64,000 nt of DNA from NCBI GenBank assembly GCA_964484005.1, contig CAZADR010000002.1, positions 10,318-74,317 of the forward strand. Direction: 5' to 3'. Numbering within the stretch: position 1 is the stretch's first letter; each line of letters opens with the position of its first letter. The translations under genes and the position numbers were made by a program. This document shows, piece after piece, positions 1 to 64,000 of this stretch. The notes beneath the pieces are model-generated. The model saw only the letters and a program-made list of their open reading frames with translations, had not been told where the DNA came from and made no database searches. This DNA comes from an uncultured Candidatus Saccharibacteria bacterium (GTDB taxonomy: Bacteria; Patescibacteriota; Minisyncoccia; Phycocordibacterales; UBA9973).

Positions 1-90
1 TGTTTTTACAAAAAGAAACAGCCTGGACTAGCTGTTTTCTTGGTTTTCTATCTTCGTGATGTTTAAAATATTTTTTCCAATTCATTAAAT

Positions 91-537
91 TTAACAAAAA
101 ATAAATCTTACCTCGTCGGATAGGATTTTTCCTGCCCTAAAATCATCCTGAAGTCCTTTTGGCATAATACGGATGTCGTCAGTGGGGCTTATCCAAACTA
201 TCTCGGCAATTTCGTGTGCATGGGTTCTGGGTAAACTTTCCATGTTTTTATATTCTTGTGAATTTTTTATTTCAAAAAAGAATTCTATGGATTGTTTTTC
301 GTCTGTGTCTATAAAATTATTTACATAAAGCAACCTGCCAATTTCTGGCTTGATTCCCAATTCTTCCATTACTTCTCGTTCCAAGCATTCTTTTATGTCC
401 TCTTTGTGTTCTAGGTGTCCGCCTGGTAATGCACAAAAACTCGTATCGTGCGGATGCTTTACTCCCAACAACTTACCGCCGTTTAAAATAATAGCCCTAA
501 CTCGAGCTCTTAAAAAGAATTTTTTGTCTTGTTCCAT
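91..537 (-). CDS. NUDIX hydrolase
   Basis: Nudix box GGHLEHKEDIKECLEREVMEELGI (GX5EX7REUXEEXGU pattern) in the 148-aa ORF. Confidence 0.8.
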   Translation of the reverse strand: MEQDKKFFLRARVRAIILNGGKLLGVKHPHDTSFCALPGGHLEHKEDIKECLEREVMEELGIKPEIGRLLYVNNFIDTDEKQSIEFFFEIKNSQEYKNMESLPRTHAHEIAEIVWISPTDDIRIMPKGLQDDFRAGKILSDEVRFIFC

Positions 538-561
538 AAATTGATTATATCAGTTTATTTT

Positions 562-2211
562 TTAAACCGCCTTGAATTCTACGAAGAAGGTGGAGCCTTT
601 GTCGGCGCCTTCGGACTCTACCCAGACTTTGCCTCCATGTGTTTCCACTATTAGCTTTACTGTGTAGAGCCCGTAGCCGGTGCTGTCCACATTTACTTTT
701 ACGGAGTCTTTACCTCGTCCACCTTCGGTAAATAGATTCTTTTTATCTTCTTCGGTGATGCCTACTCCAGTATCTTTGATTATGAGCCTTATCTTTCCGT
801 CTCCGTCTTCGAGATTTACAGATATTTTCCCTGCGGGAGTGTACTTGATAGAGTTTTCAATTAAATTATTTACCACTTCTTTGAGCCAAATAGAGTCTCC
901 CAAAAGATTGTAGCCCCCTTCTTTTATTTCAGATTCTAACTGCAAACCTTTTCTTTCAATAGAAACTTTTTTGTCAGAGATGGATTGCTCTACGAGGTCT
1001 CTAAAATTTAAGATTTTCATGTCATATTTAATGAGACCTTTTTCCATATTGGCGGCATTTAACACCAGGTCGACAGTTTCTATGCCCATATTATCAGAAT
1101 CCAAACCTTGTTCCGCATACTTTTTTACTTCAGGACTTATCTCACCAAAGGTTCCATCCAATAGTCCCGCAAAGATATATTTTGAGCGAGTAAATGAACC
1201 CTTCACTTTGTGGGTGACTAGGTGCACGAGGTTTTCTCTTTGTTTAATCAAGTCTTCCAAATCTAGGTTTAATTTCGCCAATTGTTCCTTCTGCTCTATT
1301 TCTTTTTTGACAGATTTAATTAAGAAGAAACCGAAAATTATTGAAGCAATAAAAGTTATGCCAGTTAATACTATATTAATAAATACTTTGACAAACAAGA
1401 ACTGGGAGCCAATAAGTAATACGAGTCCCCAAACCAAGGCCTGGGTGGCGATAAGTTTTACATTAAAGGCTTTATATTTAACAATTAAATAAGCGAGAAA
1501 ACCAACAAAGATAGGCATTCCAAAAAGACCAAATTGAGCAATGGTCCAGTTGTCTGTTAGACTCCCAATAATATTGCCATATGCGAGGCTTAGTAAAAAT
1601 AAAACTATGCCCAGGGTTATATTAAAAATTTGTCTTCTGTCTTCCTTGTTTGCTTTGAAGTATTTTTCAAAAGCAAAAATTAAAATCCATAGTACATAAA
1701 GAATTTCAATTCCATATCCATAAAGAGTGAGTGGTCCCTCTGTAACCTCTCTATAGCAGTTACTCAAGTCAAATTCAACCAAAGCTAATTTTGTTGATGC
1801 AAAAAAGAGTGTGGGTAAAAGAAAAACAGCTATACTCATTTTCTGAATCAGACTGGTGTCTTTTTTATTAATAAATACGTAGATAAAGTAAACACATGCA
1901 GCATAAATTATTGGTTCAATAATTACCAACAGGGACCAAAAGAACATTTGAAAATCAGGTTTTTCGTTTGCCCATAAAACTAAATCAGCAAAAGCCCATA
2001 ATGAAAAAGTGGTAGTTATAAAAAATAAAATCCTGTTGAGTAATGCTTTTTTGTCTTTTAGAAAAATGATTAAACCTATTAAAAAAGATGGTATTAGGGC
2101 AAAAAGGTGGGAATAAAATATAAGTGGATCAAAAACATTATTAGAAAAAATAAAAAACCTTGCTGTATCCCATTGGCATATTTCTATAAAAGATTGAATT
2201 GATGTTTCCAT
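562..2211 (-). CDS. Membrane-bound sensor histidine kinase (multi-TM N-terminus, HisKA/HATPase_c C-terminus)
   Basis: The N-terminal half is very hydrophobic with several TM helices. The C-terminus has ATP-lid motifs (DTGVGI, GGRGKD, GYGLYTV) and ends ..THGGKVWVESEG. No adjacent response regulator was seen. Confidence 0.8.
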   Translation of the reverse strand: METSIQSFIEICQWDTARFFIFSNNVFDPLIFYSHLFALIPSFLIGLIIFLKDKKALLNRILFFITTTFSLWAFADLVLWANEKPDFQMFFWSLLVIIEPIIYAACVYFIYVFINKKDTSLIQKMSIAVFLLPTLFFASTKLALVEFDLSNCYREVTEGPLTLYGYGIEILYVLWILIFAFEKYFKANKEDRRQIFNITLGIVLFLLSLAYGNIIGSLTDNWTIAQFGLFGMPIFVGFLAYLIVKYKAFNVKLIATQALVWGLVLLIGSQFLFVKVFINIVLTGITFIASIIFGFFLIKSVKKEIEQKEQLAKLNLDLEDLIKQRENLVHLVTHKVKGSFTRSKYIFAGLLDGTFGEISPEVKKYAEQGLDSDNMGIETVDLVLNAANMEKGLIKYDMKILNFRDLVEQSISDKKVSIERKGLQLESEIKEGGYNLLGDSIWLKEVVNNLIENSIKYTPAGKISVNLEDGDGKIRLIIKDTGVGITEEDKKNLFTEGGRGKDSVKVNVDSTGYGLYTVKLIVETHGGKVWVESEGADKGSTFFVEFKAV

Positions 2212-2352
2212 AATTATTCTTCAAGTAGAGAATTGTTAAACATTTCTTCGTCCGTAAAAATATCAAAATCTTTTTTTATAACAAAAGTGTAATATGAAAA
2301 AACTATTGATAAAAATACTAAAACAAAAAAAACTATTATAAATACTTTTGAT

Positions 2353-2841
2353 TTAATTTCCATTTTCTTTCACGTGTTTTTGATAAATTTTTTGGAAAAA
2401 CTTCGGAACATAAGGCATATACTTATTATAAACCCCTTTTTTCAAAAACTGAATTGATTTTATAACTTTTCTGCAATTTTTACTACCACAATTGCATTTT
2501 TTATCCAATTGCCAAAATTTGTCTTCTTCAGTTATTGAATAATCAATTAATATCTCGTCTCCTTTTTTTATATCTTTTATAGCTGTTATTGTCTTAGATC
2601 CTTTTATTCCTACATTGGGGGCGCATGAATGATTTAGATAATTAAAGGGTGGCTCTGGGTCTATCCATTTATTTTTTCCACAACCAATCCAGTTGGGACC
2701 AAAAGCAGAAGTTTTCTTATCAACAACTTTCCAATTTACGATTTTACCTTTTATGAAAGAAACTATTTCACCCTTTTTTATATCTTGAGCTGCGAAAATT
2801 CCTTTTCCGTGCAGTTTGCTTTTTCCGATGTATATTTTCAT
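2353..2841 (-). CDS. SET-domain protein (putative protein lysine methyltransferase)
   Basis: Motif NHSCAPN (SET NHSCxPN) followed by a Cys-rich post-SET-like CNCGSKNC; the product is 162 aa. Confidence 0.7.
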   Translation of the reverse strand: MKIYIGKSKLHGKGIFAAQDIKKGEIVSFIKGKIVNWKVVDKKTSAFGPNWIGCGKNKWIDPEPPFNYLNHSCAPNVGIKGSKTITAIKDIKKGDEILIDYSITEEDKFWQLDKKCNCGSKNCRKVIKSIQFLKKGVYNKYMPYVPKFFQKIYQKHVKENGN

Positions 2842-2844
2842 AAA

Positions 2845-3474
2845 TTAATCATGCTTTATGAGAAAGCTGACATCTTTCATTATACCTCTTTTCTTGAAAA
2901 GAAGTATAAGAATTATTATTAAATCAGAAACTAACATATAAATAGGGTAGACAAGGATTGCAAAAGTAAACCTTTCTACAGCAAACATGTTTAAGCTGTC
3001 TGCAAGCCCAGTACCAAACCAAGCCCAAAAATCTTCTCCTTCTGGGCGAAGATATGATTTTTTGATTGTTGGAATTATTGCAAAAGAATCTATGGCAAGG
3101 TTTGTGACGAGAGCAATCACAGGATTGTTGAATATAATCCAAAGAAGTACGCTTGCGAATGCTCCAAAAAGACAAAGTAGGTCAGTTTTATCCTCTAAAC
3201 TTCCTTCTCCATATTTTATAGAAAGAATTGCTATGCTTAATGGACCCAAGAATTCAACATAGGGAACCCAAATAGTATTTTCAGCTCCAGAAAAATGATA
3301 ACTTAAAGCCATTACCAAACCCATAAAAGACCAAATCCACCAAGTGGCTCTGTTTGGTTTAGTATTGCCCTTTATTATTGAAATTATATAAACGATGTAG
3401 GCTAAAAAGGCGATGATGCCTGCGATGAGTCCCAGAACAACCCTTATGTCTGTAAAATCAAGATTGAATATCAC
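2845..3474 (-). CDS. Hypothetical integral membrane protein
   Basis: 209-aa ORF with several hydrophobic helices; no motif recognised. Confidence 0.45.
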   Translation of the reverse strand: MIFNLDFTDIRVVLGLIAGIIAFLAYIVYIISIIKGNTKPNRATWWIWSFMGLVMALSYHFSGAENTIWVPYVEFLGPLSIAILSIKYGEGSLEDKTDLLCLFGAFASVLLWIIFNNPVIALVTNLAIDSFAIIPTIKKSYLRPEGEDFWAWFGTGLADSLNMFAVERFTFAILVYPIYMLVSDLIIILILLFKKRGIMKDVSFLIKHD

Positions 3475-3513
3475 TGTGATATTGTAACATATTTTGATAA
3501 TTTAACAGTAAAA

Positions 3514-3622
3514 CCTTGCTTTTTAGGTTTGTTTGTGGTATACTTCCAACAAATAGCAGTTCTCTGACTTTTCAATATTCACAAAACAAACGCAACACAA
3601 AAAACATCCAAAGGAGGATGCC
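3514..3622 (+). promoter_or_regulatory. Conserved promoter plus 5-prime leader, copy A (TTGCTT-N17-TGgTATACT, long UTR ending AAGGAGGATGCCATG)
   Basis: -35 TTGCTT at 3516-3521, 17-bp spacer, extended -10 TGGTATACT at 3536-3544, SD AGGAGG 7 nt before the ATG at 3623. Near-identical copies lie at 32370-32477 and 34445-34562. Confidence 0.6.
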
Positions 3623-4405
3623 ATGAGAAAGTATTTTGTTTTCTTTGTAGTTTCACTTCTTCTGGTGGCATTCTCGATGAATGCCGACCGCCGTCGCCCC
3701 GTGCGAATCGGCTCGTCAGACTCGGTGGAGGCAATCATTGCCGTCATCTATCTGGACAAGGATGGACTTCTTGTTCAGGAAGGTGATCCTTGGCATTATT
3801 GCTGGGTGTCAATGCAGTCGATGAGGCCGTTGACCTCGGGTACGACCTTCACCTACTCGGTGCAAAAACCTGGTGCAAATGAAGGTGATTTCACCTTCAT
3901 CAGATCCAACACGGTTCAACTGCATGAGGCAGGGTTTTACACTTCGTCCAGAATATATTTCAAGGACGGGTTCTATGATACCCTTTCTGACGGAAACCGT
4001 CAGGATTGGTTGCCTGGGATCGCTGTGTTCAGGGCGGAGATCCAACCTCTCAAAGGGGTGAAGACTTCGGTCATCCATAAAATACCGGTTCGTCTCGATG
4101 AACTCAGGGTGCCTCTTGGGCCCTTACAGCAGGCCATCGTCTCAGTAGATGGTAGAAGTGTCATGCTTCTGGGAGTTTTTTCAACACCTCCTTCTGCAAT
4201 GCTTTTTCATTTTTACTCCGATGGTACATGGATGAGTAATCCCGTTGGAGTCTCTCAAAACCAGTTTGTGGTTCCAGGTGGGATGTATGGTCATGGATCT
4301 CCACTGACAGTGATGTCGGGATATCCAGATGCAGAGTGCTCTACTGTGCAGGTGGACATTCCGGATACCTCCAAGAATAAGTTGTTTCGTGAAGAAGTTG
4401 AATAG
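3623..4405 (+). CDS. Secreted hypothetical protein, GC-rich, paralog of 34563..35255
   Basis: Signal peptide MRKYFVFFVVSLLLVAFSMNA followed by DRRRPVR. Shares its N-terminus and C-terminal motif (C-S/Q-T-x-Q-V-DIP) with 34563..35255. GC content is clearly above the surroundings. Confidence 0.65.
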   Translation: MRKYFVFFVVSLLLVAFSMNADRRRPVRIGSSDSVEAIIAVIYLDKDGLLVQEGDPWHYCWVSMQSMRPLTSGTTFTYSVQKPGANEGDFTFIRSNTVQLHEAGFYTSSRIYFKDGFYDTLSDGNRQDWLPGIAVFRAEIQPLKGVKTSVIHKIPVRLDELRVPLGPLQQAIVSVDGRSVMLLGVFSTPPSAMLFHFYSDGTWMSNPVGVSQNQFVVPGGMYGHGSPLTVMSGYPDAECSTVQVDIPDTSKNKLFREEVE

Positions 4406-4428
4406 AACCGAAAGGTTCGAAGATAAAC

Positions 4429-4458
4429 CAGCCCCGCGCAAGCGCGGGGCTTTTTTAT
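4429..4458 (+). terminator. Rho-independent terminator
   Basis: GCCCCGCGC-AAGC-GCGGGGC stem followed by TTTTTTATTT. Confidence 0.7.
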
Positions 4459-4517
4459 TTCTAAATTTCTCATTTTATATATTCTGTGGATAACTTTTTT
4501 TTACTTGTTTTTTTATT

Positions 4518-7370
4518 TTGTTGTATAATTTACAGCATATGATAACTACATTAAAAAGCAGGTTTTTATTATTAATATTTGTTTTTTCTTTTGTAACTTT
4601 TTTAGGAATTTCCGACAAGGCCAACGCTATGGTTGATTCTAGTGGAAATATTTTTTGTGCTAGAGAAAGTTATTGGGAATTAAACAAGACGGGTGCTGTT
4701 ACTGGAACTGGAGATGAGGGGAGTGGTTATACTACTTTAGTGCCACTACATTCTTCTTCGGATACTAGCTATGATACTATTAGCCCTTTTACGGCTGGCG
4801 CCACTCTCACATATCATCGTCGCTGGGTTGGGACTGAGCCAATATCACCAAGTACTTGGAATAGTTCTTGGACTACAGAAACCTGTACCACGGGTCCACT
4901 AGATGGAAATAAATGCTCTGTGAGTGTCAGTGGTGGTTTTTACCTTAATCCCGCATACAGCGGTGGAGGTCAGGCATATGATATTTATGGTGAGCCTGCA
5001 TGTATAGAAGATGGATATGCTGGTGTTGCTTATAGTTCACCAAATAGGATAAGTGCAGGATATACTGTAAATGCAACTGTTTCCGGGGTTGGGGGATCAC
5101 CTACACCTCTTTCTCAGTCAGTAGCTGCTAACGGCACCACAAAATTTACCTTAACTCCAAGTTCTTCTTATATTGTAAATAAAGATGATGTTACTAAAAA
5201 TTCTACTGGTTGTAATTTAGGAAACGAGGCAACCGCATGGTCTGGAAACGAGTACACTACTGGTACGATTAATGCTAATTGTACTTACACTTTTTCTTTT
5301 ACAGCTATTCCTGCTGTTACTGCTTCTTGTTCCGTCTCAAGTCCGGTGGCATCTGGGGTAAATCCAAGCATTACTTTTACCACAAATTCAAGTTCAAACA
5401 ATTGTTATGTTCGTAACGACAATATTGCCTTTGGTTTTTCTCCTCAACCTGGAACAGGAGTTTCTTCTTCCGGAACAGTCTATCAGCCTGGAGTTCAGAC
5501 AGCGGGCTCTCACCAAGGCTCAATATATTGTCAAAATTCAGCCAATACAGCAAATAGTGGCTGGCAATATTGTCCGTATACAGTGAGTGCACCAGCTATT
5601 CCCGCTACTCCCACAGGTCTTACCGCTACAGCAAGCTCCTGTGGAACTGGAACGATAAATGTATCTTGGAGTGCATCTGCTGGTGCAACAAGTTACACCC
5701 TTAAAGATGGAGCTACTGTTATTTATTCTGGAGCTTCTACTTCTTATTCTCATATTGGTCTAGTTGCAGGTTCTAGTCATAGTTACACTGTTTCTGCTTC
5801 AAACGCTGCGGGTTCATCAGCATATTCAGCTGCTGTTTCAAGAACTGCTCCAGCAGCTTGTGCTCCAACCGACGCTTGTGGTAATGGTAGTAGCTCTTTT
5901 CCTAGATTAACTGAACCGACAACTAATCCAACTGCTTGTAATCCAGGAGTGTATGCAAACTCTCCAGCTGATACCACCACCTTGGGCGCTCAAGCTTGGA
6001 ATTGGTCTTGTGGCACGGTCACTTCCTGTTCTGCTCCCAAATATGGCTGTAGAGTAACGACTGACTCAAATTATAGTCTTCCTCAATATGGACCAACTGG
6101 ACCAAACAACAATTATGGTTGCGCTGGTACTTGTGCAAACGGGGGAACAGATTATTCTACCTGTACACCTCCAGTTGGTATGTCTGGAACCTTGACCACT
6201 CCTAGCTGTACGATTGCTTCCGGGTCCAGCACTTGTACCACGACTGTCTCTTGGACAGTAACTAATCCTGTAGTAGTCGGCGGCTCTTCAGTCACTTCTT
6301 CATATCCTAGTGCTGGTACAGTCGTCGCTCCTCCAGTCAGTACTGGAACTGCAGATTCAGGTACAAAAACAGGTGTAACTATTCCATATAGTTCCAGGAC
6401 TTTCTATCTTTACAACAACAATGTTCAATTAAATACAGGCACAGCTAACGCTACCTGCGCTACAGGTTCAGCCTGGAACGGAACCATCTGTTATACAGCA
6501 CCCGCTCTTCCTGATTTGACAGCCGCTTCTACTACTCCTTCTACTGCTGTAAAAAATGAAGCCAAAACTTTTTCTTCAATCGTTACAAACATTGGAGCTG
6601 CAGATACTGGTGCATCTTTCTCAAACTTCTTTCAAGTGTGTAATGTAGGAGGAGGATGTGCAACTCCAACAGATCTAGCTCCTACTACCATGACAGCTTT
6701 GGCTGGTGGAGCGACCGGTACGGCCACCAAAGATTACACCTTTACCTCTGTCGGAACATTTTCTGTTCGAGCTTGTGCAGACAAGACAAACTCTGCTTCT
6801 CTTGGTGTAATTAACGAAGGGACCATGGAAGGCAACAACTGTGGAAATTGGGCTAATGTTACTGTTTCCGATACCCCAACTCCACCTTCCAATGAAGCCC
6901 CCGTCATCACCATCTGGGCTACTCCAACTTCTGGTACCGTGAATATTGTCAAACCTACTATTCTCTGGAGTGTCGACAATGATCCGACATCTTGTGCGGC
7001 AAGTGAAGACTGGTTAGGTAGTCGAAATTACAGTGGAGCTCAAACTCAAGAACCAGCCTTAAATCAAATTAAAACTTACCGTTACACATTAATCTGCTCC
7101 AATGCTTATGGTAGTGATGAAGCTACTGCTACGGTCGCAGTGTCTGGAACTGCCTCTGGAGTAAGTATTAGTGTAAATCCTACCTCCATCTATGCTGGAG
7201 ATTCAGCCACTCTCACTTGGTCAGGCGCAGGAGCTTGTACTTATAACTTTGATACTGGTTCTAATATTGTAACTCCAAATACGACCACTACTTACACTCT
7301 TACTTGTGATGGTGTATCTTCTAGTGCTACATTGATAGTGAAGAAGAAACCGATATTTATTGAGGATTAG
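4518..7370 (+). CDS. Large secreted Cys/Thr/Ser/Gly-rich surface protein (likely start 4539, MITTLKSRFLLL signal peptide)
   Basis: Signal peptide, low-complexity T/S/G/C-rich composition, and an extended -10 TGTTGTATAAT upstream. The C-terminal ~460 aa are identical to the product of 35386..38112. Confidence 0.7.
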   Translation: MLYNLQHMITTLKSRFLLLIFVFSFVTFLGISDKANAMVDSSGNIFCARESYWELNKTGAVTGTGDEGSGYTTLVPLHSSSDTSYDTISPFTAGATLTYHRRWVGTEPISPSTWNSSWTTETCTTGPLDGNKCSVSVSGGFYLNPAYSGGGQAYDIYGEPACIEDGYAGVAYSSPNRISAGYTVNATVSGVGGSPTPLSQSVAANGTTKFTLTPSSSYIVNKDDVTKNSTGCNLGNEATAWSGNEYTTGTINANCTYTFSFTAIPAVTASCSVSSPVASGVNPSITFTTNSSSNNCYVRNDNIAFGFSPQPGTGVSSSGTVYQPGVQTAGSHQGSIYCQNSANTANSGWQYCPYTVSAPAIPATPTGLTATASSCGTGTINVSWSASAGATSYTLKDGATVIYSGASTSYSHIGLVAGSSHSYTVSASNAAGSSAYSAAVSRTAPAACAPTDACGNGSSSFPRLTEPTTNPTACNPGVYANSPADTTTLGAQAWNWSCGTVTSCSAPKYGCRVTTDSNYSLPQYGPTGPNNNYGCAGTCANGGTDYSTCTPPVGMSGTLTTPSCTIASGSSTCTTTVSWTVTNPVVVGGSSVTSSYPSAGTVVAPPVSTGTADSGTKTGVTIPYSSRTFYLYNNNVQLNTGTANATCATGSAWNGTICYTAPALPDLTAASTTPSTAVKNEAKTFSSIVTNIGAADTGASFSNFFQVCNVGGGCATPTDLAPTTMTALAGGATGTATKDYTFTSVGTFSVRACADKTNSASLGVINEGTMEGNNCGNWANVTVSDTPTPPSNEAPVITIWATPTSGTVNIVKPTILWSVDNDPTSCAASEDWLGSRNYSGAQTQEPALNQIKTYRYTLICSNAYGSDEATATVAVSGTASGVSISVNPTSIYAGDSATLTWSGAGACTYNFDTGSNIVTPNTTTTYTLTCDGVSSSATLIVKKKPIFIED

Positions 7371-7378
7371 AAGGTTTG
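5988..7378. repeat. 1.39-kb segment identical to 36730..38120 (offset 30742)
   Basis: Protein sequences are identical from GAQAWNWSCGTV to the C-terminal IFIED. The shadow ORFs 6734..6979 and 37476..37721 are identical, and DNA identity ends right after the stop codons (gattagaag). Confidence 0.85.
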
Positions 7379-7457
7379 TTTTGAATTTAATAAATTAAAA
7401 AACCTATTTTATAACCCTAAGATAGGTTTTTTTATAGTTTATTGTTAAACTTTAAGT

Positions 7458-8030
7458 ATGATACTAGAGACCAAAAGGTTGATATTAAGAAAGCCCCAAA
7501 AGAGTGACTGGAAAGACTTAGTGGAGGGAGTGGGGGAGTATGATGTCGCCAAGATGCTTTTGATGGTGCCTCATCCTTACGGGAAAAAAGATGCAGATAC
7601 TTATATAAAAACTGTAATAAAAAGATGGGCACAAAAGGTTCAAAATGACTATACTTTTTTTATTGAGTTGAAATCCGAGAAAAAAGTTATTGGAGCTATT
7701 GGAATCCACAGAATAAACATTTTTTCTGGAACTGGAACGACGGGCTCCTGGATTAATAAAAAATATTGGAGAAATGGTTATATGACCGAGGTCAAAATTG
7801 TGTTAAATGATTTTGCCTTTAATAAATTAAAATTAAGAAGATTGAATTCAGAAGTTTTTGCTGGAAATAAAGCCTCAAACGCCACTCAGTCAAAAATGGG
7901 GTATAAGCTCGAGGGAACAATGAGAAAAGCCGCGAGGTGCAAAGCATCAGGCGAAATTCATGATGAAAATACCTATGGTTTATTAAAAGAAGATTGGAAG
8001 AGGGCCAGAGCTAAGATTGTTAAAAAATAG
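7458..8030 (+). CDS. GNAT family N-acetyltransferase (RimJ/RimL-like)
   Basis: N-terminus MILETKRLILRKPQKSDWKDL and overall GNAT-like pattern; 190 aa. Confidence 0.65.
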   Translation: MILETKRLILRKPQKSDWKDLVEGVGEYDVAKMLLMVPHPYGKKDADTYIKTVIKRWAQKVQNDYTFFIELKSEKKVIGAIGIHRINIFSGTGTTGSWINKKYWRNGYMTEVKIVLNDFAFNKLKLRRLNSEVFAGNKASNATQSKMGYKLEGTMRKAARCKASGEIHDENTYGLLKEDWKRARAKIVKK

Positions 8031-8035
8031 TTTTT

Positions 8036-8473
8036 ATGGAAACAAAGTTAAATGAAATAGGAAATGAATTTAAATGCCCCGTGGCCATTGTCGTGAAAGA
8101 GGGGAAAATATTGACTGGGCATCGTCATTATACAAAAGATAAATGGAAGGAAATTTCTGTTTGGACTATACCAGGCGGTAGGTGTGATTCTGGTGAAACT
8201 TTAAGGCAAGCTCTCACCAGAGAGATACAAGAAGAAGTAGGAATCACGGAATTTGAAATAGTAGATTTTATAGGAGAAGCACCAGGGGCAAAAGAGGGGG
8301 ACAGTGTGCCTATGTTTTTCTGTACGACAGAGCAAGATTTTATACTAATGGAACCAGAAAAGTTTTCTGAATGGAAATGGGTAACAAAAGATGAATACAT
8401 AAATGAGGACAAATACAGTGGTTTTAATCCTGTGGTAAAAAATTTGATTGTGGAATATCTAAAAAATCTATGA
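8036..8473 (+). CDS. NUDIX hydrolase
   Basis: Nudix box GGRCDSGETLRQALTREIQEEVGI. Confidence 0.75.
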   Translation: METKLNEIGNEFKCPVAIVVKEGKILTGHRHYTKDKWKEISVWTIPGGRCDSGETLRQALTREIQEEVGITEFEIVDFIGEAPGAKEGDSVPMFFCTTEQDFILMEPEKFSEWKWVTKDEYINEDKYSGFNPVVKNLIVEYLKNL

Positions 8474-8499
8474 AAAAGTGGGTATTTTTGAAATAAAAA

Positions 8500-9006
8500 A
8501 TGAGCAAAGAAAATTTAAATAAAATACTTATAGTTGGAGATATGGGAAGAGGAAAGTCCACTCTTGCAGAGAAACTTTCTAAAAAATTGGGGATACCGTA
8601 TTATTCTACTGACGATTTTTACTATGAGATAAAATTCTCAAAAGTACGAGATAGGCCAGAAAGTATTGAAAAAATACTAGAAGTTTACAAAACAGATAAA
8701 TGGATTGTTGAGGGTACGACTAAACGTCTTATTGAAAATGGTTTGCACTCCGCAGATTTAATTATTCATCTTCAGCATAAAAATATACCGACGCAGTGGG
8801 TGATTCTTTTTAAAAGATATTTGGGAAGAGAAAATGAAACAATCTTTGGATTATTTGGTCTTATGAAACATTCTTTGTTTAAAAAATATAAAATTGGTTA
8901 TAGAAAAGGTAAAGAAACACCCACAGAGACTATTGAGCCACATAAACATAAAGTAGTTAAGCTTTCTTCTTTTAAAGAAATAGATAAATTTATGGATTCA
9001 TTGTAA
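8500..9006 (+). CDS. P-loop NTPase / small-molecule kinase-like protein
   Basis: Walker A GDMGRGKST near the N-terminus; 168 aa, adenylate-kinase/topology-modulation-like. Confidence 0.5.
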   Translation: MSKENLNKILIVGDMGRGKSTLAEKLSKKLGIPYYSTDDFYYEIKFSKVRDRPESIEKILEVYKTDKWIVEGTTKRLIENGLHSADLIIHLQHKNIPTQWVILFKRYLGRENETIFGLFGLMKHSLFKKYKIGYRKGKETPTETIEPHKHKVVKLSSFKEIDKFMDSL

Positions 9007-9011
9007 ATTTT

Positions 9012-9899
9012 ATGGAAATTAAAAAAAGAAAATTTTTGAGTAAAATACACAAAGAATTTCCAGACTTAAGGTGGAAGAATGCAGAACATAATGTAGAGGG
9101 GTGGGATCATTATGTAATTATTTTAGATGATAAATATGTTTTTCGTTTTCCTCGAGCAAAAAAATATTTAAAGAAATTAAAAAATGAAATTCTTTTACTT
9201 AAGTATTTAAAAGACAAAGTTGAAGTTTCTATTCCCGAGTATACCTATATTGCAAAAGATAAGAGCTTTGCAGGATATTCTTTGATTCCGGGAATACAGC
9301 TAAAGAGGAAAGTATTTAAAACTATACCAAACAAAACGAGGAATCTTCTCGCCAAACAAATTGCAGATTTTCTTTCTTCTTTACATAAAACATCACATAA
9401 AGTTGCCAAACAGTACGGCGTTAAGAGTATAAAAACACAGAAACAATATAGAGAACTGGTGGTAAATACAAGTAAATATATTTTTCCTAGAATTTCTAAA
9501 AAAGAGCAGCTTCTTATTAATGATTATCTAAAAGAATTTAAGAATTATTTAAAGTTTCCCAAAAAAGTTTTTACCCACAATGATTTTTACTCCAAGCATA
9601 TTCTTTTGGGAAAAAACAAAAAATATATTTCAGGGATTATAGATTTTTCTGACAGAAAGATAGACGACCCCGCCCGAGATTTTAGTGAACTTTGGGATTA
9701 TGGAGAAAAATTCACGCTAGAAGTGTATAAAAATTATAAAGGCCACAAAGACAAAGATTTTTTAAAACGATCAATGCTGTATTATAAAAGAATCCCTCTT
9801 TGGACGATGATTTCTCCATTTCAGGGTGGTCGTGGTAAGTTTAAAAAAGGATATAAAGCATTTAAGCTGTTATTTAATAGTAAAAATAAGCTGGTATAA
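9012..9899 (+). CDS. Aminoglycoside/choline-kinase-type phosphotransferase (APH-like)
   Basis: Catalytic-loop-like HNDFYSKHILL and IIDFSD (DFG-like) motifs; 295 aa. Confidence 0.6.
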   Translation: MEIKKRKFLSKIHKEFPDLRWKNAEHNVEGWDHYVIILDDKYVFRFPRAKKYLKKLKNEILLLKYLKDKVEVSIPEYTYIAKDKSFAGYSLIPGIQLKRKVFKTIPNKTRNLLAKQIADFLSSLHKTSHKVAKQYGVKSIKTQKQYRELVVNTSKYIFPRISKKEQLLINDYLKEFKNYLKFPKKVFTHNDFYSKHILLGKNKKYISGIIDFSDRKIDDPARDFSELWDYGEKFTLEVYKNYKGHKDKDFLKRSMLYYKRIPLWTMISPFQGGRGKFKKGYKAFKLLFNSKNKLV

Positions 9900-9906
9900 T
9901 ACAGTA

Positions 9907-10383
9907 ATGATCATTTTTCTTAATGGCTCAATAAATGCAGGGAAAAGTACAGTTGCTAAAATATTAGCAACAAAACTTTTGAATACTGCTTTGGTAGAAA
10001 TTGATTCTTTAAGGGAAATGATTGACTGGATACCCATAGACCAGGCTGTGCCGATAAACCTGGAAAATGCTATTTCGGTAATAAAGAATTTTATAAAAAG
10101 AAATTTAAATGTAATTGTCCCATATCCTTTATCTCAAGATAATTATGATTATGTTGCAGGAGAACTAAAAGACATTAATACTAAAGTTTTCTTTTTTACC
10201 CTTGCTCCAAAACTCGAAGCGATACTAGGAAATAGGGGAGAAAGAGAGTTGGGCAAAAATGAGAGTGAAAGAATTAAGCATCATTATGATGTTGGTATCC
10301 ACAACCCATCTTTTGGGGAAATTATTGATAATACTAATCAAACCCCAGAAGAAACAGCGAAAGAAATATTAAAAAATCTATGA
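9907..10383 (+). CDS. P-loop kinase (chloramphenicol-phosphotransferase-like / AAA family)
   Basis: Walker A NGSINAGKSTVAKIL. The start is chosen at the in-frame ATG at 9907 (MIIFLNGS) rather than the track start at 9826, which overlaps the upstream gene. Confidence 0.55.
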   Translation: MIIFLNGSINAGKSTVAKILATKLLNTALVEIDSLREMIDWIPIDQAVPINLENAISVIKNFIKRNLNVIVPYPLSQDNYDYVAGELKDINTKVFFFTLAPKLEAILGNRGERELGKNESERIKHHYDVGIHNPSFGEIIDNTNQTPEETAKEILKNL

Positions 10384-11417
10384 AAAATACGATAGAAGCG
10401 AGTAGAAACATATTAATATTAACAGACGATAGAAACCAATTTTATAGCTCTTCAAAAGAATATGGAGGTAGCATGAATACATCTATAATTTTGAAAGAAC
10501 TTGAAAATTTTGGATATAAAGTGACAATTAAGGGTTTTTCAGAAATTTTCTCTAATGATGATAGTTATAAAAATTATTTTGTATTATATCAATCTACCGA
10601 GGACCCAGATCTTAGATATAAAGACTACGTAGAAGATGTAATCTTAGGTCTAAAAATTTCTGGAGCATACTTAATACCATCTTTTGAATATTTTAGAGCA
10701 CATCACAACAAAGTGTTTATGGAAATTTATAGGTTGCGAGCAAATTATGATAAATCTATCATGTCGTGGCATTTTGGAACATTTGAAGAATTAACTAAAA
10801 CTAAATGTAATTTTACATATCCTGTTGTTATTAAACCATCAGCGGGATCAAAAAGTAAAGATATTTCGCTTGCTCAGAATAAAAAGGAGTTGTTGGCTGC
10901 AGCCTTTAAAATTTCCAGAAGTTTTACCCTTGTAAATACACTAAGAGCAGTTAAAGCCTTTTTACATTTTAAAAACTATAACCCTATCTCAAATAATAGA
11001 AAAAAATTTATTGTTCAGGAATTTGTAAGTGGTTTGTCTGGTGATTACAAGGTATTAATATATGGAGATAAATACTATGTCGTAAGGAGAGAGAATCGGC
11101 CAGGTGATTTCAGGGCAAGTGGTAGTGGACTTTTTACCTTTTTAGATGTGGCATTGGATGACTTATTGAATTATGCTGAATCTGTTTTTACAAAATCAGA
11201 TACTCCTTTTTTGGGTATAGACATTGGTATTCGTGATGGTCGTTTTTTTCTTCTAGAATTTCAGTTTATGGTTATGGGAAGCGGTGCACTAGAAAGGTCG
11301 AGTGCTTATTTCAGAAAAATTGATAATAAGTGGCAAGTTATACGTGAAAAGTCTATACTAGAGAAGGTGTTTGCAGAGAGCGTGTATCTTTATATTAATA
11401 ATTTAAATAAAAAATAA
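10380..11417 (+). CDS. ATP-grasp domain protein
   Basis: YPVVIKPSAGSKSKDI and QEFVSGLSGDYKVLIYGDKYYVVRRE are typical ATP-grasp motifs. Confidence 0.6.
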   Translation: MKNTIEASRNILILTDDRNQFYSSSKEYGGSMNTSIILKELENFGYKVTIKGFSEIFSNDDSYKNYFVLYQSTEDPDLRYKDYVEDVILGLKISGAYLIPSFEYFRAHHNKVFMEIYRLRANYDKSIMSWHFGTFEELTKTKCNFTYPVVIKPSAGSKSKDISLAQNKKELLAAAFKISRSFTLVNTLRAVKAFLHFKNYNPISNNRKKFIVQEFVSGLSGDYKVLIYGDKYYVVRRENRPGDFRASGSGLFTFLDVALDDLLNYAESVFTKSDTPFLGIDIGIRDGRFFLLEFQFMVMGSGALERSSAYFRKIDNKWQVIREKSILEKVFAESVYLYINNLNKK

Positions 11418-12077
11418 ATGCCACCACTTGAAGATATATTTATAATAAGACATGGAGAATCTGACGAGGATGTTAATCCTGAAATGAAGGGGATGATTCA
11501 TAATTCCGAAATGGCTCTAACCCCAAAAGGTATTGAGCAAGCCCATGAAGTGGCTGAAAAATTAAAGGGTGAAATTGTGAATTTTGATGAAGTTACCTTT
11601 TATGTTTCTCCATACAAAAGAGCACAACAGACAGCTAAAATAATTTTAGATACATTAAAAAATGATAAGATAAAAATGATAACTGAGCCTTCAATAAGAA
11701 GCTTAAATTGGGGCGATACAACAACGGAAAATTTAAAGGAAAGAGAACAAGAGAGGTATAAAGTTGGTGTTTTGCATTATAATTTTCCAAATGGAGATAG
11801 GTCACCAGAATATGTTGAAAATATTTATGATTTTGTTTATAGAATAATTAAAGAAAAGCACATAGATAATGATAAAAAAGAGTGTGTTGTTATTGTTGGG
11901 CATGGATTTTCATTAAGAATAATTGTAAAAGCTTTTACTGAAATGAGTGATGATGATTTTAAGTGGATAAAAAATCCACCCAATACACATGTGGCTAGGA
12001 TATACTTTGATCCACAAAAAAATAATTTCTACATGAGAGAGCCTTTACCAGTTCGTGACCCAAGTCAGGTTGAATAA
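11418..12077 (+). CDS. Histidine phosphatase superfamily (phosphoglycerate-mutase-like) protein
   Basis: IFIIRHGESDED (RHGE signature), SPYKRAQQTA and VGHGFSL motifs. Confidence 0.75.
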   Translation: MPPLEDIFIIRHGESDEDVNPEMKGMIHNSEMALTPKGIEQAHEVAEKLKGEIVNFDEVTFYVSPYKRAQQTAKIILDTLKNDKIKMITEPSIRSLNWGDTTTENLKEREQERYKVGVLHYNFPNGDRSPEYVENIYDFVYRIIKEKHIDNDKKECVVIVGHGFSLRIIVKAFTEMSDDDFKWIKNPPNTHVARIYFDPQKNNFYMREPLPVRDPSQVE

Positions 12078-12084
12078 TAGATTT

Positions 12085-12636
12085 ATGATCAAATACTTAA
12101 AGATTATAAAAAATTTTAATATTTTTCCAAATAGTAAAATTAAAAAACCTAAAAAATATATTGAAAGACAGACGGTTAGAGCAATAGCTCTTAATAAAAA
12201 AGGAGAGATAGCTTTAGTTACAAATCCTATTCATAACTTATATTCATTTCCGGGTGGTGGAGCAGAGAGCGACAACCTAGAAAATGAAATTATAAGAGAA
12301 TGCGCTGAAGAGATAAGTCAAGAAGTAGTTGTTGTTAAGAAAATTGGAAAAATTAAGGAATACCGAGATAGAGAGTCAAAAAAATACATCACAACTTGTT
12401 TTGAGGTGAAAGCAATTAAAAAAATTAAAAAAGATTTTAGAACAGAAAGCGAGATTAAAAATGGACTTAATGTTGTTTGGTTTAATGTTGATGAAGCAAA
12501 AAAAATATTTGAAAAACAAGTAAAAAAAATTGAAGAAGGAAAAATTAATTTTTATAATACAGCTTTTAATATTGTAAGAGATCTAGAGTTTTTGAATGAG
12601 TATTTAAATATTAATGAAAATAATACACAAAAATAA
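12085..12636 (+). CDS. NUDIX hydrolase
   Basis: Nudix box GGGAESDNLENEIIRECAEEISQE. The start is set at the ATG at 12085, just after the upstream stop. Confidence 0.7.
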   Translation: MIKYLKIIKNFNIFPNSKIKKPKKYIERQTVRAIALNKKGEIALVTNPIHNLYSFPGGGAESDNLENEIIRECAEEISQEVVVVKKIGKIKEYRDRESKKYITTCFEVKAIKKIKKDFRTESEIKNGLNVVWFNVDEAKKIFEKQVKKIEEGKINFYNTAFNIVRDLEFLNEYLNINENNTQK

Positions 12637-12646
12637 GGTAAAACTC

Positions 12647-13063
12647 ATGAAAAAATTCTACTCGGTTATTGTTAATAGTCTCATTGTAAATAATGAAGGT
12701 AAAGTATTGATTGCACAAAGAAGCCCTGAAGAAGGGCACGAGGGAGGAAGATGGAGTATTCCTGGTGGAAAAGTAGAGTCAAACGGTCAAGAGCATGATG
12801 TTTTATTAAAAAATATTAAAAAAGAGATTTTAGAAGAAGTGGGAGTTGAAATATTTGATGACATTTCCCTAGTCCACGATAATACATTTACCAGAAGCAA
12901 TGGGGATGATGTTTTGGCTTTAGTTTTTAAATGTAAATATAAATCCGGAGAAGCGAAATCATTAGAAGATACGACAGATGTAAAATGGATAGGAAAAGAG
13001 GAAATTGATAGCTATCAATTTCCTCCTAATGTGAGAGAGTATGTATTAAAGGGGTTTAGTTAA
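12647..13063 (+). CDS. NUDIX hydrolase
   Basis: Nudix box GGKVESNGQEHDVLLKNIKKEILEEVGV. An alternative start is 12614. Confidence 0.7.
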   Translation: MKKFYSVIVNSLIVNNEGKVLIAQRSPEEGHEGGRWSIPGGKVESNGQEHDVLLKNIKKEILEEVGVEIFDDISLVHDNTFTRSNGDDVLALVFKCKYKSGEAKSLEDTTDVKWIGKEEIDSYQFPPNVREYVLKGFS

Positions 13064-13635
13064 TTTTTCTGATTCTCAAAAATTTTGTTGATACTCTCTG
13101 GTCCGGTATAAAGTACGGTTCTTAAATTTGGATATTTTTCAAAATTTAAATCTGCAAATCTTTTTTCTTTGTCATCCACAAAAATAACTTCATCGTCCTT
13201 AAATTGTTCACAGATATTCTCTACTGGACCCTTTTTTGTATCTAAAACAGTAAAAATTTGAGTAAAAAGTGGCCCAAGTCCGGTTCTTTCTACTTTTCCA
13301 AGCTGGTATTCTTTTACGCCGTGGGTAACCATATAGCAATCTTTTACCTCTAATTTTTTGATTTGATCAATCAGTTCGTTATTAACAAAATTTTTACATT
13401 CTCCCATTATTTTCTCGGAAAGTTCTTCTTTGCTTATGGAAGTTATATTTTCACCTTTTAAGACCGAGGCGACTAGACCAGGGAGGGTCCAACCTTTTTC
13501 TGTCTCAATTTTATAGTATTTTTTTACCGTATCATAATCTACCCCAACTTCCTCGAAACACGCATACATGTGTTTTTTAAATTTCTCTGTATTAAAAAAT
13601 AAAACATCGTCAAAATCAAAAATATATTTTGTCAT
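13060..13635 (-). CDS. HAD-superfamily hydrolase
   Basis: N-terminal DxD motif FDFDDVLF; 191 aa. Confidence 0.55.
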   Translation of the reverse strand: MTKYIFDFDDVLFFNTEKFKKHMYACFEEVGVDYDTVKKYYKIETEKGWTLPGLVASVLKGENITSISKEELSEKIMGECKNFVNNELIDQIKKLEVKDCYMVTHGVKEYQLGKVERTGLGPLFTQIFTVLDTKKGPVENICEQFKDDEVIFVDDKEKRFADLNFEKYPNLRTVLYTGPESINKIFENQKN

Positions 13636-13639
13636 ATAG

Positions 13640-14437
13640 TTATCTTTTTAATTTTTCTAAAATTAGGTCGGAATTCGAATTTTCCTTAATTTCTGTATCC
13701 ACCAGAAGAGCTGGTTTTCTCTCTCTGTCCTCGATAGGCCGTTCTCTTCCTTCATTAAAAGCTGTCAGTATTTTTTCTTTTTCATGCGGTTCAAAAGTGT
13801 TACCAGTAAATCCTTTTGAATTTCTTAAGTAAACAAAAAATTTATTGAATAATTCCACTTCGTTCAATAGCGTTTTAAGTGTTGTTTCTATGTTTCTATA
13901 TGCTTCATCATGGCTACTTTTTTTAGTATATCGAGCAGAAATACCCAACTTCTTTAATTCTTCATATCTATATTCTAAGCTTAGAAGAGAAAGTTCGTAG
14001 GGAGTAGAAAGCACAACAAGATTAATATTATAATCTTGCCCTTTTAGCATTTTTGCAGTTGAGAGAGGAGCTTCTTTTGTTCTCATTGTTCCTTCTACTA
14101 TCATATTTAAGCCACGAATAGCACACTCTTGAATTAAAGATTCAATCCAAAAATTACAAGCTGGTTGGGTCATGTCAGCAGCTTCTTGGTTGTTTTCTAT
14201 TAAATATGAATAATATTTTGGATGGTATGATCTTAGGTCATCTCCGTTTATAAAAACTGCGTTTGTGTTTAATTTCAATAATTCTCTAACTAGAGTACTC
14301 TTTCCACTGCCTGGTTGACCACCCAAAATAAAAGCATCTTTTACTATTTGGGGTGAGATGTTTCCAATTATTTGAGGGATTATTTTTTCTCTCAGAATAA
14401 TATTTATTTCTTCTTCTGATAGGTCAAATTTATTCAT
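13640..14437 (-). CDS. Zeta-toxin-family P-loop kinase
   Basis: Walker A LGGQPGSGKSTL, characteristic of zeta/PezT UDP-GlcNAc kinases; 265 aa. Confidence 0.6.
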   Translation of the reverse strand: MNKFDLSEEEINIILREKIIPQIIGNISPQIVKDAFILGGQPGSGKSTLVRELLKLNTNAVFINGDDLRSYHPKYYSYLIENNQEAADMTQPACNFWIESLIQECAIRGLNMIVEGTMRTKEAPLSTAKMLKGQDYNINLVVLSTPYELSLLSLEYRYEELKKLGISARYTKKSSHDEAYRNIETTLKTLLNEVELFNKFFVYLRNSKGFTGNTFEPHEKEKILTAFNEGRERPIEDRERKPALLVDTEIKENSNSDLILEKLKR

Positions 14438-14438
14438 A

Positions 14439-14630
14439 TTAACTTAAATTATCATTTATTTCTTTCAATGTTTTTATATTATCGACATAATCAAAATTGC
14501 CGTAATAAATTCGGTGACGCATCAAAGAAAGTTTTTCAATTAATTCTAAATTTTTAAAATATACAGCTTTAGCAAAAACTGTGTTTAGCATATTTAGTAA
14601 AACTTCTGTTTGTAAAGTATTGTCTGTCAT
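14439..14630 (-). CDS. Small hypothetical protein immediately upstream of zeta-like kinase (candidate antitoxin)
   Basis: 63-aa ORF ending 1 nt before the kinase start on the same strand. Confidence 0.35.
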   Translation of the reverse strand: MTDNTLQTEVLLNMLNTVFAKAVYFKNLELIEKLSLMRHRIYYGNFDYVDNIKTLKEINDNLS

Positions 14631-14637
14631 AATTTAT

Positions 14638-15825
14638 TTAACTTATCTTCTCTATCTTTTCCCAAGGCAAATTGTCTTTACCAAAGTGGCCGTAGGCGGA
14701 AGTTTGGGAGAAGATTGGTGCGCGGAGATTTAGTTTTTCGATAATTGCGAGAGGTTTGAAATCAAAATTCTTGCGAACTATTTCCGCCAAGTTTTCTCCT
14801 TTTTCATTTATGGCTTCTATCATTAGTGGCTCTGCCATACCGATAGCGTAAGCGACTGCTACAAGTACTTCTTTGCCGTAGCCGGAAGCGACTAAATTTT
14901 TAGCGACGAATCGCGCCATGTAGGCGCCAGAGCGGTCTACTTTGGTGGCGTCTTTACCAGAGAAACATCCGCCTCCATGTGGAATGAGTCCGCCATAAGT
15001 ATCTACCATTAATTTTCTACCAGTGAGGCCTGTGTCTGCCTCAAAGCCACCTTGGATAAATTGGCCAGTAGGGTTTACTAAAATTTTTACAGTTTTCTTT
15101 TCCTCCTCAGAGAGTAGGGGATAGATTATTTTTTCCGTGATTTCTTTTTTAATTTCTTCGTGGGCTACCTCCGCAGAATGCTGAGTGCTAACTAAAACAG
15201 TATTTAATTTCCCATCAGTATAAGTGACTTGAGTTTTGCCGTCTGGTCGAAGCCAGGGGATTGTCGGCAAAATATTTCCGTCAGGGAGAATATCCTCGCT
15301 CTCACCACGATAATTTTCTGCTGAAAATTCTCTCTGTCCGTCGTCGACACTCCTACCAAGGGTTCGCTCGAGGACATTCTCCCTTTTAGAATTTACTCGC
15401 ACTTCTTCAAGTCTCTTTGCGAGTTTGTGGGCGAGGACGATGCCTTTTGGTAAAAATTCTGGAGTCTCGTCTGTGGCAAAGCCGTACATTATTCCTTGGT
15501 CTCCGGCTCCGCCGGTGTCCACTCCCATGGCGATGTCGGGGGATTGGTTTACTATGTGTGAGACAATTTCCAATTCATCCGTGTAGCCTATATTTTTATA
15601 AATTTCACGAGCTATTTTCTCGTGGTCTACTTTACCCGTAGAAGTGACTTCACCTCCTATTACTAGCTTGCCGTGCCCGCCGAAAGTCTCTACGGCTACT
15701 CGGCTCTTTGAATCTATTTTTAAATAAGCATCTAGGATGGCGTCTGAAATCTGATCACAAATTTTGTCTGGATGGCCAGAGGTAACGCTTTCAACAGTGT
15801 AATTGTTGTTGTGTTTGTAAAACAT
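14638..15825 (-). CDS. metK: S-adenosylmethionine synthetase
   Basis: GHPDKICDQISDAILDA, GGGCFSGKDATKVDRSGAY and other MetK motifs; 395 aa. Confidence 0.9.
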   Translation of the reverse strand: MFYKHNNNYTVESVTSGHPDKICDQISDAILDAYLKIDSKSRVAVETFGGHGKLVIGGEVTSTGKVDHEKIAREIYKNIGYTDELEIVSHIVNQSPDIAMGVDTGGAGDQGIMYGFATDETPEFLPKGIVLAHKLAKRLEEVRVNSKRENVLERTLGRSVDDGQREFSAENYRGESEDILPDGNILPTIPWLRPDGKTQVTYTDGKLNTVLVSTQHSAEVAHEEIKKEITEKIIYPLLSEEEKKTVKILVNPTGQFIQGGFEADTGLTGRKLMVDTYGGLIPHGGGCFSGKDATKVDRSGAYMARFVAKNLVASGYGKEVLVAVAYAIGMAEPLMIEAINEKGENLAEIVRKNFDFKPLAIIEKLNLRAPIFSQTSAYGHFGKDNLPWEKIEKIS

Positions 15826-15858
15826 AGATTATCTTAATTTTGATTATACTACAAAAAT

Positions 15859-16380
15859 TTAATTATTTTCAACCAGTTTTTTTACTTTTACCAACCTCTC
15901 TTCGGGTGAACCGACAACTTCAATAAATGGAATCTCGTGCTTTTTAAAAATATCTCTGACTTTCTTGTCTATAGCTTGTTGGAATTCTTTATCAGTTGTC
16001 CTCACTCCATCATCTTCGATTTCAAATTGACCACTAGGTAAATACAAAACCAAATCATAATTGTTGAATCTTGGTACTAGTGTTTCTGTGGCGAATTCAA
16101 TCAAAGAAGATTCTTCGGAAAATAAGTGGTGTATATAAGCAAGGAGGTCTATAGAGGAGCGATCCGCTACCCATTTGCCTTCCGTGTTTTCGAGCTCAAT
16201 TTGTTTTTCAATTAGCCAAAGCTCTGTCTCTGTCGTAGCAGTCTCATCAAGAGCATACCCCGCTTCTTTTGCGAGGCGTGCTGCTTCGGGCAGGATTTCA
16301 AAGTCTGGGTATTCTTTATTTATTTGTTCGGCCAAGGTGGTCTTGCCTACTCCTTGAGCTCCGGTGATTACGATTTTCAT
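15859..16380 (-). CDS. P-loop NTPase (AAA-family kinase-like)
   Basis: Walker A GAQGVGKTTLAEQ; 173 aa. Confidence 0.5.
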   Translation of the reverse strand: MKIVITGAQGVGKTTLAEQINKEYPDFEILPEAARLAKEAGYALDETATTETELWLIEKQIELENTEGKWVADRSSIDLLAYIHHLFSEESSLIEFATETLVPRFNNYDLVLYLPSGQFEIEDDGVRTTDKEFQQAIDKKVRDIFKKHEIPFIEVVGSPEERLVKVKKLVENN

Positions 16381-16404
16381 AAAAGTTTCATAATTATTTT
16401 GTAA

Positions 16405-17664
16405 CTATTTAGTTCCATCTCGCCAACCAGCCATATATTTTTTTTGAGTTTCTGTGAGTTTATCTATGGTTGTGCCTAGGCTGTGTAACTTTAGGGTGGC
16501 TATCTTTCTATCTAAAATTTCTGGCAAGACATGTACGGCGTTTGAGAGCTTCCCTTTATTTTTTAAAATATATTCTGCTGCTAAAGCTTGATTGGCAAAG
16601 CTCATGTCCATCACCGAGGCAGGGTGCCCCTCTGCACTACCGAGATTTACGAGTCTGCCACCAGCGAGCACAAAGATAGTTTTTCCATTCTTCATGGTAT
16701 AGGCCTCTACAAAGTCTCGCAAAGTTTTTTTGTTTTTCGTCATTTTTTGAAGTGAAACTAAATCAATCTCTACATCAAAGTGTCCAGAGTTTGAAATAAC
16801 ACAACCATCTTTTATATTGTGAAACGTTTCACTTCCGACGACACTTGTGTTTCCTGTGACGGTACAGATAAAGTCTGCAATTTTTGCCGCATCCGTCATC
16901 GGCATCACCCTGAAGCCATCTAGGAGCGCCTCGATGGCTTTGATTGAATCTATTTCTGTGACTATAACATTTGCCCCCATGCCTCGGGCCCGCATCGCTA
17001 GGCCTTTACCACACCACCCATAACCAGCGACTACAAAGACAGAGCCCGCAATTAATTTATTGGTAGCACGAATTATTCCGTCCAAAGTAGATTGTCCTGT
17101 GCCGTAGCGGTTGTCGAAAAAGTGCTTTGTCATAGAATCATTTACTGCGACGACGGGGAAGAGAAGTGTGCCTTCTTTTTCCATAGATTTTAATCTAGAG
17201 ACTCCGGTGGTGGTCTCTTCTGTGCCACCGATTATTTTTTGTATTTGATTTTGTTTCTTAGTGTGAAGTTCCCCCACAAGGTCTGCGCCATCATCCATGG
17301 TCATGCTTGGATTCATATCCAACACATTGTGCAAGTGCTCAAAATATTCTTTTTTACTTTCTCCCTTTTTTGCGAAGACTGGAATACCAAAATTTTTCAC
17401 CAAGGCTGCCGCCACATCATCTTGAGTGGAGAGAGGGTTTGAGGCACAGAGACCGACAGTGGCCCCGCCCTCTTTGAGGGCGATCATAAGGTTTGCCGTC
17501 TCGGCAGTAACATGTAAGCAGGCTCCGATGGTGACCCCCTTGAAAGGCTTTGATTTTTTAAAGTCGGCCGAGATGCCGGAGAGGACAGGCATATCTCGTT
17601 TGGCCCACTCTATCTTAATCAGGCCCTTTGGAGCTAGATTTATATCTTTTATGTTATGTTTCAT
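16405..17664 (-). CDS. ahcY: Adenosylhomocysteinase
   Basis: NAD-binding GYGWCGKGLAMRARGMGANVIVTEIDSIKA and overall SAH hydrolase architecture; 419 aa. Confidence 0.9.
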   Translation of the reverse strand: MKHNIKDINLAPKGLIKIEWAKRDMPVLSGISADFKKSKPFKGVTIGACLHVTAETANLMIALKEGGATVGLCASNPLSTQDDVAAALVKNFGIPVFAKKGESKKEYFEHLHNVLDMNPSMTMDDGADLVGELHTKKQNQIQKIIGGTEETTTGVSRLKSMEKEGTLLFPVVAVNDSMTKHFFDNRYGTGQSTLDGIIRATNKLIAGSVFVVAGYGWCGKGLAMRARGMGANVIVTEIDSIKAIEALLDGFRVMPMTDAAKIADFICTVTGNTSVVGSETFHNIKDGCVISNSGHFDVEIDLVSLQKMTKNKKTLRDFVEAYTMKNGKTIFVLAGGRLVNLGSAEGHPASVMDMSFANQALAAEYILKNKGKLSNAVHVLPEILDRKIATLKLHSLGTTIDKLTETQKKYMAGWRDGTK

Positions 17665-17928
17665 GTTTCTATCTTAACATAAAAATCTAGATACTTGCCT
17701 CTAAAAATTAACATGGTATTATAATTCAAAATCAATGAGTGAAACGAATATGATTTTCTTTACCCTGTGAAATATTTTGAGTACAAAAAGAACATTTGTA
17801 TAAAATAGGTAAAAGAAGACCATTGAGCTATAATAATGGGTATATAAATTAAATTATTAGATTAAAAGACAAATGTTATTTCACGGGGTGGCGATTTATA
17901 TAGTCGCTTCGCTCCCTATAAATCAACC

Positions 17929-18285
17929 ATGTTAGACAAGAAAAAAATTAAAGAAAAATTAGAAAAAGAAAGAGACGATTTACTAGAACAAATGAAAGGC
18001 ATGGGCAAGCTTAATGCCGAGACAGGTGAATGGGAAACAATTCCAGAAGAAATTGATTTTCCAGAGTCAGATGAAAATGACAAAGCCGACAGGTTTGAAG
18101 ACTTTGAAGCTAGGAGCTCTATGATGCGAACCTTGGAGCCAAGATTAAAAAATATTTTGAAAGCACTCAAAGGACTCAGTCGAGATTCTTTTGGTAAATG
18201 TGAAGTTTGCAAAAAAGATATTGAGATGACCCGTCTAGAGGCAAACCCTGCAGCTCGAACCTGTAAGAAGCACTTAGAAGAATAA
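17929..18285 (+). CDS. DksA/TraR-family zinc-finger-like protein
   Basis: Coiled-coil N-terminus and C-terminal CEVC...TCKKH zinc-finger-like motif. Confidence 0.45.
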   Translation: MLDKKKIKEKLEKERDDLLEQMKGMGKLNAETGEWETIPEEIDFPESDENDKADRFEDFEARSSMMRTLEPRLKNILKALKGLSRDSFGKCEVCKKDIEMTRLEANPAARTCKKHLEE

Positions 18286-18291
18286 CCTAAG

Positions 18292-19842
18292 GTGGCATTT
18301 GCAAAAGTATACTCCGCGCAAGTAAGCTTACTCTCGGGAGCTATAGTAACTATCGAAGTAGACCTGTCCAGAGGACTGCATTCTTTTAGTGTCGTCGGAC
18401 TGCCTGATAAAGCGGTGGACGAATCGAAAGACAGAGTGAGTGGAGCGATAAAAAATTCTGGTTTTCAATCTCCTAAAGCCAAGAACCAAAAAATAATAGT
18501 ATCACTTTCACCGGCCGACTTAAAAAAAGAGGGGCCGTTTTTTGATTTAGCTATTGCTCTTTCTTATATGTTGGCGGCGGGGGATATAAAATTTGATTCG
18601 GAAAAGAAAATATTTTTAGGGGAACTCGGACTAGATGGCACACTACGGAGGATTCGTGGAGCTTTACCACTCGCCCAAGAAGCCAAGCGAATGGGATTTG
18701 AAGAAATATATTTACCAAAAGAAAATGCGGTGGAGGCGGCTTTGGTGGAAGGTATAAAAATATTTGGTGCTGAAAGCTTGAAAGAGGTGGTTGAACACAT
18801 AGATGAAGGCAAAAAAGAATTACAAAAACAATTAAATAAAATTTTAATTCAACCTCAGACAAAAATAAATTATAAAAAAGAAATAGCTCGGACGGACTTT
18901 GCAGATATTCGTGGACAAGAAGGTGCCAAGCGCGGGCTCGAGATAGCTGCGGCCGGCGGACACAATATCGCCATGTATGGTCCACCGGGTACAGGCAAGA
19001 CGATGCTCGCTAGAGCTTTCTCTCAGCTCTTACCAGATTTAAGTATTGAAGAAGTTTTAGAAATCACTGGCATACATTCTGTAGCGGGAAGCACTAGGGG
19101 GGAGCTCGTTTGCTTTTCTCCTTTTCGTGCTCCGCACCACACTGCTTCTTATGTTTCTATTATTGGTGGAGGAACTTTTCCAAAACCGGGAGAAGTGACT
19201 CTCGCGCACAGGGGAGTGCTTTTTCTAGATGAGTTTCCTGAATTTGAAAAAAGAGTCATCGAATCTTTGCGTCAGCCACTCGAAGACAACATTGTCTCTA
19301 TCTCTCGCGCCAAAGGCACGGCTGTGTTTCCTTCAAATTTTATTTTAGTAGCAGCAATGAATCCTTGTCCATGTGGAAACTCTGGCAACAAACAAAAAGC
19401 CTGCATCTGTAAACCTTCAGATCTAGATAGATATAAGAGAAAGCTTTCTGGGCCGATTGTGGACCGTATTGATCTCTGGGTCTCTGTCGGAAATGTGGAT
19501 TACAAGAAACTCGGGGGAGAGGGCACTGGTGAAAAAAGTGAAAAGATAAAAGAGAGGGTGACAAGGGCGCGAGAAATTCAAAAAGATAGATTTAAAAAAT
19601 TTGAAAAAGATATCAAGACGAATAGTGAAATGAATGTAAAAGATTTGGGCACCATGGTGATACTCGATGGAAAAGTAAGGGACTTACTCGATGACAGCGC
19701 TGAACGACTTTCCTTGTCTGCGAGAGCATATCATCGAGTCTTAAAGATAGCTCGCACTATTGCCGACCTAGAAAACTCTCCAAACGTAGAAGCACATCAT
19801 ATCCTAGAAGCTATACAATATAGGCCGAAAGTGAATCAGTAA
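18292..19842 (+). CDS. comM: YifB/ComM-family Mg-chelatase-like AAA+ ATPase (GTG start)
   Basis: GPPGTGKTMLARAF Walker A, LFLDEFPEF Walker B, plus Lon-like N-terminal and C-terminal domains. Confidence 0.85.
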   Translation: MAFAKVYSAQVSLLSGAIVTIEVDLSRGLHSFSVVGLPDKAVDESKDRVSGAIKNSGFQSPKAKNQKIIVSLSPADLKKEGPFFDLAIALSYMLAAGDIKFDSEKKIFLGELGLDGTLRRIRGALPLAQEAKRMGFEEIYLPKENAVEAALVEGIKIFGAESLKEVVEHIDEGKKELQKQLNKILIQPQTKINYKKEIARTDFADIRGQEGAKRGLEIAAAGGHNIAMYGPPGTGKTMLARAFSQLLPDLSIEEVLEITGIHSVAGSTRGELVCFSPFRAPHHTASYVSIIGGGTFPKPGEVTLAHRGVLFLDEFPEFEKRVIESLRQPLEDNIVSISRAKGTAVFPSNFILVAAMNPCPCGNSGNKQKACICKPSDLDRYKRKLSGPIVDRIDLWVSVGNVDYKKLGGEGTGEKSEKIKERVTRAREIQKDRFKKFEKDIKTNSEMNVKDLGTMVILDGKVRDLLDDSAERLSLSARAYHRVLKIARTIADLENSPNVEAHHILEAIQYRPKVNQ

Positions 19843-19847
19843 GTTAT

Positions 19848-20163
19848 CCCCCACACCTTTCATTTTATAACTTCAGATCATATTATTTTTTATGTATTAT
19901 TTATATATTCTAAAAAGCCTTAAAGACGAAAAATTATATGTTGGTTCGACCAATGATCTGAAGCGAAGACTTTCGGAACACAACAATGGACTTAATCGTT
20001 CAACAAAAGCAAGGCGTCCATTTGAACTTAGATATTATGAAGCTTGTACTAATGAAAGTGATGCCCGAACTAGAGAATATAACCTCAAGAAAGATGGAAA
20101 AGCACTTGGGCAGCTTAAAAGACGAATTTCCGAAAGTCTTAAATAAAATAAAAGGTGTGGGGG
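19848..20163. mobile_element. Miniature GIY-YIG element: 13-bp terminal inverted repeats CCCCCACACCTTT / AAAGGTGTGGGGG flanked by direct TTAT
   Basis: IRs at 19848-19860 and 20151-20163 enclose the 84-aa GIY-YIG ORF. A near-identical copy lies at 32023-32340. Confidence 0.5.
19892..20146 (+). CDS. Small GIY-YIG nuclease-family protein
   Basis: YLYIL..LYVGSTNDLKRRLSEHN matches the GIY-YIG (URI) domain; 84 aa. Confidence 0.75.
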   Translation: MYYLYILKSLKDEKLYVGSTNDLKRRLSEHNNGLNRSTKARRPFELRYYEACTNESDARTREYNLKKDGKALGQLKRRISESLK

Positions 20164-20181
20164 TTATCCACAGAAGGGTTG

Positions 20182-20211
20182 TTGACAGGTGAACGCTCGT
20201 TCACTTATACT
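20182..20211 (+). promoter_or_regulatory. Sigma-70-like promoter with embedded Cheo-type LexA box GAACgctcGTTC
   Basis: TTGACA (20182-20187), perfect palindrome GTGAACGCTCGTTCAC (20189-20204), then TATACT (20206-20211); it lies upstream of the DUF465-like ORF and lexA. Confidence 0.6.
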
Positions 20212-20276
20212 ATATACATAGCCAAGTCGGGCTAGATTAGTAAAACTAAATAAGAAGCATTACGCTTCGCAAATCA

Positions 20277-20477
20277 ATGTCACAATCACAATATCTAAAA
20301 ATGTTAGAAAGGGAGATACAAAAGATTAATAAAAAAATTGATCTTAAGATTCTCCAAGGTGAGAAATATATCAAAGAGGCGAGAGAGCACAAACTCCTCT
20401 TAAAGAAGGTCCGCTATCATACTAGGAGAAACTTCTTTAGCAAATTTTTCCCAACTTTCACAAAATTTTCTTTCTAA
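20277..20477 (+). CDS. Small coiled-coil protein (DUF465/YdcH-like)
   Basis: 66 aa; MLEREIQKINKKIDLKIL..EAREHKLLLKK pattern. Lies immediately upstream of lexA. Confidence 0.35.
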   Translation: MSQSQYLKMLEREIQKINKKIDLKILQGEKYIKEAREHKLLLKKVRYHTRRNFFSKFFPTFTKFSF

Positions 20478-20480
20478 AAC

Positions 20481-21059
20481 ATGCAGACTATTTACCAGAC
20501 AAAACTAGAATCTTTCTACGGGCAAAATAAAAGGATGCCTTCTTATACAGAGATGATGAAGCTCTTTGGTTTTAAATCCAAGAATGCCGTATTTAGAGTC
20601 GTAGAAAAACTCGTTGATGCAGGGTTTGTGACAAAAGATTATTTAGGCCGACTTGTTCCCTCTGAATCTTTTACTGAGAATGCTGCGAGTGTACCCATGC
20701 TAGGTTTTGTGACTGCTGGGTTCCCAGCTACCGTAGAAGAAGAGCTAGCTGATACTGTAAACCTCGATGATCTTTTAATAAAAAATAAACCTCTTACATA
20801 CATGCTCGAAGTAGATGGGGACTCTATGATAGATGCGCACATAGAAAAGGGCGACATGGTACTCGTAGAAAAGACAAACAGTGCCAAAGACGGAGACATC
20901 ATTATAGCTGAGGTAGACGGAGAGTTTACCATGAAGTATTTCAAAAAAAGTGGAAATAAAGTTTGGCTCGAACCCGCAAACAAAAAATATCAACCAATAT
21001 ACCCCGCGCACTCTTTAAATATAAATGCAGTCGTAAAAGCTGTAATAAGGAGATACTAA
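20481..21059 (+). CDS. lexA: LexA repressor (S24 peptidase family)
   Basis: N-terminal wHTH, Ala-Gly cleavage region VTAGFP, S24 catalytic GDSM and a Lys in the VLVEK motif. Confidence 0.85.
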   Translation: MQTIYQTKLESFYGQNKRMPSYTEMMKLFGFKSKNAVFRVVEKLVDAGFVTKDYLGRLVPSESFTENAASVPMLGFVTAGFPATVEEELADTVNLDDLLIKNKPLTYMLEVDGDSMIDAHIEKGDMVLVEKTNSAKDGDIIIAEVDGEFTMKYFKKSGNKVWLEPANKKYQPIYPAHSLNINAVVKAVIRRY

Positions 21060-21187
21060 AAATAAATTTTTTTCTCAGTATAATCTTATATCAGCACACA
21101 TAATTTTTTGCTAAAAATTTGCTCTGCTCGGCTACCCGCCTGCGCAAGGCTTCTCTAAGATTACACTTTCAACAAAATTTCTTCTAA

Positions 21188-21226
21188 AATAAAAAATCCC
21201 CACTGAAGGGGATTTTTTATTTTTTA
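21188..21226. terminator. Bidirectional rho-independent terminator between lexA and hup
   Basis: AAAAAATCCCC-ACTGAA-GGGGATTTTTTATTTTTT. Confidence 0.7.
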
Positions 21227-21239
21227 TCTCGAGATAAAA

Positions 21240-21512
21240 TTACGCAACCATATCTTTCAAACCTTTTGCAGGTCGGAATTTTGGAACTCTTTTTGCAGCT
21301 ACTTTGACTTGTTCTCCAGTCTTTGGATTGCGAGCCATGCGAGCAGCACGAGATTTTACGGAAAAGATTCCGAAGCCGGCGATTGAAACTTCACCTCCTT
21401 TTTTCAAAGTCTGGATGATAGCATCAAACATTCCGTCTACGATTTCTTCAGCTTGTACTTTTGTACCACCTAGTTTTCCGTGTACCCATTCAGCTAATGC
21501 TTGTTTATTCAT
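21240..21512 (-). CDS. hup: HU family DNA-binding protein
   Basis: GFGIFSVKSRAARMARNPKTGEQVKVAAKRVPKFRPAKGLKD is the classic HU arm; 90 aa. Confidence 0.9.
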   Translation of the reverse strand: MNKQALAEWVHGKLGGTKVQAEEIVDGMFDAIIQTLKKGGEVSIAGFGIFSVKSRAARMARNPKTGEQVKVAAKRVPKFRPAKGLKDMVA

Positions 21513-21635
21513 ATTTTTTTTAAATTATTTTTTATAATTCTTTCGACCTGCCTCGCTTTAGCGTGGCTAGTTGTCCTTATAATTACTACCAATGTAGCCT
21601 CTATCCATTATATATCAAGGGTTTTTTAAGGCAAG

Positions 21636-23162
21636 CTATCTAGCGTATTCGATAATTCGAGTTTCTCGTATCATTGTCACCTTTATTTCTCCTGGATATT
21701 TGAGTTCTTGCTCAATTTTTATAGCAATATCTCGAGCCATAAGCTTGGCTTCGGCATCAGAAATCTTTTCAGGGGTGACAAAGATGCGTATTTCACGTCC
21801 AGCTTGCAGGGCATAAGACTTTTCGACAGCAGGGAAGCCGTTTACTAGGGCTTCTAGCTCTTGTAGGCGTTTTAAGTAGTTCTCTACTGAGTCTCGGCGG
21901 GCACCTGGGCGGCCTCCAGATATAGCATCTGCAGTCTGAACAATGATGGATTCTATGGTTTCATAAGGGTAGTCCTCGTGGTGAGATTTCATTGCGGTGA
22001 CGATGCGTTCGTCAGCCCCAAATTTTTGCAAAATGCGCATTCCTATCTCAATGTGGGTACCTTGTACTTCGTGGTCTAGGGCTTTACCTATGTCGTGAAC
22101 GAGGGCTCCTGCTTTGGCTATAGCTACATCTGCACCCAATTCTTCGGCTATCATTCCAGCGATGTGAGACATCTCTATTGAGTGCTGAAGAACATTTTGT
22201 CCATAACTGGTTCGGAAATACAATCTTCCGATGATTGCTACTATGCGAGGATCAAAGTTGAAGATTCCACACTCGTAGACAGCTTGTTCTCCCTTTTCTT
22301 TGATTATCTTGTTTATTTCTTCTTTGGCTTTTTCTACCAATTCTTCAATCTTTGCAGGTTGAATGCGTCCATCTAGAATCAAGTTTTCCAAAGCAAGTCT
22401 TGCTACTTGTCTTCTGATTGGGTCGAAAGAAGAAATGACGATTGAGCCCGGTGTGTCATCCACGATGAGCTCTACTCCGGCTGCTCTCTCAAAGGCTCGG
22501 ATGTTTCTTCCTTCTTTTCCGATTATCTTTCCTTTGATTTCATTGTTAGGAATAGATACGACGGTGGTCATGAGCTCGGAGGCTGTACTAGAAGCTAAGC
22601 GTTGTATGGAGGTAGCCAAAATATCTTTAGCACGTCGGTCCAACTTTTCTTCATTACTATTTTCTAGTTTTTGTATCTTTACCAAGATGTCTTCCTCGTA
22701 TCTTTTTTCGACATCTCTCAAGAGCTCATTTTTTGCTTCTTCTGCAGTGAGCTTGGCAATTTTTTCTAATTCAAGAACTTTTTCTTCTTCAATTTTTACT
22801 ACCTTTTCCTGAATCTTTTTTATTTCTTCCACTTTGAGTTTGATATTTTCAACTTCTTTGTTTACCTCCACCTGACGCGCATCTAAAAACTCGTCTTTTT
22901 TGATGAGTCTTTTTTCTGTTTCTTTAAACTCTATTTCTTTCTCTTTTTCCTCTTCTCTTAGCTTTCCTAGTTTTTCTTCCGATATCTTTTTTGCTTCATC
23001 TAATATTCTTTGTGCTTCTTCCTTGGCCCCCACCATCATCTGCTTGATGTCTATCTCAATAGACCTTCTCTTTCCAAGCGCGACGATAAGTCGGAGATAG
23101 TATCCGATACCTACGCCTAAAAGGAGTACTCCGACTCCGATTAAAATTATTATTATACTCAT
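21636..23162 (-). CDS. rny: Ribonuclease Y
   Basis: N-terminal TM helix, coiled coil, KH domain (GKIIGKEGRNIRAFE) and HD domain (HSIEMSHIAGMIAEELG..HDIGK). Confidence 0.9.
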   Translation of the reverse strand: MSIIIILIGVGVLLLGVGIGYYLRLIVALGKRRSIEIDIKQMMVGAKEEAQRILDEAKKISEEKLGKLREEEKEKEIEFKETEKRLIKKDEFLDARQVEVNKEVENIKLKVEEIKKIQEKVVKIEEEKVLELEKIAKLTAEEAKNELLRDVEKRYEEDILVKIQKLENSNEEKLDRRAKDILATSIQRLASSTASELMTTVVSIPNNEIKGKIIGKEGRNIRAFERAAGVELIVDDTPGSIVISSFDPIRRQVARLALENLILDGRIQPAKIEELVEKAKEEINKIIKEKGEQAVYECGIFNFDPRIVAIIGRLYFRTSYGQNVLQHSIEMSHIAGMIAEELGADVAIAKAGALVHDIGKALDHEVQGTHIEIGMRILQKFGADERIVTAMKSHHEDYPYETIESIIVQTADAISGGRPGARRDSVENYLKRLQELEALVNGFPAVEKSYALQAGREIRIFVTPEKISDAEAKLMARDIAIKIEQELKYPGEIKVTMIRETRIIEYAR

Positions 23163-23371
23163 AAGCTTGTGTCAGCTTACAAGAACAAGCCACTATATTT
23201 GCTGTTTTTCTTTCCTAAAACTTAAGATTTGAAAAATTTCCTTTAAACATTTCATAATATATGGGATATTCCTGTGAACCAGACTTTAAATTAAGAAAAT
23301 AAATTTGTAAATTTCAACATCTAAAGTATAACAGAAAGAAATTTTTCTGTCTAGGGCGACTCGCGGTGGGG

Positions 23372-23977
23372 TTATTCTTCCTTTTTTGGGCCTGGGTTTT
23401 TGGACTTTGTGACTATTTCGTCTACAATTCCGTATTTCTTGGCTTCATCTGCATCCATAAAGAAGTCTCTCTCTACGTCTTTTTCTATTTGAGGTAAAGA
23501 TTTGCCAGTGTTTTTAGCTAAAAGTTTATTTAAATTATCTCTAGTTTTTAAGATATGCTTTGCTGTGATGGCGATATCTGTGGCTTGACCTTCTACTCCA
23601 CCCAAAGGTTGATGTATCATCACTTCAGCATTTGGTAAAATAAATCTCTTTCCCTTTTTTCCTGCAGATAAGATAATTGCAGCACCCGAAGCAGCTAAGC
23701 CAACACAAAAAGTGGCTATGTCTGGGCGGACATGATTCATGGTATCTACTATGGCCATAGTAGAGGTGACTGAGCCACCAGGGGAGTTTACATAAAGATA
23801 AACATCTTTTTTAGCATCTTCAGACTCCAAAAAGAGAAGCTGGGCGATGACAATGTTTGCAGTGTGGTCATCTATTGGGCCACCTAGGAATATAATTCGT
23901 TCGCGTAAAAGACGAGAATAAATATCGTAAGCTCTTTCTCCAAACTGACTTTTCTCAATAACTGTTGGTATTAACAT
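23372..23977 (-). CDS. clpP: ATP-dependent Clp protease proteolytic subunit
   Basis: GLAASGAA (catalytic Ser), MIHQP (His), and overall ClpP pattern; 201 aa. Confidence 0.9.
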
Positions 23978-24023
23978 AATAGTATTATATTCTTGATTTT
24001 CAGCTTTTTCAAGCTGAGAAAAA

Positions 24024-25109
24024 CTATTGAGTTTCCAAGAATTGGAAGATTTTTTCGTTAGTTAGAACATTTTCTGCATGCATGCGGGCTCGCTCGGGGT
24101 CTGCATCTTTGTAATGTTCCAATATTGCAGCTACCTCAGTAGCTACTTGTTCGTCATCGGCTTTAATATTTTCAACTTTTGCTATCTCGTTTAAGATAAG
24201 CGCTAGTTTTGCTTTCTTTTCTGCGTCATTTCTAAATTCTTTTCTTAAATCTTCAACTTTTTTGTTTATGTGTTTTAAGTAATCTTCAAAATTTAGACCC
24301 ATTGCGGTGATATCTGCTTCCATTTTGTATAAGATTTTGTCTAGCTCTACTTCAATTAAGATTTCAGGAACTTCGACTTCACTTTCATCGATTATTTTTT
24401 CGATTATTTTTAATCGGGTTTTTTCTTTCACTTGATTTCCTTTTTCTAGTTTAATATTTTCTTTTAGTTTTTCTCTAAAATCAGCTACATCTTTGAAGGG
24501 CCCGAGAGCTTGCACAAAATCATCATTGAATTCTGGGAGCTCTGGTTTTATTTCTTCTCCTGTCTCTTCGGCAGGCAGGTCTTTGTGTTCTTCGCCCTCC
24601 TTGTGTTCATGTGGCTCTGCCATGTGTATTTTGGGTGCACGAGATTTGCGGATATCCATTATAGTATTTTCAACATCTTCTTCGGATACAGTTGTATCCT
24701 TTTCAGCTTCAGTAAGTTTTGAGATTATTTTTTTTGCTGTTTCTTTATAGACAGGAAGTTTTATTTCAGGCAAGACAGCTGTTTTTATTTTGAATCCGAG
24801 GGGATTGTTGCGAGCCAGCTTAGTGATAGCAATTTCTGGTCGGCTGATAGCGTCAATTTTTTCATCTTCAAGAATTTTAGGGTAATGCTCGTTGATAGCC
24901 AATTGAGTCATTTCTTCTAAAATGCTGATTTCTGGTACTTTTGAGAGTAAAACACTTTCTGGTACTTTACCTTTTCTAAAACCATCCAATTCTACATTCT
25001 CTCCAATTTTCTTTAATGCTTTTGCAAAGTAAGTTTCAAAAACCTCAGAATCTATTTCTCCTTCGATTTCCACCTCACTTTTAGGTAATTTTTTTACTGT
25101 TATTTTCAT
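24024..25109 (-). CDS. tig: Trigger factor (short form)
   Basis: [21 protein letters not shown]-terminal ribosome-binding domain and C-terminal chaperone arm; 361 aa. Confidence 0.75.
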
Positions 25110-25218
25110 CCCGGTACTTAAATTTTAATTAATAATCTTCATCTTTATGTCCTATAATCAAAAATTTACTACGGGACACGTAGATTTTCAGTTTATATTT
25201 ATTTGGGTTCTTTGTCAA

Positions 25219-25262
25219 AAGCCCCTCCGGCGTTTCCGCAGGAGGGGCTTTTGTTCTTTTAT
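25219..25262. terminator. Rho-independent terminator hairpin
   Basis: AAAAGCCCCTCC-GGCGTTTCCGCA-GGAGGGGCTTTTGTTCTTTT. Confidence 0.6.
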
Positions 25263-25274
25263 AGAGAGTTGTAT

Positions 25275-25493
25275 TTACTCTATAGTATTTACATCTACAC
25301 CTATATCAGTTTCTAGTGTGTTTAAATCCTGATCAAGTGCTTCTACTCCGTTTTCATCTTCAGTAGTGAGAACATCAACAGGTTCTTCTACGTTAACCTT
25401 TGATTGCCAAGCATATATACCACCAATGATAAGGATGATGACTATGATTACCAACCCTATGAATGCTCCATTTGATTTTTTTTCTGGTTCCAT
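25275..25493 (-). CDS. Small single-pass membrane protein
   Basis: 72 aa with TM helix FIGLVIIVIILIIGGIYAW; sits upstream of the acidic secreted protein. Confidence 0.35.
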   Translation of the reverse strand: MEPEKKSNGAFIGLVIIVIILIIGGIYAWQSKVNVEEPVDVLTTEDENGVEALDQDLNTLETDIGVDVNTIE

Positions 25494-25513
25494 ATTTTTT
25501 TAGTTAATAGCTA

Positions 25514-26374
25514 TTAATTGTTGTTGTCATCACTTTCATCGTCATTGTCATCTTCTGTAGTATTTTTGAGATCTTCAAGCATGGCTTTGATCTCTTCTCT
25601 TAGAGATTTTACTGCATCCTTTAATGATTTGTGTGCTTCTACTATCAAGGTTTGAGTCTCTTGAGCCAAAGTCCTTAGTTTTGTTTTATCTTCTAAGGTA
25701 AGTTTCTCAATAGAAATAGCTAACAATGTGTTTATTTCAGCAATTTTTGTTTTAGCACTTTCTAGTTTTGTCTCTGCTGTGTTTACAAAAGCCTCAGCTT
25801 CTGTGGTGTCTACTCCCTTTGCATCTAGCTTAGTTATTTGTGCCTCGATTTTATCTTTGAAGCCGTTCATTCTTTCTACTGCGGCATCAAACCTTTCCAA
25901 AGCTTTTTCTCTACCTACTATTCTATCTTCTTTTATTTTTGCTTGAGCTGCATCTTTCTCTGTTTTAATTTTTTCTCTCAAAGCTTCCATTTTTTGCTTT
26001 GCCTCTTCACGAACAGCTTCTATTTGTTTCTTTATTTCTTCTCTCTTTGCCTCAAATATTCTTTTTTGCTCTTCTCTTTGAGCTTTTTCTAAAGAGGTTT
26101 CTTCGCTGTCATCGTCACTATCTTCATCTTCATCACTATCATCATTTAGATCTTCATCACTATCGTCATCAAGGTCTTCGTCTTCATCTTCGTCTAAATC
26201 TTCATCATTATCATCATCTCCAGACAAAGAATCGTTATCATCATTGTCATCGTCTGATGATTCGATTTTTACATCGTCAGATGAATCATCGTTACCTTCT
26301 CTTGCTTGAACCATTCTGTTTCCCAAGAAAAGTATCATCAGGAAAATCACAAACAATCCTAAATATTTTTTCAT
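25514..26374 (-). CDS. Secreted highly acidic (D/E-rich) coiled-coil protein
   Basis: Signal peptide, roughly 80 aa of Asp/Glu/Ser low-complexity sequence, then a Lys/Glu coiled coil; the DNA at 26100-26290 is an imperfect GA(T/C)-rich repeat. Confidence 0.5.
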   Translation of the reverse strand: MKKYLGLFVIFLMILFLGNRMVQAREGNDDSSDDVKIESSDDDNDDNDSLSGDDDNDEDLDEDEDEDLDDDSDEDLNDDSDEDEDSDDDSEETSLEKAQREEQKRIFEAKREEIKKQIEAVREEAKQKMEALREKIKTEKDAAQAKIKEDRIVGREKALERFDAAVERMNGFKDKIEAQITKLDAKGVDTTEAEAFVNTAETKLESAKTKIAEINTLLAISIEKLTLEDKTKLRTLAQETQTLIVEAHKSLKDAVKSLREEIKAMLEDLKNTTEDDNDDESDDNNN

Positions 26375-26443
26375 ATCTTTTTTATTTCGCTTATTTAAGC
26401 GAGTTATTAAATTAATAATACAACTTATAAACCGACAAGTGTA

Positions 26444-28456
26444 TTATACCAAAAAAGCAACCAAAAGTAATGCAACAATGTTGAGAATCTTTATCATTGG
26501 GTTTATGGCTGGTCCCGCTGTGTCTTTATAGGGGTCTCCTACGGTATCCCCAGTAACTGCAGCCTTATGGGCATCAGAGCCTTTGCCTCCGTGATTACCT
26601 TGTTCTATGTGTTTTTTAGCATTATCCCAAGCACCTCCTCCGGATGTCATTGAAATAGCTACGAACAAACCTGTAATGATGGAGCCAAGAAGTAGCCCTC
26701 CCAAGACCACCAAGCCGTTTTCTTTTCCAAAAGCTAAAATTACCAAGATTGGAGCGAGTACGGGAATCAAAGCGGGAAGAATCATTTGTTTGATTGCAGC
26801 TCCGGTGATGATAGACACAGCTTTTGCATAATCAGGCTTTGCGGTGCCTTCCATAATTCCTTTTATTTCTCTAAATTGTCGGCGAATTTCTTCTACGACT
26901 TCTCCTGCTGTTTTTCCAACTGCTTCCATGCAAAGTGCAGCAAAATAATATGGCAAGAGTCCTCCCAAGAAGAGACCAACGATGACATAAGGATCACTCA
27001 AATCAAAAGCAATACTTTTTCCAGCCTTAGCAATTTCTTCGGTATAAGAAGCAAAGAGGACGAGCGCAGCGAGTCCTGCGGAGCCGATAGCGTAACCTTT
27101 AGTGACGGCTTTGGTGGTATTTCCAACAGCGTCTAATGGATCAGTGATGTCTCGTACAGCTTGAGGAAGCTCTGCCATTTCGGCGATACCTCCTGCATTA
27201 TCTGTAATAGGTCCATAGGCATCTATCGCTACTATTATTCCAGTCATTGAAAGCATAGACATAGCTGCGACAGCGATACCATAAAGTCCGCCGTATTCAT
27301 AACTAATTAAAATTCCAAGCACAATCGTGATAAGAGGAAGAGCGGTAGACTTCATTGATATCGCCAAACCTTGAATTACATTTGTGCCGTGTCCAGAGAC
27401 TGAAGCAAGAGCAATAGATTTTACGGGAGCGTATTTTGTAGAAGTAAAATATTCGGTGATGACTACGAGGGCTCCGGTGACAAAAAGTCCGACAAGAGAA
27501 CAAATAAATAAATCCATCACTTCATATTTTCCATTTCCTTCCATCAATATCTTTGTGACAGGGTAGAAGAGGGCTCCAGCGATGACGCCAGAAGCAATAA
27601 GTCCTTTGTAGAGAGCGCCCATTATATTTTTCTCTTTTCCTAAACGAACAAACCAAGTACCGATGATGGATGCAAAGATTGCCATACCACCGATGACGAG
27701 GGGATAAATAACTGCATTTTCAAATCTAGTAAAAAGAAGAGAGCCGAGGAGCATAGTAGCTACTGAGGTGACAGCATAAGTTTCAAATAAATCTGCTGCC
27801 ATACCTGCGCAGTCTCCCACATTGTCTCCCACATTGTCTGCGATAACTCCAGGATTTCTTGGGTCGTCTTCGGGGATTCCAGCTTCGAGTTTACCTACTA
27901 AATCTGCTCCGACATCGGCTGCTTTGGTAAAGATTCCTCCACCGAGTCTAGCGAAAACAGAAATGAGAGATGCTCCAAATCCGAGCCCGATGAGAGCAGT
28001 CACATCTTTGGTGATTGCATAAAAAGCTGTGACCCCAAGGAGAGCGAGGCCGACTACGAGAAGTCCGGTAACTGTTCCTCCTTGAAAAGCGAGAGACAGT
28101 GCTTCGTTGATTCCTTTTCTAGCAGCTTCAGTGGTTCGGACGTTGGCGCGGACAGAGACATTCATGCCGATATATCCAGCAAGAGCAGAGAAAACTGCTC
28201 CAACCAAGAAACCAAAAGCCATAGTCCAGCCTAGTTTTTCAACCATACCGATAATTAGAAAAAGAACCAAAGCTATAATGCCGATTGTTTTGTATTGTTT
28301 ATTTAAATAAGCACTTGCACCGTCTTGGATAGCTTTGGCTATCTCTTGCATGCGAGCATTGCCTGGGCTTTTCTTTAAGATAGATTTTGCTAAAAACAAA
28401 CCATAAAAAATAGCTACAAAAGAACTTACGATTGCAAACAATAAAAATGAATTCAT
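26444..28456 (-). CDS. hppA: Membrane-bound proton/sodium-translocating pyrophosphatase
   Basis: [40 protein letters not shown] motifs; 670 aa polytopic. Confidence 0.9.
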
Positions 28457-28495
28457 AAATGATTTTTAACGAACATTGTGAGTATAAAAATCTTT

Positions 28496-28558
28496 ACCCC
28501 GTTAAATATAAAATCTTTAGATTTTTAATTTTGCTTTGCAAAATTTATTTAATGGGGT
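28496..28558. repeat. Short palindromic element (ACCCCGTTAAATA ... TATTTAATGGGGT)
   Basis: 13-bp imperfect inverted repeat around a 36-bp spacer that contains AATCTTTAGATTT; member of a family (see 17752-17889, 29830-29894, 29945-30231). Confidence 0.5.
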
Positions 28559-28602
28559 TAGTAAAATATATTCGCTATGCTCATTATTGTTACTAATAAT
28601 TT

Positions 28603-29793
28603 TTATTCTTCTTTGACCTCTACTTTTTCTCCATCAGTGCTGGCTACTTCTTTGCCATCACCTTTGATATCTATTCTCCATCCTGTCAATTTTGCAGCGA
28701 GACGAACATTTTGTCCACCCTTGCCGATAGCGAGAGAGAGCTGGTCATTGCCTACTTCTACTGTCGCTTTGTGTTCTTTTTCATCTATTTCAATTGAAAC
28801 AACTTTGGCCGGAGAAAGAGAATTTGATACAAAGACTTTTGGGTCTTCGGACCAAGGAATTATATCTATTTTTTCACCTGAAAGTTCTCCAGTAATAGTA
28901 TTTACTCTGGTTCCTTTTTGTCCAACACAAGAACCCACCGCATCGATGTGTTCATCGTTTGAAAAAACGGCTATCTTTGAACGAGCGCCCGCTTCGCGAG
29001 CGACTGATTTTATTTCCACAACTTCGCTCTCTATCTCAGGAGCTTCCATTGCAAAAAGTTTCTCTATAAATTTTGGATGAGTGCGTGAAAGACGCAAGTT
29101 TATTCCTCTTGGTGTGTCTTCTACGCTGTAGAGATATGCGCGGATACGCTGACTGCGTTGCCAATATTCTCCTGGAATTTGTTCTTCGGCAGGGAGGATA
29201 CCGGTAGCTCTGTTGAAATCAACATAAATATTTCCGCGTTCTACTTTTTGTACGATTCCAGAAATAATTTCGCCTTCTTTGGTTCCATATTCATCTATGA
29301 TAGAAGTGCGTTCTGCTTCACGAATCTTTTGGATGATGACTTGCTTTGCAGTCTGAGCGGCGATGCGTCCATAATCGTCTTTGGCTTCAAGAGGAAAAAT
29401 GATTTCATCATTGAGCTCTGCCCCCTTTTTTATTTTTTTTGCGTCTTCTAAAAGAATGTGATGTTCGGGGTTGAAGTGCACGCGTTCATCGCCATCATCT
29501 TTGATAGAGTATTCCACTTCTTTTATGTTTTTTTTGTGACCGACAGTTTCTTCTTCAACAGGTTCATCCATGATAGCGATACTTTCATCTACCACAATTT
29601 TTACCTGATAGAAATCTGTCGCACCGGTTTCCATATCAAATTTTGAACGGATTATTTGTCCTTTCTTGCCGTAATCTTTTTTGTAAGCGGCCGCCATGGC
29701 TTGTTCGATGGCTTCCAATATTTTTTCTTTTGGTATTTTTCTCTCTTCTTCTAGTTGCTCTAGTGCTGATTTGAATGTTTTTATATCTAACAT
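28603..29793 (-). CDS. nusA: Transcription termination/antitermination factor NusA
   Basis: MLDIKTFKSALEQLEEERKIPKEKILEAIEQA N-terminus, S1 and two KH domains; 396 aa. Confidence 0.85.
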   Translation of the reverse strand: MLDIKTFKSALEQLEEERKIPKEKILEAIEQAMAAAYKKDYGKKGQIIRSKFDMETGATDFYQVKIVVDESIAIMDEPVEEETVGHKKNIKEVEYSIKDDGDERVHFNPEHHILLEDAKKIKKGAELNDEIIFPLEAKDDYGRIAAQTAKQVIIQKIREAERTSIIDEYGTKEGEIISGIVQKVERGNIYVDFNRATGILPAEEQIPGEYWQRSQRIRAYLYSVEDTPRGINLRLSRTHPKFIEKLFAMEAPEIESEVVEIKSVAREAGARSKIAVFSNDEHIDAVGSCVGQKGTRVNTITGELSGEKIDIIPWSEDPKVFVSNSLSPAKVVSIEIDEKEHKATVEVGNDQLSLAIGKGGQNVRLAAKLTGWRIDIKGDGKEVASTDGEKVEVKEE

Positions 29794-29829
29794 AATGATT
29801 TTTAAGGAATGTAATGACTATAAAAATCA

Positions 29830-29894
29830 TTACCCTGTGAAATGAAATCTTTCAGATTTCAGCTTTTTCGAAGAAAAAGTTATTTCACTGGGGT
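29830..29894. repeat. Short palindromic element (TACCCTGTGAAAT ... ATTTCACTGGGG) with internal hairpin
   Basis: Terminal IRs of 11-12 bp with an inner AGCTTTTTCGAAGAAAAAGT hairpin; same family as 28496-28558 and 17752-17889. Confidence 0.5.
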
Positions 29895-29942
29895 TGTAAA
29901 CTTACAACCACTTCTCTTGTTAATTAATTTATAAACAAATTA

Positions 29943-30221
29943 TTACCCTGTTAAATATGATTTGAGCCGATTTCGCAAAAACTGTTTTCCGTATGTTGTC
30001 TTTAGATATTCTTCACGATGCATTGCATCATGTTTATCTAAACAAGCTTCGGAATAAATCAGTTCTAATGGCCTTCGATCTTTTGTTGAACTAACTTGAC
30101 CTTTGCAATGTTGCTCAAATCTAGATTTCAAATCATTCGTATATCCGACATATAGTTTTTTGTCTTTTTGGGACTTTAAAACATATATGTAGTAAAACTT
30201 TTTTATTTGATTTGAAATCAT
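29943..30221 (-). CDS. Small GIY-YIG nuclease-family protein
   Basis: YYIYVLKS..KLYVGYTNDLKSRFEQH is a GIY-YIG domain; 92 aa; divergent paralog of 19892..20146. Confidence 0.7.
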   Translation of the reverse strand: MISNQIKKFYYIYVLKSQKDKKLYVGYTNDLKSRFEQHCKGQVSSTKDRRPLELIYSEACLDKHDAMHREEYLKTTYGKQFLRNRLKSYLTG

Positions 30222-30231
30222 TTAACAGGGT
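29945..30231. mobile_element. Miniature GIY-YIG element with 12-bp terminal IRs ACCCTGTTAAAT / ATTTAACAGGGT
   Basis: IRs at 29945-29956 and 30220-30231 exactly bracket the 92-aa GIY-YIG ORF; the IR sequence is related to the ORF-less palindromic elements nearby. Confidence 0.5.
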
Positions 30232-30520
30232 TTAAAAAAATATAATCGCTTTGCTTCTTATTTTTTTAAAAATAAAAGCCCTGTTTCTGACAGGACTCAT
30301 ATATAAGGAGCATAGCACAAAGCTTGTTTTAATGCAATGGACTAGGTTTGACAAAAAGGGGAAAGTATTGCTAAGATGTGTATAACAAGGGTTCCTTAAC
30401 AACTAACCCCCAAGTCCTATTGATTTTATTGTCTTTTGGGTCAATAAAGTTAAATGAAAGTTCTGGATGAACTTTCAACCTAAGATACAATAGAAAATAT
30501 GGGCAAGAAAGGAGGTAGTT

Positions 30521-30724
30521 ATGACTGAAAAGCATTGGGTGAATGAAGACCATTACCGCACCGTCTCAAGTGACGGCAAGACATCTTACCTCTTCAAGGA
30601 CGACGGAGGATCCTTCTTCACCGATACGTGCGTGGAAGTCACAGACCATCACAGTGATGGGACGACCGATGCGTACGAACCCGACAACTCCCTTTTCAGC
30701 GATGGAAAGGGAGATCACAAGTAG
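30521..30724 (+). CDS. Small acidic hypothetical protein, GC-rich
   Basis: 67-aa ORF with AGGAGG SD 6 nt upstream, a TTGACA-N18-TAAGAT promoter about 150 nt upstream, and a terminator hairpin at 30755-30790; GC is clearly above the local background. Confidence 0.4.
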   Translation: MTEKHWVNEDHYRTVSSDGKTSYLFKDDGGSFFTDTCVEVTDHHSDGTTDAYEPDNSLFSDGKGDHK

Positions 30725-30793
30725 TAGGCTTTCGGAAGATGGCCTACACATAAAGGTGGTTCATTCGTGAGCCACCTTTATTTTTATTAAACT

Positions 30794-31342
30794 TCAGAAG
30801 TTGTAAACATAAAGTTTTTTATTTTTTTGCCAATTAGGTAATCCTGTTTCTAAAATCTTATCAGGTTTTCTTTTTGAAAATTCAAAATCGCAAGAAACAA
30901 CTCTTGAGCCAACTTTTAATTCTTTTTCAAATTTAGGAAGAAGTTTATCCATAGCTTCTGGAAAAAGATATAAAAAAATATGAGAAGCTTCAGAAATATT
31001 AGTTTTATAAAAATTTCCATATAAGATATAAATATTTTTTGAAGAATTTAACAGTTTTTTTATTTTTGCAAGCATAAATGGAAAAGGGGAAATTTCAACG
31101 CCAATACAGGAGATATTGGGATTTGATTTTAATGCTTCTAAAAGAACTCGCCCGTCTCCACACCCTAGGTCATAGAGAGTACTATCCTCTTTTAATTCTA
31201 GTGCTGAAACAATTTTATTTAAAACCTCTTTTCGTACAGGTACAAATGGTATTAGTGAAAAAAGTGGAGTGATAAGGAAAAGGAGGGCAGAAAGAAAAAT
31301 TAAAAGCAACAGAAAGAGCAATAAGTAAGATAAAATTATCAT
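30794..31342 (-). CDS. Class I SAM-dependent methyltransferase with N-terminal TM anchor
   Basis: Motif I LYDLGCGDGRVLLEA; hydrophobic N-terminus. Confidence 0.6.
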   Translation of the reverse strand: MIILSYLLLFLLLLIFLSALLFLITPLFSLIPFVPVRKEVLNKIVSALELKEDSTLYDLGCGDGRVLLEALKSNPNISCIGVEISPFPFMLAKIKKLLNSSKNIYILYGNFYKTNISEASHIFLYLFPEAMDKLLPKFEKELKVGSRVVSCDFEFSKRKPDKILETGLPNWQKNKKLYVYNF

Positions 31343-31372
31343 AAAAGCATAATAACATATTTTTGTTTGTTT

Positions 31373-31606
31373 CTAACGAGAAATCCAGGTATTTGTCGGA
31401 ATACCAGATTGTAATATTATACCTTTCATTGTTCTTGGCTTAATAGACAAACTACCGTGCCTGGGAACACAAACTTGTTTCATGATTTTATTTATATGAC
31501 CCACATAATAGTAGTGACTTCCTTTTATATAATTTAAACGAAAGTTGTGTTCTTTTAGAAAAGTTTCTACATCTCTAAATGTCCAATTGAGAATACCTCT
31601 TGGCAT
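31373..31606 (-). CDS. hicA: HicA-family mRNA interferase toxin
   Basis: FLKEHNFRLNYIKGSHYYY...VPRHG..L...MKGIILQSGI matches the HicA pattern (KGSH motif); 77 aa. Confidence 0.6.
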   Translation of the reverse strand: MPRGILNWTFRDVETFLKEHNFRLNYIKGSHYYYVGHINKIMKQVCVPRHGSLSIKPRTMKGIILQSGIPTNTWISR

Positions 31607-31612
31607 ATGTTG

Positions 31613-31939
31613 TTATATATTAACGACTCCATAATATCGTATTTCATCATATGGAGATTTGATAGGCTTCTTGCTCTCTATCAATTTTTTCCAAAGCTTT
31701 TCGTATTCTTCGTCTGCTTTTTGATTTAAAGGTGAAACTCGAGAACCTTTTATTTTAGCTTGAGATTCTACATAACCTTGAATAGCTTCCAATAGATTAT
31801 TTTGTGCGACATAAGCATCATCGGAAGATTCTACAATATTAAATTCCAGAGCCACAGCATACCATGTGTCTTTTTCTCTAAAAACTATAGTTCTAACTGA
31901 GCCTTTTTGTATTGTATTCATACAATGACATGGTACCAC
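31613..31939 (-). CDS. hicB: HicB-like antitoxin (UPF0150 fold); probable start at internal Met (31921)
   Basis: FREKDTWYAVALEFNIVESSDDAYVAQNNLLEAIQGYVE resembles the HicB N-domain; ends 7 nt before hicA. Confidence 0.45.
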   Translation of the reverse strand: MVPCHCMNTIQKGSVRTIVFREKDTWYAVALEFNIVESSDDAYVAQNNLLEAIQGYVESQAKIKGSRVSPLNQKADEEYEKLWKKLIESKKPIKSPYDEIRYYGVVNI

Positions 31940-32022
31940 ATAAATATTTTAAATGCTAAATATGCTTGTTCAAATACAAAAATTACCCCCAAACCCCATA
32001 TTTTGCTGGTTTTAAAGGTTAT

Positions 32023-32340
32023 CCCCCACACCTTTCGTTTTATACCCTTAAATCATATAATGGCTGTTATGTATTACATGTATGTTCTAAAAAGTCTTAA
32101 AGATGAGAAATTATATATTGGTTCTACTGATGATTTAAGGCGAAGACTTTCGGAACACAACAAGGGACTTAATCGTTCAACTAAAGCAAGACGTCCATTT
32201 GAACTTCGTTACTATGAGGCTTGTGCTGACGAACGTGATGCTAGAACAAGGGAATATAATTTAAAAAAAGATGGAAAAGCGCTTGGGCAACTTAAACGAA
32301 GAATCTCCGAAAGTCTTAAATAAAACAAAAGGTGTGGGGG
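32023..32340. mobile_element. Miniature GIY-YIG element (second copy of 19848..20163 type)
   Basis: IR CCCCCACACCTTT at 32023-32035 and AAAGGTGTGGGGG at 32328-32340, both with TTAT immediately outside; encloses a near-identical GIY-YIG ORF. Confidence 0.5.
32060..32323 (+). CDS. Small GIY-YIG nuclease-family protein
   Basis: Product nearly identical to 19892..20146 (MYYMYVLKSLKDEKLYIGSTDDLRRRLSEHN...); the track ORF 31907 start is too early and the real start is 32060 or 32069. Confidence 0.7.
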   Translation: MAVMYYMYVLKSLKDEKLYIGSTDDLRRRLSEHNKGLNRSTKARRPFELRYYEACADERDARTREYNLKKDGKALGQLKRRISESLK

Positions 32341-32369
32341 TTATTCACAGGATGTTCACAGTTCACTTG

Positions 32370-32477
32370 CCTTGCTTTTTGAGTTTATTTGTGGTATACT
32401 TTAGGTGATAGAGTAGCTCTTCGACAACTTTTCACTAAACAAACAATAAACAAAAATGACATTCAAAGGAGGATGCC
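32370..32477 (+). promoter_or_regulatory. Conserved promoter plus 5-prime leader, copy B
   Basis: TTGCTT (32372-32377), 17-bp spacer, TGGTATACT (32392-32400), leader ending AAAGGAGGATGCCATG at the rSAM start. Confidence 0.6.
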
Positions 32478-33575
32478 ATGAAAGTTGTTCCGACCACTGC
32501 TTGGCTAACAGTAAATAGATCCTGCAATTTTCGTTGTAGCTGGTGTTACGCAAAAAGTGATGTATTTGACAACAAAGATACATTAACAATGGAGCTCGCA
32601 TTAAGACTCCTGACAATTATTAAAGAAATGGGAATCAGTCACATTACATTGATTGGTGGTGAGCCCACGCTTTGGAAATATTTAATGGATTTTAATACCA
32701 ATTGTCGTGAAATGGGTATTAAATCCTCGTTGGTAACAAATGCTTATCGTTTTGGTGATGATAATTTTTGGAGTCAGTATATCAAAAACCCGAACGACAA
32801 AGTAAGTGTTTCCCTTAAGGCTTTTGATAATAAGTCAGCAATGGAATTTGTCGGAATAAATAACTTTGAATTAATGACAACTGGAATAAAGAGAGCCATT
32901 TCCGAGTTTAATAGTGGGGTTTCTTTTCTTTGTAATTCATTTGCTAATGGTAACCTAATGTCATTGGCGAGAGTTGCTCACGAATGTGGAGCTCGTAGCA
33001 TAGCTATTAGTCCGTGCACACCATCTTTTTCCAAAGAAGGTGTCGATATTGTGGGGATGCTTGAATCAGGAGAATTAGTTGCAAGTTTCACCTCTGAATA
33101 CGAAGAGATGAGTAATCTTTTTGGAAATAGATTAACTTTTGCAATAAAAACTCCGCTATGTATTTGGCCGCGGAATTTTATTGAAAAGCTGATAACAAGA
33201 AAACAGCTACGAGCAACATGCCAACTCCAACATCGATCAGGGATTATATTTGATCCAAAGGGTCAAGTGTCAGCTTGTAATAGTTTAGCCAATTTTCCGA
33301 TTGGAATAATTGACAAAAACTACAATAATGCTGAATCCCTGATTCAAATTTTGAATAGTGATAATGTGGTTAGAGTTTATAATCACATTAATTCTTATCC
33401 TTCGGAAGTCTGTATTAATTGCCCCGACAACTCAATTTGTCGTGGCGGTTGTCCTTTAATGTGGTCAGTCTATGACCCTAAAAAACATATTCCAGGTTGG
33501 AATATGGGAGAAAAACAGAAAGGAGGTGATAAAAATGGACAAGCTGCTGGAGCTCATCTCGGTAACCGGGATTGA
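32478..33575 (+). CDS. Radical SAM enzyme with C-terminal SPASM domain (candidate peptide maturase)
   Basis: CNFRCSWCY (CX3CX2C) at residues 16-24 and C-terminal CINCPDNSICRGGCP (CX2CX5CX3C SPASM signature); 365 aa. Confidence 0.8.
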   Translation: MKVVPTTAWLTVNRSCNFRCSWCYAKSDVFDNKDTLTMELALRLLTIIKEMGISHITLIGGEPTLWKYLMDFNTNCREMGIKSSLVTNAYRFGDDNFWSQYIKNPNDKVSVSLKAFDNKSAMEFVGINNFELMTTGIKRAISEFNSGVSFLCNSFANGNLMSLARVAHECGARSIAISPCTPSFSKEGVDIVGMLESGELVASFTSEYEEMSNLFGNRLTFAIKTPLCIWPRNFIEKLITRKQLRATCQLQHRSGIIFDPKGQVSACNSLANFPIGIIDKNYNNAESLIQILNSDNVVRVYNHINSYPSEVCINCPDNSICRGGCPLMWSVYDPKKHIPGWNMGEKQKGGDKNGQAAGAHLGNRD

Positions 33576-33687
33576 GAGATCCGACGTGGGTCGCGAGTTG
33601 TTTTTGTATTCAGGAGACTGTGATTGTTCTCCTGATACAGATGACTGCTCAAACCCCAACGACTGCGACTGCGACTGCGCGCCGTAA
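33535..33687 (+). CDS. 50-aa Cys/Asp-rich peptide (candidate RiPP precursor, SCIFF/ranthipeptide-like)
   Basis: ATG at 33535 preceded by AGGAGGTGA; overlaps the rSAM 3-prime end by 41 nt. Product MDKLLELISVTGIERSDVGRELFLYSGDCDCSPDTDDCSNPNDCDCDCAP has 6 Cys, all in the last 23 residues, each adjacent to Asp. GC-rich. Confidence 0.55.
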   Translation: MDKLLELISVTGIERSDVGRELFLYSGDCDCSPDTDDCSNPNDCDCDCAP

Positions 33688-33738
33688 GTAGAATCGTCCC
33701 CCATAACAACTTATCGTTATGGGGGACATTTATATAAA

Positions 33739-34380
33739 ATGAATAAAATAAAATTTTCAATTAAATATTCAAAAGAACTTGAGATTCAACGGGTTTTGTC
33801 TACTAAGAAAAAACTTAAATGGTATTTTGATAATGGTTATAATTTAAACAATTCGGCTTTACCTAAATATATAAGCATAAAAGAATTGGATAAAGCTCCC
33901 AAGGGTGAGCTAATTAAATACATAAATGAAGAATATACTCCAAAGCTTTTTCAATTAAACAAAAAAGAAATCAGTTTTCTTTTACCAGATTACTTGAATA
34001 AATTAGAAGATTATTTTTCTAAAATAAACGTAAAACCAATTTTAAACATAAGAATCATACTCACAAAATACGGAACTGCTGGAAGTTATATTGTTCCAAA
34101 TATTATTGTGATTAATGTTTCAAATTTTTTTAGTATTGGATTAATAAGAAATATTTTACATGAAATAATTCATTTGCATATTCAAGATTTAATAAATAAA
34201 TATGAAATAAAACAATGGGAGAAAGAAATAATCGTCGATAGTGTTTTTGAAAAGTTTTCAGCTTCTCTTTTTAAGAGACAAAATTATCCAATAAATGCAT
34301 TTGAAATTCAAAAAATCTTTAATGAAAGTTATCCAAATATTGAGTTAATTATTTCAAGAATTTTAAAAATAAGACTGTAA
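33739..34380 (+). CDS. Hypothetical protein with HExxH motif (candidate metallopeptidase)
   Basis: NILHEIIHLH contains HEIIH; 213 aa; directly downstream of the peptide ORF. Confidence 0.4.
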   Translation: MNKIKFSIKYSKELEIQRVLSTKKKLKWYFDNGYNLNNSALPKYISIKELDKAPKGELIKYINEEYTPKLFQLNKKEISFLLPDYLNKLEDYFSKINVKPILNIRIILTKYGTAGSYIVPNIIVINVSNFFSIGLIRNILHEIIHLHIQDLINKYEIKQWEKEIIVDSVFEKFSASLFKRQNYPINAFEIQKIFNESYPNIELIISRILKIRL

Positions 34381-34444
34381 GTATATTCTCCTAAAAACTT
34401 AAAAAATCAAGGTTTTTCAGGCTTTTCCGCCAGCTATACACACT

Positions 34445-34562
34445 TTGCTTGACTTGCTTTTTGAGTTTGTTTGTGGTATATTTACCCCAAAGAAGCACAG
34501 TTCTCTGACTTTTCAATATTCACTAAACGAACACAACACAAATTCATCCGAAGGAGGATGCC
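34445..34562 (+). promoter_or_regulatory. Conserved promoter plus 5-prime leader, copy C
   Basis: TTGCTT (34454-34459), 17-bp spacer, TGGTATATT (34474-34482); CAGTTCTCTGACTTTTCAATATTCAC..AAC.CAACAC block shared with copy A; ends GAAGGAGGATGCCATG. Confidence 0.6.
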
Positions 34563-35255
34563 ATGCGCAAATTCGTAATGTATTTTCTTGTCGCAGTATT
34601 TCTGTGCTCGGCATTCTCTCTGAGTGCCGACAGACGACGTCCCGCGCGTAGCGGAATGCAACCGACATTTCTCACCAAGCAGACTTCTCTGTCTGTGGTG
34701 GGACCCAACGAGAAAGGGGAATACAGTGCGCCTTTTGTGGCCTGGTTCCCGGTTTCAAATGGAACAACGGTAAGTAGTTATACCGTGGATGTTAATGGTA
34801 ACAAAACTCCAATTGTGGGCGCGTCTTTCACTGTCACCGCGGAAAATGCCGATCACGGTTGGGCAATGCAACTCTGGGGACCTTTTACTGGCGGATATGC
34901 GCCAATTCCCACGAGTAGTGGTATTGTTGCTTTCCGCGTGGAATTCACGGGAAATTTCCAGACTTACAGTGTCAACGCAAGGGTTCCGGATGGAACACGT
35001 GCTACTGCTGTGGTAGATGTCTACCCCGACGGGAAGCTCTTCCTCAAGCAGTCTTACGCTGTTCTTCCGGTCGCTAGCCTCAACGGTCGAGGCCATCCTG
35101 TGGTAAATGGTTGGATCACTCCGACTCAGTATTATACTGGATCGGATGTGGTTGTTGCTGTTTGCTCCGGATTTCCGGACTCGCAGTGTCAGACCCAGGT
35201 GGTCGACATTCCGGCTCCTCAGACCAACGCAGGAAAAACGTTTAGTTTCGAATAA
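34563..35255 (+). CDS. Secreted hypothetical protein, GC-rich, paralog of 3623..4405
   Basis: Signal peptide MRKFVMYFLVAVFLCSAFSLSA followed by DRRRPAR; C-terminal GFPDSQCQTQVVDIPAP matches GYPDAECSTVQVDIPDT of the paralog. Confidence 0.65.
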   Translation: MRKFVMYFLVAVFLCSAFSLSADRRRPARSGMQPTFLTKQTSLSVVGPNEKGEYSAPFVAWFPVSNGTTVSSYTVDVNGNKTPIVGASFTVTAENADHGWAMQLWGPFTGGYAPIPTSSGIVAFRVEFTGNFQTYSVNARVPDGTRATAVVDVYPDGKLFLKQSYAVLPVASLNGRGHPVVNGWITPTQYYTGSDVVVAVCSGFPDSQCQTQVVDIPAPQTNAGKTFSFE

Positions 35256-35290
35256 GAAGTCAAACTCGAATCGGTAAAACGATTCATAAC

Positions 35291-35320
35291 TTGCCCCGCA
35301 CTTGTGCGGGGCTTTTTTAT
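35291..35320 (+). terminator. Rho-independent terminator
   Basis: GCCCCGCA-CTTG-TGCGGGGC followed by TTTTTTATTT; homologous to the 4429-4458 terminator. Confidence 0.7.
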
Positions 35321-35385
35321 TTGTAAACATTTTGTGTTGATAACTTTCTTCACTTACTTTTTATTTTGCTGTATAATTAAAATCT

Positions 35386-38112
35386 ATGAAATCTATTATA
35401 AAAGGCAGATTTTTATTATTAATTTTTGTTTTATCATTTTTATCATTATTTGGTTTCTCTAGTCAGGCTCAGGCATTGACCATGGCACCAGATTTTAGTG
35501 TGACTTCTTTTACTTTATCTGCAGATCAAAACACTATTACTTTTACAGCAGATGGAAATTCTGGATATTTATATTCTAGTTGTGGTGCTGATGTTTTAGA
35601 GCCTCATTATGAAGGTGGTCCTTATACTTATACTCCTTATGCTATGTCTAGCGGAACTATTTCTGCAGGTTCTGTCTCAGGGACAATATCTTCTGGGGAA
35701 ATTGCAAAGTTAACTAATGGACAAACGGGCACACCTTGCGATGACCCAGCCAGGTCTTCCCCAACAGGCAATGTTGTTCCCGGTACTCCAGGAACTTTTA
35801 CAGTAACAAACAAAACCCTTAATGTTTCTAGTTTGGCCAATGGTTCATACACTCTTTCTGTTTCACTTTGTGCGACTGCCGGAGTATGTAGTGTTGCTAC
35901 TAGGGCTTTTACTATAAATAATAGAGTAACTAGTTTTAATGTTACAGCAACTGCCGGTACTGGTGGTTCCGTTTCTTCTCCTTGTTCTGTGGCGAGCGGA
36001 AATACTTCCGCAACATGTAGTAATATTAATGCTTTGTCTGGGTATTCTTTAACTCAAGCTGTAGAATTTACTCCTTCTAATTGTGCCACTGGGGGCTCTT
36101 TTTCTGGAAATGCATATACTACAGGAAATGTTAATGTTAATAATTGTAATGTAAAATTTAACTTTGCTCCTGTAGGCACAGTTTCCGGCTATCATGACGG
36201 AGCTTCAGGCACAGTTGCTTCTACTTCCTGTAACGCAAATGGCTGGGCAGCTTTTTCAACACTACCAGGAACAGACTTAACAATAGGAATAATAAGTGAT
36301 GGGGTAGCAGTGTACTATGGTCCTGCTGGGGAGTATAGAGGAGACCTGACAGGACAGTGCACAAGTGGAACTTGTGCATATAATGTGGACTTGAGTAGTC
36401 GTATTTCTTCTGGAGTAAATCACTCAATCACTGTTCAAGCTCAAAATCCTAATACTTCGGCTTGGGTGACTCTAGGTGGAAGTCCAAAGACATTAAATTG
36501 TACAGCAGTACCTCCACCACCTTGTGGAAATGGTGCCAATAATCCTCCAACTTGTACTACCTGTACTTCACCCCTTGTTTGGAACGGTAGCTCGTGTGTA
36601 GCACCTTCAACCGATGCTTGTGGTACTTATAGCGGTATTACCCCTAGACTCACTGAACCAACCACAAATCCTACTGCATGTAACCCAGGCACATATGCAA
36701 ACTCTCCAGCGGACACCGCTACTCTCGGTGCTCAAGCTTGGAATTGGTCTTGTGGCACGGTCACTTCCTGTTCTGCTCCCAAATATGGCTGTAGAGTAAC
36801 GACTGACTCAAATTATAGTCTTCCTCAATATGGACCAACTGGACCAAACAACAATTATGGTTGCGCTGGTACTTGTGCAAACGGGGGAACAGATTATTCT
36901 ACCTGTACACCTCCAGTTGGTATGTCTGGAACCTTGACCACTCCTAGCTGTACGATTGCTTCCGGGTCCAGCACTTGTACCACGACTGTCTCTTGGACAG
37001 TAACTAATCCTGTAGTAGTCGGCGGCTCTTCAGTCACTTCTTCATATCCTAGTGCTGGTACAGTCGTCGCTCCTCCAGTCAGTACTGGAACTGCAGATTC
37101 AGGTACAAAAACAGGTGTAACTATTCCATATAGTTCCAGGACTTTCTATCTTTACAACAACAATGTTCAATTAAATACAGGCACAGCTAACGCTACCTGC
37201 GCTACAGGTTCAGCCTGGAACGGAACCATCTGTTATACAGCACCCGCTCTTCCTGATTTGACAGCCGCTTCTACTACTCCTTCTACTGCTGTAAAAAATG
37301 AAGCCAAAACTTTTTCTTCAATCGTTACAAACATTGGAGCTGCAGATACTGGTGCATCTTTCTCAAACTTCTTTCAAGTGTGTAATGTAGGAGGAGGATG
37401 TGCAACTCCAACAGATCTAGCTCCTACTACCATGACAGCTTTGGCTGGTGGAGCGACCGGTACGGCCACCAAAGATTACACCTTTACCTCTGTCGGAACA
37501 TTTTCTGTTCGAGCTTGTGCAGACAAGACAAACTCTGCTTCTCTTGGTGTAATTAACGAAGGGACCATGGAAGGCAACAACTGTGGAAATTGGGCTAATG
37601 TTACTGTTTCCGATACCCCAACTCCACCTTCCAATGAAGCCCCCGTCATCACCATCTGGGCTACTCCAACTTCTGGTACCGTGAATATTGTCAAACCTAC
37701 TATTCTCTGGAGTGTCGACAATGATCCGACATCTTGTGCGGCAAGTGAAGACTGGTTAGGTAGTCGAAATTACAGTGGAGCTCAAACTCAAGAACCAGCC
37801 TTAAATCAAATTAAAACTTACCGTTACACATTAATCTGCTCCAATGCTTATGGTAGTGATGAAGCTACTGCTACGGTCGCAGTGTCTGGAACTGCCTCTG
37901 GAGTAAGTATTAGTGTAAATCCTACCTCCATCTATGCTGGAGATTCAGCCACTCTCACTTGGTCAGGCGCAGGAGCTTGTACTTATAACTTTGATACTGG
38001 TTCTAATATTGTAACTCCAAATACGACCACTACTTACACTCTTACTTGTGATGGTGTATCTTCTAGTGCTACATTGATAGTGAAGAAGAAACCGATATTT
38101 ATTGAGGATTAG
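35386..38112 (+). CDS. Large secreted Cys/Thr/Ser/Gly-rich surface protein (paralog of 4518..7370)
   Basis: Signal peptide MKSIIKGRFLLLIFVLSFLSLFGFSSQAQA, divergent N-terminal ~450 aa, C-terminal ~460 aa identical to the paralog; extended -10 TGCTGTATAAT upstream. Confidence 0.7.
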   Translation: MKSIIKGRFLLLIFVLSFLSLFGFSSQAQALTMAPDFSVTSFTLSADQNTITFTADGNSGYLYSSCGADVLEPHYEGGPYTYTPYAMSSGTISAGSVSGTISSGEIAKLTNGQTGTPCDDPARSSPTGNVVPGTPGTFTVTNKTLNVSSLANGSYTLSVSLCATAGVCSVATRAFTINNRVTSFNVTATAGTGGSVSSPCSVASGNTSATCSNINALSGYSLTQAVEFTPSNCATGGSFSGNAYTTGNVNVNNCNVKFNFAPVGTVSGYHDGASGTVASTSCNANGWAAFSTLPGTDLTIGIISDGVAVYYGPAGEYRGDLTGQCTSGTCAYNVDLSSRISSGVNHSITVQAQNPNTSAWVTLGGSPKTLNCTAVPPPPCGNGANNPPTCTTCTSPLVWNGSSCVAPSTDACGTYSGITPRLTEPTTNPTACNPGTYANSPADTATLGAQAWNWSCGTVTSCSAPKYGCRVTTDSNYSLPQYGPTGPNNNYGCAGTCANGGTDYSTCTPPVGMSGTLTTPSCTIASGSSTCTTTVSWTVTNPVVVGGSSVTSSYPSAGTVVAPPVSTGTADSGTKTGVTIPYSSRTFYLYNNNVQLNTGTANATCATGSAWNGTICYTAPALPDLTAASTTPSTAVKNEAKTFSSIVTNIGAADTGASFSNFFQVCNVGGGCATPTDLAPTTMTALAGGATGTATKDYTFTSVGTFSVRACADKTNSASLGVINEGTMEGNNCGNWANVTVSDTPTPPSNEAPVITIWATPTSGTVNIVKPTILWSVDNDPTSCAASEDWLGSRNYSGAQTQEPALNQIKTYRYTLICSNAYGSDEATATVAVSGTASGVSISVNPTSIYAGDSATLTWSGAGACTYNFDTGSNIVTPNTTTTYTLTCDGVSSSATLIVKKKPIFIED

Positions 38113-38120
38113 AAGTAAAT
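36730..38120. repeat. 1.39-kb segment identical to 5988..7378
   Basis: See 5988..7378; identity stops immediately after the shared stop codon. Confidence 0.85.
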
Positions 38121-38190
38121 AAAAAAAGTTTTTACAAAAAATCCCCACCACAATTAACATTGGTGGGGATTTTTTGGTATACTATATGTA

Positions 38191-39951
38191 ATGCAAATAA
38201 ACGAAGAACAGCTAAAGAAGTCTATTTTAGAATCTGGTCTCGTCTCTAAAACAGATTTTGAAGAAGCGCTAAAAAAAGCTGAAGAAAAAAAACAAAAAGT
38301 TGGAAATATTTTAATTTCTGAAGGAAAAATATCAGAAACAGACCTAAAACAAATGGAAGCTTTTGTTTTGGGTATTCCTTTCATTAATCTAAATAATGAA
38401 AAGATAGATGCCGCTGTTCTTTCATTGATTCCTGAGCCAATCGCCCGAAATGACAATATTGTCGCTTACAAAAAGACAGACAACAGTCTAGAAGTGGCAA
38501 TGCTCGATGTGGATGATTTGCCAGTTATTGATTTTATAAAAAAACGTTCTGGTTTAAAAATTTTACCTCGTTTGACAGATACTTCTTCCATCAAATCTGT
38601 GCTCGTCCAATATCGCCAGAGCCTAAAGGCGGAATTTCAAGATATCATTAAAAAAGAATCCGATTCGTTGGGGGATTCAATCGACGAAGAGGGAGATAAG
38701 CCTCACGAAAAATCGGAAAATGAATTGAAAGAAATGGCAGAAGATTTGCCAGTGGTAAAGATAGTAGATTCTCTTGTCTTTCATGCTATTTTACAAAATG
38801 CTTCAGACATCCATATCGAGCCAGGGGAGAAAAACCTCACCGTGCGTTACCGTATCGACGGTATCTTGCACGATGCGATGGTGCTCGATAAAAATGCTGG
38901 TCTTGGTATCACTGCGCGTATAAAAGTTTTGACCAATTTAAAACTTGATGAAAAAAGATTGCCCCAAGATGGTAGATTTAAAATAGAACAAAATGGAGAA
39001 AAGATTTCTTTTCGTGTTTCCACCTTGCCTACTTTCTTTGGAGAAAAAACAGTTATCAGAATCTTGAAAGAAAATTCTCACGGTTTTTCTTTGGAGACCC
39101 TTGGTTTTCACGGAGAAGGACTTGAGCTTATACATAACTCAATGAAATTAAAAACAGGTATGGTGCTTGCTACTGGTCCGACTGGAAGTGGAAAGACAAC
39201 GACCCTTTATACCATGTTAGATATTTTAAATAGACCTGAAGTAAATATTTCTACCGTTGAAGATCCGATAGAATATCAAATGCCGAGAGTAAACCAGACT
39301 CAAGTTAAACCAGAAATTGGATTAACTTTTGCCAATGGACTTCGTTCTCTCCTCCGACAAGATCCAGATATCGTGATGGTGGGGGAGATTCGTGACGGAG
39401 AGACGGCAGGTCTCGCCATTAATGCTTCTCTCACAGGGCACTTGGTATTGTCTACTATCCATACCAACTCAGCCGCAGGTGCCATCCCTAGACTTATAGA
39501 TATGGGAGTAGAGCCTTTTCTTATTACCGCTACCGTCAAGACAATCATTGCCCAGAGGCTCGTTCGTCGTCTTACTGAAAAAAAAGAAAAATATTTTTTA
39601 TCATCAGCTGAGATAAAAAATCTTGGAAAAATTGTAGACATAGACAGAGTGCTTACTTTCTTAAAAACAGAAAAAATAATATCAGATGACAGTACAATTG
39701 AAAAAATTCCGTTTTATAAAGCGATAAAAAATGGTGAATTTGAAGATGGGTATTCCGGTCGCATAGGTATGCATGAAGTATTAAAGGTAACATCATCTAT
39801 TAGAGAAATGATTTTAAAAGGAAGTTCTCAGGACGAGGTAGAGGCACAGGCTAAAAAAGAAGGGATGCTCACCATGCTCGAAGATGGAGTATTTCAATCC
39901 GTTTTAGGGGTGACGACACTAGAAGAAGTGTTTCGTGTGGTTTCTGAATAA
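38191..39951 (+). CDS. pilB: Type IV pilus assembly ATPase PilB / GspE family
   Basis: GspE N-terminal domain, Walker A GPTGSGKTTTLYTML, Asp box and His box regions; 586 aa. Confidence 0.85.
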   Translation: MQINEEQLKKSILESGLVSKTDFEEALKKAEEKKQKVGNILISEGKISETDLKQMEAFVLGIPFINLNNEKIDAAVLSLIPEPIARNDNIVAYKKTDNSLEVAMLDVDDLPVIDFIKKRSGLKILPRLTDTSSIKSVLVQYRQSLKAEFQDIIKKESDSLGDSIDEEGDKPHEKSENELKEMAEDLPVVKIVDSLVFHAILQNASDIHIEPGEKNLTVRYRIDGILHDAMVLDKNAGLGITARIKVLTNLKLDEKRLPQDGRFKIEQNGEKISFRVSTLPTFFGEKTVIRILKENSHGFSLETLGFHGEGLELIHNSMKLKTGMVLATGPTGSGKTTTLYTMLDILNRPEVNISTVEDPIEYQMPRVNQTQVKPEIGLTFANGLRSLLRQDPDIVMVGEIRDGETAGLAINASLTGHLVLSTIHTNSAAGAIPRLIDMGVEPFLITATVKTIIAQRLVRRLTEKKEKYFLSSAEIKNLGKIVDIDRVLTFLKTEKIISDDSTIEKIPFYKAIKNGEFEDGYSGRIGMHEVLKVTSSIREMILKGSSQDEVEAQAKKEGMLTMLEDGVFQSVLGVTTLEEVFRVVSE

Positions 39952-39958
39952 AATTAAT

Positions 39959-41179
39959 ATGCTTTTTTTATACAAAGCAAAATCAAAAACAGGAGAGATA
40001 ACTGAGGGGGAGCAAGAATCCCTTGATCGTTTTTCTTTAAATAAAGATCTCAAATCTCGTGGATTTACTCCTTTGTCGATTGTTGAAAAAAATAAAACTT
40101 TTGGTGGTAATTTTTCTATAAATTTTTCTAATATTTTTTCAAAAGTAAAGATTTCTGAACAAATTATTTTTACTAAAAATTTGAGCGGAATGATAAAAGC
40201 AGGTCTTTCCCTCAGTCGCGCTTTGTCAGTTTTGAGAAAACAAACAAAAAACCAGAAACTAAATGATATATTTTTATCTATTTCAAATGACATAAATGCA
40301 GGGGCGACTTTTTCTTCTGCTTTAGCAAAGTTTCCCGAAGTTTTTTCCAAATTATTTATATCGATGGTCAGAGCTGGTGAAGAGTCTGGAAATCTAGCTG
40401 GTTCCTTGTCTGATATAGCTTTAAACTTAGAAAAAGCAAACTCTTTAACAAAAAAAATAAAAGGAGCACTCATCTATCCAGGGGTCATAATGTCTGCTAT
40501 GGTGGTCATCGGAGTTTTGATGTTTGCTTTTGTGGTTCCTACCTTGGCAAATACTTTCAAAGAGCTCGGTGTCACACTGCCTCTCTCTACCAGAGCCCTT
40601 ATCTTTTTCGGTAACTTTTTTTCCAATCATCTCATTTTGACTTTTGCGATTATCTTATCTATTGCCTTTGGTTTCTTTATGCTTTTTCGTTCAAAATTTA
40701 TGGCAAAATATATCGATTTTGTACTTATGAAAATTCCAGTTATCGGAACCATGGCGAGAGAGTTAAATACTGCTCGTACAGCGAGAACCATCTCATCTCT
40801 TTTGTTGTCTGGGGTTTCTATTACTCGTGCAGTGGAAATCACCGAGGATGTCGTACAAAATATTTACTATAAAAAAGTTTTAAAGGAAGCTAGAATAGCG
40901 ATAGAAAAAGGAGCTCCGTTTTCTGAAGCTTTTGAGAAAAATACCAATCTTTACCCAGTGATGATGTCTGAGATGGTTCAGGTTGGAGAGGAGACAGGGA
41001 AACTTTCCGACATGTTGCTCCAAATTGCTCTTTTTTACGAAGAGGAAATTGAAAATAAAACAAGAAATCTTTCGACCATTATCGAACCAATATTGATGAT
41101 ATTTATTGGTTCAGGTGTTGGGTTTTTTGCCATCTCCATGATTTCTCCACTTTATTCAATATTAGGAAGCATTGGTTAA
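39959..41179 (+). CDS. pilC: Type IV pilus platform protein PilC / GspF family
   Basis: Two GspF repeats and polytopic membrane segments; the start is taken at the ATG at 39959, just after the pilB stop. Confidence 0.8.
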   Translation: MLFLYKAKSKTGEITEGEQESLDRFSLNKDLKSRGFTPLSIVEKNKTFGGNFSINFSNIFSKVKISEQIIFTKNLSGMIKAGLSLSRALSVLRKQTKNQKLNDIFLSISNDINAGATFSSALAKFPEVFSKLFISMVRAGEESGNLAGSLSDIALNLEKANSLTKKIKGALIYPGVIMSAMVVIGVLMFAFVVPTLANTFKELGVTLPLSTRALIFFGNFFSNHLILTFAIILSIAFGFFMLFRSKFMAKYIDFVLMKIPVIGTMARELNTARTARTISSLLLSGVSITRAVEITEDVVQNIYYKKVLKEARIAIEKGAPFSEAFEKNTNLYPVMMSEMVQVGEETGKLSDMLLQIALFYEEEIENKTRNLSTIIEPILMIFIGSGVGFFAISMISPLYSILGSIG

Positions 41180-41181
41180 TA

Positions 41182-41649
41182 ATGAAAAATTTTTATCAAA
41201 AAGGAATAACTATTTTTGAATTATTGATAGTTTTTGCTATTTTAGGAGCCATCTTAGCTGTTACTATTCCACAATTTTCAAAAATTAGAGAATTACAAGT
41301 TGTAAAATCAGCCGTGCAAGAGGTTTTGTCATCTATTGATAGGGCTAGGTCAGACTCTCTTTCTTCCTTAGATTCTTCCGAATATGGTGTGCATTTAGAG
41401 TCCGATAAGATTATAATTTTTAAAGGAATGATTTTTTCTGAAGGAGCAGGCGATAATGAAATCATAAGTATCACTTCTCCCGCGACAGTCTCCAATGTTA
41501 CTTTTGGTGGGGTCAGCGCTTCTTCTGGAGATGTTTATTTCAATCGTCTTTCGGGTTCACCTAGCAAGACAGGAACTATCACTATTTCTTCTCCAAATTA
41601 TTCAAAAATAATAACAATCTTAGCTACGGGTGTCGCAAGTGTGAATTAA
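41182..41649 (+). CDS. Prepilin-type (type IV pilin / pseudopilin) protein
   Basis: N-terminus MKNFYQKG|ITIFELLIVFAIL has a class III signal with Gly at -1 and Glu at +5. Confidence 0.7.
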   Translation: MKNFYQKGITIFELLIVFAILGAILAVTIPQFSKIRELQVVKSAVQEVLSSIDRARSDSLSSLDSSEYGVHLESDKIIIFKGMIFSEGAGDNEIISITSPATVSNVTFGGVSASSGDVYFNRLSGSPSKTGTITISSPNYSKIITILATGVASVN

Positions 41650-41652
41650 ATT

Positions 41653-42189
41653 ATGAGATTTTTTCTAAAAAATAAAAAAAGTGGCTTTACCCCCACACCT
41701 TTTGGAAAAAAAGGTGTGAGCCTACAAAGTAGGCGGGGGTTTATGGCAGTTGAGATATTGGTGGCTGTGTCAATCATCACAGCTTCTGTTTTAGCCATGA
41801 TGGCAGTCTCTCAAAAATCAGTTTTTATTTCTAGGCAGTCTTTTCATTCTGCACAAGCAGCATTCTTGTTAGAAGAGGGAGCAGAGGCAATCAGAATATT
41901 TAGAGATGATGCATGGACCAATATTTCTAGTCTTACTCCATCCACAGATTATTATCCAACTTTTTCTGGTGGGACATGGGTTTTGAGTAGTACACCAAAC
42001 ACAGTTGGTATTTTTACTCGTACTGTCAGTATCGCCAGCGTAAATCGCGACGATACCTCAAAAGATATTTCAGAAGTGGGCACAGATGATATAGACACTA
42101 AGCTGATCACTGTTACAGTATCTTGGCCGGAGGGAGGGGTGACGGTCACTAAAACATTACAGTTTTACATAATGAATATTTTCTCATAA
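41653..42189 (+). CDS. Prepilin-type protein with unusually long leader
   Basis: ...SRRG|FMAVEILVAVSII: G at -1, E at +5, preceded by about 28 residues; the real start may be a downstream codon. Confidence 0.55.
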   Translation: MRFFLKNKKSGFTPTPFGKKGVSLQSRRGFMAVEILVAVSIITASVLAMMAVSQKSVFISRQSFHSAQAAFLLEEGAEAIRIFRDDAWTNISSLTPSTDYYPTFSGGTWVLSSTPNTVGIFTRTVSIASVNRDDTSKDISEVGTDDIDTKLITVTVSWPEGGVTVTKTLQFYIMNIFS

Positions 42190-42193
42190 GAAT

Positions 42194-42700
42194 ATGAAAA
42201 AATTTTTTAAAAACAAAAAAAGAAAACAGGGCTACGCCATCTTAGAACTTCTTTTTTATATTACACTTTTTTCTATCCTTTCATTTGTATTAATCAATGC
42301 AATGATAATAATGTCTAAATCTTTTAAACAAACTGTTATCCAGACCGAGTTGATGCAGACGGGAAATCTTCTAGAAAGAATAAGTAGAGAGATAAGGGGG
42401 GCTTATGGAATAAACACTATCAGTGTAAATAGTTTGATATTGAATACCAAAGATGATGCTGATGTAAATAAAACAGTACAGTTTTTAATTTCAGGTTCAG
42501 ATTTGCAATTTTTAGAAAATGGAGTTTTGGTGGGCAACTTAAATACGCCAGATTTGCAGGTTATCGCACTTTCTTTTACGGATATAACCACCGCACAGGG
42601 CAAAGCAATCAAGGTATTTTTAACTGTAAAATCTGTAAATGATACTTCGGGTCGCACAGAAGATTTCTATAACACAGTTGTATTGCGGGGTGGTTATTAA
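42194..42700 (+). CDS. Prepilin-type protein
   Basis: MKKFFKNKKRKQG|YAILELLFYITLF has a prepilin cleavage motif with Glu at +5. Confidence 0.65.
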   Translation: MKKFFKNKKRKQGYAILELLFYITLFSILSFVLINAMIIMSKSFKQTVIQTELMQTGNLLERISREIRGAYGINTISVNSLILNTKDDADVNKTVQFLISGSDLQFLENGVLVGNLNTPDLQVIALSFTDITTAQGKAIKVFLTVKSVNDTSGRTEDFYNTVVLRGGY

Positions 42701-42714
42701 ATTATATTTTATAA

Positions 42715-43977
42715 ATGAAAAAACAAAAAGAAAGAAAAATAAATAAACAAAAAGGAGCAGCTATGTTGATATCAGTAGTATTTTTTCTTTTTATTTCTCT
42801 GGCGATAGTTTCTGGACTCGTTTCTCCGGCGGTGAGAGAATTTAAAATTTCGAGTGACTTGATAAGGTCTCGCCAAAGCTTGTTTTTATCTGAGTCAGGA
42901 ATAGAGGATGCATATTTTAGATTAAAAACAGCGAAACCAATCGCTTCTATTACTTATTTAACCCTTGGAGGAAATACTGCCACTACTACCATAACTGACT
43001 CTGGTTATAATGAAAAAACAATCAATACATTAGGAGATGTTTCTTCTAGGCAAAGAGTAAATAAAGTAGTGCTTTCTACTGGTACAGGAGTTTCTTTTAG
43101 TTATGGGGTGCAGGCGGGACTCGGGGGTTTTACTATTGGTAATGCGACAATAAATGGAAATGTTTATTCAAATGGAACAATAGAAGGGGCGAATGGCGCG
43201 ATCATAACTGGCTCTGCTTTTTCTGCAGGAGCTTCTGGGCTTATAGATAATATCGATGTCGGCCAGTCGGGAACAGGAGATGCCAGAGCCCACGTTGTTA
43301 CAAATTCTAACATTACAGGCAATCTATATTGTCAAAGTGGAACAGGGAACAATAAAGCATGTGACACATCACAAGCAGATCCTGCCACCACCAGTATGCC
43401 GATTACGGAAGCCATGTTTGATAAATGGAAAGCCGACGCAGAATTGGGTGGAATTATAACTGGAGATTTGACCATATCAACACCTTCGATTCTCGGTCCT
43501 AAAAAAATTACAGGCAATTTAGCCATAAATAGTGACGTTGTTATTTCTGGTACTCTTTATGTAGTAGGAAACATCACTACAAACAATGGAGCCCAGGTTT
43601 CTTTGGATAGTTCTTATGGCCCTACAGGCGGTATCATAGTGACCGATGGGCGTGTCACTCTTTCTAATAATGTAAATTTTGCTGGTTCTGGAAGTGAGGG
43701 TTCTTATGTTCTGTTAGCTACGACGAGCCCTTGTCCATCTGGATGCTCTGGTTTAAATGCTTTGGAGATTTTAAATAATGTGGGGGCCATCCTAGTAAGT
43801 GCGCAATACGGCACAGTGCACTTGAACAACAATGTTGCCTTAAATGAAGTGGTAGGTAATAGAATAATTGTAGATAACAGTGCTGAAGTTACCTATGTTT
43901 CTGGTTTGGCTAGCACTCTTTTTACCTCTGGGCCTTCTGGTGGATGGAGCATAAAGTCTTGGAAAGAGGTCAAATGA
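42715..43977 (+). CDS. Membrane-anchored Gly/Thr/Asn-rich protein, probable pilus-associated component
   Basis: N-terminal TM helix then repetitive G/T/N/S-rich sequence suggestive of beta-helix; last gene of the pilus cluster. Confidence 0.4.
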   Translation: MKKQKERKINKQKGAAMLISVVFFLFISLAIVSGLVSPAVREFKISSDLIRSRQSLFLSESGIEDAYFRLKTAKPIASITYLTLGGNTATTTITDSGYNEKTINTLGDVSSRQRVNKVVLSTGTGVSFSYGVQAGLGGFTIGNATINGNVYSNGTIEGANGAIITGSAFSAGASGLIDNIDVGQSGTGDARAHVVTNSNITGNLYCQSGTGNNKACDTSQADPATTSMPITEAMFDKWKADAELGGIITGDLTISTPSILGPKKITGNLAINSDVVISGTLYVVGNITTNNGAQVSLDSSYGPTGGIIVTDGRVTLSNNVNFAGSGSEGSYVLLATTSPCPSGCSGLNALEILNNVGAILVSAQYGTVHLNNNVALNEVVGNRIIVDNSAEVTYVSGLASTLFTSGPSGGWSIKSWKEVK

Positions 43978-43998
43978 GTTGTGTTATACTGAATTGAT

Positions 43999-44766
43999 AT
44001 GCAAAAGAAGAAAATAATAATCGGAAATTGGAAAATGAATCCGCTTACATTAAAAGAGGCGGAAAAATTATTTATTAATATAGCAAAAAATATTTCTGCT
44101 ATTAAAAAAACAGAAATTGTAATTTGTCCTCCTTTTTTGTATTTAGAAAAACTAAAAAAATTATCTAAGAAAATAATACTAGGAGCTCAGGATGGATTTT
44201 GGGGAGATGTGGGTGCTTTTACTGGAGAAGTTTCAAGTTCAATGCTTTACGAGGTGGGAGCTAGGTATGTGATATTGGGGCATTCAGAAAGGCGAGCTCT
44301 CGGAGAAAATAACGAGGTTATCAATAAAAAAATAAAGTCTTCTCTCGGAGTAGGCCTTCGTCCTGTTTTATGTGTGGGTGAAAATGTTCGAGATGCTGAC
44401 CATGGTTATTTTAATTTTGTTAAAACTCAACTAGAAGAATGCTTGGCGGGTATTCAAAGAGCTAGTATTTCAAAAATAATAATTGCGTATGAACCAGTCT
44501 GGGCTATCTCTACTACCAAAGACCGCAAAGATGCGACTCCCGAGGATTCAAAAGAAATGGTTATTTTTATTCGTAAAGTTCTTTCAGATAAATTTGGGCC
44601 TGAAGTTTCTAATATGAGAATAATATATGGAGGTTCTGTAAATACAAAAGACGCTCTTGGTTTTTTGAAAGAAGGAGGTGTAGATGGTTTGCTTCCAGGT
44701 CGTAGCTCTTTAGATGCAAAAAAGTTTTCAGAAATTGTAAAAATATGCGAAACATTAAATCAGTAA
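43999..44766 (+). CDS. tpiA: Triosephosphate isomerase
   Basis: IIGNWKMN, GHSERR, AYEPVWAIST motifs. Confidence 0.9.
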   Translation: MQKKKIIIGNWKMNPLTLKEAEKLFINIAKNISAIKKTEIVICPPFLYLEKLKKLSKKIILGAQDGFWGDVGAFTGEVSSSMLYEVGARYVILGHSERRALGENNEVINKKIKSSLGVGLRPVLCVGENVRDADHGYFNFVKTQLEECLAGIQRASISKIIIAYEPVWAISTTKDRKDATPEDSKEMVIFIRKVLSDKFGPEVSNMRIIYGGSVNTKDALGFLKEGGVDGLLPGRSSLDAKKFSEIVKICETLNQ

Positions 44767-45821
44767 CATCTATTAGTAAAAACTTAAAAGGTAAGACGGT
44801 GTTAGTTCGGGTAGATTTTAATGTTCCTATTAAAAATGGAAAGGTGGAGGATGATTTTAGGATAGTTAAAGCATTGCCGACTATTAATTTTCTACAAAAA
44901 AAGGGTGCAAAAATAATCTTATTTACTCATTTAGGTGAAGATGGTAGTGCTAGTCTGGAACCTGTAATAAAACACTTTTTTAGAATTTCAAAGTTATCAA
45001 AAAAAGATGTATCTTTTTTTGATAATATAAGAAAGTTTGGAGGAGAAATGAAAGATGATCAAGCTTTTGCAAAAAAGATTGCAAAAATGGGAGATTTTTA
45101 TGTGAACGAAGGATTTTCAGTTTCTCACAGGAAACATGCTTCGATAATCTCTGTTCCCAAATACTTGCCTAGTTTTGCTGGTTTTCAATTTGAAAAAGAA
45201 ATAAAAAATTTGTCTCATGCCTTAAATAAAACTCAACATCCATTTTTATTTATTTTGGGAGGCATAAAGTTTTCTACTAAGATGCCTTTAATTAAAAAAT
45301 ATTTAAAATTAGCAGACAGTGTTTTTGTCGGAGGAGCCTTGGCAAACGATTTTCTAAAAGCCAAGGGTTTTGAAGTCGGTAAATCTGTTTTGAGTATTGA
45401 GAATTACAACTTAAAAGAGATTATAAAAAATAAAAAATTAATATTACCTGATGATGTATTTGTAAAATCTGGCAATAGGTTGATAAACAGAAAAGTAAAT
45501 GAGATAGAAAAAAATGAAGAAATTTTAGATGTTGGAAATAAAACTGTAAAAAGATTGATATCTTTAATATCAAAATCAAAAATTATTCTTTGGAATGGAC
45601 CACTGGGTAAATACGAGGCTGGTGGAGCAGTTTCTACTAAAAAAATATTAAAGACGATTGCTTCTGCGAGAGTAGAAAGTATAATCGGCGGGGGAGACAC
45701 GGTGGCTATGATTTCTAAAATGAAGATGGAAAAAAAGTTTTCTTTTGTTTCTACTGGTGGTGGAGCTACCTTGGACTTTCTGGTTGATGGCACTCTTCCA
45801 GGCATTAAAGCTTTGGAATAG
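44745..45821 (+). CDS. pgk: Phosphoglycerate kinase
   Basis: RVDFNVP N-terminal motif, GGGDT and GGGA motifs near the C-terminus; 358 aa. Confidence 0.85.
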   Translation: MRNIKSVTSISKNLKGKTVLVRVDFNVPIKNGKVEDDFRIVKALPTINFLQKKGAKIILFTHLGEDGSASLEPVIKHFFRISKLSKKDVSFFDNIRKFGGEMKDDQAFAKKIAKMGDFYVNEGFSVSHRKHASIISVPKYLPSFAGFQFEKEIKNLSHALNKTQHPFLFILGGIKFSTKMPLIKKYLKLADSVFVGGALANDFLKAKGFEVGKSVLSIENYNLKEIIKNKKLILPDDVFVKSGNRLINRKVNEIEKNEEILDVGNKTVKRLISLISKSKIILWNGPLGKYEAGGAVSTKKILKTIASARVESIIGGGDTVAMISKMKMEKKFSFVSTGGGATLDFLVDGTLPGIKALE

Positions 45822-45925
45822 TTTTATTTTTTAATCTTTTTGACACAAATACATTTTTAATGTATGGTGTGGTGGGTTAACTGTTCACCAAAATACCAAC
45901 TGCGAAAACCGAAAGGAGAAAACGC

Positions 45926-46582
45926 ATGGACAAGCAAACAGGGAAACTCATCGCCCGCATAGCCGAGAATTTACCAGAAATGAGTGGAGTGGCTATGCAA
46001 GATTGGATAGATGACCCACTAGGGCTTCAAAAGTTTCTTTTGGGTCTTAAGTCCAAAAACACCAAGGTTACTCTTATCCAAAAAGCTAGTGAGGACACTG
46101 ATCTTACTGATCTTCTTGGACTCAGTAAAAAGAGCCACCTTGATTTCATGATTAATATAGATCGCGCATCTCTTAGGTTGAGCTATCCTAGAAGTAAGAA
46201 AAGACTCCTGAATCCTGAACTTGAGTTCCTTGGCCCCAGGGAATACAATCTTCAAAAAGAGGTGAAGCCCTGGTTCCATCTTAAGCAGGAAAATACAGCG
46301 GTCCCGGGGCATGAAATCTACTCCAGGTTACAAATAGATGGTCTCTTGGGTCGCTCTCTTGGTTTGATTGACCTTGCGGCCATCTTGGCCAAAGGGAACG
46401 ATGTTCATCACGAGCTTTATCGGGAGATAGCAGTGTTTGCCTGGAAGTCAGCAATCGAAGATCGGTTGGGTCGCAGATATGCGCCTGGTCTTTTCTGGAG
46501 CGGAGAAAGGCTCATCATAGACTGGAGGATCTTTGATCATAGTTGGGGGGTGGGAAGCCCCGCGCTTATTTTTAAAGAGTAA
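45926..46582 (+). CDS. Hypothetical protein, moderately GC-rich
   Basis: 218-aa ORF with GGAGAAAAC SD and a TTGACA-N17-TATGGT promoter at 45869-45897; strong terminator follows. Confidence 0.45.
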   Translation: MDKQTGKLIARIAENLPEMSGVAMQDWIDDPLGLQKFLLGLKSKNTKVTLIQKASEDTDLTDLLGLSKKSHLDFMINIDRASLRLSYPRSKKRLLNPELEFLGPREYNLQKEVKPWFHLKQENTAVPGHEIYSRLQIDGLLGRSLGLIDLAAILAKGNDVHHELYREIAVFAWKSAIEDRLGRRYAPGLFWSGERLIIDWRIFDHSWGVGSPALIFKE

Positions 46583-46593
46583 CATCAACACAA

Positions 46594-46632
46594 TAGCCGG
46601 CACGAGAGATCTCGTGCCGGCTATTTAATTTT
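46594..46632. terminator. Bidirectional rho-independent terminator (13-bp GC-rich stem)
   Basis: TAGCCGGCACGAG-AGAT-CTCGTGCCGGCTA followed by TTTAATTTT; lies between convergent genes. Confidence 0.75.
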
Positions 46633-47023
46633 ACAAAGCTCCTAAGATTTTTTTTAATACTTCTTTTTCTTCTCCATTTTCGTATGTCTTGGTGGGTAAG
46701 TTTGGAAAACGAATAGCATGATATCTAGGAATTAAGTGAATGTGAAAATGAGGTACTTCATTTCCAACCACAGATTCTTGGACATAATCACAACCCAGGG
46801 CTTTTTTGAGAGTTATCATCATCTTTTTTGTTAGTTTGAATATTTCTGAAATAGTCTCATCATCAGCTTCTTGCATCCAGACAATGTGCTTTTTGGGGAT
46901 GATTATCAGGTGTCCATCTGAAACTGGTTTGATATCAAGAAAAACTAGAAATTTTTCGTCTTCATATATATTATCGCTAGGTATTTCTTTTTTTACAATT
47001 TTACAAAAAATACAATCGTCCAT
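46631..47023 (-). CDS. HIT-family (histidine triad) hydrolase
   Basis: HFHIHLIP histidine triad motif; 130 aa. Confidence 0.8.
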   Translation of the reverse strand: MDDCIFCKIVKKEIPSDNIYEDEKFLVFLDIKPVSDGHLIIIPKKHIVWMQEADDETISEIFKLTKKMMITLKKALGCDYVQESVVGNEVPHFHIHLIPRYHAIRFPNLPTKTYENGEEKEVLKKILGAL

Positions 47024-47060
47024 GCGAAAGATTATATCAAAATATGCTAAAATCTGCTAT

Positions 47061-48722
47061 ATGCAAAAATACGGTGAGTTATTGGGTGCACTTCTGAAAA
47101 AGAGGGGAATCACAGATTCGGAAGAAGCTGATATTTTTTTGAACCCAGACTATGAAAAGGGTTTACACGACCCTTTTTTAATGAGGGACATGGAAAAAGC
47201 CTGTGTGCGTATATTTGAGGCTATAGATGCCAAAGAAAAGATAGTAATTTATGCAGATTATGATTGTGATGGTATTCCGGGGGCTGTAATTTTAAATGAT
47301 TTATTTAAATTATTGGAGTATAAAAATTATGAGGTTTATATTCCTCAAAGAAATAGTGAGGGTTATGGATTAAATCTTGAGGCAATAAAACAGTTTGCAG
47401 GTAGAGGTGTAAAACTTTTGATAACCATAGATTTGGGTATTACGGCGGTGGCTGAAGTAGCCCAGGCCGAAGTAGATGGAATAGATGTGATAATTACAGA
47501 TCACCACATACCGCACGAAGTATTGCCTCGTGCTTATGCTATCTTAAATCCTAAAGTAGATGATTATCCAGAAAAGATGCTCTGTGGAGCAGGAGTGATG
47601 TTTAAACTCGTGCAAGGTTTTATAAAAAAATATGGAGAATATTTTAAGATTATAAATGGTAAAGAAAAGTGGATGCTAGACATGGCAGGACTCGCTACTT
47701 TGTCTGATATGGTTCCTCTAACTGGTGAAAATAGAGTGTTGGCATATTTTGGAATGAAGGTTTTACGAAAATCTCCTCGTCCTGGATTACAAAAACTTTT
47801 GGCCAAGATGAAAATTGATCAAAGGTATTTGTCGGAAGATGATATTGGTTTTATGGTTACCCCAAGGCTAAACGCTGCTTCACGCATGGATGATCCGATG
47901 CGTGCTTACGAACTTCTTTCTACAAGTGATGAGATAGAGGCAGACACTCTAGCGGAGCATCTGTCTAAAATAAATGATGAAAGGAAAACCATTGTGACGG
48001 GCATTATGCGAGAAGTAAATAAAAAATTTAGTGAAAATTCTGTGCATATGCAAAAAGAAGTAATTGTAATTGGAAATCCAAAATGGAAAGTAGGTATTTT
48101 GGGGTTGGTGGCAGGAAAAATTTCAGATGAATACAAAAAACCTGTTTTTGTTTGGGGAAAGGATGAAAATGATTTAATCAAAGGTTCTTGTCGGAGCGAT
48201 GGTTCGGTTTCGGTAGTAGAATTAATGACTGAAACTAAAGATTCTTTTCTAGAGTTTGGTGGCCATGAATTGGCTGGAGGATTTACTGTTCATAATGAAA
48301 AGATTCATTTTCTAGAAGATGAGTTGTCTCTTTCTTTTCATAAAGTAAAAAGAGACAAAAAAGAAGTTGAAATAAATTATGATGTTAAATCAGACTTAAA
48401 GGTTGTAAACATGAAAAATTGGAAGGAAATAGAGAAAATGGCTCCTTTTGGCTTGGGTAATCCAAAGCCAGTTTTTCTTTTTGAAAATGTAAAAATAGAA
48501 AAAATAAAAAAATTTGGCAAAAATGGTTCCGGTGAACATTTGGAAATAACTTTTTCTGACATAAACAACAACAAAGCTACCGCTATTTCTTTCTTTTCAA
48601 ATCATGAATCTTTTGATGTTCCAATTTTAGAAGATAAAAAAGTTAATTTGTTGGGAGTTTTTGATCTCTCTAGATTTAGGGGCAGGGCTGAGCTTCGATT
48701 GAGAATTGTTGGTATAATATAA
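47061..48722 (+). CDS. recJ: Single-stranded-DNA-specific exonuclease RecJ
   Basis: DHH motifs (ADYDCDGI, ITDHH) and DHHA1 domain. The start is set at 47061 (MQKYGELL); the track ORF from 46806 overlaps the HIT gene. Confidence 0.8.
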   Translation: MQKYGELLGALLKKRGITDSEEADIFLNPDYEKGLHDPFLMRDMEKACVRIFEAIDAKEKIVIYADYDCDGIPGAVILNDLFKLLEYKNYEVYIPQRNSEGYGLNLEAIKQFAGRGVKLLITIDLGITAVAEVAQAEVDGIDVIITDHHIPHEVLPRAYAILNPKVDDYPEKMLCGAGVMFKLVQGFIKKYGEYFKIINGKEKWMLDMAGLATLSDMVPLTGENRVLAYFGMKVLRKSPRPGLQKLLAKMKIDQRYLSEDDIGFMVTPRLNAASRMDDPMRAYELLSTSDEIEADTLAEHLSKINDERKTIVTGIMREVNKKFSENSVHMQKEVIVIGNPKWKVGILGLVAGKISDEYKKPVFVWGKDENDLIKGSCRSDGSVSVVELMTETKDSFLEFGGHELAGGFTVHNEKIHFLEDELSLSFHKVKRDKKEVEINYDVKSDLKVVNMKNWKEIEKMAPFGLGNPKPVFLFENVKIEKIKKFGKNGSGEHLEITFSDINNNKATAISFFSNHESFDVPILEDKKVNLLGVFDLSRFRGRAELRLRIVGII

Positions 48723-48727
48723 ACACA

Positions 48728-49198
48728 ATGAAAGAAGTCGTAAAAATATATACAGATGGTGCGGCTCGGGGCAATCCTGGGAGGGCGGGTTGGGGTGCTG
48801 TTTTTTTAATGGGCAAAAAAGTTGTTGAGCTTGGTGGAAGGAGTGATCATGCTACCAACAATCAAATGGAACTTACGGGGCCTATTGAAGCCTTAAAACA
48901 TCTTAAAAAACTTTCCCCTCCTCCTGGAGGAGGGGAAGTGACGATTGTGTCAGATTCTAAGTATGTCATTTTGGGAATAACAGAATGGATTTTTAATTGG
49001 CAAAAAAATAATTGGCGTAATGCTGCCAAGAAACCAGTCTTGAATCGTGAGCTTTGGGAAGAGCTGTACAAGCTTACAGAGGAATTGAAGCCTAAGTGGG
49101 AATATGTAAAAGGACACAATGGTGATAAATGGAACGAAAGAGCGGATGAGATAGCTACGAGTTTCGCTGATGGTACGGACATAGACTTAAAAAAATAA
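48728..49198 (+). CDS. rnhA: Ribonuclease HI
   Basis: IYTDGAARGNPGRAGWG, SDSKYV, HNGDKWNERADEIA. Confidence 0.85.
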   Translation: MKEVVKIYTDGAARGNPGRAGWGAVFLMGKKVVELGGRSDHATNNQMELTGPIEALKHLKKLSPPPGGGEVTIVSDSKYVILGITEWIFNWQKNNWRNAAKKPVLNRELWEELYKLTEELKPKWEYVKGHNGDKWNERADEIATSFADGTDIDLKK

Positions 49199-49218
49199 AA
49201 GTCTGTTATACTTCTCTC

Positions 49219-50739
49219 GTGCGTGATAAAGTTTTTTATATACTTTGTTTTGGTTTTTTATTAGGAGTGCTTTTGCGCTCTTTTGTTTTTGTAAATAATT
49301 ATTATGTTATTTTGTTCGCCGTAATTTCCATTGCGGTTTTTTTGTTTTTTATTTTTGTTTCACGAAATAATTGGGGAATTTTGTTTTGTGTTTTATTTAT
49401 TGCTTTTAGTTTTGGCATTTTTAGGTTTCACAGTGTTGATGCAGTCAACCCTACATTTTTTGAATCTAATGTTGGTAAAAAGGTTTCTTTGTTGGGACAA
49501 ATAATAGATGAACCTAATATTAAAGAAAATAATCAACAGTTAACAGTATTTGTAACTTCTAGAGGTTGGACATCGGGCTCCCTTGATGTCCAACCTCTTT
49601 TCACAAAAGTTCTGGTTTCTGCTGGTTTTGATGATGACTATAAATATGGTGATGCTGTAAAAATTGAGGGTGTTTTAAAGAAACCAGAAAACTTTACAAC
49701 TGACACAGGCAAAGAATTTGATTATATAAATTATTTACGAAAAGATGGAATATTATATGTGATGAGTTATCCCAAGATTGAGATTGTTTCTTCGGGTAAC
49801 GGAAACAAATTACAAAGTATTTTGTTTTTGGCCAAAGAGAAATTTTTAGAAAAAATAAACTTCTCAATAAATTCACCAGAGAATTTATTGATGGGTGGTC
49901 TCATCCTTGGAGAAAAGTCTTCTTTTGGTGAGGAGCTTCGAGAAAGCTTTGTGAATACAGGGACGATACATATAGTAGCTCTTTCTGGTTATAACGTGAC
50001 GATTATAGCTGAGTGGATTATGAAATTATTTTCTTTTTTACCTATAAATTTTGCAATTGGAACTGGAGTTTTTGCTATTATTTTATTTGTCCTAATGACA
50101 GGAGGGAGCTCTACTGCAATCAGGGCGGGGACTATGGCAATACTCGCACTGGTAGCTCGCGCGACCGGTAGAAATTATGATGTTGCGCGGGCGCTTATCC
50201 TCACTGCTCTTGTCATGGTCTTCATTAACCCATTTCTGTTGGTTTTTGATGTTTCTTTTCAGCTTTCTTTTATTGCGACAATAGCAGTGATATTTTTCGC
50301 TCCTAGAATTGAAAAATATTTTTTATGGGTACCAGACAAGTTTGGATTGAGAGATATCGTCTCTGTGACTAGTGCTGCTTATTTTTTTGTTTTTCCTTTT
50401 ATTCTTTATAAAATGGGAAATTTTTCTCTAGTGGCACTCCCAGCAAATATTTTAGTGCTTCCTTTTATTCCTATTACTATGTTGCTTGGATTTTTGACTG
50501 GTTTCGTGGGGCTCTTTTCATACACCCTCGCGATACCCCTTGGTTATTTTTCTTATTTTTTATTACATTATGAGTTAGGTGTGATAGGTTTTTTAGCCGA
50601 TATTCCTTTTGCTGTTTTTTCTTTTCCAAACTTTCCACTTTTTCTCGCACTTTTAACTTATGCCTATTTTATTTATAGACTGTTTGGTAGAAACATAAAG
50701 AGATTTTTTCAATTTGAAAAAGTTATTGAGCCTCTATAA
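49219..50739 (+). CDS. comEC: ComEC/Rec2 DNA-uptake channel, membrane (competence) domain
   Basis: Polytopic protein with the ComEC competence motif region IHIVALSGYNVTII; 506 aa; lacks the MBL domain, which is encoded separately at 51380..52135. Confidence 0.7.
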   Translation: MRDKVFYILCFGFLLGVLLRSFVFVNNYYVILFAVISIAVFLFFIFVSRNNWGILFCVLFIAFSFGIFRFHSVDAVNPTFFESNVGKKVSLLGQIIDEPNIKENNQQLTVFVTSRGWTSGSLDVQPLFTKVLVSAGFDDDYKYGDAVKIEGVLKKPENFTTDTGKEFDYINYLRKDGILYVMSYPKIEIVSSGNGNKLQSILFLAKEKFLEKINFSINSPENLLMGGLILGEKSSFGEELRESFVNTGTIHIVALSGYNVTIIAEWIMKLFSFLPINFAIGTGVFAIILFVLMTGGSSTAIRAGTMAILALVARATGRNYDVARALILTALVMVFINPFLLVFDVSFQLSFIATIAVIFFAPRIEKYFLWVPDKFGLRDIVSVTSAAYFFVFPFILYKMGNFSLVALPANILVLPFIPITMLLGFLTGFVGLFSYTLAIPLGYFSYFLLHYELGVIGFLADIPFAVFSFPNFPLFLALLTYAYFIYRLFGRNIKRFFQFEKVIEPL

Positions 50740-51316
50740 AATTGTTTTCAACAACTTCCCAGTTTAGGTTTTCAAAAAATGCTTCAATATATTTTTTCTT
50801 TTCGGATGTAGGGTAATCATACACATAGGCGTGTTCCCACATATCTAGGGCCAGTATCCATTTTACGCCATTTAGTTGTCCCATGTGTTGTTCGTCTACC
50901 CAGATATGTAATATTTGCTCTCTTTTTTTATCATAAGCCAACACAGCCCAGCCTATTCCACGAGTCATGGCTAGTATCTTAAAAGCATCGAGCCACGCTT
51001 CGAAAGTACCACACTCTGTTTCTATGGCCTTTTTTAATTTTGAATTTTCAGGTAATTTTTTTGCCCCTTCTTCTAGTGATTTGAAATAATATTCATGATT
51101 TTTAACACCATTAAATTCGAAACCATATCTTCTATGCAACTCTCCAATGACATACATATTCTTTTCTGGTTCGAGCATATACTCTTCTAATTTTTCAAAT
51201 ATCAAATTTGCATTTTTTACATATCCAGCGTAAAGCTTTAAATGTTCTTCGATATTTTTTTCAGATATCCCTTTTAGTGGACCAATATTAAATTTTACTT
51301 CTTCAAATTTTTTCAT
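50723..51316 (-). CDS. Fe/Mn superoxide dismutase family protein
   Basis: FNGVKNHEYYF and DMWEHAYVYDY motifs provide metal ligands His, Asp and His; 197 aa; the N-terminal His pair is only partly conserved. Confidence 0.6.
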   Translation of the reverse strand: MKKFEEVKFNIGPLKGISEKNIEEHLKLYAGYVKNANLIFEKLEEYMLEPEKNMYVIGELHRRYGFEFNGVKNHEYYFKSLEEGAKKLPENSKLKKAIETECGTFEAWLDAFKILAMTRGIGWAVLAYDKKREQILHIWVDEQHMGQLNGVKWILALDMWEHAYVYDYPTSEKKKYIEAFFENLNWEVVENNFIEAQ

Positions 51317-51379
51317 AATTTTTTATTTTTCCTAGGCATTCTGCCAAGGATAGGTTAATTTATATGTTAACATTATAAC

Positions 51380-52135
51380 ATGCCCGCACAAAGCAGAAAG
51401 TATGGCCTTTTGTTATTTACATTTTTGCTGTTATTGGTAAATATTTTTCTTTTTCTTTTAGACTGGGAAAACTCTCATCGACAGCTTACTTTTGCCGTAC
51501 TGGATGTCGGCCAGGGTGACGCTCTTTTCATAGAATCTCCCACTGGAATACAAGTATTGTTTGATGCTGGGCCTGCTCGAAAGGTTTTAGGTCCACTCAT
51601 GAGGGTGATGTCTCCTTTTGATAGAACCATAGACGCAGTATTTATTACTAATCCAGACGCAGATCACATCGGTGGATTTTTGGATGTATTAAAAAATTAT
51701 AAAGTGGGGATGGTTCTCGAACCTGGAACTTTGACTGACACTAAGACATATCAAAATTTAAAAAAAGAAATTAATATTAAAAATATTCCGAATATTTTAG
51801 CTAAAAAAGGCATGAGGTTGGATATGGGAGGTGGTGTATTTATAGATATTTTATTTCCAGACAGGGATGTGTCTTTGTGGTCTACTAATGACGGTTCTCT
51901 TGTGGCGCGTTTGGTTTATGGGGAAACTTCAATAATGCTTACTGGTGATACAACTAGTAAAACTGAAAGAATAATTTTAGAACAGAATAAAGAAAATCAA
52001 TTTGTTAGTACTGTTTTAAAGGTTGCCCATCACGGCTCCAGGTCTTCTTCATCTGTTTCTTTTGTGGAAAAAGTTTCTCCAGTTTATGCCTTAATTTCAA
52101 ATGGAAAAGAAAATAAATATGGGCACCCCCACTGA
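51380..52135 (+). CDS. ComEC C-terminal metallo-beta-lactamase domain protein (interrupted by in-frame TGA at 52136)
   Basis: LDVGQGDALFIESP, NPDADHIGG, VAHHGS motifs. After ..YGHPH a TGA is followed in frame by ETLDTLSRFGAQILRTDLLGTVIM, which matches the usual ComEC C-terminal tail. Confidence 0.65.
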   Translation: MPAQSRKYGLLLFTFLLLLVNIFLFLLDWENSHRQLTFAVLDVGQGDALFIESPTGIQVLFDAGPARKVLGPLMRVMSPFDRTIDAVFITNPDADHIGGFLDVLKNYKVGMVLEPGTLTDTKTYQNLKKEINIKNIPNILAKKGMRLDMGGGVFIDILFPDRDVSLWSTNDGSLVARLVYGETSIMLTGDTTSKTERIILEQNKENQFVSTVLKVAHHGSRSSSSVSFVEKVSPVYALISNGKENKYGHPH

Positions 52136-52227
52136 GAAACATTAGATACATTGTCTCGTTTTGGGGCTCAAATTCTCCGTACTGACCTACTTGGCACTGT
52201 AATTATGAAGTGTGATAGAATGGAAAC

Positions 52228-53472
52228 ATGCGTGATAAAAAAATAGAAAAACTAATAAAAGGGGAGGAGCAGAGGCAAAGAGAAGGATTGGAACTTATTC
52301 CATCTGAGAATTATGTTTCAGAAGATGTGCTGAAGGCCAATGGTTCTGTATTTACAAATAAGTATTCAGAAGGGTACCCTGGGCGCAGATATTACGGCGG
52401 GCAGGATTTTACAGACCAAGTAGAGAGATTAGCCATCGAGCGTGTTTGTAAATTATTTAAATGTAAATATGCAAATGTTCAACCGCACTCTGGGGCGCCC
52501 GCAAATTTGGCTGTTTATGCTGCTTTACTTGAACCAGGGGATACTGTACTCGGCATGGATTTATCTCATGGTGGGCACCTCACTCACGGACATCCGATGA
52601 CTCTTCCGGCCAAGATTTATAAATTTGTCACCTACAAGATGAAAGATCCTGAAACGGGAGAAATTGATTATGAAGACATGCGCAAAGTTGCACTTCAGTA
52701 TAAACCAAAATTAATTATTGCAGGATTTTCTGCTTACTCACGCACCTTGAATTACAAAAAATTTGTTGAGATTGCCAGAGAAGTCAGTGCTGTCACCATG
52801 GCAGATATGGCACATATTGCAGGCCTCATCGCAGCTGGTGCTCTTCGTAATCCCTTTGATGATGGTTTTGATATTATTACTTCCACCACCCACAAGACTC
52901 TTCGTGGACCACGCGGAGGAATAATTTTGACTCGCGAAAGTGAAGAAATCGCTAAAAAAATTGATAAGTCTATTTTCCCGGGCATCCAAGGTGGACCACA
53001 TATGCATACGATAGCTGGGAAGGCTGTAGCTTTTGGTGAAGCAATGACTCCAAAATTTAAAAAATATGCCAAGCAAATTTTGAAAAATGCGAAGGCAATG
53101 GAAAAAGTATTTCACAAAAATAACATTCGTATGATTGGCGGTGGTACAGACAATCACCTTATTTTGGCAGATGTTTTCGGCTCTCTCGGAGTCACAGGCA
53201 AAGAAGCACAGAGCGTGCTCGACGAAGTCGGTATTACTTTAAATATGAACTCCATCGCTGGGGACACCAGAAAGCCTTTAGACCCTTCAGGTATTCGTTT
53301 TGGTACTCCAGCTATCACTACCCGTGGATTTAAGGAAAAAGAATGTGCTTATGTGGCAGAGCTCATGTTGAAAGTTTTGAGAAACAAAGACGATAAAAAA
53401 ATAAAAGAAGTAGTGCACAAAGAAATTAAAAAATTAGCTAAGAAATTTCCAATACCAAAGAAATTTGTATAA
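52228..53472 (+). CDS. glyA: Serine hydroxymethyltransferase
   Basis: HGGHLTHG and TTHKTLRGPRGG (PLP lysine region); 414 aa. Confidence 0.9.
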   Translation: MRDKKIEKLIKGEEQRQREGLELIPSENYVSEDVLKANGSVFTNKYSEGYPGRRYYGGQDFTDQVERLAIERVCKLFKCKYANVQPHSGAPANLAVYAALLEPGDTVLGMDLSHGGHLTHGHPMTLPAKIYKFVTYKMKDPETGEIDYEDMRKVALQYKPKLIIAGFSAYSRTLNYKKFVEIAREVSAVTMADMAHIAGLIAAGALRNPFDDGFDIITSTTHKTLRGPRGGIILTRESEEIAKKIDKSIFPGIQGGPHMHTIAGKAVAFGEAMTPKFKKYAKQILKNAKAMEKVFHKNNIRMIGGGTDNHLILADVFGSLGVTGKEAQSVLDEVGITLNMNSIAGDTRKPLDPSGIRFGTPAITTRGFKEKECAYVAELMLKVLRNKDDKKIKEVVHKEIKKLAKKFPIPKKFV

Positions 53473-53484
53473 AAATTAAAAATC

Positions 53485-54165
53485 ATGAATTTAAAAAATA
53501 AAGTTGTGGTTATTACTGGATCTACGGGCGGACTCGGAAAAGCTCTAGCTTCAGAGTTTATCAGTGAACAGGCCAAAGTTATTATAAACGGACATTCTGT
53601 GAAACAACTTCATAAAGTAAGTGAAGAGATAGGAGCATTGTCCTGTGTCGGTGATGTGACAAAAGAAACTGACATGCAAAAGCTTGCGAATTTTGCTGTA
53701 AAGAAATTTGGGAAAATAGATATTTGGATAAATAATGCGGGCGCCAATATGCCTCATTCGACTATTGAAAAAATTGATTCTAGGTTGGCCCATAGGGTTA
53801 TGGAAGTTAATTTTTTTGGAACTTTCTTTGGTTCTCGCTCAGTGATTAAACATATGAAGAAACAGAAATATGGAACTATTGTAAATGTAGTTTCTGTAAG
53901 GTCTCTCGTTCCGAGTCCTATTTCAATAGTTTATTCTTCAAGTAAATGGGCGGTACGAGGACTTACAGAAGTGTTGCGTATGATTCTTAAACCTGACCAT
54001 ATTTCTGTAATAGCTGTGCATCCGGCTGGTATGAAAACAAATTTATTCGGCAAAATTAAGCCAGAAGGATATAAAAATTATATGGAGCCTTCTTTTGCTG
54101 CTAAAAAAATAGTTCAGAATTTAAAACTTTCAAAACCCAAAGAAGAGTTAATTGTAAAAAAATAA
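53485..54165 (+). CDS. Short-chain dehydrogenase/reductase (SDR)
   Basis: TGSTGGLGKA Rossmann motif and YSSSK catalytic YxxxK. Confidence 0.75.
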   Translation: MNLKNKVVVITGSTGGLGKALASEFISEQAKVIINGHSVKQLHKVSEEIGALSCVGDVTKETDMQKLANFAVKKFGKIDIWINNAGANMPHSTIEKIDSRLAHRVMEVNFFGTFFGSRSVIKHMKKQKYGTIVNVVSVRSLVPSPISIVYSSSKWAVRGLTEVLRMILKPDHISVIAVHPAGMKTNLFGKIKPEGYKNYMEPSFAAKKIVQNLKLSKPKEELIVKK

Positions 54166-54170
54166 ATAAT

Positions 54171-54866
54171 ATGGCAAAAAAAGGAAAGCTCATAGTAATA
54201 GACGGCACAGACGGGAGTGGAAAGGCGACTCAGGTTGCTCTTTTGGCAAAAAAATTAACGCATGAAGGAAAAAAAGTAAAAATAGTCGATTTTCCTGAAT
54301 ACTACAAGAATTTCTTTGGAGAATTTATCGGGCATTGTTTGAGTGAGCAGTATTATAATTTTATAAAAGTGCATCCCAAGATTGCTTCTGTCCTGTACGC
54401 GGCAGATCGTTTTGAGTCTAGTGCTGAGATCAAAAATTGGTTGAAAGATGGTTATATTGTTATTGCCAATCGTTATGTTTCAGCCAACCAGATTCACCAA
54501 GGGGGAAAAATTAAAAATGCGAAAAAAAGAAATGATTTTATAAAATGGCTAAATAAGATGGAATATGAAGTTTTTGGTATTTCCAAACCAGATATTACTC
54601 TATATTTAAGCTTACCGATAAACATTGTGTTGCAACTGTTAAAAAAACGAGATAGTAGTAAAATGAGAAGAGCTTACTTAAAAAAGAAAAAAGATGTGCA
54701 TGAGGCAGATGTTGATTTCTTGATCAATTCTAGGAAGAGCGCACTTTGGCTGGTAAAAGAAGTTCCAAATTTTATTAAAATAGATTGCGCACCAAAGGGA
54801 GAGATCTTGTCTCGTGAAGAGATTCATAAAATGGTTTTTGAAAAAACAAAGAAGATTATTAAATAA
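54171..54866 (+). CDS. tmk: Thymidylate kinase-like
   Basis: IVIDGTDGSGKATQ P-loop and DRF motif (AADRFES). Confidence 0.7.
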   Translation: MAKKGKLIVIDGTDGSGKATQVALLAKKLTHEGKKVKIVDFPEYYKNFFGEFIGHCLSEQYYNFIKVHPKIASVLYAADRFESSAEIKNWLKDGYIVIANRYVSANQIHQGGKIKNAKKRNDFIKWLNKMEYEVFGISKPDITLYLSLPINIVLQLLKKRDSSKMRRAYLKKKKDVHEADVDFLINSRKSALWLVKEVPNFIKIDCAPKGEILSREEIHKMVFEKTKKIIK

Positions 54867-54877
54867 TTTTTAAAAAT

Positions 54878-55210
54878 ATGGAATTAAATGAATACCAAGA
54901 GAAAGCATTAACTACGGCTCTTTATCCAGAAAAATATAAAGTTATTTATGCGGCCATGGGTCTAGGCAACGAGGCAGGAGAAGTGATGGGGAAAATAAAA
55001 AAGTGGCTGAGGGGTGATGACGGGGAAGGAGCGATGAGCGAAGAGCGCAAGGAGGCGTTAAAAGGAGAGCTTGGAGATGTGCTGTGGTATTTGGCAATTT
55101 TAGCTCATGACTTAGATCTTTCTCTTGAGGATGTTGCCAAGGAGAACATAAATAAATTACAATCTAGAAAAGAAAGAGGAACTCTAAAAGGAGATGGGGA
55201 TGTAAGATAA
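54878..55210 (+). CDS. MazG-like nucleotide pyrophosphohydrolase domain protein
   Basis: LGNEAGEVMGK...ELGDVLWYLAILA is the EExxE-type MazG pattern. Confidence 0.6.
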   Translation: MELNEYQEKALTTALYPEKYKVIYAAMGLGNEAGEVMGKIKKWLRGDDGEGAMSEERKEALKGELGDVLWYLAILAHDLDLSLEDVAKENINKLQSRKERGTLKGDGDVR

Positions 55211-55214
55211 ATTC

Positions 55215-56942
55215 ATGGAACAAGAAATAAAAAAATTAATAAATGACGCATTAAAGAATCTAAGCATAGAAGTCAGCACTATTTCTCTGGAGCATCCAGA
55301 GGATTTAAAGAATGGTGATTACTCTACAAACATTGCTTTAGCTATCGCCAAAAGTATCGAAAGAAATCCAATAGAGCTAGCCGAAAAAATAATAGAGCAA
55401 ATCTTAAGATTGAATGTGGATAAAAATATTGAGAGGGTAGAGTTGGCGGGCCCAGGATTTATAAACTTTTATCTTTCTCGACAATTTTTTAGTAAAAGCA
55501 TAGAAGAAATTTTAAGTCAGGCAAACAACGTCGGCAAGAATGACACATACGCTGATAAAAAGATAATGGTTGAATATACGGATCCAAATCCCTTTAAGCC
55601 TTTTCATATTGGGCACCTGATGACCAATGCTATCGGTGAGTCCATCGCTAGGATATTAGAACATTCTGGGGCGGTGGTCTCTCGAGCAAATTATCAAGGA
55701 GATGTGGGGCTACATGTGGCCAAAGCTATCTGGGGTCTTTTAAATAATGAGAAATTACAAAGTAAATCTGGTTCGCACAATCTACAGGCGACAAATATAG
55801 GGCTAGCATATTCTCATGGCGCAGGTATGTATGAGGTAGATGAAAATATAAAAAAAGAAATAGATGAAATAAATAAAAAAGTATATGCTAGAAATGATGA
55901 CAAAAAAGACAACAAGATAAATGAAATATATGAGTGGGGGTTCAAGGTGACCATGGAAGCTTTTGAAGATTTGTATAAAATGCTTGGTACAAAGTTTGAT
56001 TATTATTTCTTGGAGAGTGTTATGGCAGAGGCTGGGAGGGAAATAGTGGAAGCCAACATAGAAAAGGTATTTGAAAAGTCTGATGGCGCAGTGGTTTTTA
56101 AGGCTGAAAAATATGATCCAAAGCTTCATACGAGAGTTTTTATTACTTCACAAGGACTACCTACCTATGAGACCAAAGAGCTCGGCCTAGCCGAGGAGAA
56201 GTTTAAGACAGAACCAAACATGGATTTGTCTATTACTATTACAGCCAATGAGCAAGCAGACTACATGAGAGTGGTAGCTAAAGCTCTTTCTTTGATTCAT
56301 CCAGAATATGAAAATAAAATGAGGCACATTACTCACGGCATGATGCGTTTTGCTGAAGGTAAGATGAGCTCCAGAAAAGGAAATGTTATTACTGGTGAGT
56401 CATTGTTAAACGATGTTCGGGATTCTATTTTAGAAAAGATGACTGACCGAGATTTCTCAAATGTTGAGAGAGAAAAGATAGCCTCTGATGTAGGAGTAGC
56501 AGCGATAAAATATTCTATTTTAAAACAATCTATCGGTGGAGATATAATGTTTGATTTTGAAAAATCGATTTCTTTTGATGGTGATTCTGGTCCCTACCTT
56601 CAATATTCTTATGCTCGAGCAAATTCCATTTTAGATAAATCTCAAAAAGAAAACATTTTGCCAGATTTTGAGATTTTACCCGAAGAAACTTTTGAAGTAG
56701 AAAAATTACTGTATAAGTTCGGAGAGGTTGTAGAGAGGGCGTCTTCAAAATACGAGATACATCACATTGCAAATTATTTGATAGAAGTAGCCCGTGCCTA
56801 CAATAGCTTTTACGGAAATATGGTGATTGTAAACAAAGAAGATAAAACTTCAGCCTATAAAGTAGCCCTAACTTATGCTTTTTCTTTTGTGATGAAAACG
56901 GGCTTACACCTTTTGGGTATTGAGGCTCCAGCAAAGATGTAG
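55215..56942 (+). CDS. argS: Arginine--tRNA ligase
   Basis: N-terminal Arg_tRNA_synt_N, HIGH-type PFHIGHLMTNAIG, C-terminal DALR anticodon domain ending in Met. Confidence 0.85.
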   Translation: MEQEIKKLINDALKNLSIEVSTISLEHPEDLKNGDYSTNIALAIAKSIERNPIELAEKIIEQILRLNVDKNIERVELAGPGFINFYLSRQFFSKSIEEILSQANNVGKNDTYADKKIMVEYTDPNPFKPFHIGHLMTNAIGESIARILEHSGAVVSRANYQGDVGLHVAKAIWGLLNNEKLQSKSGSHNLQATNIGLAYSHGAGMYEVDENIKKEIDEINKKVYARNDDKKDNKINEIYEWGFKVTMEAFEDLYKMLGTKFDYYFLESVMAEAGREIVEANIEKVFEKSDGAVVFKAEKYDPKLHTRVFITSQGLPTYETKELGLAEEKFKTEPNMDLSITITANEQADYMRVVAKALSLIHPEYENKMRHITHGMMRFAEGKMSSRKGNVITGESLLNDVRDSILEKMTDRDFSNVEREKIASDVGVAAIKYSILKQSIGGDIMFDFEKSISFDGDSGPYLQYSYARANSILDKSQKENILPDFEILPEETFEVEKLLYKFGEVVERASSKYEIHHIANYLIEVARAYNSFYGNMVIVNKEDKTSAYKVALTYAFSFVMKTGLHLLGIEAPAKM

Positions 56943-56989
56943 AAAGTTTTACACCTTGCCCTGTTTACTTTTATTTAATAGCTGTCTAC

Positions 56990-57266
56990 TATTGTAAGTA
57001 GAAGAGTGTTCCCAACCCTAACCTGCAAGGAAAGGAAGGACTAAACAATGATGCAGATGAGGTACAGCCCACTTTCTCGTCGTATCAGGTTGTTTTGGTT
57101 GAGGAGGAACAAAGTTCACCTGATGTTGCGTCAAAATTCTGTATCCATCTGCGTCAGACGAGCTGCGGTTTATTTCATGCCTCAGCGCGGCTAGATATCT
57201 CCACAGGTTTGCAGGCACACCTCAAAGTGCCTGCTTTTTATTCCAACAGTATGTTATATTTTATAT
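56990..57266 (+). promoter_or_regulatory. GC-rich structured leader with intrinsic terminator (57211-57242) immediately upstream of ileS - candidate attenuator/riboswitch
   Basis: About 270 nt with GC well above background and multiple local palindromes; terminator GCAGGCAC-ACCTCAAA-GTGCCTGC + TTTTTATT ends 25 nt before the ileS ATG. Confidence 0.4.
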
Positions 57267-60200
57267 ATGGAAGAAAAGGATAATAACAAATCAGAAGCAG
57301 CTCTCCGAGAAGAGCGTATTTTAGACTTTTGGCGCGAAAATAAAACTTTTGAGAAGACCTTAACGAAAGAGGCACCTGGTGGGCATTATGTTTTTTATGA
57401 TGGTCCGCCTTTTGCTACAGGACAAATTCACTATGGGCATATTTTAGGTAGTACGGTAAAAGATGTAATAGGAAGATATAAAACCATGCAAGGTTTTTAT
57501 GTACCTCGAAAATGGGGTTGGGATTGTCATGGCTTACCAATTGAAAATATTGTTGAAAAAGAATTAGGTATTGCTGGGCATGTAGAGATTGAAAAATACG
57601 GTATTGATAAATTTGTGGAATATGCACGCAGTAAGGTTCTGCAATATGACAAGGACTGGGAGAAGGGAATTGAGCGTATCGGACGCTGGGTGGATTTTCG
57701 TGGCCAGTATAAAACGATGGACAACACTTTTATCGAGTCTGTTTGGTGGGCATTGTCGGAGTTAAACAAAAAGAAACTTATCTATGAGGGGGTGAGAGTT
57801 CTCGCTTATTGTGCTCGTTGTGAGACACCGATTGCTAATTCTGAAATCGCGATGGACAACAGTTACAAAGATATTTCTGATATTTCTGTTTATGTAAAAT
57901 TTGAGTTAGAAGGAGAACCTGGTACTTATTTGCTTGCTTGGACGACGACCCCTTGGACATTACCAGGCAATACAGCCATCGCCATCAATCAAGATATTGT
58001 TTATATAAAAGTAAAAGTAGCAGAAGATGTTTTAATTCTTGCCAAAGAAACGGTGCAAAATGTTTTGAAAGATAAAGAGTATTTGGTGTTGGGCGAAATA
58101 AAAGGAGCAGACTTAATTGGCAAAACATATAAACCGGTTTTCCCATATTATAAAAATTCTGAATCTGCCAAGAATGAAAATATTTGGAAAGTTTGGCACG
58201 CAGACTTTGTCACCCTAGAAAAGGGAACAGGTATTGCTCACGAAGCTCCTGCTTTTGGTGAAGATGATATGAACTTGGCAAAACAAAATAATATTCCTTG
58301 GATAATCCATGTAGACGAAACAGGAAAATTTAAGTCTGAGATTGTGGATTTTGCTGGCATGCAGGTAAAACCAAAAGGTATTGAAAAAGATGACCACCAG
58401 AAAGCAGACATAGAAGTTATAAAATATCTGGCAAAAAATAATTTACTTTTTGCTAAAGAAAAGATAATTCACTCATATCCACACTGTATGCGCTGTGATA
58501 CGCCGATTATATATTATGCATTACCTTCTTATTTTATAAATATTCAGGAAGTAAAAAAAGATATAATCAAAAAATCACATAGTATAAATTGGATACCTTC
58601 ACACTTAAAAGAGGGACGGTTTAAAAATATAGTAGAGAATGCACCGGATTGGAACATATCTAGGAATCGTTATTGGGCGAGCCCTCTTCCAATTTGGAAA
58701 TGTGAAAATTGTAAAGAAAAAACTTTTGTTAATTCTTTAGAAGATTTAAAGTCAAAAGTAAAAAATTCTGGCAATCAGTATTTTGTTGCTCGTCATGGAC
58801 AAGCTGACAGTAATGCGGGAATGTATATTGATTCAAAATCAAAACAATCAAACAAATTAACCGAAAAAGGGAAAGAAGAGGTAAGAGAAAGTGTGCAAAA
58901 AATAAAAGGTACAAATTTTGATTATGTTTTCTGTTCACCAATGCTTCGCACCAAAGAAACTGCAAAAATAATAGCTGAAAATTTAAAGATGGATATAGGT
59001 CAAATTGTTTTTGATGAACGCCTGGTTGAATTTCAGGTGGGAGACTTAGATGGAAAAAGTATAGAAGAATACTTTAAATATATCGAAACTATTCCAGATT
59101 ATTTTTCAACTCCACTCCCTGGAGGGGAGAGTAGGCTTGCTGTACACAAGCGTATGGGAGATTTTATTTATGAGTTGGAAAAGAAATATTCTGATAAAAA
59201 AATATTAATAATCTCTCACGGAGATCCGATATTAGCACTCTTTTTGTTGAGCGAAGGGTATACAAAAGAAAAAATAAAAGAACAGGAAAAAAACTTCCCA
59301 TATTTTAAAACAGGAGAAATAAGAGAGCTTTCTTTTGTGCCTCTTCCACACAATAAAGACTATGAGTTGGATTTACATCGTCCATATATTGATGACATAC
59401 CACTTGTGTGCGAGTGTGGCAGTCACTTGGTGCGTATACCTGAAGTATTAGATTGCTGGTTTGAATCTGGCTCCATGCCTTTTGCTCAAGATCATTTTCC
59501 TTTTGAAAATAAGGAGTGGCAAAAGAATAATTTTCCTGCAGGTTTTGTGGCTGAATATATCGCTCAGACTAGAACTTGGTTTTATTATACCCATGTTGTA
59601 TCTACAATTCTTTTCGATTACACCCCATTCAAAAATATAGTAACCACTGGTACCTTGAGAGCGGAAGATGGAGAAAAAATGTCTAAATCCAAACAGAATT
59701 ATCCTGATCCTTGGAAATTTATAGATAAATATGGGGCAGACGCCTTGCGCCTTTACTTGATGTCTTCTACTTTAATGAAAGGGGAAGATTCAAATTTTTC
59801 AGAGAAAGCTGTGCAGGATATCGCTAGTAAGATTATTGGGCGTTTGTTTAATGTGTTTGCCTTTTATGAATTATACAGAGATAAAGAAATAGAGACAGAT
59901 GAAGTGCCAAAAAGTGAAAATATTCTCGACAAATGGATTTTATTGCGTTTTTATAAAACTCTTGAAGAAACTTCTAAAGGTATGGAGTTATACGATATGG
60001 TAGAAGCTACCCGTCCAATCGATGCATTGGTCAACGATCTTTCCACTTGGTATCTTCGCCGTTCTCGTGAACGAATCAAAGATGGAGACGCAGAGGCAAA
60101 ACAAACTTTGTATTTTATTTTAAAAACCTTAGCAAAAATGCTTGCTCCATTTGCACCATTTTCCGCGGAAGATATATGGCTAAAATTAAAAAATGAAAAT

Positions 60201-60773
60201 GATGAAGAAAGTGTGCACCTGACTAGTTGGCCAGAAGTTCATAAATCTTTCTTGGACACTATTTTGGGAAGGACAGTCCTTCACGGAGATAAAGAAATAA
60301 TAGAAAATATGGAAAAAGTTCGAAATATTGTAACTTTGGGCCTCGAATCAAGACAAAAAGCTGGGATAAAAGTTCGCCAGCCACTCGCCAAGTTGGAAGT
60401 AAAAAATCTTGAGCTTGGAGATGAGCTTGTGGAGCTCATAAAAGATGAAATAAATGTAAAAGAAATTCTTGAAAATAAAAACATTGAAGGAGAAGTTTTG
60501 CTTGATGTAAAAATTGATGATGAATTAAAGATAGAGGGGGATTATCGAGAGCTCGCTAGGGCATTGCAGGATATGAGAAAGAAAATCGGCCTTACTCCGA
60601 GTGATGTTATTTCAATTACTTTTGAAACAAGTGAAATAGGTAAGAATTTAATTCAAAAATTTGAAGTTGATATGAAAAAAACCGTACTAGCTTCCAAAAT
60701 AGAATTTGCAGGCAATGATGGCGAAGAAATAAAAATAGACAGTTTTATCTTCAAGGTAAAAATTCTAAAATAA
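57267..60773 (+). CDS. ileS: Isoleucine--tRNA ligase with inserted histidine-phosphatase-like domain
   Basis: HYGHIL (HIGH), KMSKS, editing and anticodon domains. About 200 extra aa between the CENC and CECG zinc-knuckle halves carry VARHGQADSN, CSPMLRTKETA and ISHGDPI (histidine phosphatase branch-1 signatures). Total 1168 aa. Confidence 0.85.
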   Translation: MEEKDNNKSEAALREERILDFWRENKTFEKTLTKEAPGGHYVFYDGPPFATGQIHYGHILGSTVKDVIGRYKTMQGFYVPRKWGWDCHGLPIENIVEKELGIAGHVEIEKYGIDKFVEYARSKVLQYDKDWEKGIERIGRWVDFRGQYKTMDNTFIESVWWALSELNKKKLIYEGVRVLAYCARCETPIANSEIAMDNSYKDISDISVYVKFELEGEPGTYLLAWTTTPWTLPGNTAIAINQDIVYIKVKVAEDVLILAKETVQNVLKDKEYLVLGEIKGADLIGKTYKPVFPYYKNSESAKNENIWKVWHADFVTLEKGTGIAHEAPAFGEDDMNLAKQNNIPWIIHVDETGKFKSEIVDFAGMQVKPKGIEKDDHQKADIEVIKYLAKNNLLFAKEKIIHSYPHCMRCDTPIIYYALPSYFINIQEVKKDIIKKSHSINWIPSHLKEGRFKNIVENAPDWNISRNRYWASPLPIWKCENCKEKTFVNSLEDLKSKVKNSGNQYFVARHGQADSNAGMYIDSKSKQSNKLTEKGKEEVRESVQKIKGTNFDYVFCSPMLRTKETAKIIAENLKMDIGQIVFDERLVEFQVGDLDGKSIEEYFKYIETIPDYFSTPLPGGESRLAVHKRMGDFIYELEKKYSDKKILIISHGDPILALFLLSEGYTKEKIKEQEKNFPYFKTGEIRELSFVPLPHNKDYELDLHRPYIDDIPLVCECGSHLVRIPEVLDCWFESGSMPFAQDHFPFENKEWQKNNFPAGFVAEYIAQTRTWFYYTHVVSTILFDYTPFKNIVTTGTLRAEDGEKMSKSKQNYPDPWKFIDKYGADALRLYLMSSTLMKGEDSNFSEKAVQDIASKIIGRLFNVFAFYELYRDKEIETDEVPKSENILDKWILLRFYKTLEETSKGMELYDMVEATRPIDALVNDLSTWYLRRSRERIKDGDAEAKQTLYFILKTLAKMLAPFAPFSAEDIWLKLKNENDEESVHLTSWPEVHKSFLDTILGRTVLHGDKEIIENMEKVRNIVTLGLESRQKAGIKVRQPLAKLEVKNLELGDELVELIKDEINVKEILENKNIEGEVLLDVKIDDELKIEGDYRELARALQDMRKKIGLTPSDVISITFETSEIGKNLIQKFEVDMKKTVLASKIEFAGNDGEEIKIDSFIFKVKILK

Positions 60774-60851
60774 AATCGTTTTTACCCTTGCTTTTTTATA
60801 AAAAAGTGCGAAGATAAAAATGGAGTCAAAAATTGAATGGGAGGGGTTCTA

Positions 60852-61067
60852 ATGTTTGTTTGCGAAAAATGCAGTTGTGGTCTGGAAGATCGCGAGAAGT
60901 GCGCTAGCCTGATTCTTTTTGAAGCAGGTTATCGTTCCGACGCATACCCAGTGATACTGTCGGGAAAGGTAGCACGACAGCGACGTTTCGAGGAAAACAT
61001 CCTCCTGCTTCGCGATCTGCCTTCGCATGATCTGGTGATCATACCAGAAGCCACACCTGAAATCTAA
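60852..61067 (+). CDS. Small Cys-containing hypothetical protein, GC-rich
   Basis: GGGAGG SD 7 nt before the ATG at 60852; 71 aa beginning MFVCEKCSCG; GC content far above the surroundings. Confidence 0.35.
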   Translation: MFVCEKCSCGLEDREKCASLILFEAGYRSDAYPVILSGKVARQRRFEENILLLRDLPSHDLVIIPEATPEI

Positions 61068-61159
61068 GTCCGACACCCCCTGTCGGCAAACACCCGCTTG
61101 TAAGTTGCATTCTTTGCACCTACCGGCGGGTTTTCTTTTTATTATGATAAAATATAAGT

Positions 61160-61720
61160 ATGAAGAAAGTTTTTATAATTCATGGTTTTAATGGGGCTCC
61201 AAATGGAGCTTGGCGGCCTTGGCTATTGGGGGAACTATCAAAGAAAGATGTCTATGCTTGTGCTTTACTTATGCCTACTCCAGATAAACCTGAAAAAGAT
61301 GAGTGGGTAAAAACTATTAGTGATGCTGTCGGATTTCCAAGTGAAGAAACATTTTTAGTTGGTCACTCTCTCGGAGTACCAGCTGTCTTGCGTTATTTAG
61401 AGACCTTAAATAAAAACCAAAAGATTGGCGGAGCAGTCTTAGTTTCTGGGCCAATTTTTGAAATTAAAAAAGATGGGTACGAAAAAGTTAATACATTTTT
61501 AACCCCACCGTTTAATTTTGAGCATCTAAAAACTGTTTGCAAAAATTTTGCTGTTATTCACGGAGACGATGACAGGTCGGTTCCTTTTTCTGATGGAGAA
61601 TTTCTTTCAAAAAATCTTTCCTGTGAATTAATTCCTGTTCCAAAGGGAGGACATTTAAATGATAGTGCTGGCTGGAGGGAATTGCCGCAGCTTTTGGAAG
61701 TTTTAGAAAAAATGTTTTAA
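61160..61720 (+). CDS. Alpha/beta serine hydrolase (YdeN/RBBP9-like)
   Basis: FIIHGFNG and lipase box VGHSLG; 186 aa. Confidence 0.6.
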   Translation: MKKVFIIHGFNGAPNGAWRPWLLGELSKKDVYACALLMPTPDKPEKDEWVKTISDAVGFPSEETFLVGHSLGVPAVLRYLETLNKNQKIGGAVLVSGPIFEIKKDGYEKVNTFLTPPFNFEHLKTVCKNFAVIHGDDDRSVPFSDGEFLSKNLSCELIPVPKGGHLNDSAGWRELPQLLEVLEKMF

Positions 61721-61743
61721 TTTTAAATGAATCACATCTCTTC

Positions 61744-62244
61744 GTGGCCACGAAAATGTGTTATAATAGATTTATGAAACCAACAACTCTGGATTTCGTA
61801 ATAGCATTTTTGCTTTCTGCTCGTTCAACAAAAATATATAGAAAAATATTATGGTCAAGATTGCAAGACACACAAAAAGGTTTAAGTGTTAATGCCTTTA
61901 ATCAACATATTTACCGTTTACATAAAAGGGGGATTATAACAACAAAAGGGAATGTTGTTTATATTTGTCGAGAGAACCTTTTAAAATTCTCAATTAAAAA
62001 TAACTCAATAATAAAAAATATTTTTTCAAATAAAACAGAAAAAATATTAATATCTTTTGATATACCCGAAACAAAGAAAAAGATTAGGGATTGGCTCAGA
62101 AATCAAATAAAGTATTGGGATTTTGAAATGATTCATCAAAGCCTATGGCTTGGATACGGACCCTTTCCAAAAGAATTCAATGAGAGATTAAAGCAGCTTG
62201 GTGTGGATAAGAATATTAGAATTTTTAAAATTAAAAAAGTATAG
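61744..62244 (+). CDS. Hypothetical protein, possibly PaaX-like (winged helix plus Cas2/VapD-like C-terminal fold)
   Basis: Weak pattern match only (ISFDIPETKKKIRDWL..QSLWLG resembles the Cas2-like beta-alpha-beta core). Confidence 0.3.
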   Translation: MATKMCYNRFMKPTTLDFVIAFLLSARSTKIYRKILWSRLQDTQKGLSVNAFNQHIYRLHKRGIITTKGNVVYICRENLLKFSIKNNSIIKNIFSNKTEKILISFDIPETKKKIRDWLRNQIKYWDFEMIHQSLWLGYGPFPKEFNERLKQLGVDKNIRIFKIKKV

Positions 62245-62316
62245 ATAACAATCCATCGTGACCGCGAAAGAGTGTTATACTTAATAAGTAATAAAAAGGT
62301 GTGTTAAAATAAAGTT

Positions 62317-62958
62317 ATGAAAATAAAGAAGTTGGGACATTGTTGTCTAGTAATAGAAACAAAAGGCAAAAGGATTATGACAGATCCAGGCTCTTATACT
62401 GTTAATGAACAAGTAAAAGAAAAAAATATTGATTTAGTTTTAATCACACATGAACACCAGGATCATCTCCACGTTGAATCTTTGAAAGAAATTATAAAAA
62501 ATAATTTAAATGTTGTTGTAATTACAAATAATGGAGTAGGAAAATTACTAACTGAGGTAAATATTAAATACGAAATTTTAGAAAATAGTTTAAAAGAATT
62601 TTTAGGCGTAGAGATTGAAGCTTGTATTTGTAAGCATGAGGAAATTTATCAAGCTTTTAAGAATGTGCAGAATACTGGATATTTTATAGATAAAAGATTA
62701 TTTTATCCTGGAGATTCGTTTCAAAAGCCACTTAAGCCAGTTGAAATTTTAGCTCTGCCAGTCGCTGGTCCATGGGTTAGCATAAAAGATGCAATAAAAT
62801 ATGCAATTGATATTAAGCCCAAGGTATGTTTTCCCGTACATGATGGAATGATTCAAAAAGATAAAATGGGTCCTATCCATGGAGTATCAACTTTAATTTT
62901 ATCCGAAAACGGTATTAACTTTAGAATTTTAGAAGAAAACAAGGAAGAAGAATTTTAA
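62317..62958 (+). CDS. Metallo-beta-lactamase fold hydrolase
   Basis: LVLITHEHQDHL (HxHxDH) motif; 213 aa. Confidence 0.65.
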   Translation: MKIKKLGHCCLVIETKGKRIMTDPGSYTVNEQVKEKNIDLVLITHEHQDHLHVESLKEIIKNNLNVVVITNNGVGKLLTEVNIKYEILENSLKEFLGVEIEACICKHEEIYQAFKNVQNTGYFIDKRLFYPGDSFQKPLKPVEILALPVAGPWVSIKDAIKYAIDIKPKVCFPVHDGMIQKDKMGPIHGVSTLILSENGINFRILEENKEEEF

Positions 62959-63540
62959 ATGCATCACATTTACCACACAGAGGGGATAATATTGGGGAGT
63001 AAGAATTACGGTGAAACTGGAAAATATTATTCTATTTTTACTCGTGACTTGGGTATGGTTTACGCTTCGGCACAAGGTGTGCGCAAAATGTCTTCCAAAC
63101 TTCGTTTTGTTTTACAAGATTTTTCTTATATAAAAGTGGATCTTGTTCAAGGCAAAGATTTTTGGCGTATCACTAGCGCTTCCAAGACAAACTCTCTAGA
63201 ACAACTTTCTAAAAATTCAGGAACTTTTAAAGTTTTATCAAATGTAGCAAATTTGTTAAAAAGACTTTTGGCAGGGATAGAGCCCAACGAAGCTCTGTTT
63301 AGTGATTTATTAAACGGATTATTTATTTTAGAAAAAACAAAAGAAGGAGAAGACTTAGCAAACATAGAGGCGATTATTGTTTTGCGCATATTAAACAATT
63401 TGGGATATATCGGAGGTGACGAAAATATGCAAAACTTGGTCAAGTCTCCATTTGAAGATAATCTAATTTTTGAAGTTTCTAAATCAAGAAGAGAGGTTTT
63501 ACACCAAATAAATAAAGCCCTCAAGGAGACTCATTTGTAG
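62959..63540 (+). CDS. recO: DNA repair protein RecO (short form)
   Basis: HTEGIILGSKNYGETGKYYSIFTRDLGMVYASAQGVRK matches the RecO N-terminal OB-fold pattern; 193 aa. Confidence 0.55.
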   Translation: MHHIYHTEGIILGSKNYGETGKYYSIFTRDLGMVYASAQGVRKMSSKLRFVLQDFSYIKVDLVQGKDFWRITSASKTNSLEQLSKNSGTFKVLSNVANLLKRLLAGIEPNEALFSDLLNGLFILEKTKEGEDLANIEAIIVLRILNNLGYIGGDENMQNLVKSPFEDNLIFEVSKSRREVLHQINKALKETHL

Positions 63541-63600
63541 ATAAAATTAAAAGAAGCTACTTCTTTTAATTTTATTTTGATAAATGCTATAATTTCCAGA

Positions 63601-64000
63601 TGGCGCCAGATGATAGAAATAAGCTAAACAGACTCGAGGAATTGAAGGATAAACTTTTTAGAAAGAATTTTCAGACAACGATAGATCATCGGGATACTTT
63701 TTCTCGTGTTCACAGAAAAGAAGTCGTAGATTCTTGGGGTACAGAAGAAAAAGGAGAGGGAAACAATGCAGAGAAATTTTTTATGAAAACTTCAAGATTT
63801 AAAAAATTCTTTTTCTTTTCACTGGGTTTTTTCCTTTTAACTGCGATGTATGCAAGTTATGTTTTTTTTGCTGGTGGAAACACTGTTTCAAATGAAAATA
63901 TAGATATATCAATCTTAGGAAACAACTTTACTGCAGGAGGAGAAGAACTTCCGATTATTATTGGGATTACAAATAGAAACAATGCTTCTTTGGATTTGGT
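63601..64000 (+). CDS. Hypothetical membrane protein, 3-prime partial (runs off window end)
   Basis: Open frame from the ATG at 63601 (or 63784) to the window end; TM helix FFFFSLGFFLLTAMYASYVFF. Confidence 0.3.

Follow-up and report, generated by a model that had tools for sequence, protein, structure and literature searches.

A conserved ATP-grasp, histidine phosphatase and Nudix gene trio in a probably mosaic block of small-molecule enzymes from a Patescibacteria genome

Analysis of the enzyme-rich block at 7458-13635 of the 64-kb window (the whole stretch of DNA analysed), from a metagenomic Patescibacteria bacterium of Paceibacteria type, revealed that it is not one ten-gene pathway; its flanking enzymes are swapped even between close relatives. 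The block is probably a mosaic, in which a conserved module of three genes (10380-12636), encoding an ATP-grasp ligase, a histidine phosphatase and a Nudix hydrolase (Nudix2), lies between a strain-variable slot on the left and a second variable block on the right. The architecture of this trio was observed across many lineages, and its context suggests an uncharacterised amidoligase module related to glycans or nucleotide sugars, in which two partner enzymes trim phosphate.

All ORFs described from the sequence-only reading were recovered at the same positions. It had placed ten genes on one strand, which is wrong by one: nine are co-directional on the + strand (7458-13063), while the tenth, a HAD-like gene (13060-13635), is convergent on the - strand. 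Intergenic gaps in the array measure -23 to +26 nt. A hairpin with 18-nt arms and a 6-nt loop, followed by a T-run (7394..7435, + strand), separates the first gene of the array, a GNAT acetyltransferase, from a 950-aa gene upstream; it was found as an inverted repeat and not detected by the terminator scan. Judged from its sequence, the hairpin is probably the terminator of the 950-aa gene, so the GNAT-led array would begin a new transcription unit. The co-directional packing suggests that 7458-13063 is probably a single transcript in this strain, an arrangement that is local and not conserved as an operon. Four Nudix genes had also been counted in the island, but only three lie inside it (Nudix1, Nudix2 and Nudix3; PF00293, 70.7, 33.5 and 47.7 bits), and the fourth (91..537, - strand; PF00293, 55.8 bits) is 7 kb outside the interval. 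Because all four Nudix genes of the window fall within its first 13 kb, the Nudix clustering is real, though modest.

The comparison set contained 175 related loci and 43 non-redundant CPR-type lineages, and of the genes in the block only the trio remained together. Nudix2 is located within four genes of the ATP-grasp gene in 41 of the 43 lineages, and the histidine phosphatase in 37. The trio occurs in three gene orders and with unrelated flanks; in most Paceibacteria-type genomes it forms its own small operon, and in one locus (L006) it is found inside a ribosomal-protein operon. In the reciprocal scan anchored on Nudix2, the ATP-grasp gene was no more than two genes away in 33 of 50 cases, and about a quarter (13/50) of the Nudix2-family genes with adequate flanks had neither partner nearby. 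Nudix2 and ATP-grasp are fused in frame into one protein of 519 aa in L172, L174 and L175, and L173 keeps separate genes; the fusion is restricted to one lineage (at least 90% ATP-grasp identity). When 15 window proteins were searched by tblastn against 86 ATP-grasp-anchored loci, the histidine phosphatase was found in 29 and Nudix2 in 28, whereas GNAT, Nudix1, the P-loop kinase, the APH-like kinase, the CPT-like kinase, Nudix3 and the HAD-like hydrolase were each found in none of the 86. Thus co-localisation in relatives, the check proposed in the sequence-only reading, holds for the three core genes and fails for the other seven.

The closest relative (L096) shares 89% identity with the window for ATP-grasp, 96% for the histidine phosphatase and 93% for Nudix2. 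Its gene order is GNAT, a P-loop kinase, an ANT(2'')-like gene, the trio, an epimerase gene and homologues of window genes 17929, 18292 and 20481, which indicates that the cassette genes and the block at 12614-17664 are not common to the two genomes. Most of the seven non-core genes are absent or replaced even here. These comparisons bear directly on the possibility that all ten genes form one operon making or turning over a single nucleotide-derived metabolite. The tight packing of the + strand genes, the terminator-like hairpin just 5' of GNAT and the fact that every family acts on nucleotides, phospho-esters or small molecules are consistent with such an operon. However, seven of the ten genes are unmatched in the 86 loci, L096 lacks Nudix1, the APH-like kinase, the CPT-like kinase, Nudix3 and the HAD-like gene, homologues of the APH-like kinase occur in unrelated contexts, and the tenth gene is on the opposite strand. 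The single operon is largely refuted and highly improbable, and the idea of a metabolite operon suits the three-gene core, not the whole block.

The variable cassette on the left, between GNAT and ATP-grasp, consists of + strand genes, whose families were called with Pfam (GA, gathering score). Its left border is the GNAT acetyltransferase, of RimJ/RimL type (7458..8030; Acetyltransf_3, 87 bits), with homologues only in the close relatives L092 and L096 (79% identity). Nudix1 (8036..8473), a generic MutT-like Nudix hydrolase with a full Nudix box, has no copy in either of these relatives. The small P-loop kinase (8500..9006), which is adenylate-kinase-like and of 'FlaR' type, matches AAA_18 below GA (25.7 bits) and NF005994 at 63.7 bits (cutoff 215), and the P-loop kinase in the same slot of L096 is merely 27% identical to it. 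The following gene encodes an APH(2'')-like small-molecule kinase (9012..9899; PF01636, 66 bits). Among solved structures it matches APH(2'')-IIIa and -IVa best (E 5e-27), aligning with them over 250 residues, including the catalytic motifs HNDFxxxH and IIDFxD. However, its NCBIfam score of 95.6 bits is far below the curated cutoff of 625, and its substrate may not be an aminoglycoside. Homologues with 80% identity have different neighbours in other gene contexts, where they adjoin ResIII, PDDEXK and methyltransferase genes, and in L176 and L177 a homologue of the Nudix gene at 91..537 (64-66% identical) precedes the APH homologue by two genes. The last cassette gene, a chloramphenicol-phosphotransferase-like (CPT-like) P-loop kinase of 158 aa (9907..10383; PF07931, 26.4 bits, GA 22), shares its last 4 nt with the start of the ATP-grasp gene, and no homologue was found in any of the related loci examined. 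In L096, the slot from GNAT to ATP-grasp contains the ANT(2'')-like gene of 152 aa (PF10706, 19.6 bits).

From such sub-threshold similarity, the cassette genes would be antibiotic-modifying-like or housecleaning enzymes. AR-like aminoglycoside-modifying genes and transferases are reported to be widespread and abundant in CPR genomes (PMC8651080). A self-resistance or detoxification cluster spanning the whole block, in which the trio would inactivate xenobiotics too, might be read from this abundance, from the APH(2'')-like kinase, CPT-like kinase and GNAT, and from the ANT(2'')-like gene in the same slot of L096. But the trio is kept independently of resistance-like genes, usually alone, ATP-grasp orthologues lie in polysaccharide clusters, and the resistance-family scores are all far below curated cutoffs. 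A cluster of this extent is unlikely, and the resistance-like character proposed in the sequence-only reading suits the variable cassette only.

The right-hand variable block begins at 12614 with Nudix3 (12614..13063, + strand; NUDIX_4, 42.3 bits), a generic MutT-like protein with KE replacing RE in the box. On the - strand it is followed by the HAD-like hydrolase (13060..13635; PF13419, 17.6 bits, below the GA of 23.8), in whose sequence a DxDxV motif I is present, a zeta/PezT-like toxin kinase (13640..14437; PF06414, 121.9 bits; PezT equivalog, 115 bits, cutoff 470) and a 63-aa ORF without Pfam match directly upstream of the toxin gene (14439..14630), which from its position is possibly the antitoxin. 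The block also holds MetK-AAA_28-AHCY. In L096, which has no copy of Nudix3 or the zeta toxin, the single epimerase gene replaces Nudix3, the HAD-like gene, the zeta toxin and the MetK-AHCY block. An anti-phage defence island could account for the adjoining zeta toxin, for the matches of Nudix1 and Nudix3 to the PADLOC candidate PDC-S07 (51.5 and 62.9 bits) and for the ResIII, PDDEXK and methyltransferase genes beside APH homologues in relatives. This explanation is very unlikely: the PDC-S07 matches reflect similarity at the level of the Nudix domain, the only other PADLOC match among the ten proteins is a weak one to IetA (19.4 bits, P-loop kinase), no integrase, flanking repeats or tRNA were found in the region, and the trio is vertically conserved.

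The first gene of the core (10380..11417, + strand) encodes an ATP-grasp carboxylate-amine ligase of an unnamed family. Its fold is nearest to ArgX, LysX, RimK, DcsG and GshB; no curated family scored above its cutoff, the RimK and LysX scores being far below theirs, and searches against PDB sequences, profile included, returned no match. From the RimK/LysX/ArgX/glutathione synthetase group it differs in sequence (12-16% identity), in a distinct N-terminal domain (invariant D16, Y70, S72, D75, Y80, Y83, E85 and D86) and in its partners, which are a phosphatase and a Nudix hydrolase, or GT4. The 50 trio-linked copies conserve the invariant residues to the same degree as 47 copies from other phyla. 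These 47 orthologues lie in polysaccharide clusters (GT1 glycosyltransferase in 46 loci, PGA_cap in 14) that also carry epimerases, WecG and AsnB, and two representatives are GT4-ATP-grasp fusions. Because none of the 43 CPR lineages has a glycosyltransferase within four genes of ATP-grasp, the glycan link rests on the orthologues in other phyla. In the CPR loci, an SDR of NDP-sugar epimerase/dehydratase type directly flanks the trio in L016, L096, L138 and L153, and an RfaE-II-like sugar-1-phosphate nucleotidyltransferase is adjacent in L010. An AsnB-like amidotransferase, which scores as a generic asparagine synthase and may be simply housekeeping, is found within four genes of ATP-grasp in seven of the 43 lineages.

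The AsnB-like neighbour would be the amidating partner if ATP-grasp, in the manner of RimK, LysX or the NAGGN pathway, produced a small peptide-like solute or modified the C-terminus of a protein. The top fold matches are indeed amino-acid and protein-C-terminus ligases, the AsnB-like gene gives a partial match to the model of the NAGGN amidotransferase (294 bits, cutoff 570), and the trio of L006 is within a ribosomal-protein operon. Still, with RimK and LysX family scores far below cutoffs, and with the phosphatase and Nudix partners, the GT4 fusions and the polysaccharide-cluster context of the orthologues all left unexplained, we regard a ligase of this kind as unlikely.

The second core gene (11418..12077, + strand) encodes a branch 1 histidine phosphatase of 219 aa (PF00300, His_Phos_1, 102.9 bits) with an intact catalytic set; R11, H12, R68, E110 and H162 each reach 95% conservation or more across 44 sequences. 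The third, Nudix2 (12085..12636, + strand), represents a distinct Nudix family, and in the window copy the Nudix box has Asp instead of its first Glu. Its profile matched 2azw (3e-11) and DIPP1 (1e-7) in the PDB, and its AF2 model has a pLDDT of 93.9. Although DIPP/NUDT3-type and Ap4A-type Nudix enzymes and Enterococcus faecalis 2azw are the top profile and structure matches, their identity to Nudix2 is only about 15-22%, and Nudix2 is also extended at its N-terminus and has a long C-terminal helix bearing FYNTAFNIxRD (invariant Y157-N158-x-x-F161-N162). The resemblance is about equal to DIPP, Ap4A hydrolases and MutT-type enzymes, so nucleotide or polyphosphate substrates fit as well as NDP-sugars.

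The same two enzyme superfamilies are paired in mycobacterial MutT1, a natural fusion of an N-terminal Nudix domain and a C-terminal RHG histidine-phosphatase domain that dephosphorylates sensor kinases and NDK (PMC11784022, PMC12407098). Nudix2 and the phosphatase might therefore be a split MutT1 type, combining nucleotide-pool sanitation with resetting of a neighbouring 7TM sensor kinase by phospho-histidine phosphatase activity, with ATP-grasp as an accessory. The Nudix2 model has MutT1 among its best structural hits (E 2.6e-8), and the phosphatase partly matches SixA (57.5 bits). A homologue of the 7TM sensor histidine kinase of the window (562..2211, - strand; Pfam HATPase_c and HisKA_7TM), which is 8 kb from the trio here, adjoins the trio or Nudix2 in seven loci (L093, L097, L135, L149, L153, L169 and L172) with different gene orders and 38-68% Nudix2 identity. 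However, the kinase is within four genes of ATP-grasp in just 4 of the 43 lineages, neither protein matches MutT1 at the sequence level, and the structural score for MutT1 is no better than those for DIPP or Ap4A hydrolases. In the trio, moreover, the two enzymes are separate genes associated with ATP-grasp, and the phosphatase is PGM/PhoE-like (219 aa), not short and SixA-like. A split MutT1 would leave the tighter ATP-grasp link and the fusion unexplained, and we consider it improbable.

For the glycan- or nucleotide-sugar-related amidoligase module, a possible chemistry has three steps, listed here in no particular order. ATP-grasp, with a substrate related to glycans or nucleotide sugars, would activate a carboxylate as an acyl-phosphate and join it to an amine, Nudix2 would cut the precursor or product at a diphosphate linkage (NDP-X -> NMP + X-phosphate), and the histidine phosphatase would strip the remaining phosphate. 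In Campylobacter jejuni, the ATP-grasp enzyme Cj1438C uses a phosphorylated amine to amidate glucuronate, after which the phosphatase Cj1435 removes the phosphate (PMC11800379). The likeness lies in the pairing of ATP-grasp with a phosphatase and in the polysaccharide clusters of the window ATP-grasp orthologues. Cj1438C, however, is a TupA-like ATP-grasp amidoligase, to which the window protein is not homologous at the family level; in the Pfam scan, no member of ATP-grasp alignment A1 matched the TupA-like model. The trio further differs in that its CPR loci are without a glycosyltransferase domain or neighbour, its phosphatase is a histidine phosphatase, not HAD, and a Nudix partner is added. 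The phosphatase partner of Nudix2 belongs to either of two unrelated families, the histidine phosphatase or, in L108-L110, a homologue of the HAD-like hydrolase (84-87% identity) located downstream of a stand-alone Nudix2.

The ten open reading frames that the sequence-only reading placed at 7458-13635 were recovered there, and its description was confirmed in part. Nine of the genes lie on the plus strand (7458-13063), with intergenic gaps of -23 to +26 nt, but the tenth, an HAD-like gene (13060-13635), lies on the minus strand and is convergent with this array, so the ten are not all on one strand. Similarly, three of the four Nudix hydrolases reported for the interval are inside it, while the place of the fourth is at 91-537 (minus strand) elsewhere in the window. 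A hairpin with a T-run (7394-7435) precedes the plus-strand array, and promoter and terminator scans gave no signal over shuffled expectation. The array opens with a GNAT gene (7458-8030, Pfam 87 bits). Nudix1 (8036-8473), Nudix2 (12085-12636) and Nudix3 (12614-13063), all on the plus strand, matched PF00293 with 70.7, 33.5 and 47.7 bits, respectively, against a Pfam gathering score of 21.1; the Nudix box is present in the first two, and KE replaces RE in the third. The catalytic motifs of the APH-type kinase (9012-9899, plus strand; PF01636, 66 bits) align with those of 6ctz, and the protein falls below the curated NCBIfam cutoff for APH(2'') (95.6 bits vs 625). The CPT-like P-loop kinase (9907-10383, plus strand) passed PF07931 marginally (26.4 bits vs 22) and had no match among PDB sequences at E < 0.01, and the Pfam match of a second P-loop kinase (8500-9006, plus strand) was under threshold. 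The HAD-like protein was also under its gathering score (17.6 bits vs 23.8), its motif I (DFDDV) being seen by eye only. None of the ten proteins reached the cutoff of a curated model in the NCBIfam scan. The enzyme superfamilies of the island are all known.

The window is chromosomal, and carries genes for RNase Y, ClpP, trigger factor, H+-pyrophosphatase and a ComM-like protein. Low GC in a 2-kb profile had prompted the idea that the island is foreign, which was rejected: GC3 calculated gene by gene lies within the spread of the window (0.25 for the island vs 0.30 +/- 0.07 for the remainder). The tRNA and Rfam scans of the window returned no match, and the search for flanking repeats found low-complexity repeats only. 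A clean compositional break, and the mobility genes, flanking repeats or tRNA that would mark a horizontally acquired island, are not seen. Apart from similarity to PDC-S07 at the level of the Nudix domain and a single weak match to IetA, the defence-system scan was negative.

An alignment of 36 homologues of the ATP-grasp protein (10380-11417, plus strand) was used to retrieve 80 loci from one-genome-per-species contigs, and further ATP-grasp loci were obtained by exact-protein look-ups; the identical protein occurs only in metagenome contigs. Fifteen window proteins were then compared by tblastn with 86 ATP-grasp-anchored loci. The histidine phosphatase (11418-12077, plus strand) had matches in 29 of them and Nudix2 in 28, whereas every other island gene had none. 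The island had been interpreted as one operon for a nucleotide-derived metabolite or as a self-resistance and detoxification cluster, and this is partly supported: seven of the ten genes were co-localised with the ligase at 0 of 86 loci, while ATP-grasp, histidine phosphatase and Nudix2 stay co-localised in divergent lineages, in different gene orders and with different flanks.

The closest relative, locus L096, shows where the variation lies. Its ATP-grasp, phosphatase and Nudix2 are 89%, 96% and 93% identical to those of the window, and its flanks are syntenic: GNAT (79%) lies to the left, and to the right are homologues of the genes at 17929, 18292 and 20481 (83-87%). It lacks five of the ten genes, and a sixth is represented by a substitute: just two genes stand between GNAT and ATP-grasp, a P-loop kinase with 27% identity to that of the window and a 152-aa ANT(2'')-like gene (3774-4232; PF10706, 19.6 bits, just below threshold). 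The slot of this ANT(2'')-like gene is that of the window's APH(2'')-like kinase, so that two folds resembling aminoglycoside-2''-modifiers are found at one locus. The left side of a further related locus, L092, is the same as that of L096. Homologues of the APH-type kinase at 80% identity occupy other gene contexts, where a homologue of the Nudix gene at 91-537 lies two genes upstream and ResIII, PDDEXK or methyltransferase genes are adjacent. The cassette between GNAT and ATP-grasp is best read as a set of antibiotic-modifying-like or housecleaning enzymes. The antibiotic-modifying-like class has already been reported as abundant in Patescibacteria-type (CPR) bacteria (PMC8651080), and the cassette adds an example of resistance-like gene exchange at one fixed slot among close CPR relatives.

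On the other side, Nudix2 of L096 is followed by one NAD-dependent epimerase gene, and the matching stretch of the window contains Nudix3, the HAD-like gene, a zeta toxin, a 63-aa ORF, MetK, an AAA_28 protein and AHCY. The zeta/PezT-like toxin (PF06414, 121.9 bits) and the 63-aa ORF, located 1 nt upstream of it, occupy 13640-14630 (minus strand), and the pair is absent from L096. The small ORF matched no family and may be an unrecognised antitoxin of the toxin. The block of MetK, AAA_28 P-loop protein and AdoHcy hydrolase (14638-17664, minus strand) is likewise missing at the syntenic site of L096, and its GC3 is 0.35-0.44 vs 0.16-0.27 in neighbouring genes.

The ATP-grasp, phosphatase and Nudix2 genes (the trio) are present in all Patescibacteria-type loci of the ATP-grasp-anchored set, in three arrangements: ATP-grasp, phosphatase, Nudix2; phosphatase, Nudix2, ATP-grasp; and the latter order with the phosphatase inverted. 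The ATP-grasp homologues were labelled as Pacebacteria, Yanofskybacteria or Patescibacteria, as were the homologues of the APH-type kinase and Nudix2. After lineages were collapsed at 90% ATP-grasp identity, 43 remained, and no more than four genes from ATP-grasp, Nudix2 was found in 41 of the 43 and the phosphatase in 37. Nothing is common to the flanks across loci; in a Pacebacteria genome (L006, 6887-9135), the trio interrupts the ribosomal-protein operon between the L5 and S14 genes. In the reciprocal direction, metagenomes were scanned with a Nudix2 alignment, which added 80 loci. Fifty genes of the Nudix2 family had 2.5 kb or more of sequence on either side; ATP-grasp was at most two genes away in 33 of them and neither partner was near in 13, so the association, though strong, is not obligate. 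The three genes are a functional unit set among variable accessory genes. Nudix2 and ATP-grasp are fused in frame (519 aa) in three contigs of different sample origin, L172 (5992-7551) and, at the same position, L174 and L175, and they are separate genes in L173, a sister contig. A stand-alone Nudix2 also occurs in L108-L110, where a homologue of the window's HAD-like gene (84-87%) comes after it, and Nudix2 is thereby again paired with a phosphatase-type enzyme, of a different superfamily. In a relative at 59% identity (L095), the trio stands amid more Nudix genes, two additional His_Phos_1 genes, CYTH and HIT genes (1717-3834 and 12784-15616). Small nucleotide hydrolases seem to accumulate round the trio in several genomes.

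The ligase has the ATP-grasp fold of its superfamily, and is under the Pfam gathering scores (20.1 bits vs 27 for ATP-grasp_4 and 15.6 vs 21 for RimK). It differs from the RimK and LysX equivalogs, scoring far below their NCBIfam cutoffs (TIGR00768, 17.6 vs 143.4 bits; LysX, 21.7 vs 275.6 bits). The Pfam model for the TupA-like amidoligase type of Cj1438C is absent among the 18 families matched by the 36 aligned homologues at E<=0.1; ATPgrasp_ST was matched by only three of these (best E 0.034). A profile of the family found nothing among PDB sequences. In a 50%-identity library, the family comprises 462 clusters at E<=1e-30, and isolates carrying it include Algoriphagus, Marivirga, Petrimonas and Myroides. 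Outside CPR, the orthologues lie in polysaccharide clusters, with genes for a GT1/GT4 glycosyltransferase (46 loci), PGA_cap (14), a hexapeptide acetyltransferase (13) and DUF362 (10); UDP-GlcNAc 2-epimerase, WecG/TagA, SDR epimerases and AsnB are further neighbours. In two representatives, P0329 (611 aa) and P0350 (740 aa), GT4/GT1 is fused to the ATP-grasp N-terminus. The 37 residues invariant in the alignment, including those of the N-terminal domain, are conserved to the same degree in 50 copies linked to the trio and in 47 linked to polysaccharide clusters, and because of this the ligases of the two settings likely catalyse the same reaction.

The trio phosphatase is a branch 1 histidine phosphatase (His_Phos_1, 102.9 bits vs 21.7), with R11, H12, R68, E110 and H162 conserved at >=95% in 44 sequences. 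It is below the NCBIfam cutoffs for SixA (57.5 vs 74.5 bits), CobC (58.9 vs 162.9) and dPGM_arch (61.3 vs 225), and among solved structures it comes closest to phosphoglycerate-mutase-like enzymes, PhoE and CobC (E 1e-7 or weaker). Nearer than any solved structure is a His_Phos_1 domain (residues 506-669, 98 bits; 28% identity, pairwise E 6e-13) within the catalytic domain of a 1168-aa IleRS-like class I tRNA synthetase (57267-60773, plus strand), an architecture found also in a Yanofskybacteria locus (L010, 1399-4845). The predicted model of Nudix2 (pLDDT 93.9) matches 2azw, MutT1, DIPP1 and Ap4A hydrolases about equally; for DIPP, the profile E is 1e-7 and the Foldseek E of 4e-8 is no better than for MutT1, Ap4A hydrolase or 2azw. 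Neither Nudix2 nor the trio phosphatase had a sequence match to MutT1, and whereas in MutT1 a single chain carries both the Nudix and the RHG phosphatase, the trio has them as separate genes at every locus examined.

Recurrent CPR neighbours of the trio are an NDP-sugar dehydratase/epimerase-type SDR (L016, L096, L138 and L153), an AsnB-like amidotransferase (7 lineages), an RfaE-II-like nucleotidyltransferase (L010) and a 7TM histidine kinase homologous to that at 562-2211 (minus strand), the last in 4 lineages and several stand-alone Nudix2 loci. In the reaction scheme that we infer, with no order of steps implied, the ligase would convert a glycan- or nucleotide-sugar-related carboxylate into an amide, Nudix2 would cleave a diphosphate bond, and the phosphatase would take off the last phosphate. 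Cj1438C and Cj1435 of Campylobacter capsule synthesis are a precedent for one half of this logic (PMC11800379), and the Nudix-RHG phosphatase fusion MutT1 for the other (PMC11784022, PMC12407098). The Cj1438C type amidates a sugar acid with a phosphorylated amine, and dephosphorylation follows; for a reaction of this sort by the trio, the phosphatase partner of the ligase and the polysaccharide setting of its orthologues supply context. It is rather doubtful that the trio constitutes an unrecognised pathway for an amide-linked sugar or nucleotide-derived block, near-universal in a large Patescibacteria lineage and controlled by, or feeding back on, the adjacent 7TM histidine kinase via a MutT1-like phospho-histidine phosphatase activity. 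Within this joint reading, the trio may make or recycle a building block, its ligase being orthologous to the GT4-coupled one elsewhere.

A literature search for the gene combination returned nothing relevant, and the trio as a unit, the Nudix2-ATP-grasp fusion and the unnamed ATP-grasp family linking the trio to GT4-associated orthologues appear to be undescribed in the searchable literature. The trio is a solid, conserved module with a putative chemistry rather than a surprising new kind of system. Patescibacteria have very small genomes, and only a few of the gene sets conserved in these tiny symbionts are understood. The trio likely matters for their biology, because it is kept across dozens of lineages, even inside a ribosomal-protein operon. 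The ligase family, with its several hundred clusters, is wired to glycosyltransferases in other phyla, and once the substrate of the ligase is known, a widespread step of polysaccharide modification could be annotated together with the variant of it that is specific to CPR.

Several other features of the window were observed. A SET-domain gene (2353-2841, minus strand; 52.9 bits) adjoins the 7TM histidine kinase, and the pairing is kept in L093 (1-393). Three putative coding ORFs on the plus strand (3623-4405, 34563-35255 and 45926-46582) had no Pfam match and are outliers in GC (0.46-0.51) and GC3 (0.47-0.51); the second overlaps a 191-aa ORF on the minus strand. The 950-aa (4518-7370, plus strand) and 908-aa (35386-38112, plus strand) proteins look paralogous, a single weak CARDB match lies at a comparable position in each, and their genes combine high overall GC (0.43) with low GC3 (0.25).

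Follow-up and report, generated by a model that had tools for sequence, protein, structure and literature searches.

Four pairs of short inverted repeats lie in the 64-kb window, that is, the whole stretch of 64,000 nucleotides of DNA that was analyzed here, and one of these pairs encloses a small GIY-YIG nuclease gene. The question that this locus raises is whether these repeats are chance matches, regulatory or terminator signals, or insertable DNA, and how they relate to the nuclease. A preliminary description had reported four pairs of 12-13-bp inverted repeats in intergenic DNA near nusA and comM, and had read them either as MITE-like derivatives of the GIY-YIG element or as a repeated regulatory or terminator motif. 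All four pairs are indeed present and convergent, with the consensus TTY-ACCCYGTKAAAT ... ATTTMACRGGGT-RAA, and are called E1 to E4 here (Table 1). The gene context was also given correctly, with nusA and a comM-like gene nearby, as were the coordinates, apart from the position 17752, which is about 9 nt too far to the left.

Table 1. Positions of repeat elements, nuclease genes and neighboring genes in the 64-kb window
Feature	Position	Strand	Remarks
AdoHcy hydrolase	16405-17664	-	left neighbor of E1; divergent from right neighbor
E1, ORF-less	17733..17918	.	core arms 17761-17774 / 17877-17889; 102-nt interior
E1 arm profile matches	17733-17776 and 17873-17918		
dksA/traR-type zinc-finger gene	17929-18285	+	right neighbor of E1
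ComM-like Mg-chelatase ATPase	18292-19842	+	
Family B with GIY-YIG gene G3	19846..20165	+	G3 19892-20146, 84 aa
E2, ORF-less	28467..28586	.	between nusA stop (28603) and H+-PPase start (28456)
E2 arms	28495-28508 / 28546-28558		
E2 inner hairpins	28510-28525 and 28527-28545		
NusA	28603-29793	-	stop 28603, start 29793
E3, ORF-less	29802..29923	.	between GIY-YIG copy and nusA start (29793)
E3 outer hairpin	29811-29833		GTAATGA..TCATTAC
E3 arms	29831-29843 / 29882-29894		
E3 inner hairpins	29844-29860 and 29862-29880		
E4, nuclease-bearing	29915..30262	-	arms 30219-30232 and 29944-29957
GIY-YIG nuclease gene G1	29943..30221	-	92 aa, single domain
Family B with GIY-YIG gene G2	32021..32342	+	G2 32060 or 32069 to 32323
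Family-B ORF-less element	41686..41743	+	in frame near 5' end of ORF 41653-42189

The 14-mer consensus, with up to two mismatches, has 9 matches in the window where 1.93 are expected, a number that none of 100 shuffles reached. The 10-mer with one mismatch is not enriched in the window on its own (16 matches, 20 expected); its eight best matches are precisely the four convergent pairs. A profile of the 47-nt arms, run with nhmmer, recovered the same eight arm sites (E = 4e-9 to 1e-3) and no further site in the window below E = 0.5. Occurrence at chance frequency genome-wide and copies without a partner had been set against a repeat family in the preliminary description; in the window, what was found is an enriched 14-mer and eight best matches that are all paired. 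Chance matching as the origin of the arms is ruled out by the 14-mer shuffles together with the exclusivity of the profile. All copies belong to one family, given that the arms are the sole profile matches and the outer repeat is common to them. In this genome the similarity between arms runs 25-30 nt further outward (GAGCrAAGCGAnTATAwwww...ttACCC), and, counting this outer segment, the terminal inverted repeats are imperfect and about 40 nt long; the 12-13-bp repeats described before are therefore the core of longer arms. One arm position varies, with E1 and E3 having G/C there and E2 and E4 having T/A, which means that arms match within the element and not within the genome. No further copy of this family (family A) was found in 20 kb beyond the window ends, and the total of only 4 copies in about 84 kb of this genome counts against a mobile family. 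The window contains no tRNA genes, hence there is no tRNA association in it.

The elements have conserved inverted ends of 12-15 nt and measure about 50-190 bp overall. The ends pair, and between them lies either one short hairpin or a pair of them, in ORF-less copies that fold into a T shape and are referred to here as solos, or the gene for the 92-aa GIY-YIG protein. The predicted fold of E2 is a closing stem formed by the arms and two hairpins, which together make a three-way junction (z = -6.9), and that of E3 has the same closing stem and two hairpins (z = -4.8). The internal AATCTTT(C)AGATTT block that had been noticed in two of the elements is present, and corresponds to the first inner hairpin of E2 (AAAATCTTTAGATTTT) and of E3 (GAAATCTTTCAGATTTC). 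In E4 the outer inverted repeat is well preserved at 30233-30262 and degenerate at 29915-29943.

The gene in E4, G1, matches the Pfam family PF01541 over residues 10-79 (E = 1e-18, 67.8 bits versus a cutoff of 22.6), and the motif positions YIY, YVG, R34, H38, and E70/71 are present by inspection. The Pfam search found no domain in G1 other than that of the GIY-YIG type, the match to TIGR01453 (23.8 bits, cutoff 56) is confined to the N-terminal motif, and a C-terminal DNA-binding domain of the I-TevI/Seg type is absent from this protein of only 92 aa. One arm (ACCCTGTTAAATG) ends in the ATG of G1, and the other arm (TATTTAACAGGGTAA) encodes the C-terminus of G1, ..KSYLTG, and its stop codon. 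The gene-bearing form therefore has its start codon in one end, and its last four codons and stop in the other. Between the arms only the GIY-YIG nuclease was found as a gene, and no transposase-encoding parent IS with the same inverted repeats. Apart from the arms, the interiors of the solos contain no remnant of an ORF; E3 was tried as a remnant gene (MKSFRFQ..RRKSYFTG) and rejected, as only 8 arm-encoded residues align (E = 0.03).

Filled and empty sites were found when the window was compared with related loci, which are designated here by the letter L and a number. E2 is present in the nusA-PPase spacer of the window and of L011, and this spacer is empty in L019, L010, and L006, where it measures 14-45 nt without the element. 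E3 is found in the window and also in L004, L005, and L006, and is missing from L008, L010, L011, L013, and L019, where the nusA ATG lies 40-43 nt past the GIY stop. The nusA-PPase spacer of L008 holds an unrelated palindrome. A gene interrupted twice was found in L018, a Desulfobacterales contig, where a nuclease-bearing copy and, 170 nt on, a 103-nt solo break up a GxxExxY gene. When both inserts are taken out, a contiguous full-length match to TIGR04256 is obtained (profile 2-116 of 116, E = 8e-43). The first junction reads GTAT[ACC]CTG...GGGTGA[ACC]AGG, with a 3-nt ambiguity, ACC.

Relatives of the solos were searched for in metagenomes with a pattern of two arms 20-50 nt apart, in which the variable arm position was left free. 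At least 120 exact matches were found, and the statistics given here refer to 122 solos (120 unique) among the matches listed; only a handful would be expected by chance, in our own estimate that assumes about 1e12 bases of uniform composition. The same arm-pair pattern gave 0 matches in the viral contigs of IMG/VR, and a viral origin of the elements was rejected on this result. In 118 of the 122 solos among the matches listed, the two arms are complementary at the variable position, a pattern by which the arms within each element are judged to pair or to be copied from one another. Two inner hairpins are found in 81 and one in 35 of the 120 unique solos listed (median z -2.8), the loops are mostly C-NNN-G triloops, and the stem sequences are widely divergent yet complementary throughout. 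Among 15 canonical copies of 58 nt, pairing holds for 98.5% of cells and changes on both sides occur in 34 cells versus 9.3 in shuffles, a covariation to be read with the caveat that these copies were selected for at least 11 of 14 inner pairs; none of 500 shuffles matches it, and slid controls collapse.

The flanks of the solos are also conserved, with TT at -3/-2 (95% and 92%) and AA at +2/+3 (87% and 86%). Positions -1/+1 are mainly C..A (38 cases) or T..G (36 cases), which are one asymmetric configuration read from either strand. The asymmetry does not follow the order in which the inner hairpins are arranged (Fisher p = 0.78); a preferred target (TTT^GAA), a 2-nt tail that belongs to the element, or an inverted interior may lie behind it. 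No direct repeat above chance was detected in 121 solos among the matches listed, and the lack of a consistent target-site duplication counts against the insertion mechanism. The 803 kb of solo-bearing metagenome loci contain only 3 distant GIY-YIG genes, and this scarcity near the solos counts against a cognate nuclease.

Long ORFs contain 17 of the 122 solos among the matches listed (14%), and 16 of these 17 share one reading frame, xAC CCT GTT AAA ... TTT AAC RGG GTx, that encodes (Y/H)PVKS..AG(I/V)SPKAK(L/Q)FNRV. The hosts of in-frame solos confirmed by Pfam are UvrC (two insertions), an RsmI-type methylase, MurG, PPDK, and MurD. Solos outside ORFs have lengths that are spread across all three residues mod 3. 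The use of one frame in ORFs and of all residues elsewhere fits random insertion that was followed by selection, a scheme that has also been proposed for the palindromic elements of Rickettsia. On the evidence of these sequence comparisons, E1-E4 and their relatives behave as insertable DNA and form one family. The reading as MITE-like derivatives of the GIY-YIG element is thus largely borne out, in that there is a single insertable family with common arms and, in this genome, a common outer 25-30 nt. An origin of the solos by deletion is not borne out by their interiors, which lack an ORF remnant. In the same way, the term intergenic is accurate for the family-A copies of the window, none of which is inside a gene, and false for the family as a whole, which has copies inside ORFs.

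The window also contains a second repeat family, family B. The GIY-YIG genes G2 and G3 are both bracketed by the inverted repeat ATCCCCCACACCTTT / AAAGGTGTGGGGGTT, which is distinct from the family-A arms. The ORF-less copy of this family in the window has a closing stem, ACCCCC/GGGGGT, and two hairpins, with TTT on either side, and another family-B solo is found in the same genome 8 kb past the window end (L268 18708-18750). About 84 kb of this genome contain 3 family-A and 2 family-B solos.

Homologs of G1 at 92% identity are found in Candidatus Nomurabacteria MAGs, and at 60-72% identity in Desulfobacterales, Marinifilum, Pirellulales, and Niabella. From the homologs at 92%, the window is assigned to Patescibacteria, as part of a Nomurabacteria-like genome. 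The protein database contains 624 clusters homologous to G1, and among the best 120 of these 624 every cluster with a named source is from Patescibacteria. Among plasmid proteins only matches of the UPF0213/YazA type were obtained, and in the PDB only UPF0213 structures with weak E-values. The same arms surround the ORF in approximately 18 of 21 G1-homologous loci, and where the arms differ between loci both sides are altered together, in a compensatory manner. Among homologs from other phyla, the arms of L022 (CCCCGTTAGACCT/AGGTCTAACGGGG) and of L015 (ACCCCGTGTAAT/ATTACACAGGGT) have, by eye, changed in sequence and kept the inverted repeat; that of L023 is perfect across 20 bp.

The dN/dS of G1 among orthologs is 0.05-0.18, which is the mark of purifying selection, and from these values G1 is taken to be a functional nuclease gene. 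The dS of G1 is far below that of the adjacent nusA (0.34 vs >3 for the window and L004), and the GIY tree conflicts with the nusA tree, with L011 grouping with L008 by GIY and with the window and L004 by nusA. This low dS and the conflict between trees suggest exchange or re-invasion at a fixed locus. The gene order GIY1-nusA-PPase is kept in seven genomes, and identical nuclease proteins are always found in one genomic context (P0003 with nusA, P0079 with rpsS). No recent copies of an identical nuclease at multiple loci were found and, with one context per protein, the gene-bearing copies look stable rather than actively jumping. Genes of the G1 clade recur 36-43 nt upstream of the essential genes nusA and rpsS, and in L012 such a gene lies upstream of an ORF whose N-terminus resembles, by eye, that of ribosomal protein L10.

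The explanation that we favor, and consider probable, is that the repeats form a family of insertable DNA palindromes to which a small GIY-YIG nuclease is cognate. By analogy with Ssn/NTS and REP/RAYT, the nuclease would recognize the folded element on single-stranded DNA and would cut the stem at its base or close to it, after which host replication or repair would propagate, exchange, or re-insert the palindrome. The solos would be non-autonomous partners that are acted on in trans. From these analogies we infer that these repeats are what the nuclease binds and cuts, that its substrate is ssDNA, and that the repeats move as a result of the cuts. GIY-YIG nucleases carry out DNA hydrolysis and not strand transfer, and for this reason the proposal leaves a complete transposition pathway unaccounted for.

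A broader reading, which is put forward tentatively and with some doubt, is that small single-domain GIY-YIG (Ssn-like) nucleases mobilize an unrecognized class of T-shaped palindromic transposable elements, autonomous and non-autonomous, that move between phyla including Patescibacteria and routinely insert in frame into essential genes, where they add peptides of 16-23 aa. If this were true, the inner part, which can lie in either orientation to the ends, would have a parallel in parvoviral terminal hairpins with their flip/flop, and this would suggest a mechanism that works through hairpins of ssDNA.

Among the other explanations, it is conceivable, although we consider it unlikely, that the palindrome is primary and has spread otherwise, by host replication or repair or by an unrelated transposase, and that the GIY-YIG ORF is a secondary invader of one copy, a free-standing selfish gene of the homing type, for which the arms would serve as homology or as a stem controlling translation. 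The solos lack ORF remnants and have covarying hairpins of their own, so that the ORF could equally be a passenger in an older palindrome. They also far outnumber the gene-bearing copies and are more diverse, and the more distant GIY-YIG genes of L067 and L131, which are flanked by direct repeats of a tRNA 5' half, speak for a family of opportunistic inserters. The low dS of G1 and the tree conflict at a fixed locus likewise resemble homing or gene conversion. Nonetheless, the location of start and stop codons within the arms across phyla, together with the compensatory changes, argues for a long co-evolution of ORF and arms. In addition, a second GIY-YIG clade has its own arms and its own solos, which matches the pairing of clades and repeats in Ssn/SRM (PMC11893778).

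Repeats with a host function and a domesticated nuclease, kept by selection either for the control of incoming ssDNA or as promoters or 5' leaders of housekeeping genes, are an improbable explanation. The recurrence of G1-clade genes upstream of nusA and rpsS, with an outer repeat that reaches the ATG, would be accounted for in this way, as would the conserved GIY1-nusA synteny and the strong purifying selection on the nuclease, and there is a precedent in NTS/SsnA of Neisseria, for which a control of incoming single-stranded DNA has been proposed (PMC11893778). However, the outward TATAGT boxes come without a sigma-70-type promoter call, the outer end of E2 runs antisense into the 3' end of nusA, the orientation to transcription is near random (22:14 and 21:18 with respect to flanking genes), copies interrupt or lengthen coding sequences, and the sites are dispensable in close relatives. 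A promoter in the outer repeat, where the TATAGT-like box has no acceptable -35 and is not called by the scan, was set aside as a minor possibility.

The terminator or regulatory motif, which the preliminary description had offered as the alternative, is contradicted by stems without a T-tract, by the near-random orientation, and by the copies inside ORFs. No terminator-like site in the scan is built from arms or inner hairpins, and an intrinsic terminator was rejected. One weak terminator call, at 29892-29909 (tail ACTTCTCTTG), falls in the outer part of E3, and the canonical bidirectional terminator of this genome, at 21191-21218, is unlike the elements. A strand-specific function was also rejected, given that flank asymmetry and G-T wobbles are uncorrelated with interior orientation or gene strand. 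A structured RNA, be it a cis-regulatory motif, an RNA-processing site, or an intron-like insert, is very improbable, because the strong predicted fold, the covarying stems, and the two L018 insertions in one small gene, which would be harmless if removed from the RNA, have to be set against a search of Rfam with nothing at gathering thresholds and, up to E = 5, nothing within the elements, against the lack in the solos of strand-specific G-T wobble and of a strand bias to flanking genes, against the single frame of in-ORF copies and the mod-3 spread of lengths elsewhere, which indicate translation and purifying selection and not splicing, and against the inactivity of Ssn-type nucleases on RNA (PMC11893778).

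A literature search for GIY-YIG with REP, MITE, RPE, or Patescibacteria repeats returned only the paper on Ssn nucleases with NTS/SRM hairpin repeats (Chenal et al. 2025, Nat Commun 16:2388, PMC11893778), and Ssn/NTS is the closest known system to the E1-E4 family. The SsnA protein has 94 aa and a single domain, of the GIY-YIG type (cd10448), and cuts ssDNA site-specifically; it binds hairpin repeats that are inverted around its gene and occur in hundreds of copies (PMC11893778). Ssn cleavage takes place in ssDNA beside the hairpin and not in dsDNA or RNA, Ssn homologs pair with their own repeat variants, an association of 81% is reported for Ssn/SRM, Rickettsia is listed among SRM-rich genomes, and the authors note the likeness to insertion sequences and REP/RAYT (PMC11893778). 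G1, with 92 aa, resembles these single-domain GIY-YIG proteins of approximately 90-100 aa, the location of the gene between inverted hairpin-forming repeats that also have ORF-less copies holds for G1, G2, and G3, and in both systems separate nuclease clades have separate repeat sequences.

There are also clear differences. The published SRM pattern HGTCWY..RNCYNB has 0 matches on either strand of the 64-kb window (0.1 in shuffles). The gene is nested here in one palindrome, with start and stop in the half-sites, and not placed between two complete hairpins, and the solos are T-shaped, with a closing stem and two hairpins, and not single hairpins. In-frame copies within genes make up 14% of the listed metagenomic solos, whereas 2% of NTS copies are inside genes (PMC11893778), and the hosts include Patescibacteria, which are unmentioned in the main text of PMC11893778. 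As an Ssn-like comparison set, seven GIY-YIG proteins were taken from viral-collection contigs with exact NTS copies, the NTS being at most 150 nt from the gene in five. G1-G3 align with these seven proteins at 30-39% identity over 63-71 aa (31-47 bits), and with the UPF0213 protein BH0048 at 38-42 bits, so that the proteins of the NTS contigs are no closer than UPF0213, and this counts against the favored explanation. To NTS-flanked Ssn homologs the identity is 30-37%, in the region of 33%.

The work on Ssn left open whether the unit of gene and repeat is mobile, and the E1-E4 family bears on that question with comparative evidence of mobility, namely filled and empty sites, a twice-split gene, essential genes with in-frame insertions, a distribution across phyla, and a nuclease history unlike that of its neighbor. 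The in-frame invasion of genes by such repeats was not addressed in that work. The phenomenon now reaches Patescibacteria, whose small genomes are usually considered repeat-poor. G1 and a folded substrate of approximately 60 nt are a candidate pair of nuclease and substrate, which could widen the set of sequence-specific ssDNA nucleases.

The other known systems, REP/RAYT, bacterial MITEs, and the Rickettsia palindromic elements (RPEs), have some features in common with this family, and each fails in at least one defining feature. In REP/RAYT, short palindromes in inverted orientation flank a gene that occurs in single copy and is vertically stable, and REP/REPIN sequences are non-autonomous genomic copies, in singlets and doublets, with compensatory evolution of their stems. 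A stable gene in inverted palindromic repeats and non-autonomous copies are found here as well, but the enzyme is a GIY-YIG hydrolase and not an HUH/Y1 (TnpA_REP) transposase, there is no GTAG/CGTC head, and the elements also enter coding sequences. Bacterial MITEs, such as the Correia elements of Neisseria, are small, have terminal inverted repeats, are mainly intergenic, and vary in presence between strains. The E1-E4 family is also small, with terminal inverted repeats, mainly intergenic, and present or absent between relatives, but for it neither a parent IS that encodes a DDE transposase nor a clear target-site duplication was seen, and its interior is under structural selection. RPEs lie in frame in housekeeping genes and are apparently translated as extra peptides, and we know of no established cognate enzyme for them. 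The in-frame solos in housekeeping genes, and also the family-B solo at 41686-41743, are likened to RPEs by behavior, with elements of about 46-70 nt here versus about 100-150 for RPEs. The family described here provides a possible enzyme link for RPE-like, peptide-encoding palindromes.

Besides G1, the GIY-YIG nuclease gene bracketed by the arms of the insertable palindromic repeat family A, the window carries two GIY-YIG genes, G2 and G3, bracketed by the arms of a second repeat family, family B. G2 and G3 are 89% identical to each other and 60% identical to G1, and the inverted repeat found around both of them differs from that of G1. The right arm of family B continues into TTATCCACA / TTATTCACA; the likeness of this sequence to a DnaA box is probably coincidental.

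Family B also occurs as ORF-less copies, one of which lies within a coding frame and has TTT at each of its two junctions. The host ORF, 41653-42189, gave no Pfam match; past the element it has RRGFMAVEILVAVSII, which by eye looks like a prepilin-type leader. The copy found past the window's right end in the same genome (L268) is flanked by GAGAGCAAAGC / TCTCTTTGCT, which are similar to the outer repeat of family A. A terminator of the ordinary type is also present in the window, and gave several weak Rfam matches, all of them sub-threshold.

Features of the window and of L268 from the same genome
Feature	Sequence	Position	Strand	Context
G3, family-B GIY-YIG gene with arms	inverted repeat ATCCCCCACACCTTT / AAAGGTGTGGGGGTT	window 19846-20165		
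Bidirectional intrinsic terminator	AAAAAATCCCCACTGAAGGGGATTTTTT	window 21191-21218		between convergent genes
Terminator-like hairpin		window 30276-30298	-	immediately upstream of G1
Strong promoter	TTGACA-18-TAAGAT with TG	window 30348-30377	+	directed at ORF 30543-30770
G2, family-B GIY-YIG gene with arms	inverted repeat ATCCCCCACACCTTT / AAAGGTGTGGGGGTT	window 32021-32342		
Family-B ORF-less element	closing stem and two hairpins	window 41686-41743		in frame, near N-terminus of ORF 41653-42189
Family-B solo		L268 18708-18750		TatD-rpsF spacer, ~8 kb past the window's right end

When window 28603-30221 is compared with the G1 homologue loci L004-L019, the dS of G1 is 0.3-0.8, whereas that of the adjacent nusA is saturated, and the G1 tree conflicts with the nusA tree despite the conserved gene order. 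The hairpin upstream of G1 has counterparts upstream of its homologues in most Nomurabacteria-like loci (e.g., L004-L006, L008, L011, and L019). The ORF at which the nearby promoter is directed (30543-30770) has no Pfam match, and an unannotated RNA may be present at 30262-30543.

In L008, the nusA-PPase spacer (about 6497-6600) holds a palindrome, CCCGTACAAAGT ... ACTTTGTACGGG, at the spot occupied in the window by the ORF-less family-A copy E2. Given that the two are unrelated, this one spacer hosts different palindromic elements depending on the genome.

Many metagenomic solos (L042, L044, L050, L061, L070, L074, L096, L097, L132, and L147) adjoin short repeats of the AATCTGCG / CGCAGATT type, also found on L018 at 1260-1290 and 2040-2060, around the interrupted GxxExxY gene; they may belong to a second system of repeats or mark a favoured neighbourhood. 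Solos occur in tandem in L113, L107, L131, and L106, with junctions of 2 nt (GGGT-GA-ACCC, -TC-, -TT-), and in L131 the entire unit is duplicated head to tail.

Direct repeats consisting of a tRNA gene's 5' half flank more distant GIY-YIG genes (L067 5781-6032 and L131 10492-10749; 31-39% identity to G1). Here, small nuclease genes of the same kind show a different style of insertion. In the viral-collection contigs carrying NTS, the hairpin repeat of the Ssn nuclease system (L198, L208, and L196), the GIY-YIG ORFs have the N-terminal extensions SFPRKRESS / FPRRRGSS. Given that the extension in L198 is the NTS/dRS3 hairpin translated in frame, repeat sequence of the NTS system could enter protein too, provided that the longer ORF call is the true start.

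Follow-up and report, generated by a model that had tools for sequence, protein, structure and literature searches.

The Ssn nucleases are 94-residue proteins made of a single GIY-YIG domain; their substrate is single-stranded DNA, which they cut next to a hairpin repeat found both on the flanks of the nuclease gene itself and at scattered sites around the genome (Chenal et al. 2025, Nat Commun; PMC11893778). The arrangement NTS-ssnA-NTS was called 'identical to' an insertion sequence by the authors and a mobile origin was only hypothesised; Patescibacteria are unmentioned in that paper (PMC11893778). GIY-YIG ORFs have also been reported from CPR rRNA genes, where they lie in non-intron insertions that do not fit homing (PMC11270868). 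These insertions may be the same elements as those described below. We found no description in the literature of bacterial GIY-YIG elements with terminal repeats and target duplications.

Very small palindromic insertions include the Rickettsia palindromic elements, the Neisseria Correia elements, and MPME of mycobacteriophages. Some Rickettsia palindromic elements lie in frame inside protein-coding genes, and MPME, which measures about 440 bp, combines 11-bp repeats with a single small ORF. We know of no mobilising enzyme for any of these three. Among conventional insertion sequences, IS200 is about 0.7 kb in length, and to our knowledge no target duplication is made by IS200/IS605.

How does the present locus compare with these systems? 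The family described here is a variant of the recently described small GIY-YIG nuclease with cognate repeats, and what is new is direct evidence of insertion. Like the Ssn proteins, the nuclease is a single GIY-YIG domain of about 90 residues with no DNA-binding domain, its gene is bracketed by an inverted-repeat sequence, and the motif also occurs away from the gene in extra copies that have no ORF. The catalytic Tyr, Tyr, and Glu are spaced almost equally in the two (Y6/Y17/E64 versus Y5/Y16/E62). Terminal inverted repeats, short target duplications, preferred targets, and the presence of both apparently autonomous and ORF-less copies with common ends are shared with insertion sequences and MITEs. 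In contrast to insertion sequences, the sole protein is a hydrolytic GIY-YIG nuclease and not a DDE, HUH, serine, or tyrosine enzyme, and the elements, at about 0.3 kb, are under half the size of IS200. In REP/BIME-RAYT and IS200/IS605, too, a small nuclease gene lies between repeats that can form hairpins and are dispersed in intergenic DNA, and structure-specific recognition may be a further common trait, but their protein fold (HUH Y1) is unrelated. Unlike the Rickettsia, Correia, and MPME elements, full-length copies here encode a candidate enzyme, and the elements are smaller still. The terminal inverted repeats, target duplication, and empty site of an insertion sequence are all present, while a recognised transposase is not. 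An earlier note on this DNA had held that an element encoding only a GIY-YIG nuclease is not a standard IS architecture; this stands as far as the lack of a recognised transposase class is concerned, but the layout itself has had a precedent since 2025 in NTS-ssnA-NTS (PMC11893778).

The window, that is, the whole 64-kb stretch of DNA that was analysed, belongs to a low-GC Patescibacteria contig (GC 36.7%; Nomurabacteria/Paceibacterota-like), whose locus is also present on ENA contigs, and contains three cassettes of about 0.3 kb, each consisting of a GIY-YIG gene (84-92 residues) between inverted-repeat ends. The features of the three full-length copies are as follows.

19844-19847, no strand: left TTAT, the 4-bp target duplication of element 1; a single TTAT at empty orthologous sites
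19848-19868, plus strand: left terminal inverted repeat of element 1, CCCCCACACCTTTCATTTTAT, with one conserved C/A mismatch to the right arm
19881-19886: -10-like TATTAT, 5 nt before the ATG of element 1, found by eye
19892-20146, plus strand: ORF of element 1, an 84-residue single-domain GIY-YIG nuclease (Pfam; AlphaFold pLDDT 92.8)
20143-20163, plus strand: right terminal inverted repeat of element 1, ATAAAATAAAAGGTGTGGGGG, overlapping the stop codon
20164-20172, plus strand: right TTAT and the remainder of the host target TTATCCACA, a match to the DnaA-box consensus
20182-20211, plus strand: promoter of the host orf66-lexA operon (TTGACA, 18 nt, TATACT) around an SOS-type palindrome, GTGAACGCTCGTTCAC; outside the element and conserved in relatives
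29943-30221, minus strand: ORF of element 3, a 92-residue GIY-YIG protein
29945-30231, minus strand: element 3, 287 bp, with 12-nt repeats ACCCTGTTAAAT/ATTTAACAGGGT at 29945-29956 and 30220-30231
32019-32022, no strand: left TTAT of element 2
32023-32043, plus strand: left terminal inverted repeat of element 2, CCCCCACACCTTTCGTTTTAT
32056-32061: TATAAT, a promoter-like hexamer read from the sequence, 7 nt before the ATG of element 2
32069-32323, plus strand: ORF of element 2, an 84-residue GIY-YIG nuclease
32320-32340, plus strand: right terminal inverted repeat of element 2, ATAAAACAAAAGGTGTGGGGG
32341-32349, plus strand: right TTAT and flank of element 2; the reconstructed target is TTATTCACA

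Copies 1 (316 bp) and 2 (318 bp) have exact 13-nt terminal inverted repeats, as the earlier note had read them, and the repeats are in fact longer, stretching inward to 21 nt with one compensatory change. The 13-nt sequence CCCCCACACCTTT occurs exactly at 19848-19860 (plus), 20151-20163 (minus), 32023-32035 (plus), and 32328-32340 (minus), and a fifth exact copy begins at 41690 (plus). Allowing up to 2 mismatches, there are 5 matches in the window against 0.92 expected, and at least 5 were reached in none of 100 shuffles. A repeat finder reported 24-nt arms of 92% complementarity, flank bases included. In the alignment, the inner arms of the two copies differ by an A:T to G:C compensatory change (CATTTTAT/ATAAAATA against CGTTTTAT/ATAAAACA). 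TTAT stands directly outside all four ends.

Between the two copies, identity is 89% at the protein level and 84.6% at the DNA level along the 316/318-bp element; their ORFs, of 84 residues each, had been called 'nearly identical', which overstates their similarity. The edge of this similarity is sharp: the 84.6% inside falls to 41-52% in the flanks, which are unrelated and at random level. Copies 1 and 2 are not recent duplicates, given a dS of 0.8, and despite this divergence the outer 13 nt are identical in all four arms. The divergent third copy at 29945-30231, with its different, exact 12-nt repeats, is also as first described; its start and stop codons lie inside these repeats, and its 92-residue protein is 59% identical to those of copies 1 and 2 over 66 residues. 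A tblastn search found no further GIY-YIG ORF in the window, and ARAGORN found no tRNA there. Nothing on the elements was matched by Rfam, whether the whole window was scanned with gathering scores or 17500-32600 with E values up to 1. The -10-like hexamer before the ATG of elements 1 and 2 suggests a self-contained and possibly leaderless gene.

Are the cassettes insertions? A metagenome scan with the downstream LexA-like protein gave 80 related loci in which the order comM-orf66-lexA is conserved, 65 of them assessable. The site of copy 1 is empty in 59 of the 65, which have an intact TTATYCMCA box (the TTATCCACA type) with one TTAT. The empty box immediately precedes the -35 hexamer of the promoter that drives the lexA operon and contains the SOS box (TTGACA-GTGAACnnnnGTTCAC-TATACT), and in context the empty target reads ...AGTTATCCACAG..., whereas the window at copy 1 reads TTAT[316 bp]TTATCCACA. 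Five other relatives are occupied at exactly the same point, with TTAT on both sides in all five. A full-length element in the same orientation, its ORF frameshifted, is found in L107; L112 and L131 have full-length elements with the ORF in the opposite orientation, and L091 and L157 have ORF-less derivatives of about 134 bp. TTAT is therefore single at the 59 empty orthologous sites and double at 6 occupied ones (the window counted), which makes it a true 4-bp target duplication, as the earlier note had suspected. The cassettes are real, discrete insertions, gene included. The comparison with empty sites that the note had proposed thus gives clear presence/absence for copy 1 (59 empty, 3 full-length, 2 ORF-less), and the possibility that the ORF and repeats are ancestral, fixed features is contradicted for this copy; copy 3, discussed below, does look old or fixed. 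The reversed copies at one site could have arisen by inversion between the repeats instead of by separate insertions.

We did not find a closely related pair of strains that differ by the insertion alone; the nearest relatives of the occupied loci have 77-86% DNA identity. Because no such pair was found and the window holds no recent duplicates, activity of the elements is apparent over evolutionary time only.

The family extends well beyond the window. The 84-residue protein has 357 homologs at E < 1e-5; among the best 120 of these, nearly all are 84-87 residues long, and the named sources are all Patescibacteria lineages or 'bacterium'. A scan of species-representative genomes gave 552 relatives, of which 80 loci were fetched. 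A near-perfect inverted repeat of 12-30 nt surrounds the ORF in 60 of the 80 fetched loci and in all 3 window copies, and the bracketed units measure 285-368 bp, most of them 285-340 bp. The sequence of the repeat varies by locus yet stays complementary (CCCCCACACCTTT, CACCCACACCTAT, GGCACCACACCAAT, GCCCCTCACATGG, CCCCGCACCTTTCC, and others). The bracketing-repeat score is at least 11 in 63 of 83 elements (the 80 fetched and the 3 of the window, which score 12-18), while the null obtained from control GIY-YIG genes and scrambled pairings is 4-9. Outside Patescibacteria, the nearest homologs (36-42% identity) come from B. subtilis (yazA), from Enterococcus, and from a Rhizobium phage, and their bracketing scores are 5-7; the first two genes overlap neighbouring genes in operons. 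Similarity among the repeats follows similarity among the proteins (Mantel r 0.54, p 0.001), which indicates that repeats and gene descend as one unit. In a search for carriage by phages, one weak partial match was obtained among 2.9 million viral contigs.

Among the 63 bracketed elements, 23 lie between direct repeats of 4 nt placed at symmetric offsets, while mismatched pairings predict 1.8. Inspection by eye adds further loci with 4-nt flanking repeats at other offsets, and the GCCCCTCAC subfamily has flanking repeats of 5 nt; a clean duplication is absent in about half of the loci. The sequence TTAT/CCACA or its complement is the reconstructed target of window copy 1 and of the elements in L003, L004, L007, L011, L107, and L112, as well as of ORF-less copies in L006, L091, and L157; versions with one mismatch are the targets of window copy 2 and of L131. 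It is found on either side relative to the ORF, as expected of symmetric ends. tRNA genes adjoin 13 of the 63 elements. Here, the outer bases of the arm rebuild the 5' end (GGGGC) or the 3' end (GCACCA) of the tRNA, producing direct repeats of 7-13 nt, and some tRNA-adjacent insertions have direct repeats of 9-17 nt that resemble att-type cores. Does the target resemble the element end in general? In a 9-mer test, only 5 of 60 loci matched at 7 or more of the 9 positions. A 7-mer test on the loci with clean duplications gave 44% against 24% in the control, an excess driven by the tRNA-end and TTATCCACACC cases, so that a general rule of this kind is weakly supported.

The Pfam GIY-YIG family is matched by all three window proteins (E 1e-18 to 8e-20) and spans residues 1-71 of the 84-residue protein, and AlphaFold models that protein as a single compact GIY-YIG domain. 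The alignment shows no variation at the catalytic positions (Tyr, Tyr, Arg, His, and Glu). A dN/dS of about 0.07 between copies 1 and 2, and of 0.06-0.09 in closer pairs with estimable dS, indicates that the nuclease is under purifying selection. In both sequence and fold, the best matches are to UPF0213/YhbQ/YazA proteins and to the SLX1 domain. Among solved structures, the closest are two UPF0213 proteins, BH0048 and EF2693 (PDB 1zg2 and 1ywl; 34-43% identity, with phmmer E values of 2.6e-5 and 1.2e-3), and the nuclease domain of SLX1, a structure-specific enzyme, is matched with a TM score of 0.66 at 2.0 A and about 30% identity. The family differs from UPF0213 in the region of the G-x-G-A-K-Y-T motif, which has a one-residue gap, and from yazA in its setting: the latter lies in overlapping housekeeping operons (trmNF-yazA-rsmI) and has no bracketing repeats. 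No transposase match for the element ORF was obtained in Pfam or NCBIfam.

Full-length copies are accompanied by miniature relatives that have no ORF. The 64 kb of the window contain a single CCCCCACACC-type copy and three copies of the ACCCYGTKAAAT type. The first of these, which carries the fifth exact repeat, is located as follows.

41686-41743, plus strand: 50-nt ORF-less element (41690-41739) with TTTA on each side (41686-41689 and 41740-41743)

This element sits in frame in the leader of a PilV-like prepilin ORF (41653-42189), and when it is taken out the sequence KKSG/FMAVEILV is restored. The closest full-length prepilin ortholog (P0121, locus L083) reads KKSG/FMAVEILV, without the element and with one TTTA. 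The same 50-nt element is present in L085 with TTCA on both sides; this duplication is TTCA and not TTTA, which suggests a separate insertion. The 50-nt element folds as an outer stem with two hairpins (z -4.7), and the same fold is found among the ORF-less copies (z -4.7 to -6.1). In 9 other fetched loci there are ORF-less copies that match the ends of the local full-length element; 2 of the 9 have clean 4-nt duplications (ATAA, adjoining TGTGGATAA, in L006 and CTCA in L009). The ORF-less copies thus have the properties of MITEs: they are short, lack an ORF, share their ends, show target duplications, and occur in several copies. In the small genomes of Patescibacteria, the elements reshape tRNA gene ends, the leader peptides of prepilins, and the promoter of the operon that encodes the SOS regulator.

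Which enzyme moves these elements? The element is a discrete unit that ends in terminal repeats, duplicates 4 bp of its target (5 bp in the case of one subfamily), prefers certain targets, and occurs in both orientations; its ORF-less derivatives, of 50-135 bp, have these ends, duplications, and targets in common with it. As read from the sequence, it is composed of two terminal inverted repeats of 12-30 nt around nothing but a GIY-YIG gene of 84-92 residues, 285-340 bp in total; the gene probably has its own -10 just upstream and its transcript is possibly leaderless. We infer that the nuclease may be the mobilising enzyme. The reading that we favour, and consider reasonably probable, is a large family of miniature mobile elements in Patescibacteria whose nuclease recognises and cuts the ends and whose ORF-less copies are moved in trans. 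The nuclease would recognise either a duplex site present once at each end of the element or the hairpin or cruciform into which the repeats can fold, much as the Ssn nucleases bind a hairpin and cut just beside it, and as the SLX1 domain cuts branched DNA. Mismatches in 1352 repeat pairs (G:T 21, A:C 25, other 44) have no strand bias, so that recognition of a single-strand hairpin and of a duplex are not told apart. Staggered cuts by the nuclease at the ends and at end-like targets would then be followed by host repair or ligation, which would complete the joining, and the nuclease would move ORF-less copies in trans. The element-3-type copies, which lack duplications, and the roughly half of loci without a clean duplication speak against this explanation. 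So do the hydrolytic chemistry of GIY-YIG enzymes, none of which is known to carry out strand transfer, and the chance that a transposase is encoded outside the 64 kb of the window.

A stronger version, in which the nuclease itself excises and inserts the element, is put forward more tentatively, with the balance tipped slightly against it. If this version is correct, GIY-YIG would be a new mechanistic class of prokaryotic transposase, and the cassettes of about 290-320 bp would be the smallest known autonomous transposable elements; throughout Patescibacteria, their miniature derivatives, tolerated in frame, would then be remodelling promoters, the leaders of prepilins, and the ends of tRNA genes. 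Movement of the element by its nuclease would amount to a sixth catalytic solution to DNA transposition and would lower the minimum size of autonomous mobile elements. A testable candidate would then be at hand for the long-unexplained spread of tiny palindromic repeats that have no known enzyme, such as Neisseria dRS3/NTS, Correia, and the Rickettsia palindromic elements, some of which are situated in frame within genes. The cassettes are candidates for the smallest self-contained mobile elements known, and a nuclease of this size could serve as a tool, given a defined target in DNA and a defined offset of the cut.

An alternative that we think unlikely is that the protein has an Ssn-like host function. 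According to this explanation, it is a domesticated site-specific nuclease of single-stranded DNA, with the repeat or hairpin as its recognition motif; the hairpins would have spread by other means, and the gene would sit in one of them without being the mover. Its role could be the policing of incoming or replicating single-stranded DNA, for example in natural transformation, as with SsnA in Neisseria. There is a precedent for a single-domain GIY-YIG nuclease that has its own flanking hairpin motif and acts on transforming DNA (PMC11893778). The strong purifying selection (dN/dS about 0.07), the retention of element 3 upstream of nusA across relatives, and the type IV pilus components encoded in the window are consistent with such a role. 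Type IV pilus components are commonly tied to DNA uptake. By contrast, a host function does not account for the insertion of the whole cassette, gene included, with a target duplication and an empty-site counterpart. Moreover, a single long-range repeat surrounds the gene here, each flank being one of its arms, whereas Ssn genes lie between two separate local hairpins. The published SRM consensus (HGTCWY...RNCYNB) has zero matches on both strands of the window (shuffle mean 0.12). The copy number is low, with four ORF-less copies in 64 kb, while hundreds per genome are reported for the NTS/SRM repeats (PMC11893778). The target duplications, empty sites, and preferred target demonstrated here are what the 2025 Ssn paper lacked, in which mobility is only hypothesised (PMC11893778).

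Could the cassettes be spread by homing? The earlier note had proposed a mobile element family made up of small selfish elements or homing-type cassettes. The elements are supported as insertions, while homing is, in our judgement, improbable. In a homing cycle, the nuclease would cut an empty target such as TTATCCACA, and repair would copy the occupied allele from a relative, by gene conversion and not by transposition. The GIY-YIG fold is the classical one of homing endonucleases, and one site is occupied in several diverged genomes, with a preferred target that recurs. With I-TevI/Seg the family has in common the catalytic fold, selfish behaviour, and recurrent occupation of one site, and there is a weak match to TIGR01453 (group I intron endonuclease) at 27.8 bits, below the cut-off of 56. 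However, the protein is one domain of 84 residues without the C-terminal DNA-binding domain of the I-TevI/Seg type, and there is no intron. Varied duplications, many unrelated sites including tRNA gene ends, and ORF-less derivatives with duplications of their own are signatures of transposition, and both orientations occur at one site. The single 84-residue domain, the sub-cut-off TIGR01453 match, and the varied sites with duplications place the protein outside the I-TevI/Seg-type homing endonucleases.

A still less probable explanation, which we regard as very doubtful, is that the element is a passenger: a MITE moved in trans by a conventional transposase or by a host Xer-type recombinase, with the GIY-YIG gene as cargo or as a secondary invader of the loop. 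ORF-less copies do exist and insert at the same targets, the direct repeats of 9-17 nt at some tRNA-adjacent insertions resemble att cores, and GIY-YIG enzymes are not known to join DNA. As the genome is visible here over 64 kb, a transposase may be encoded elsewhere. On the other hand, repeats and gene are linked throughout the family, and the type of repeat goes with the type of protein. The ORF also takes up the whole element, and in several subfamilies the repeats contain its start and stop codons. In an unsystematic look at the 4-kb flanks inspected, no recurrent neighbouring transposase was seen.

That the repeats act at the RNA level, pairing in the transcript for mRNA stability or processing, or are terminators unrelated to DNA mobility, is scarcely credible and already contradicted for elements 1 and 2: the arms covary, and the ORF-less copies of the element 3 type are located in 5' regions, next to a hairpin leader that covaries, but empty sites reveal that repeats and gene arrived as one DNA insertion, mismatches have no G:U-type strand bias, Rfam is unmatched, and transcription from the likely internal -10, which is downstream of the left arm, would give the element a transcript without that arm. 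Nor are these the ordinary terminator hairpins that would have undone the reading of the earlier note, with arms about 290 nt apart that are kept in 60 of 80 homolog loci and vary in sequence yet stay complementary.

The favoured reading, a mobile family with a nuclease that cuts its ends, fits copy 3 less directly. Its subfamily has 624 homologs at E < 1e-10, and the ACCCTGTTAAAT repeats are kept in members from other genomes. Copy 3 lies directly upstream of nusA in the window and in 4 of the 4 relatives looked up (P0243, P0252, P0264, and P0297; 80-92% protein identity), and thus looks old or fixed there. No clean empty site for element 3 was obtained: L003 has nusA without the element, but the upstream region does not align. 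By eye, element-3-type copies have no target duplications, and they sit at conserved positions. Their ORF-less relatives in the window, and the leader module that adjoins them, are as follows.

17762-17889, plus strand: ORF-less element A, with element-3-type ends ACCCTGTGAAAT ... ATTTCACGGGGT
17890-17928, plus strand: the hairpin leader module
28457-28495, minus strand: the hairpin leader module
28496-28558, minus strand: ORF-less element B, with element-3-type ends; a stem and two hairpins, z -5.9
29794-29831, minus strand: hairpin leader of about 40 nt, GATTTTTATA ... TTAAAAATC, from the right arm to the nusA start codon; conserved in the alignment
29832-29894, minus strand: ORF-less element C, its ends again of the element 3 type, located between nusA and element 3; L168 and L172 have it at the orthologous place

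Convergent pairs of element-3-type ends number 4 in the window, against 0.19 expected, and as read from the sequence the match between element 3 and the ends of the ORF-less copies continues past the repeat. Copy 3 and the miniatures related to it look older; they are joined to a leader that reaches the start codon of housekeeping genes, and co-option may have taken place. In every case, the right arm is followed by the covarying hairpin of about 40 nt that runs into a start codon, be it that of a dksA-like gene, of the H+-PPase gene, of nusA, or of the lexA operon, and the combination of arm and hairpin looks like a portable or co-opted promoter/leader. In other genomes, a 75%-identical member of the subfamily is found between comM and the lexA operon.

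Where do these elements insert? The preferred target is a conserved DnaA-box consensus upstream of the promoter of orf66-lexA, the host operon directly downstream of the site of element 1, the inverted-repeat cassette at 19848-20163. The box, TTATCCACA (window 20164-20172), matches the consensus perfectly, lies about 10 nt 5' of the -35 of this SOS-box promoter, and is kept in 59 of 65 related genomes (loci L087-L166). Three further perfect DnaA boxes are found in the window (4485, 55415, and 62202), and none of them carries an element. At the lexA-promoter target of one related locus, the element (L107:1895-2215) has a nuclease ORF frameshifted by a one-base insertion and is a case of an inserted copy in decay.

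Elements also sit inside tRNA genes, within a few bases of the 5' or 3' end, at loci L014, L015, L016, L018, L020, and L022, and likewise at L028, L038, L048, L058, L061, and L072. The displaced tRNA end is supplied by a repeat arm of the element, so that the tRNA gene remains intact. These insertions leave a direct repeat of 7-13 nt, which is much like an att core.

The otherwise perfect repeat of element 1 contains a C/A mismatch at window 19861/20150, where the left arm reads TTTC and the complement of the right arm TTTT. The same mismatch recurs at the identical position in the elements of L003, L009, L011, L017, L036, and L058; thus, the two element ends differ systematically at one base.

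ORF-less relatives occupy the orthologous place upstream of nusA in three genomes (window 29832-29894, L168:1530-1640, and L172:1530-1640). They have an outer stem in common, with a double compensatory change in L172, and two inner hairpins whose sequences are wholly unlike across the three genomes. This combination implies either that different family members have been swapped in or that shape alone is under selection.

Hairpins of the ACCCYGTKAAAT type are joined to four unrelated genes, each at its start codon, via a module of about 40 nt, laid out as GATTTTTATA-loop-TTAAAAATC-ATTT-ATG, which is also present at L168, L172, L176, and L178. Its copies in the window are:

17890-17928, plus strand, leader module
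28457-28495, minus strand, leader module
29794-29831, minus strand, leader module

The stem of the module covaries (GATTTATA/TATAAATC variant), and no Rfam family matches it. The module may act as a promoter/5' leader that is portable, or be a leader typical of the lineage.

The leader peptide of a PilV-like prepilin (window 41653-41745) is an insertion hotspot. Among its orthologs (P0124, P0126, P0127, P0129, P0131, P0133, P0141, P0155, P0162, P0181, P0186, P0205, P0208, and P0217), at least four distinct in-frame inserts lie immediately ahead of the cleavage motif, G|F:

TPTPFxKKGVSLQSRRGF
ARPNRYAKRCGRGF
ACPQSLKHGFCRRGF
THTPKFGVTSKGGGF

Two of the inserts are CCCACACC-type hairpin elements at the DNA level.

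Shortly downstream of element 2, the second such cassette (32023-32340), inspection by eye finds two overlapping ORFs (window 32478-33687), a radical-SAM-like one of 365 aa and a small one whose C-terminal tail is rich in Cys and Asp (...GDCDCSPDTDDCSNPNDCDCDCAP); the two may be a maturase and its modified-peptide precursor. Upstream of element 2, two small ORFs on the minus strand (window 31373-31939) look, by eye, like a toxin-antitoxin pair of the HicA/HicB type.
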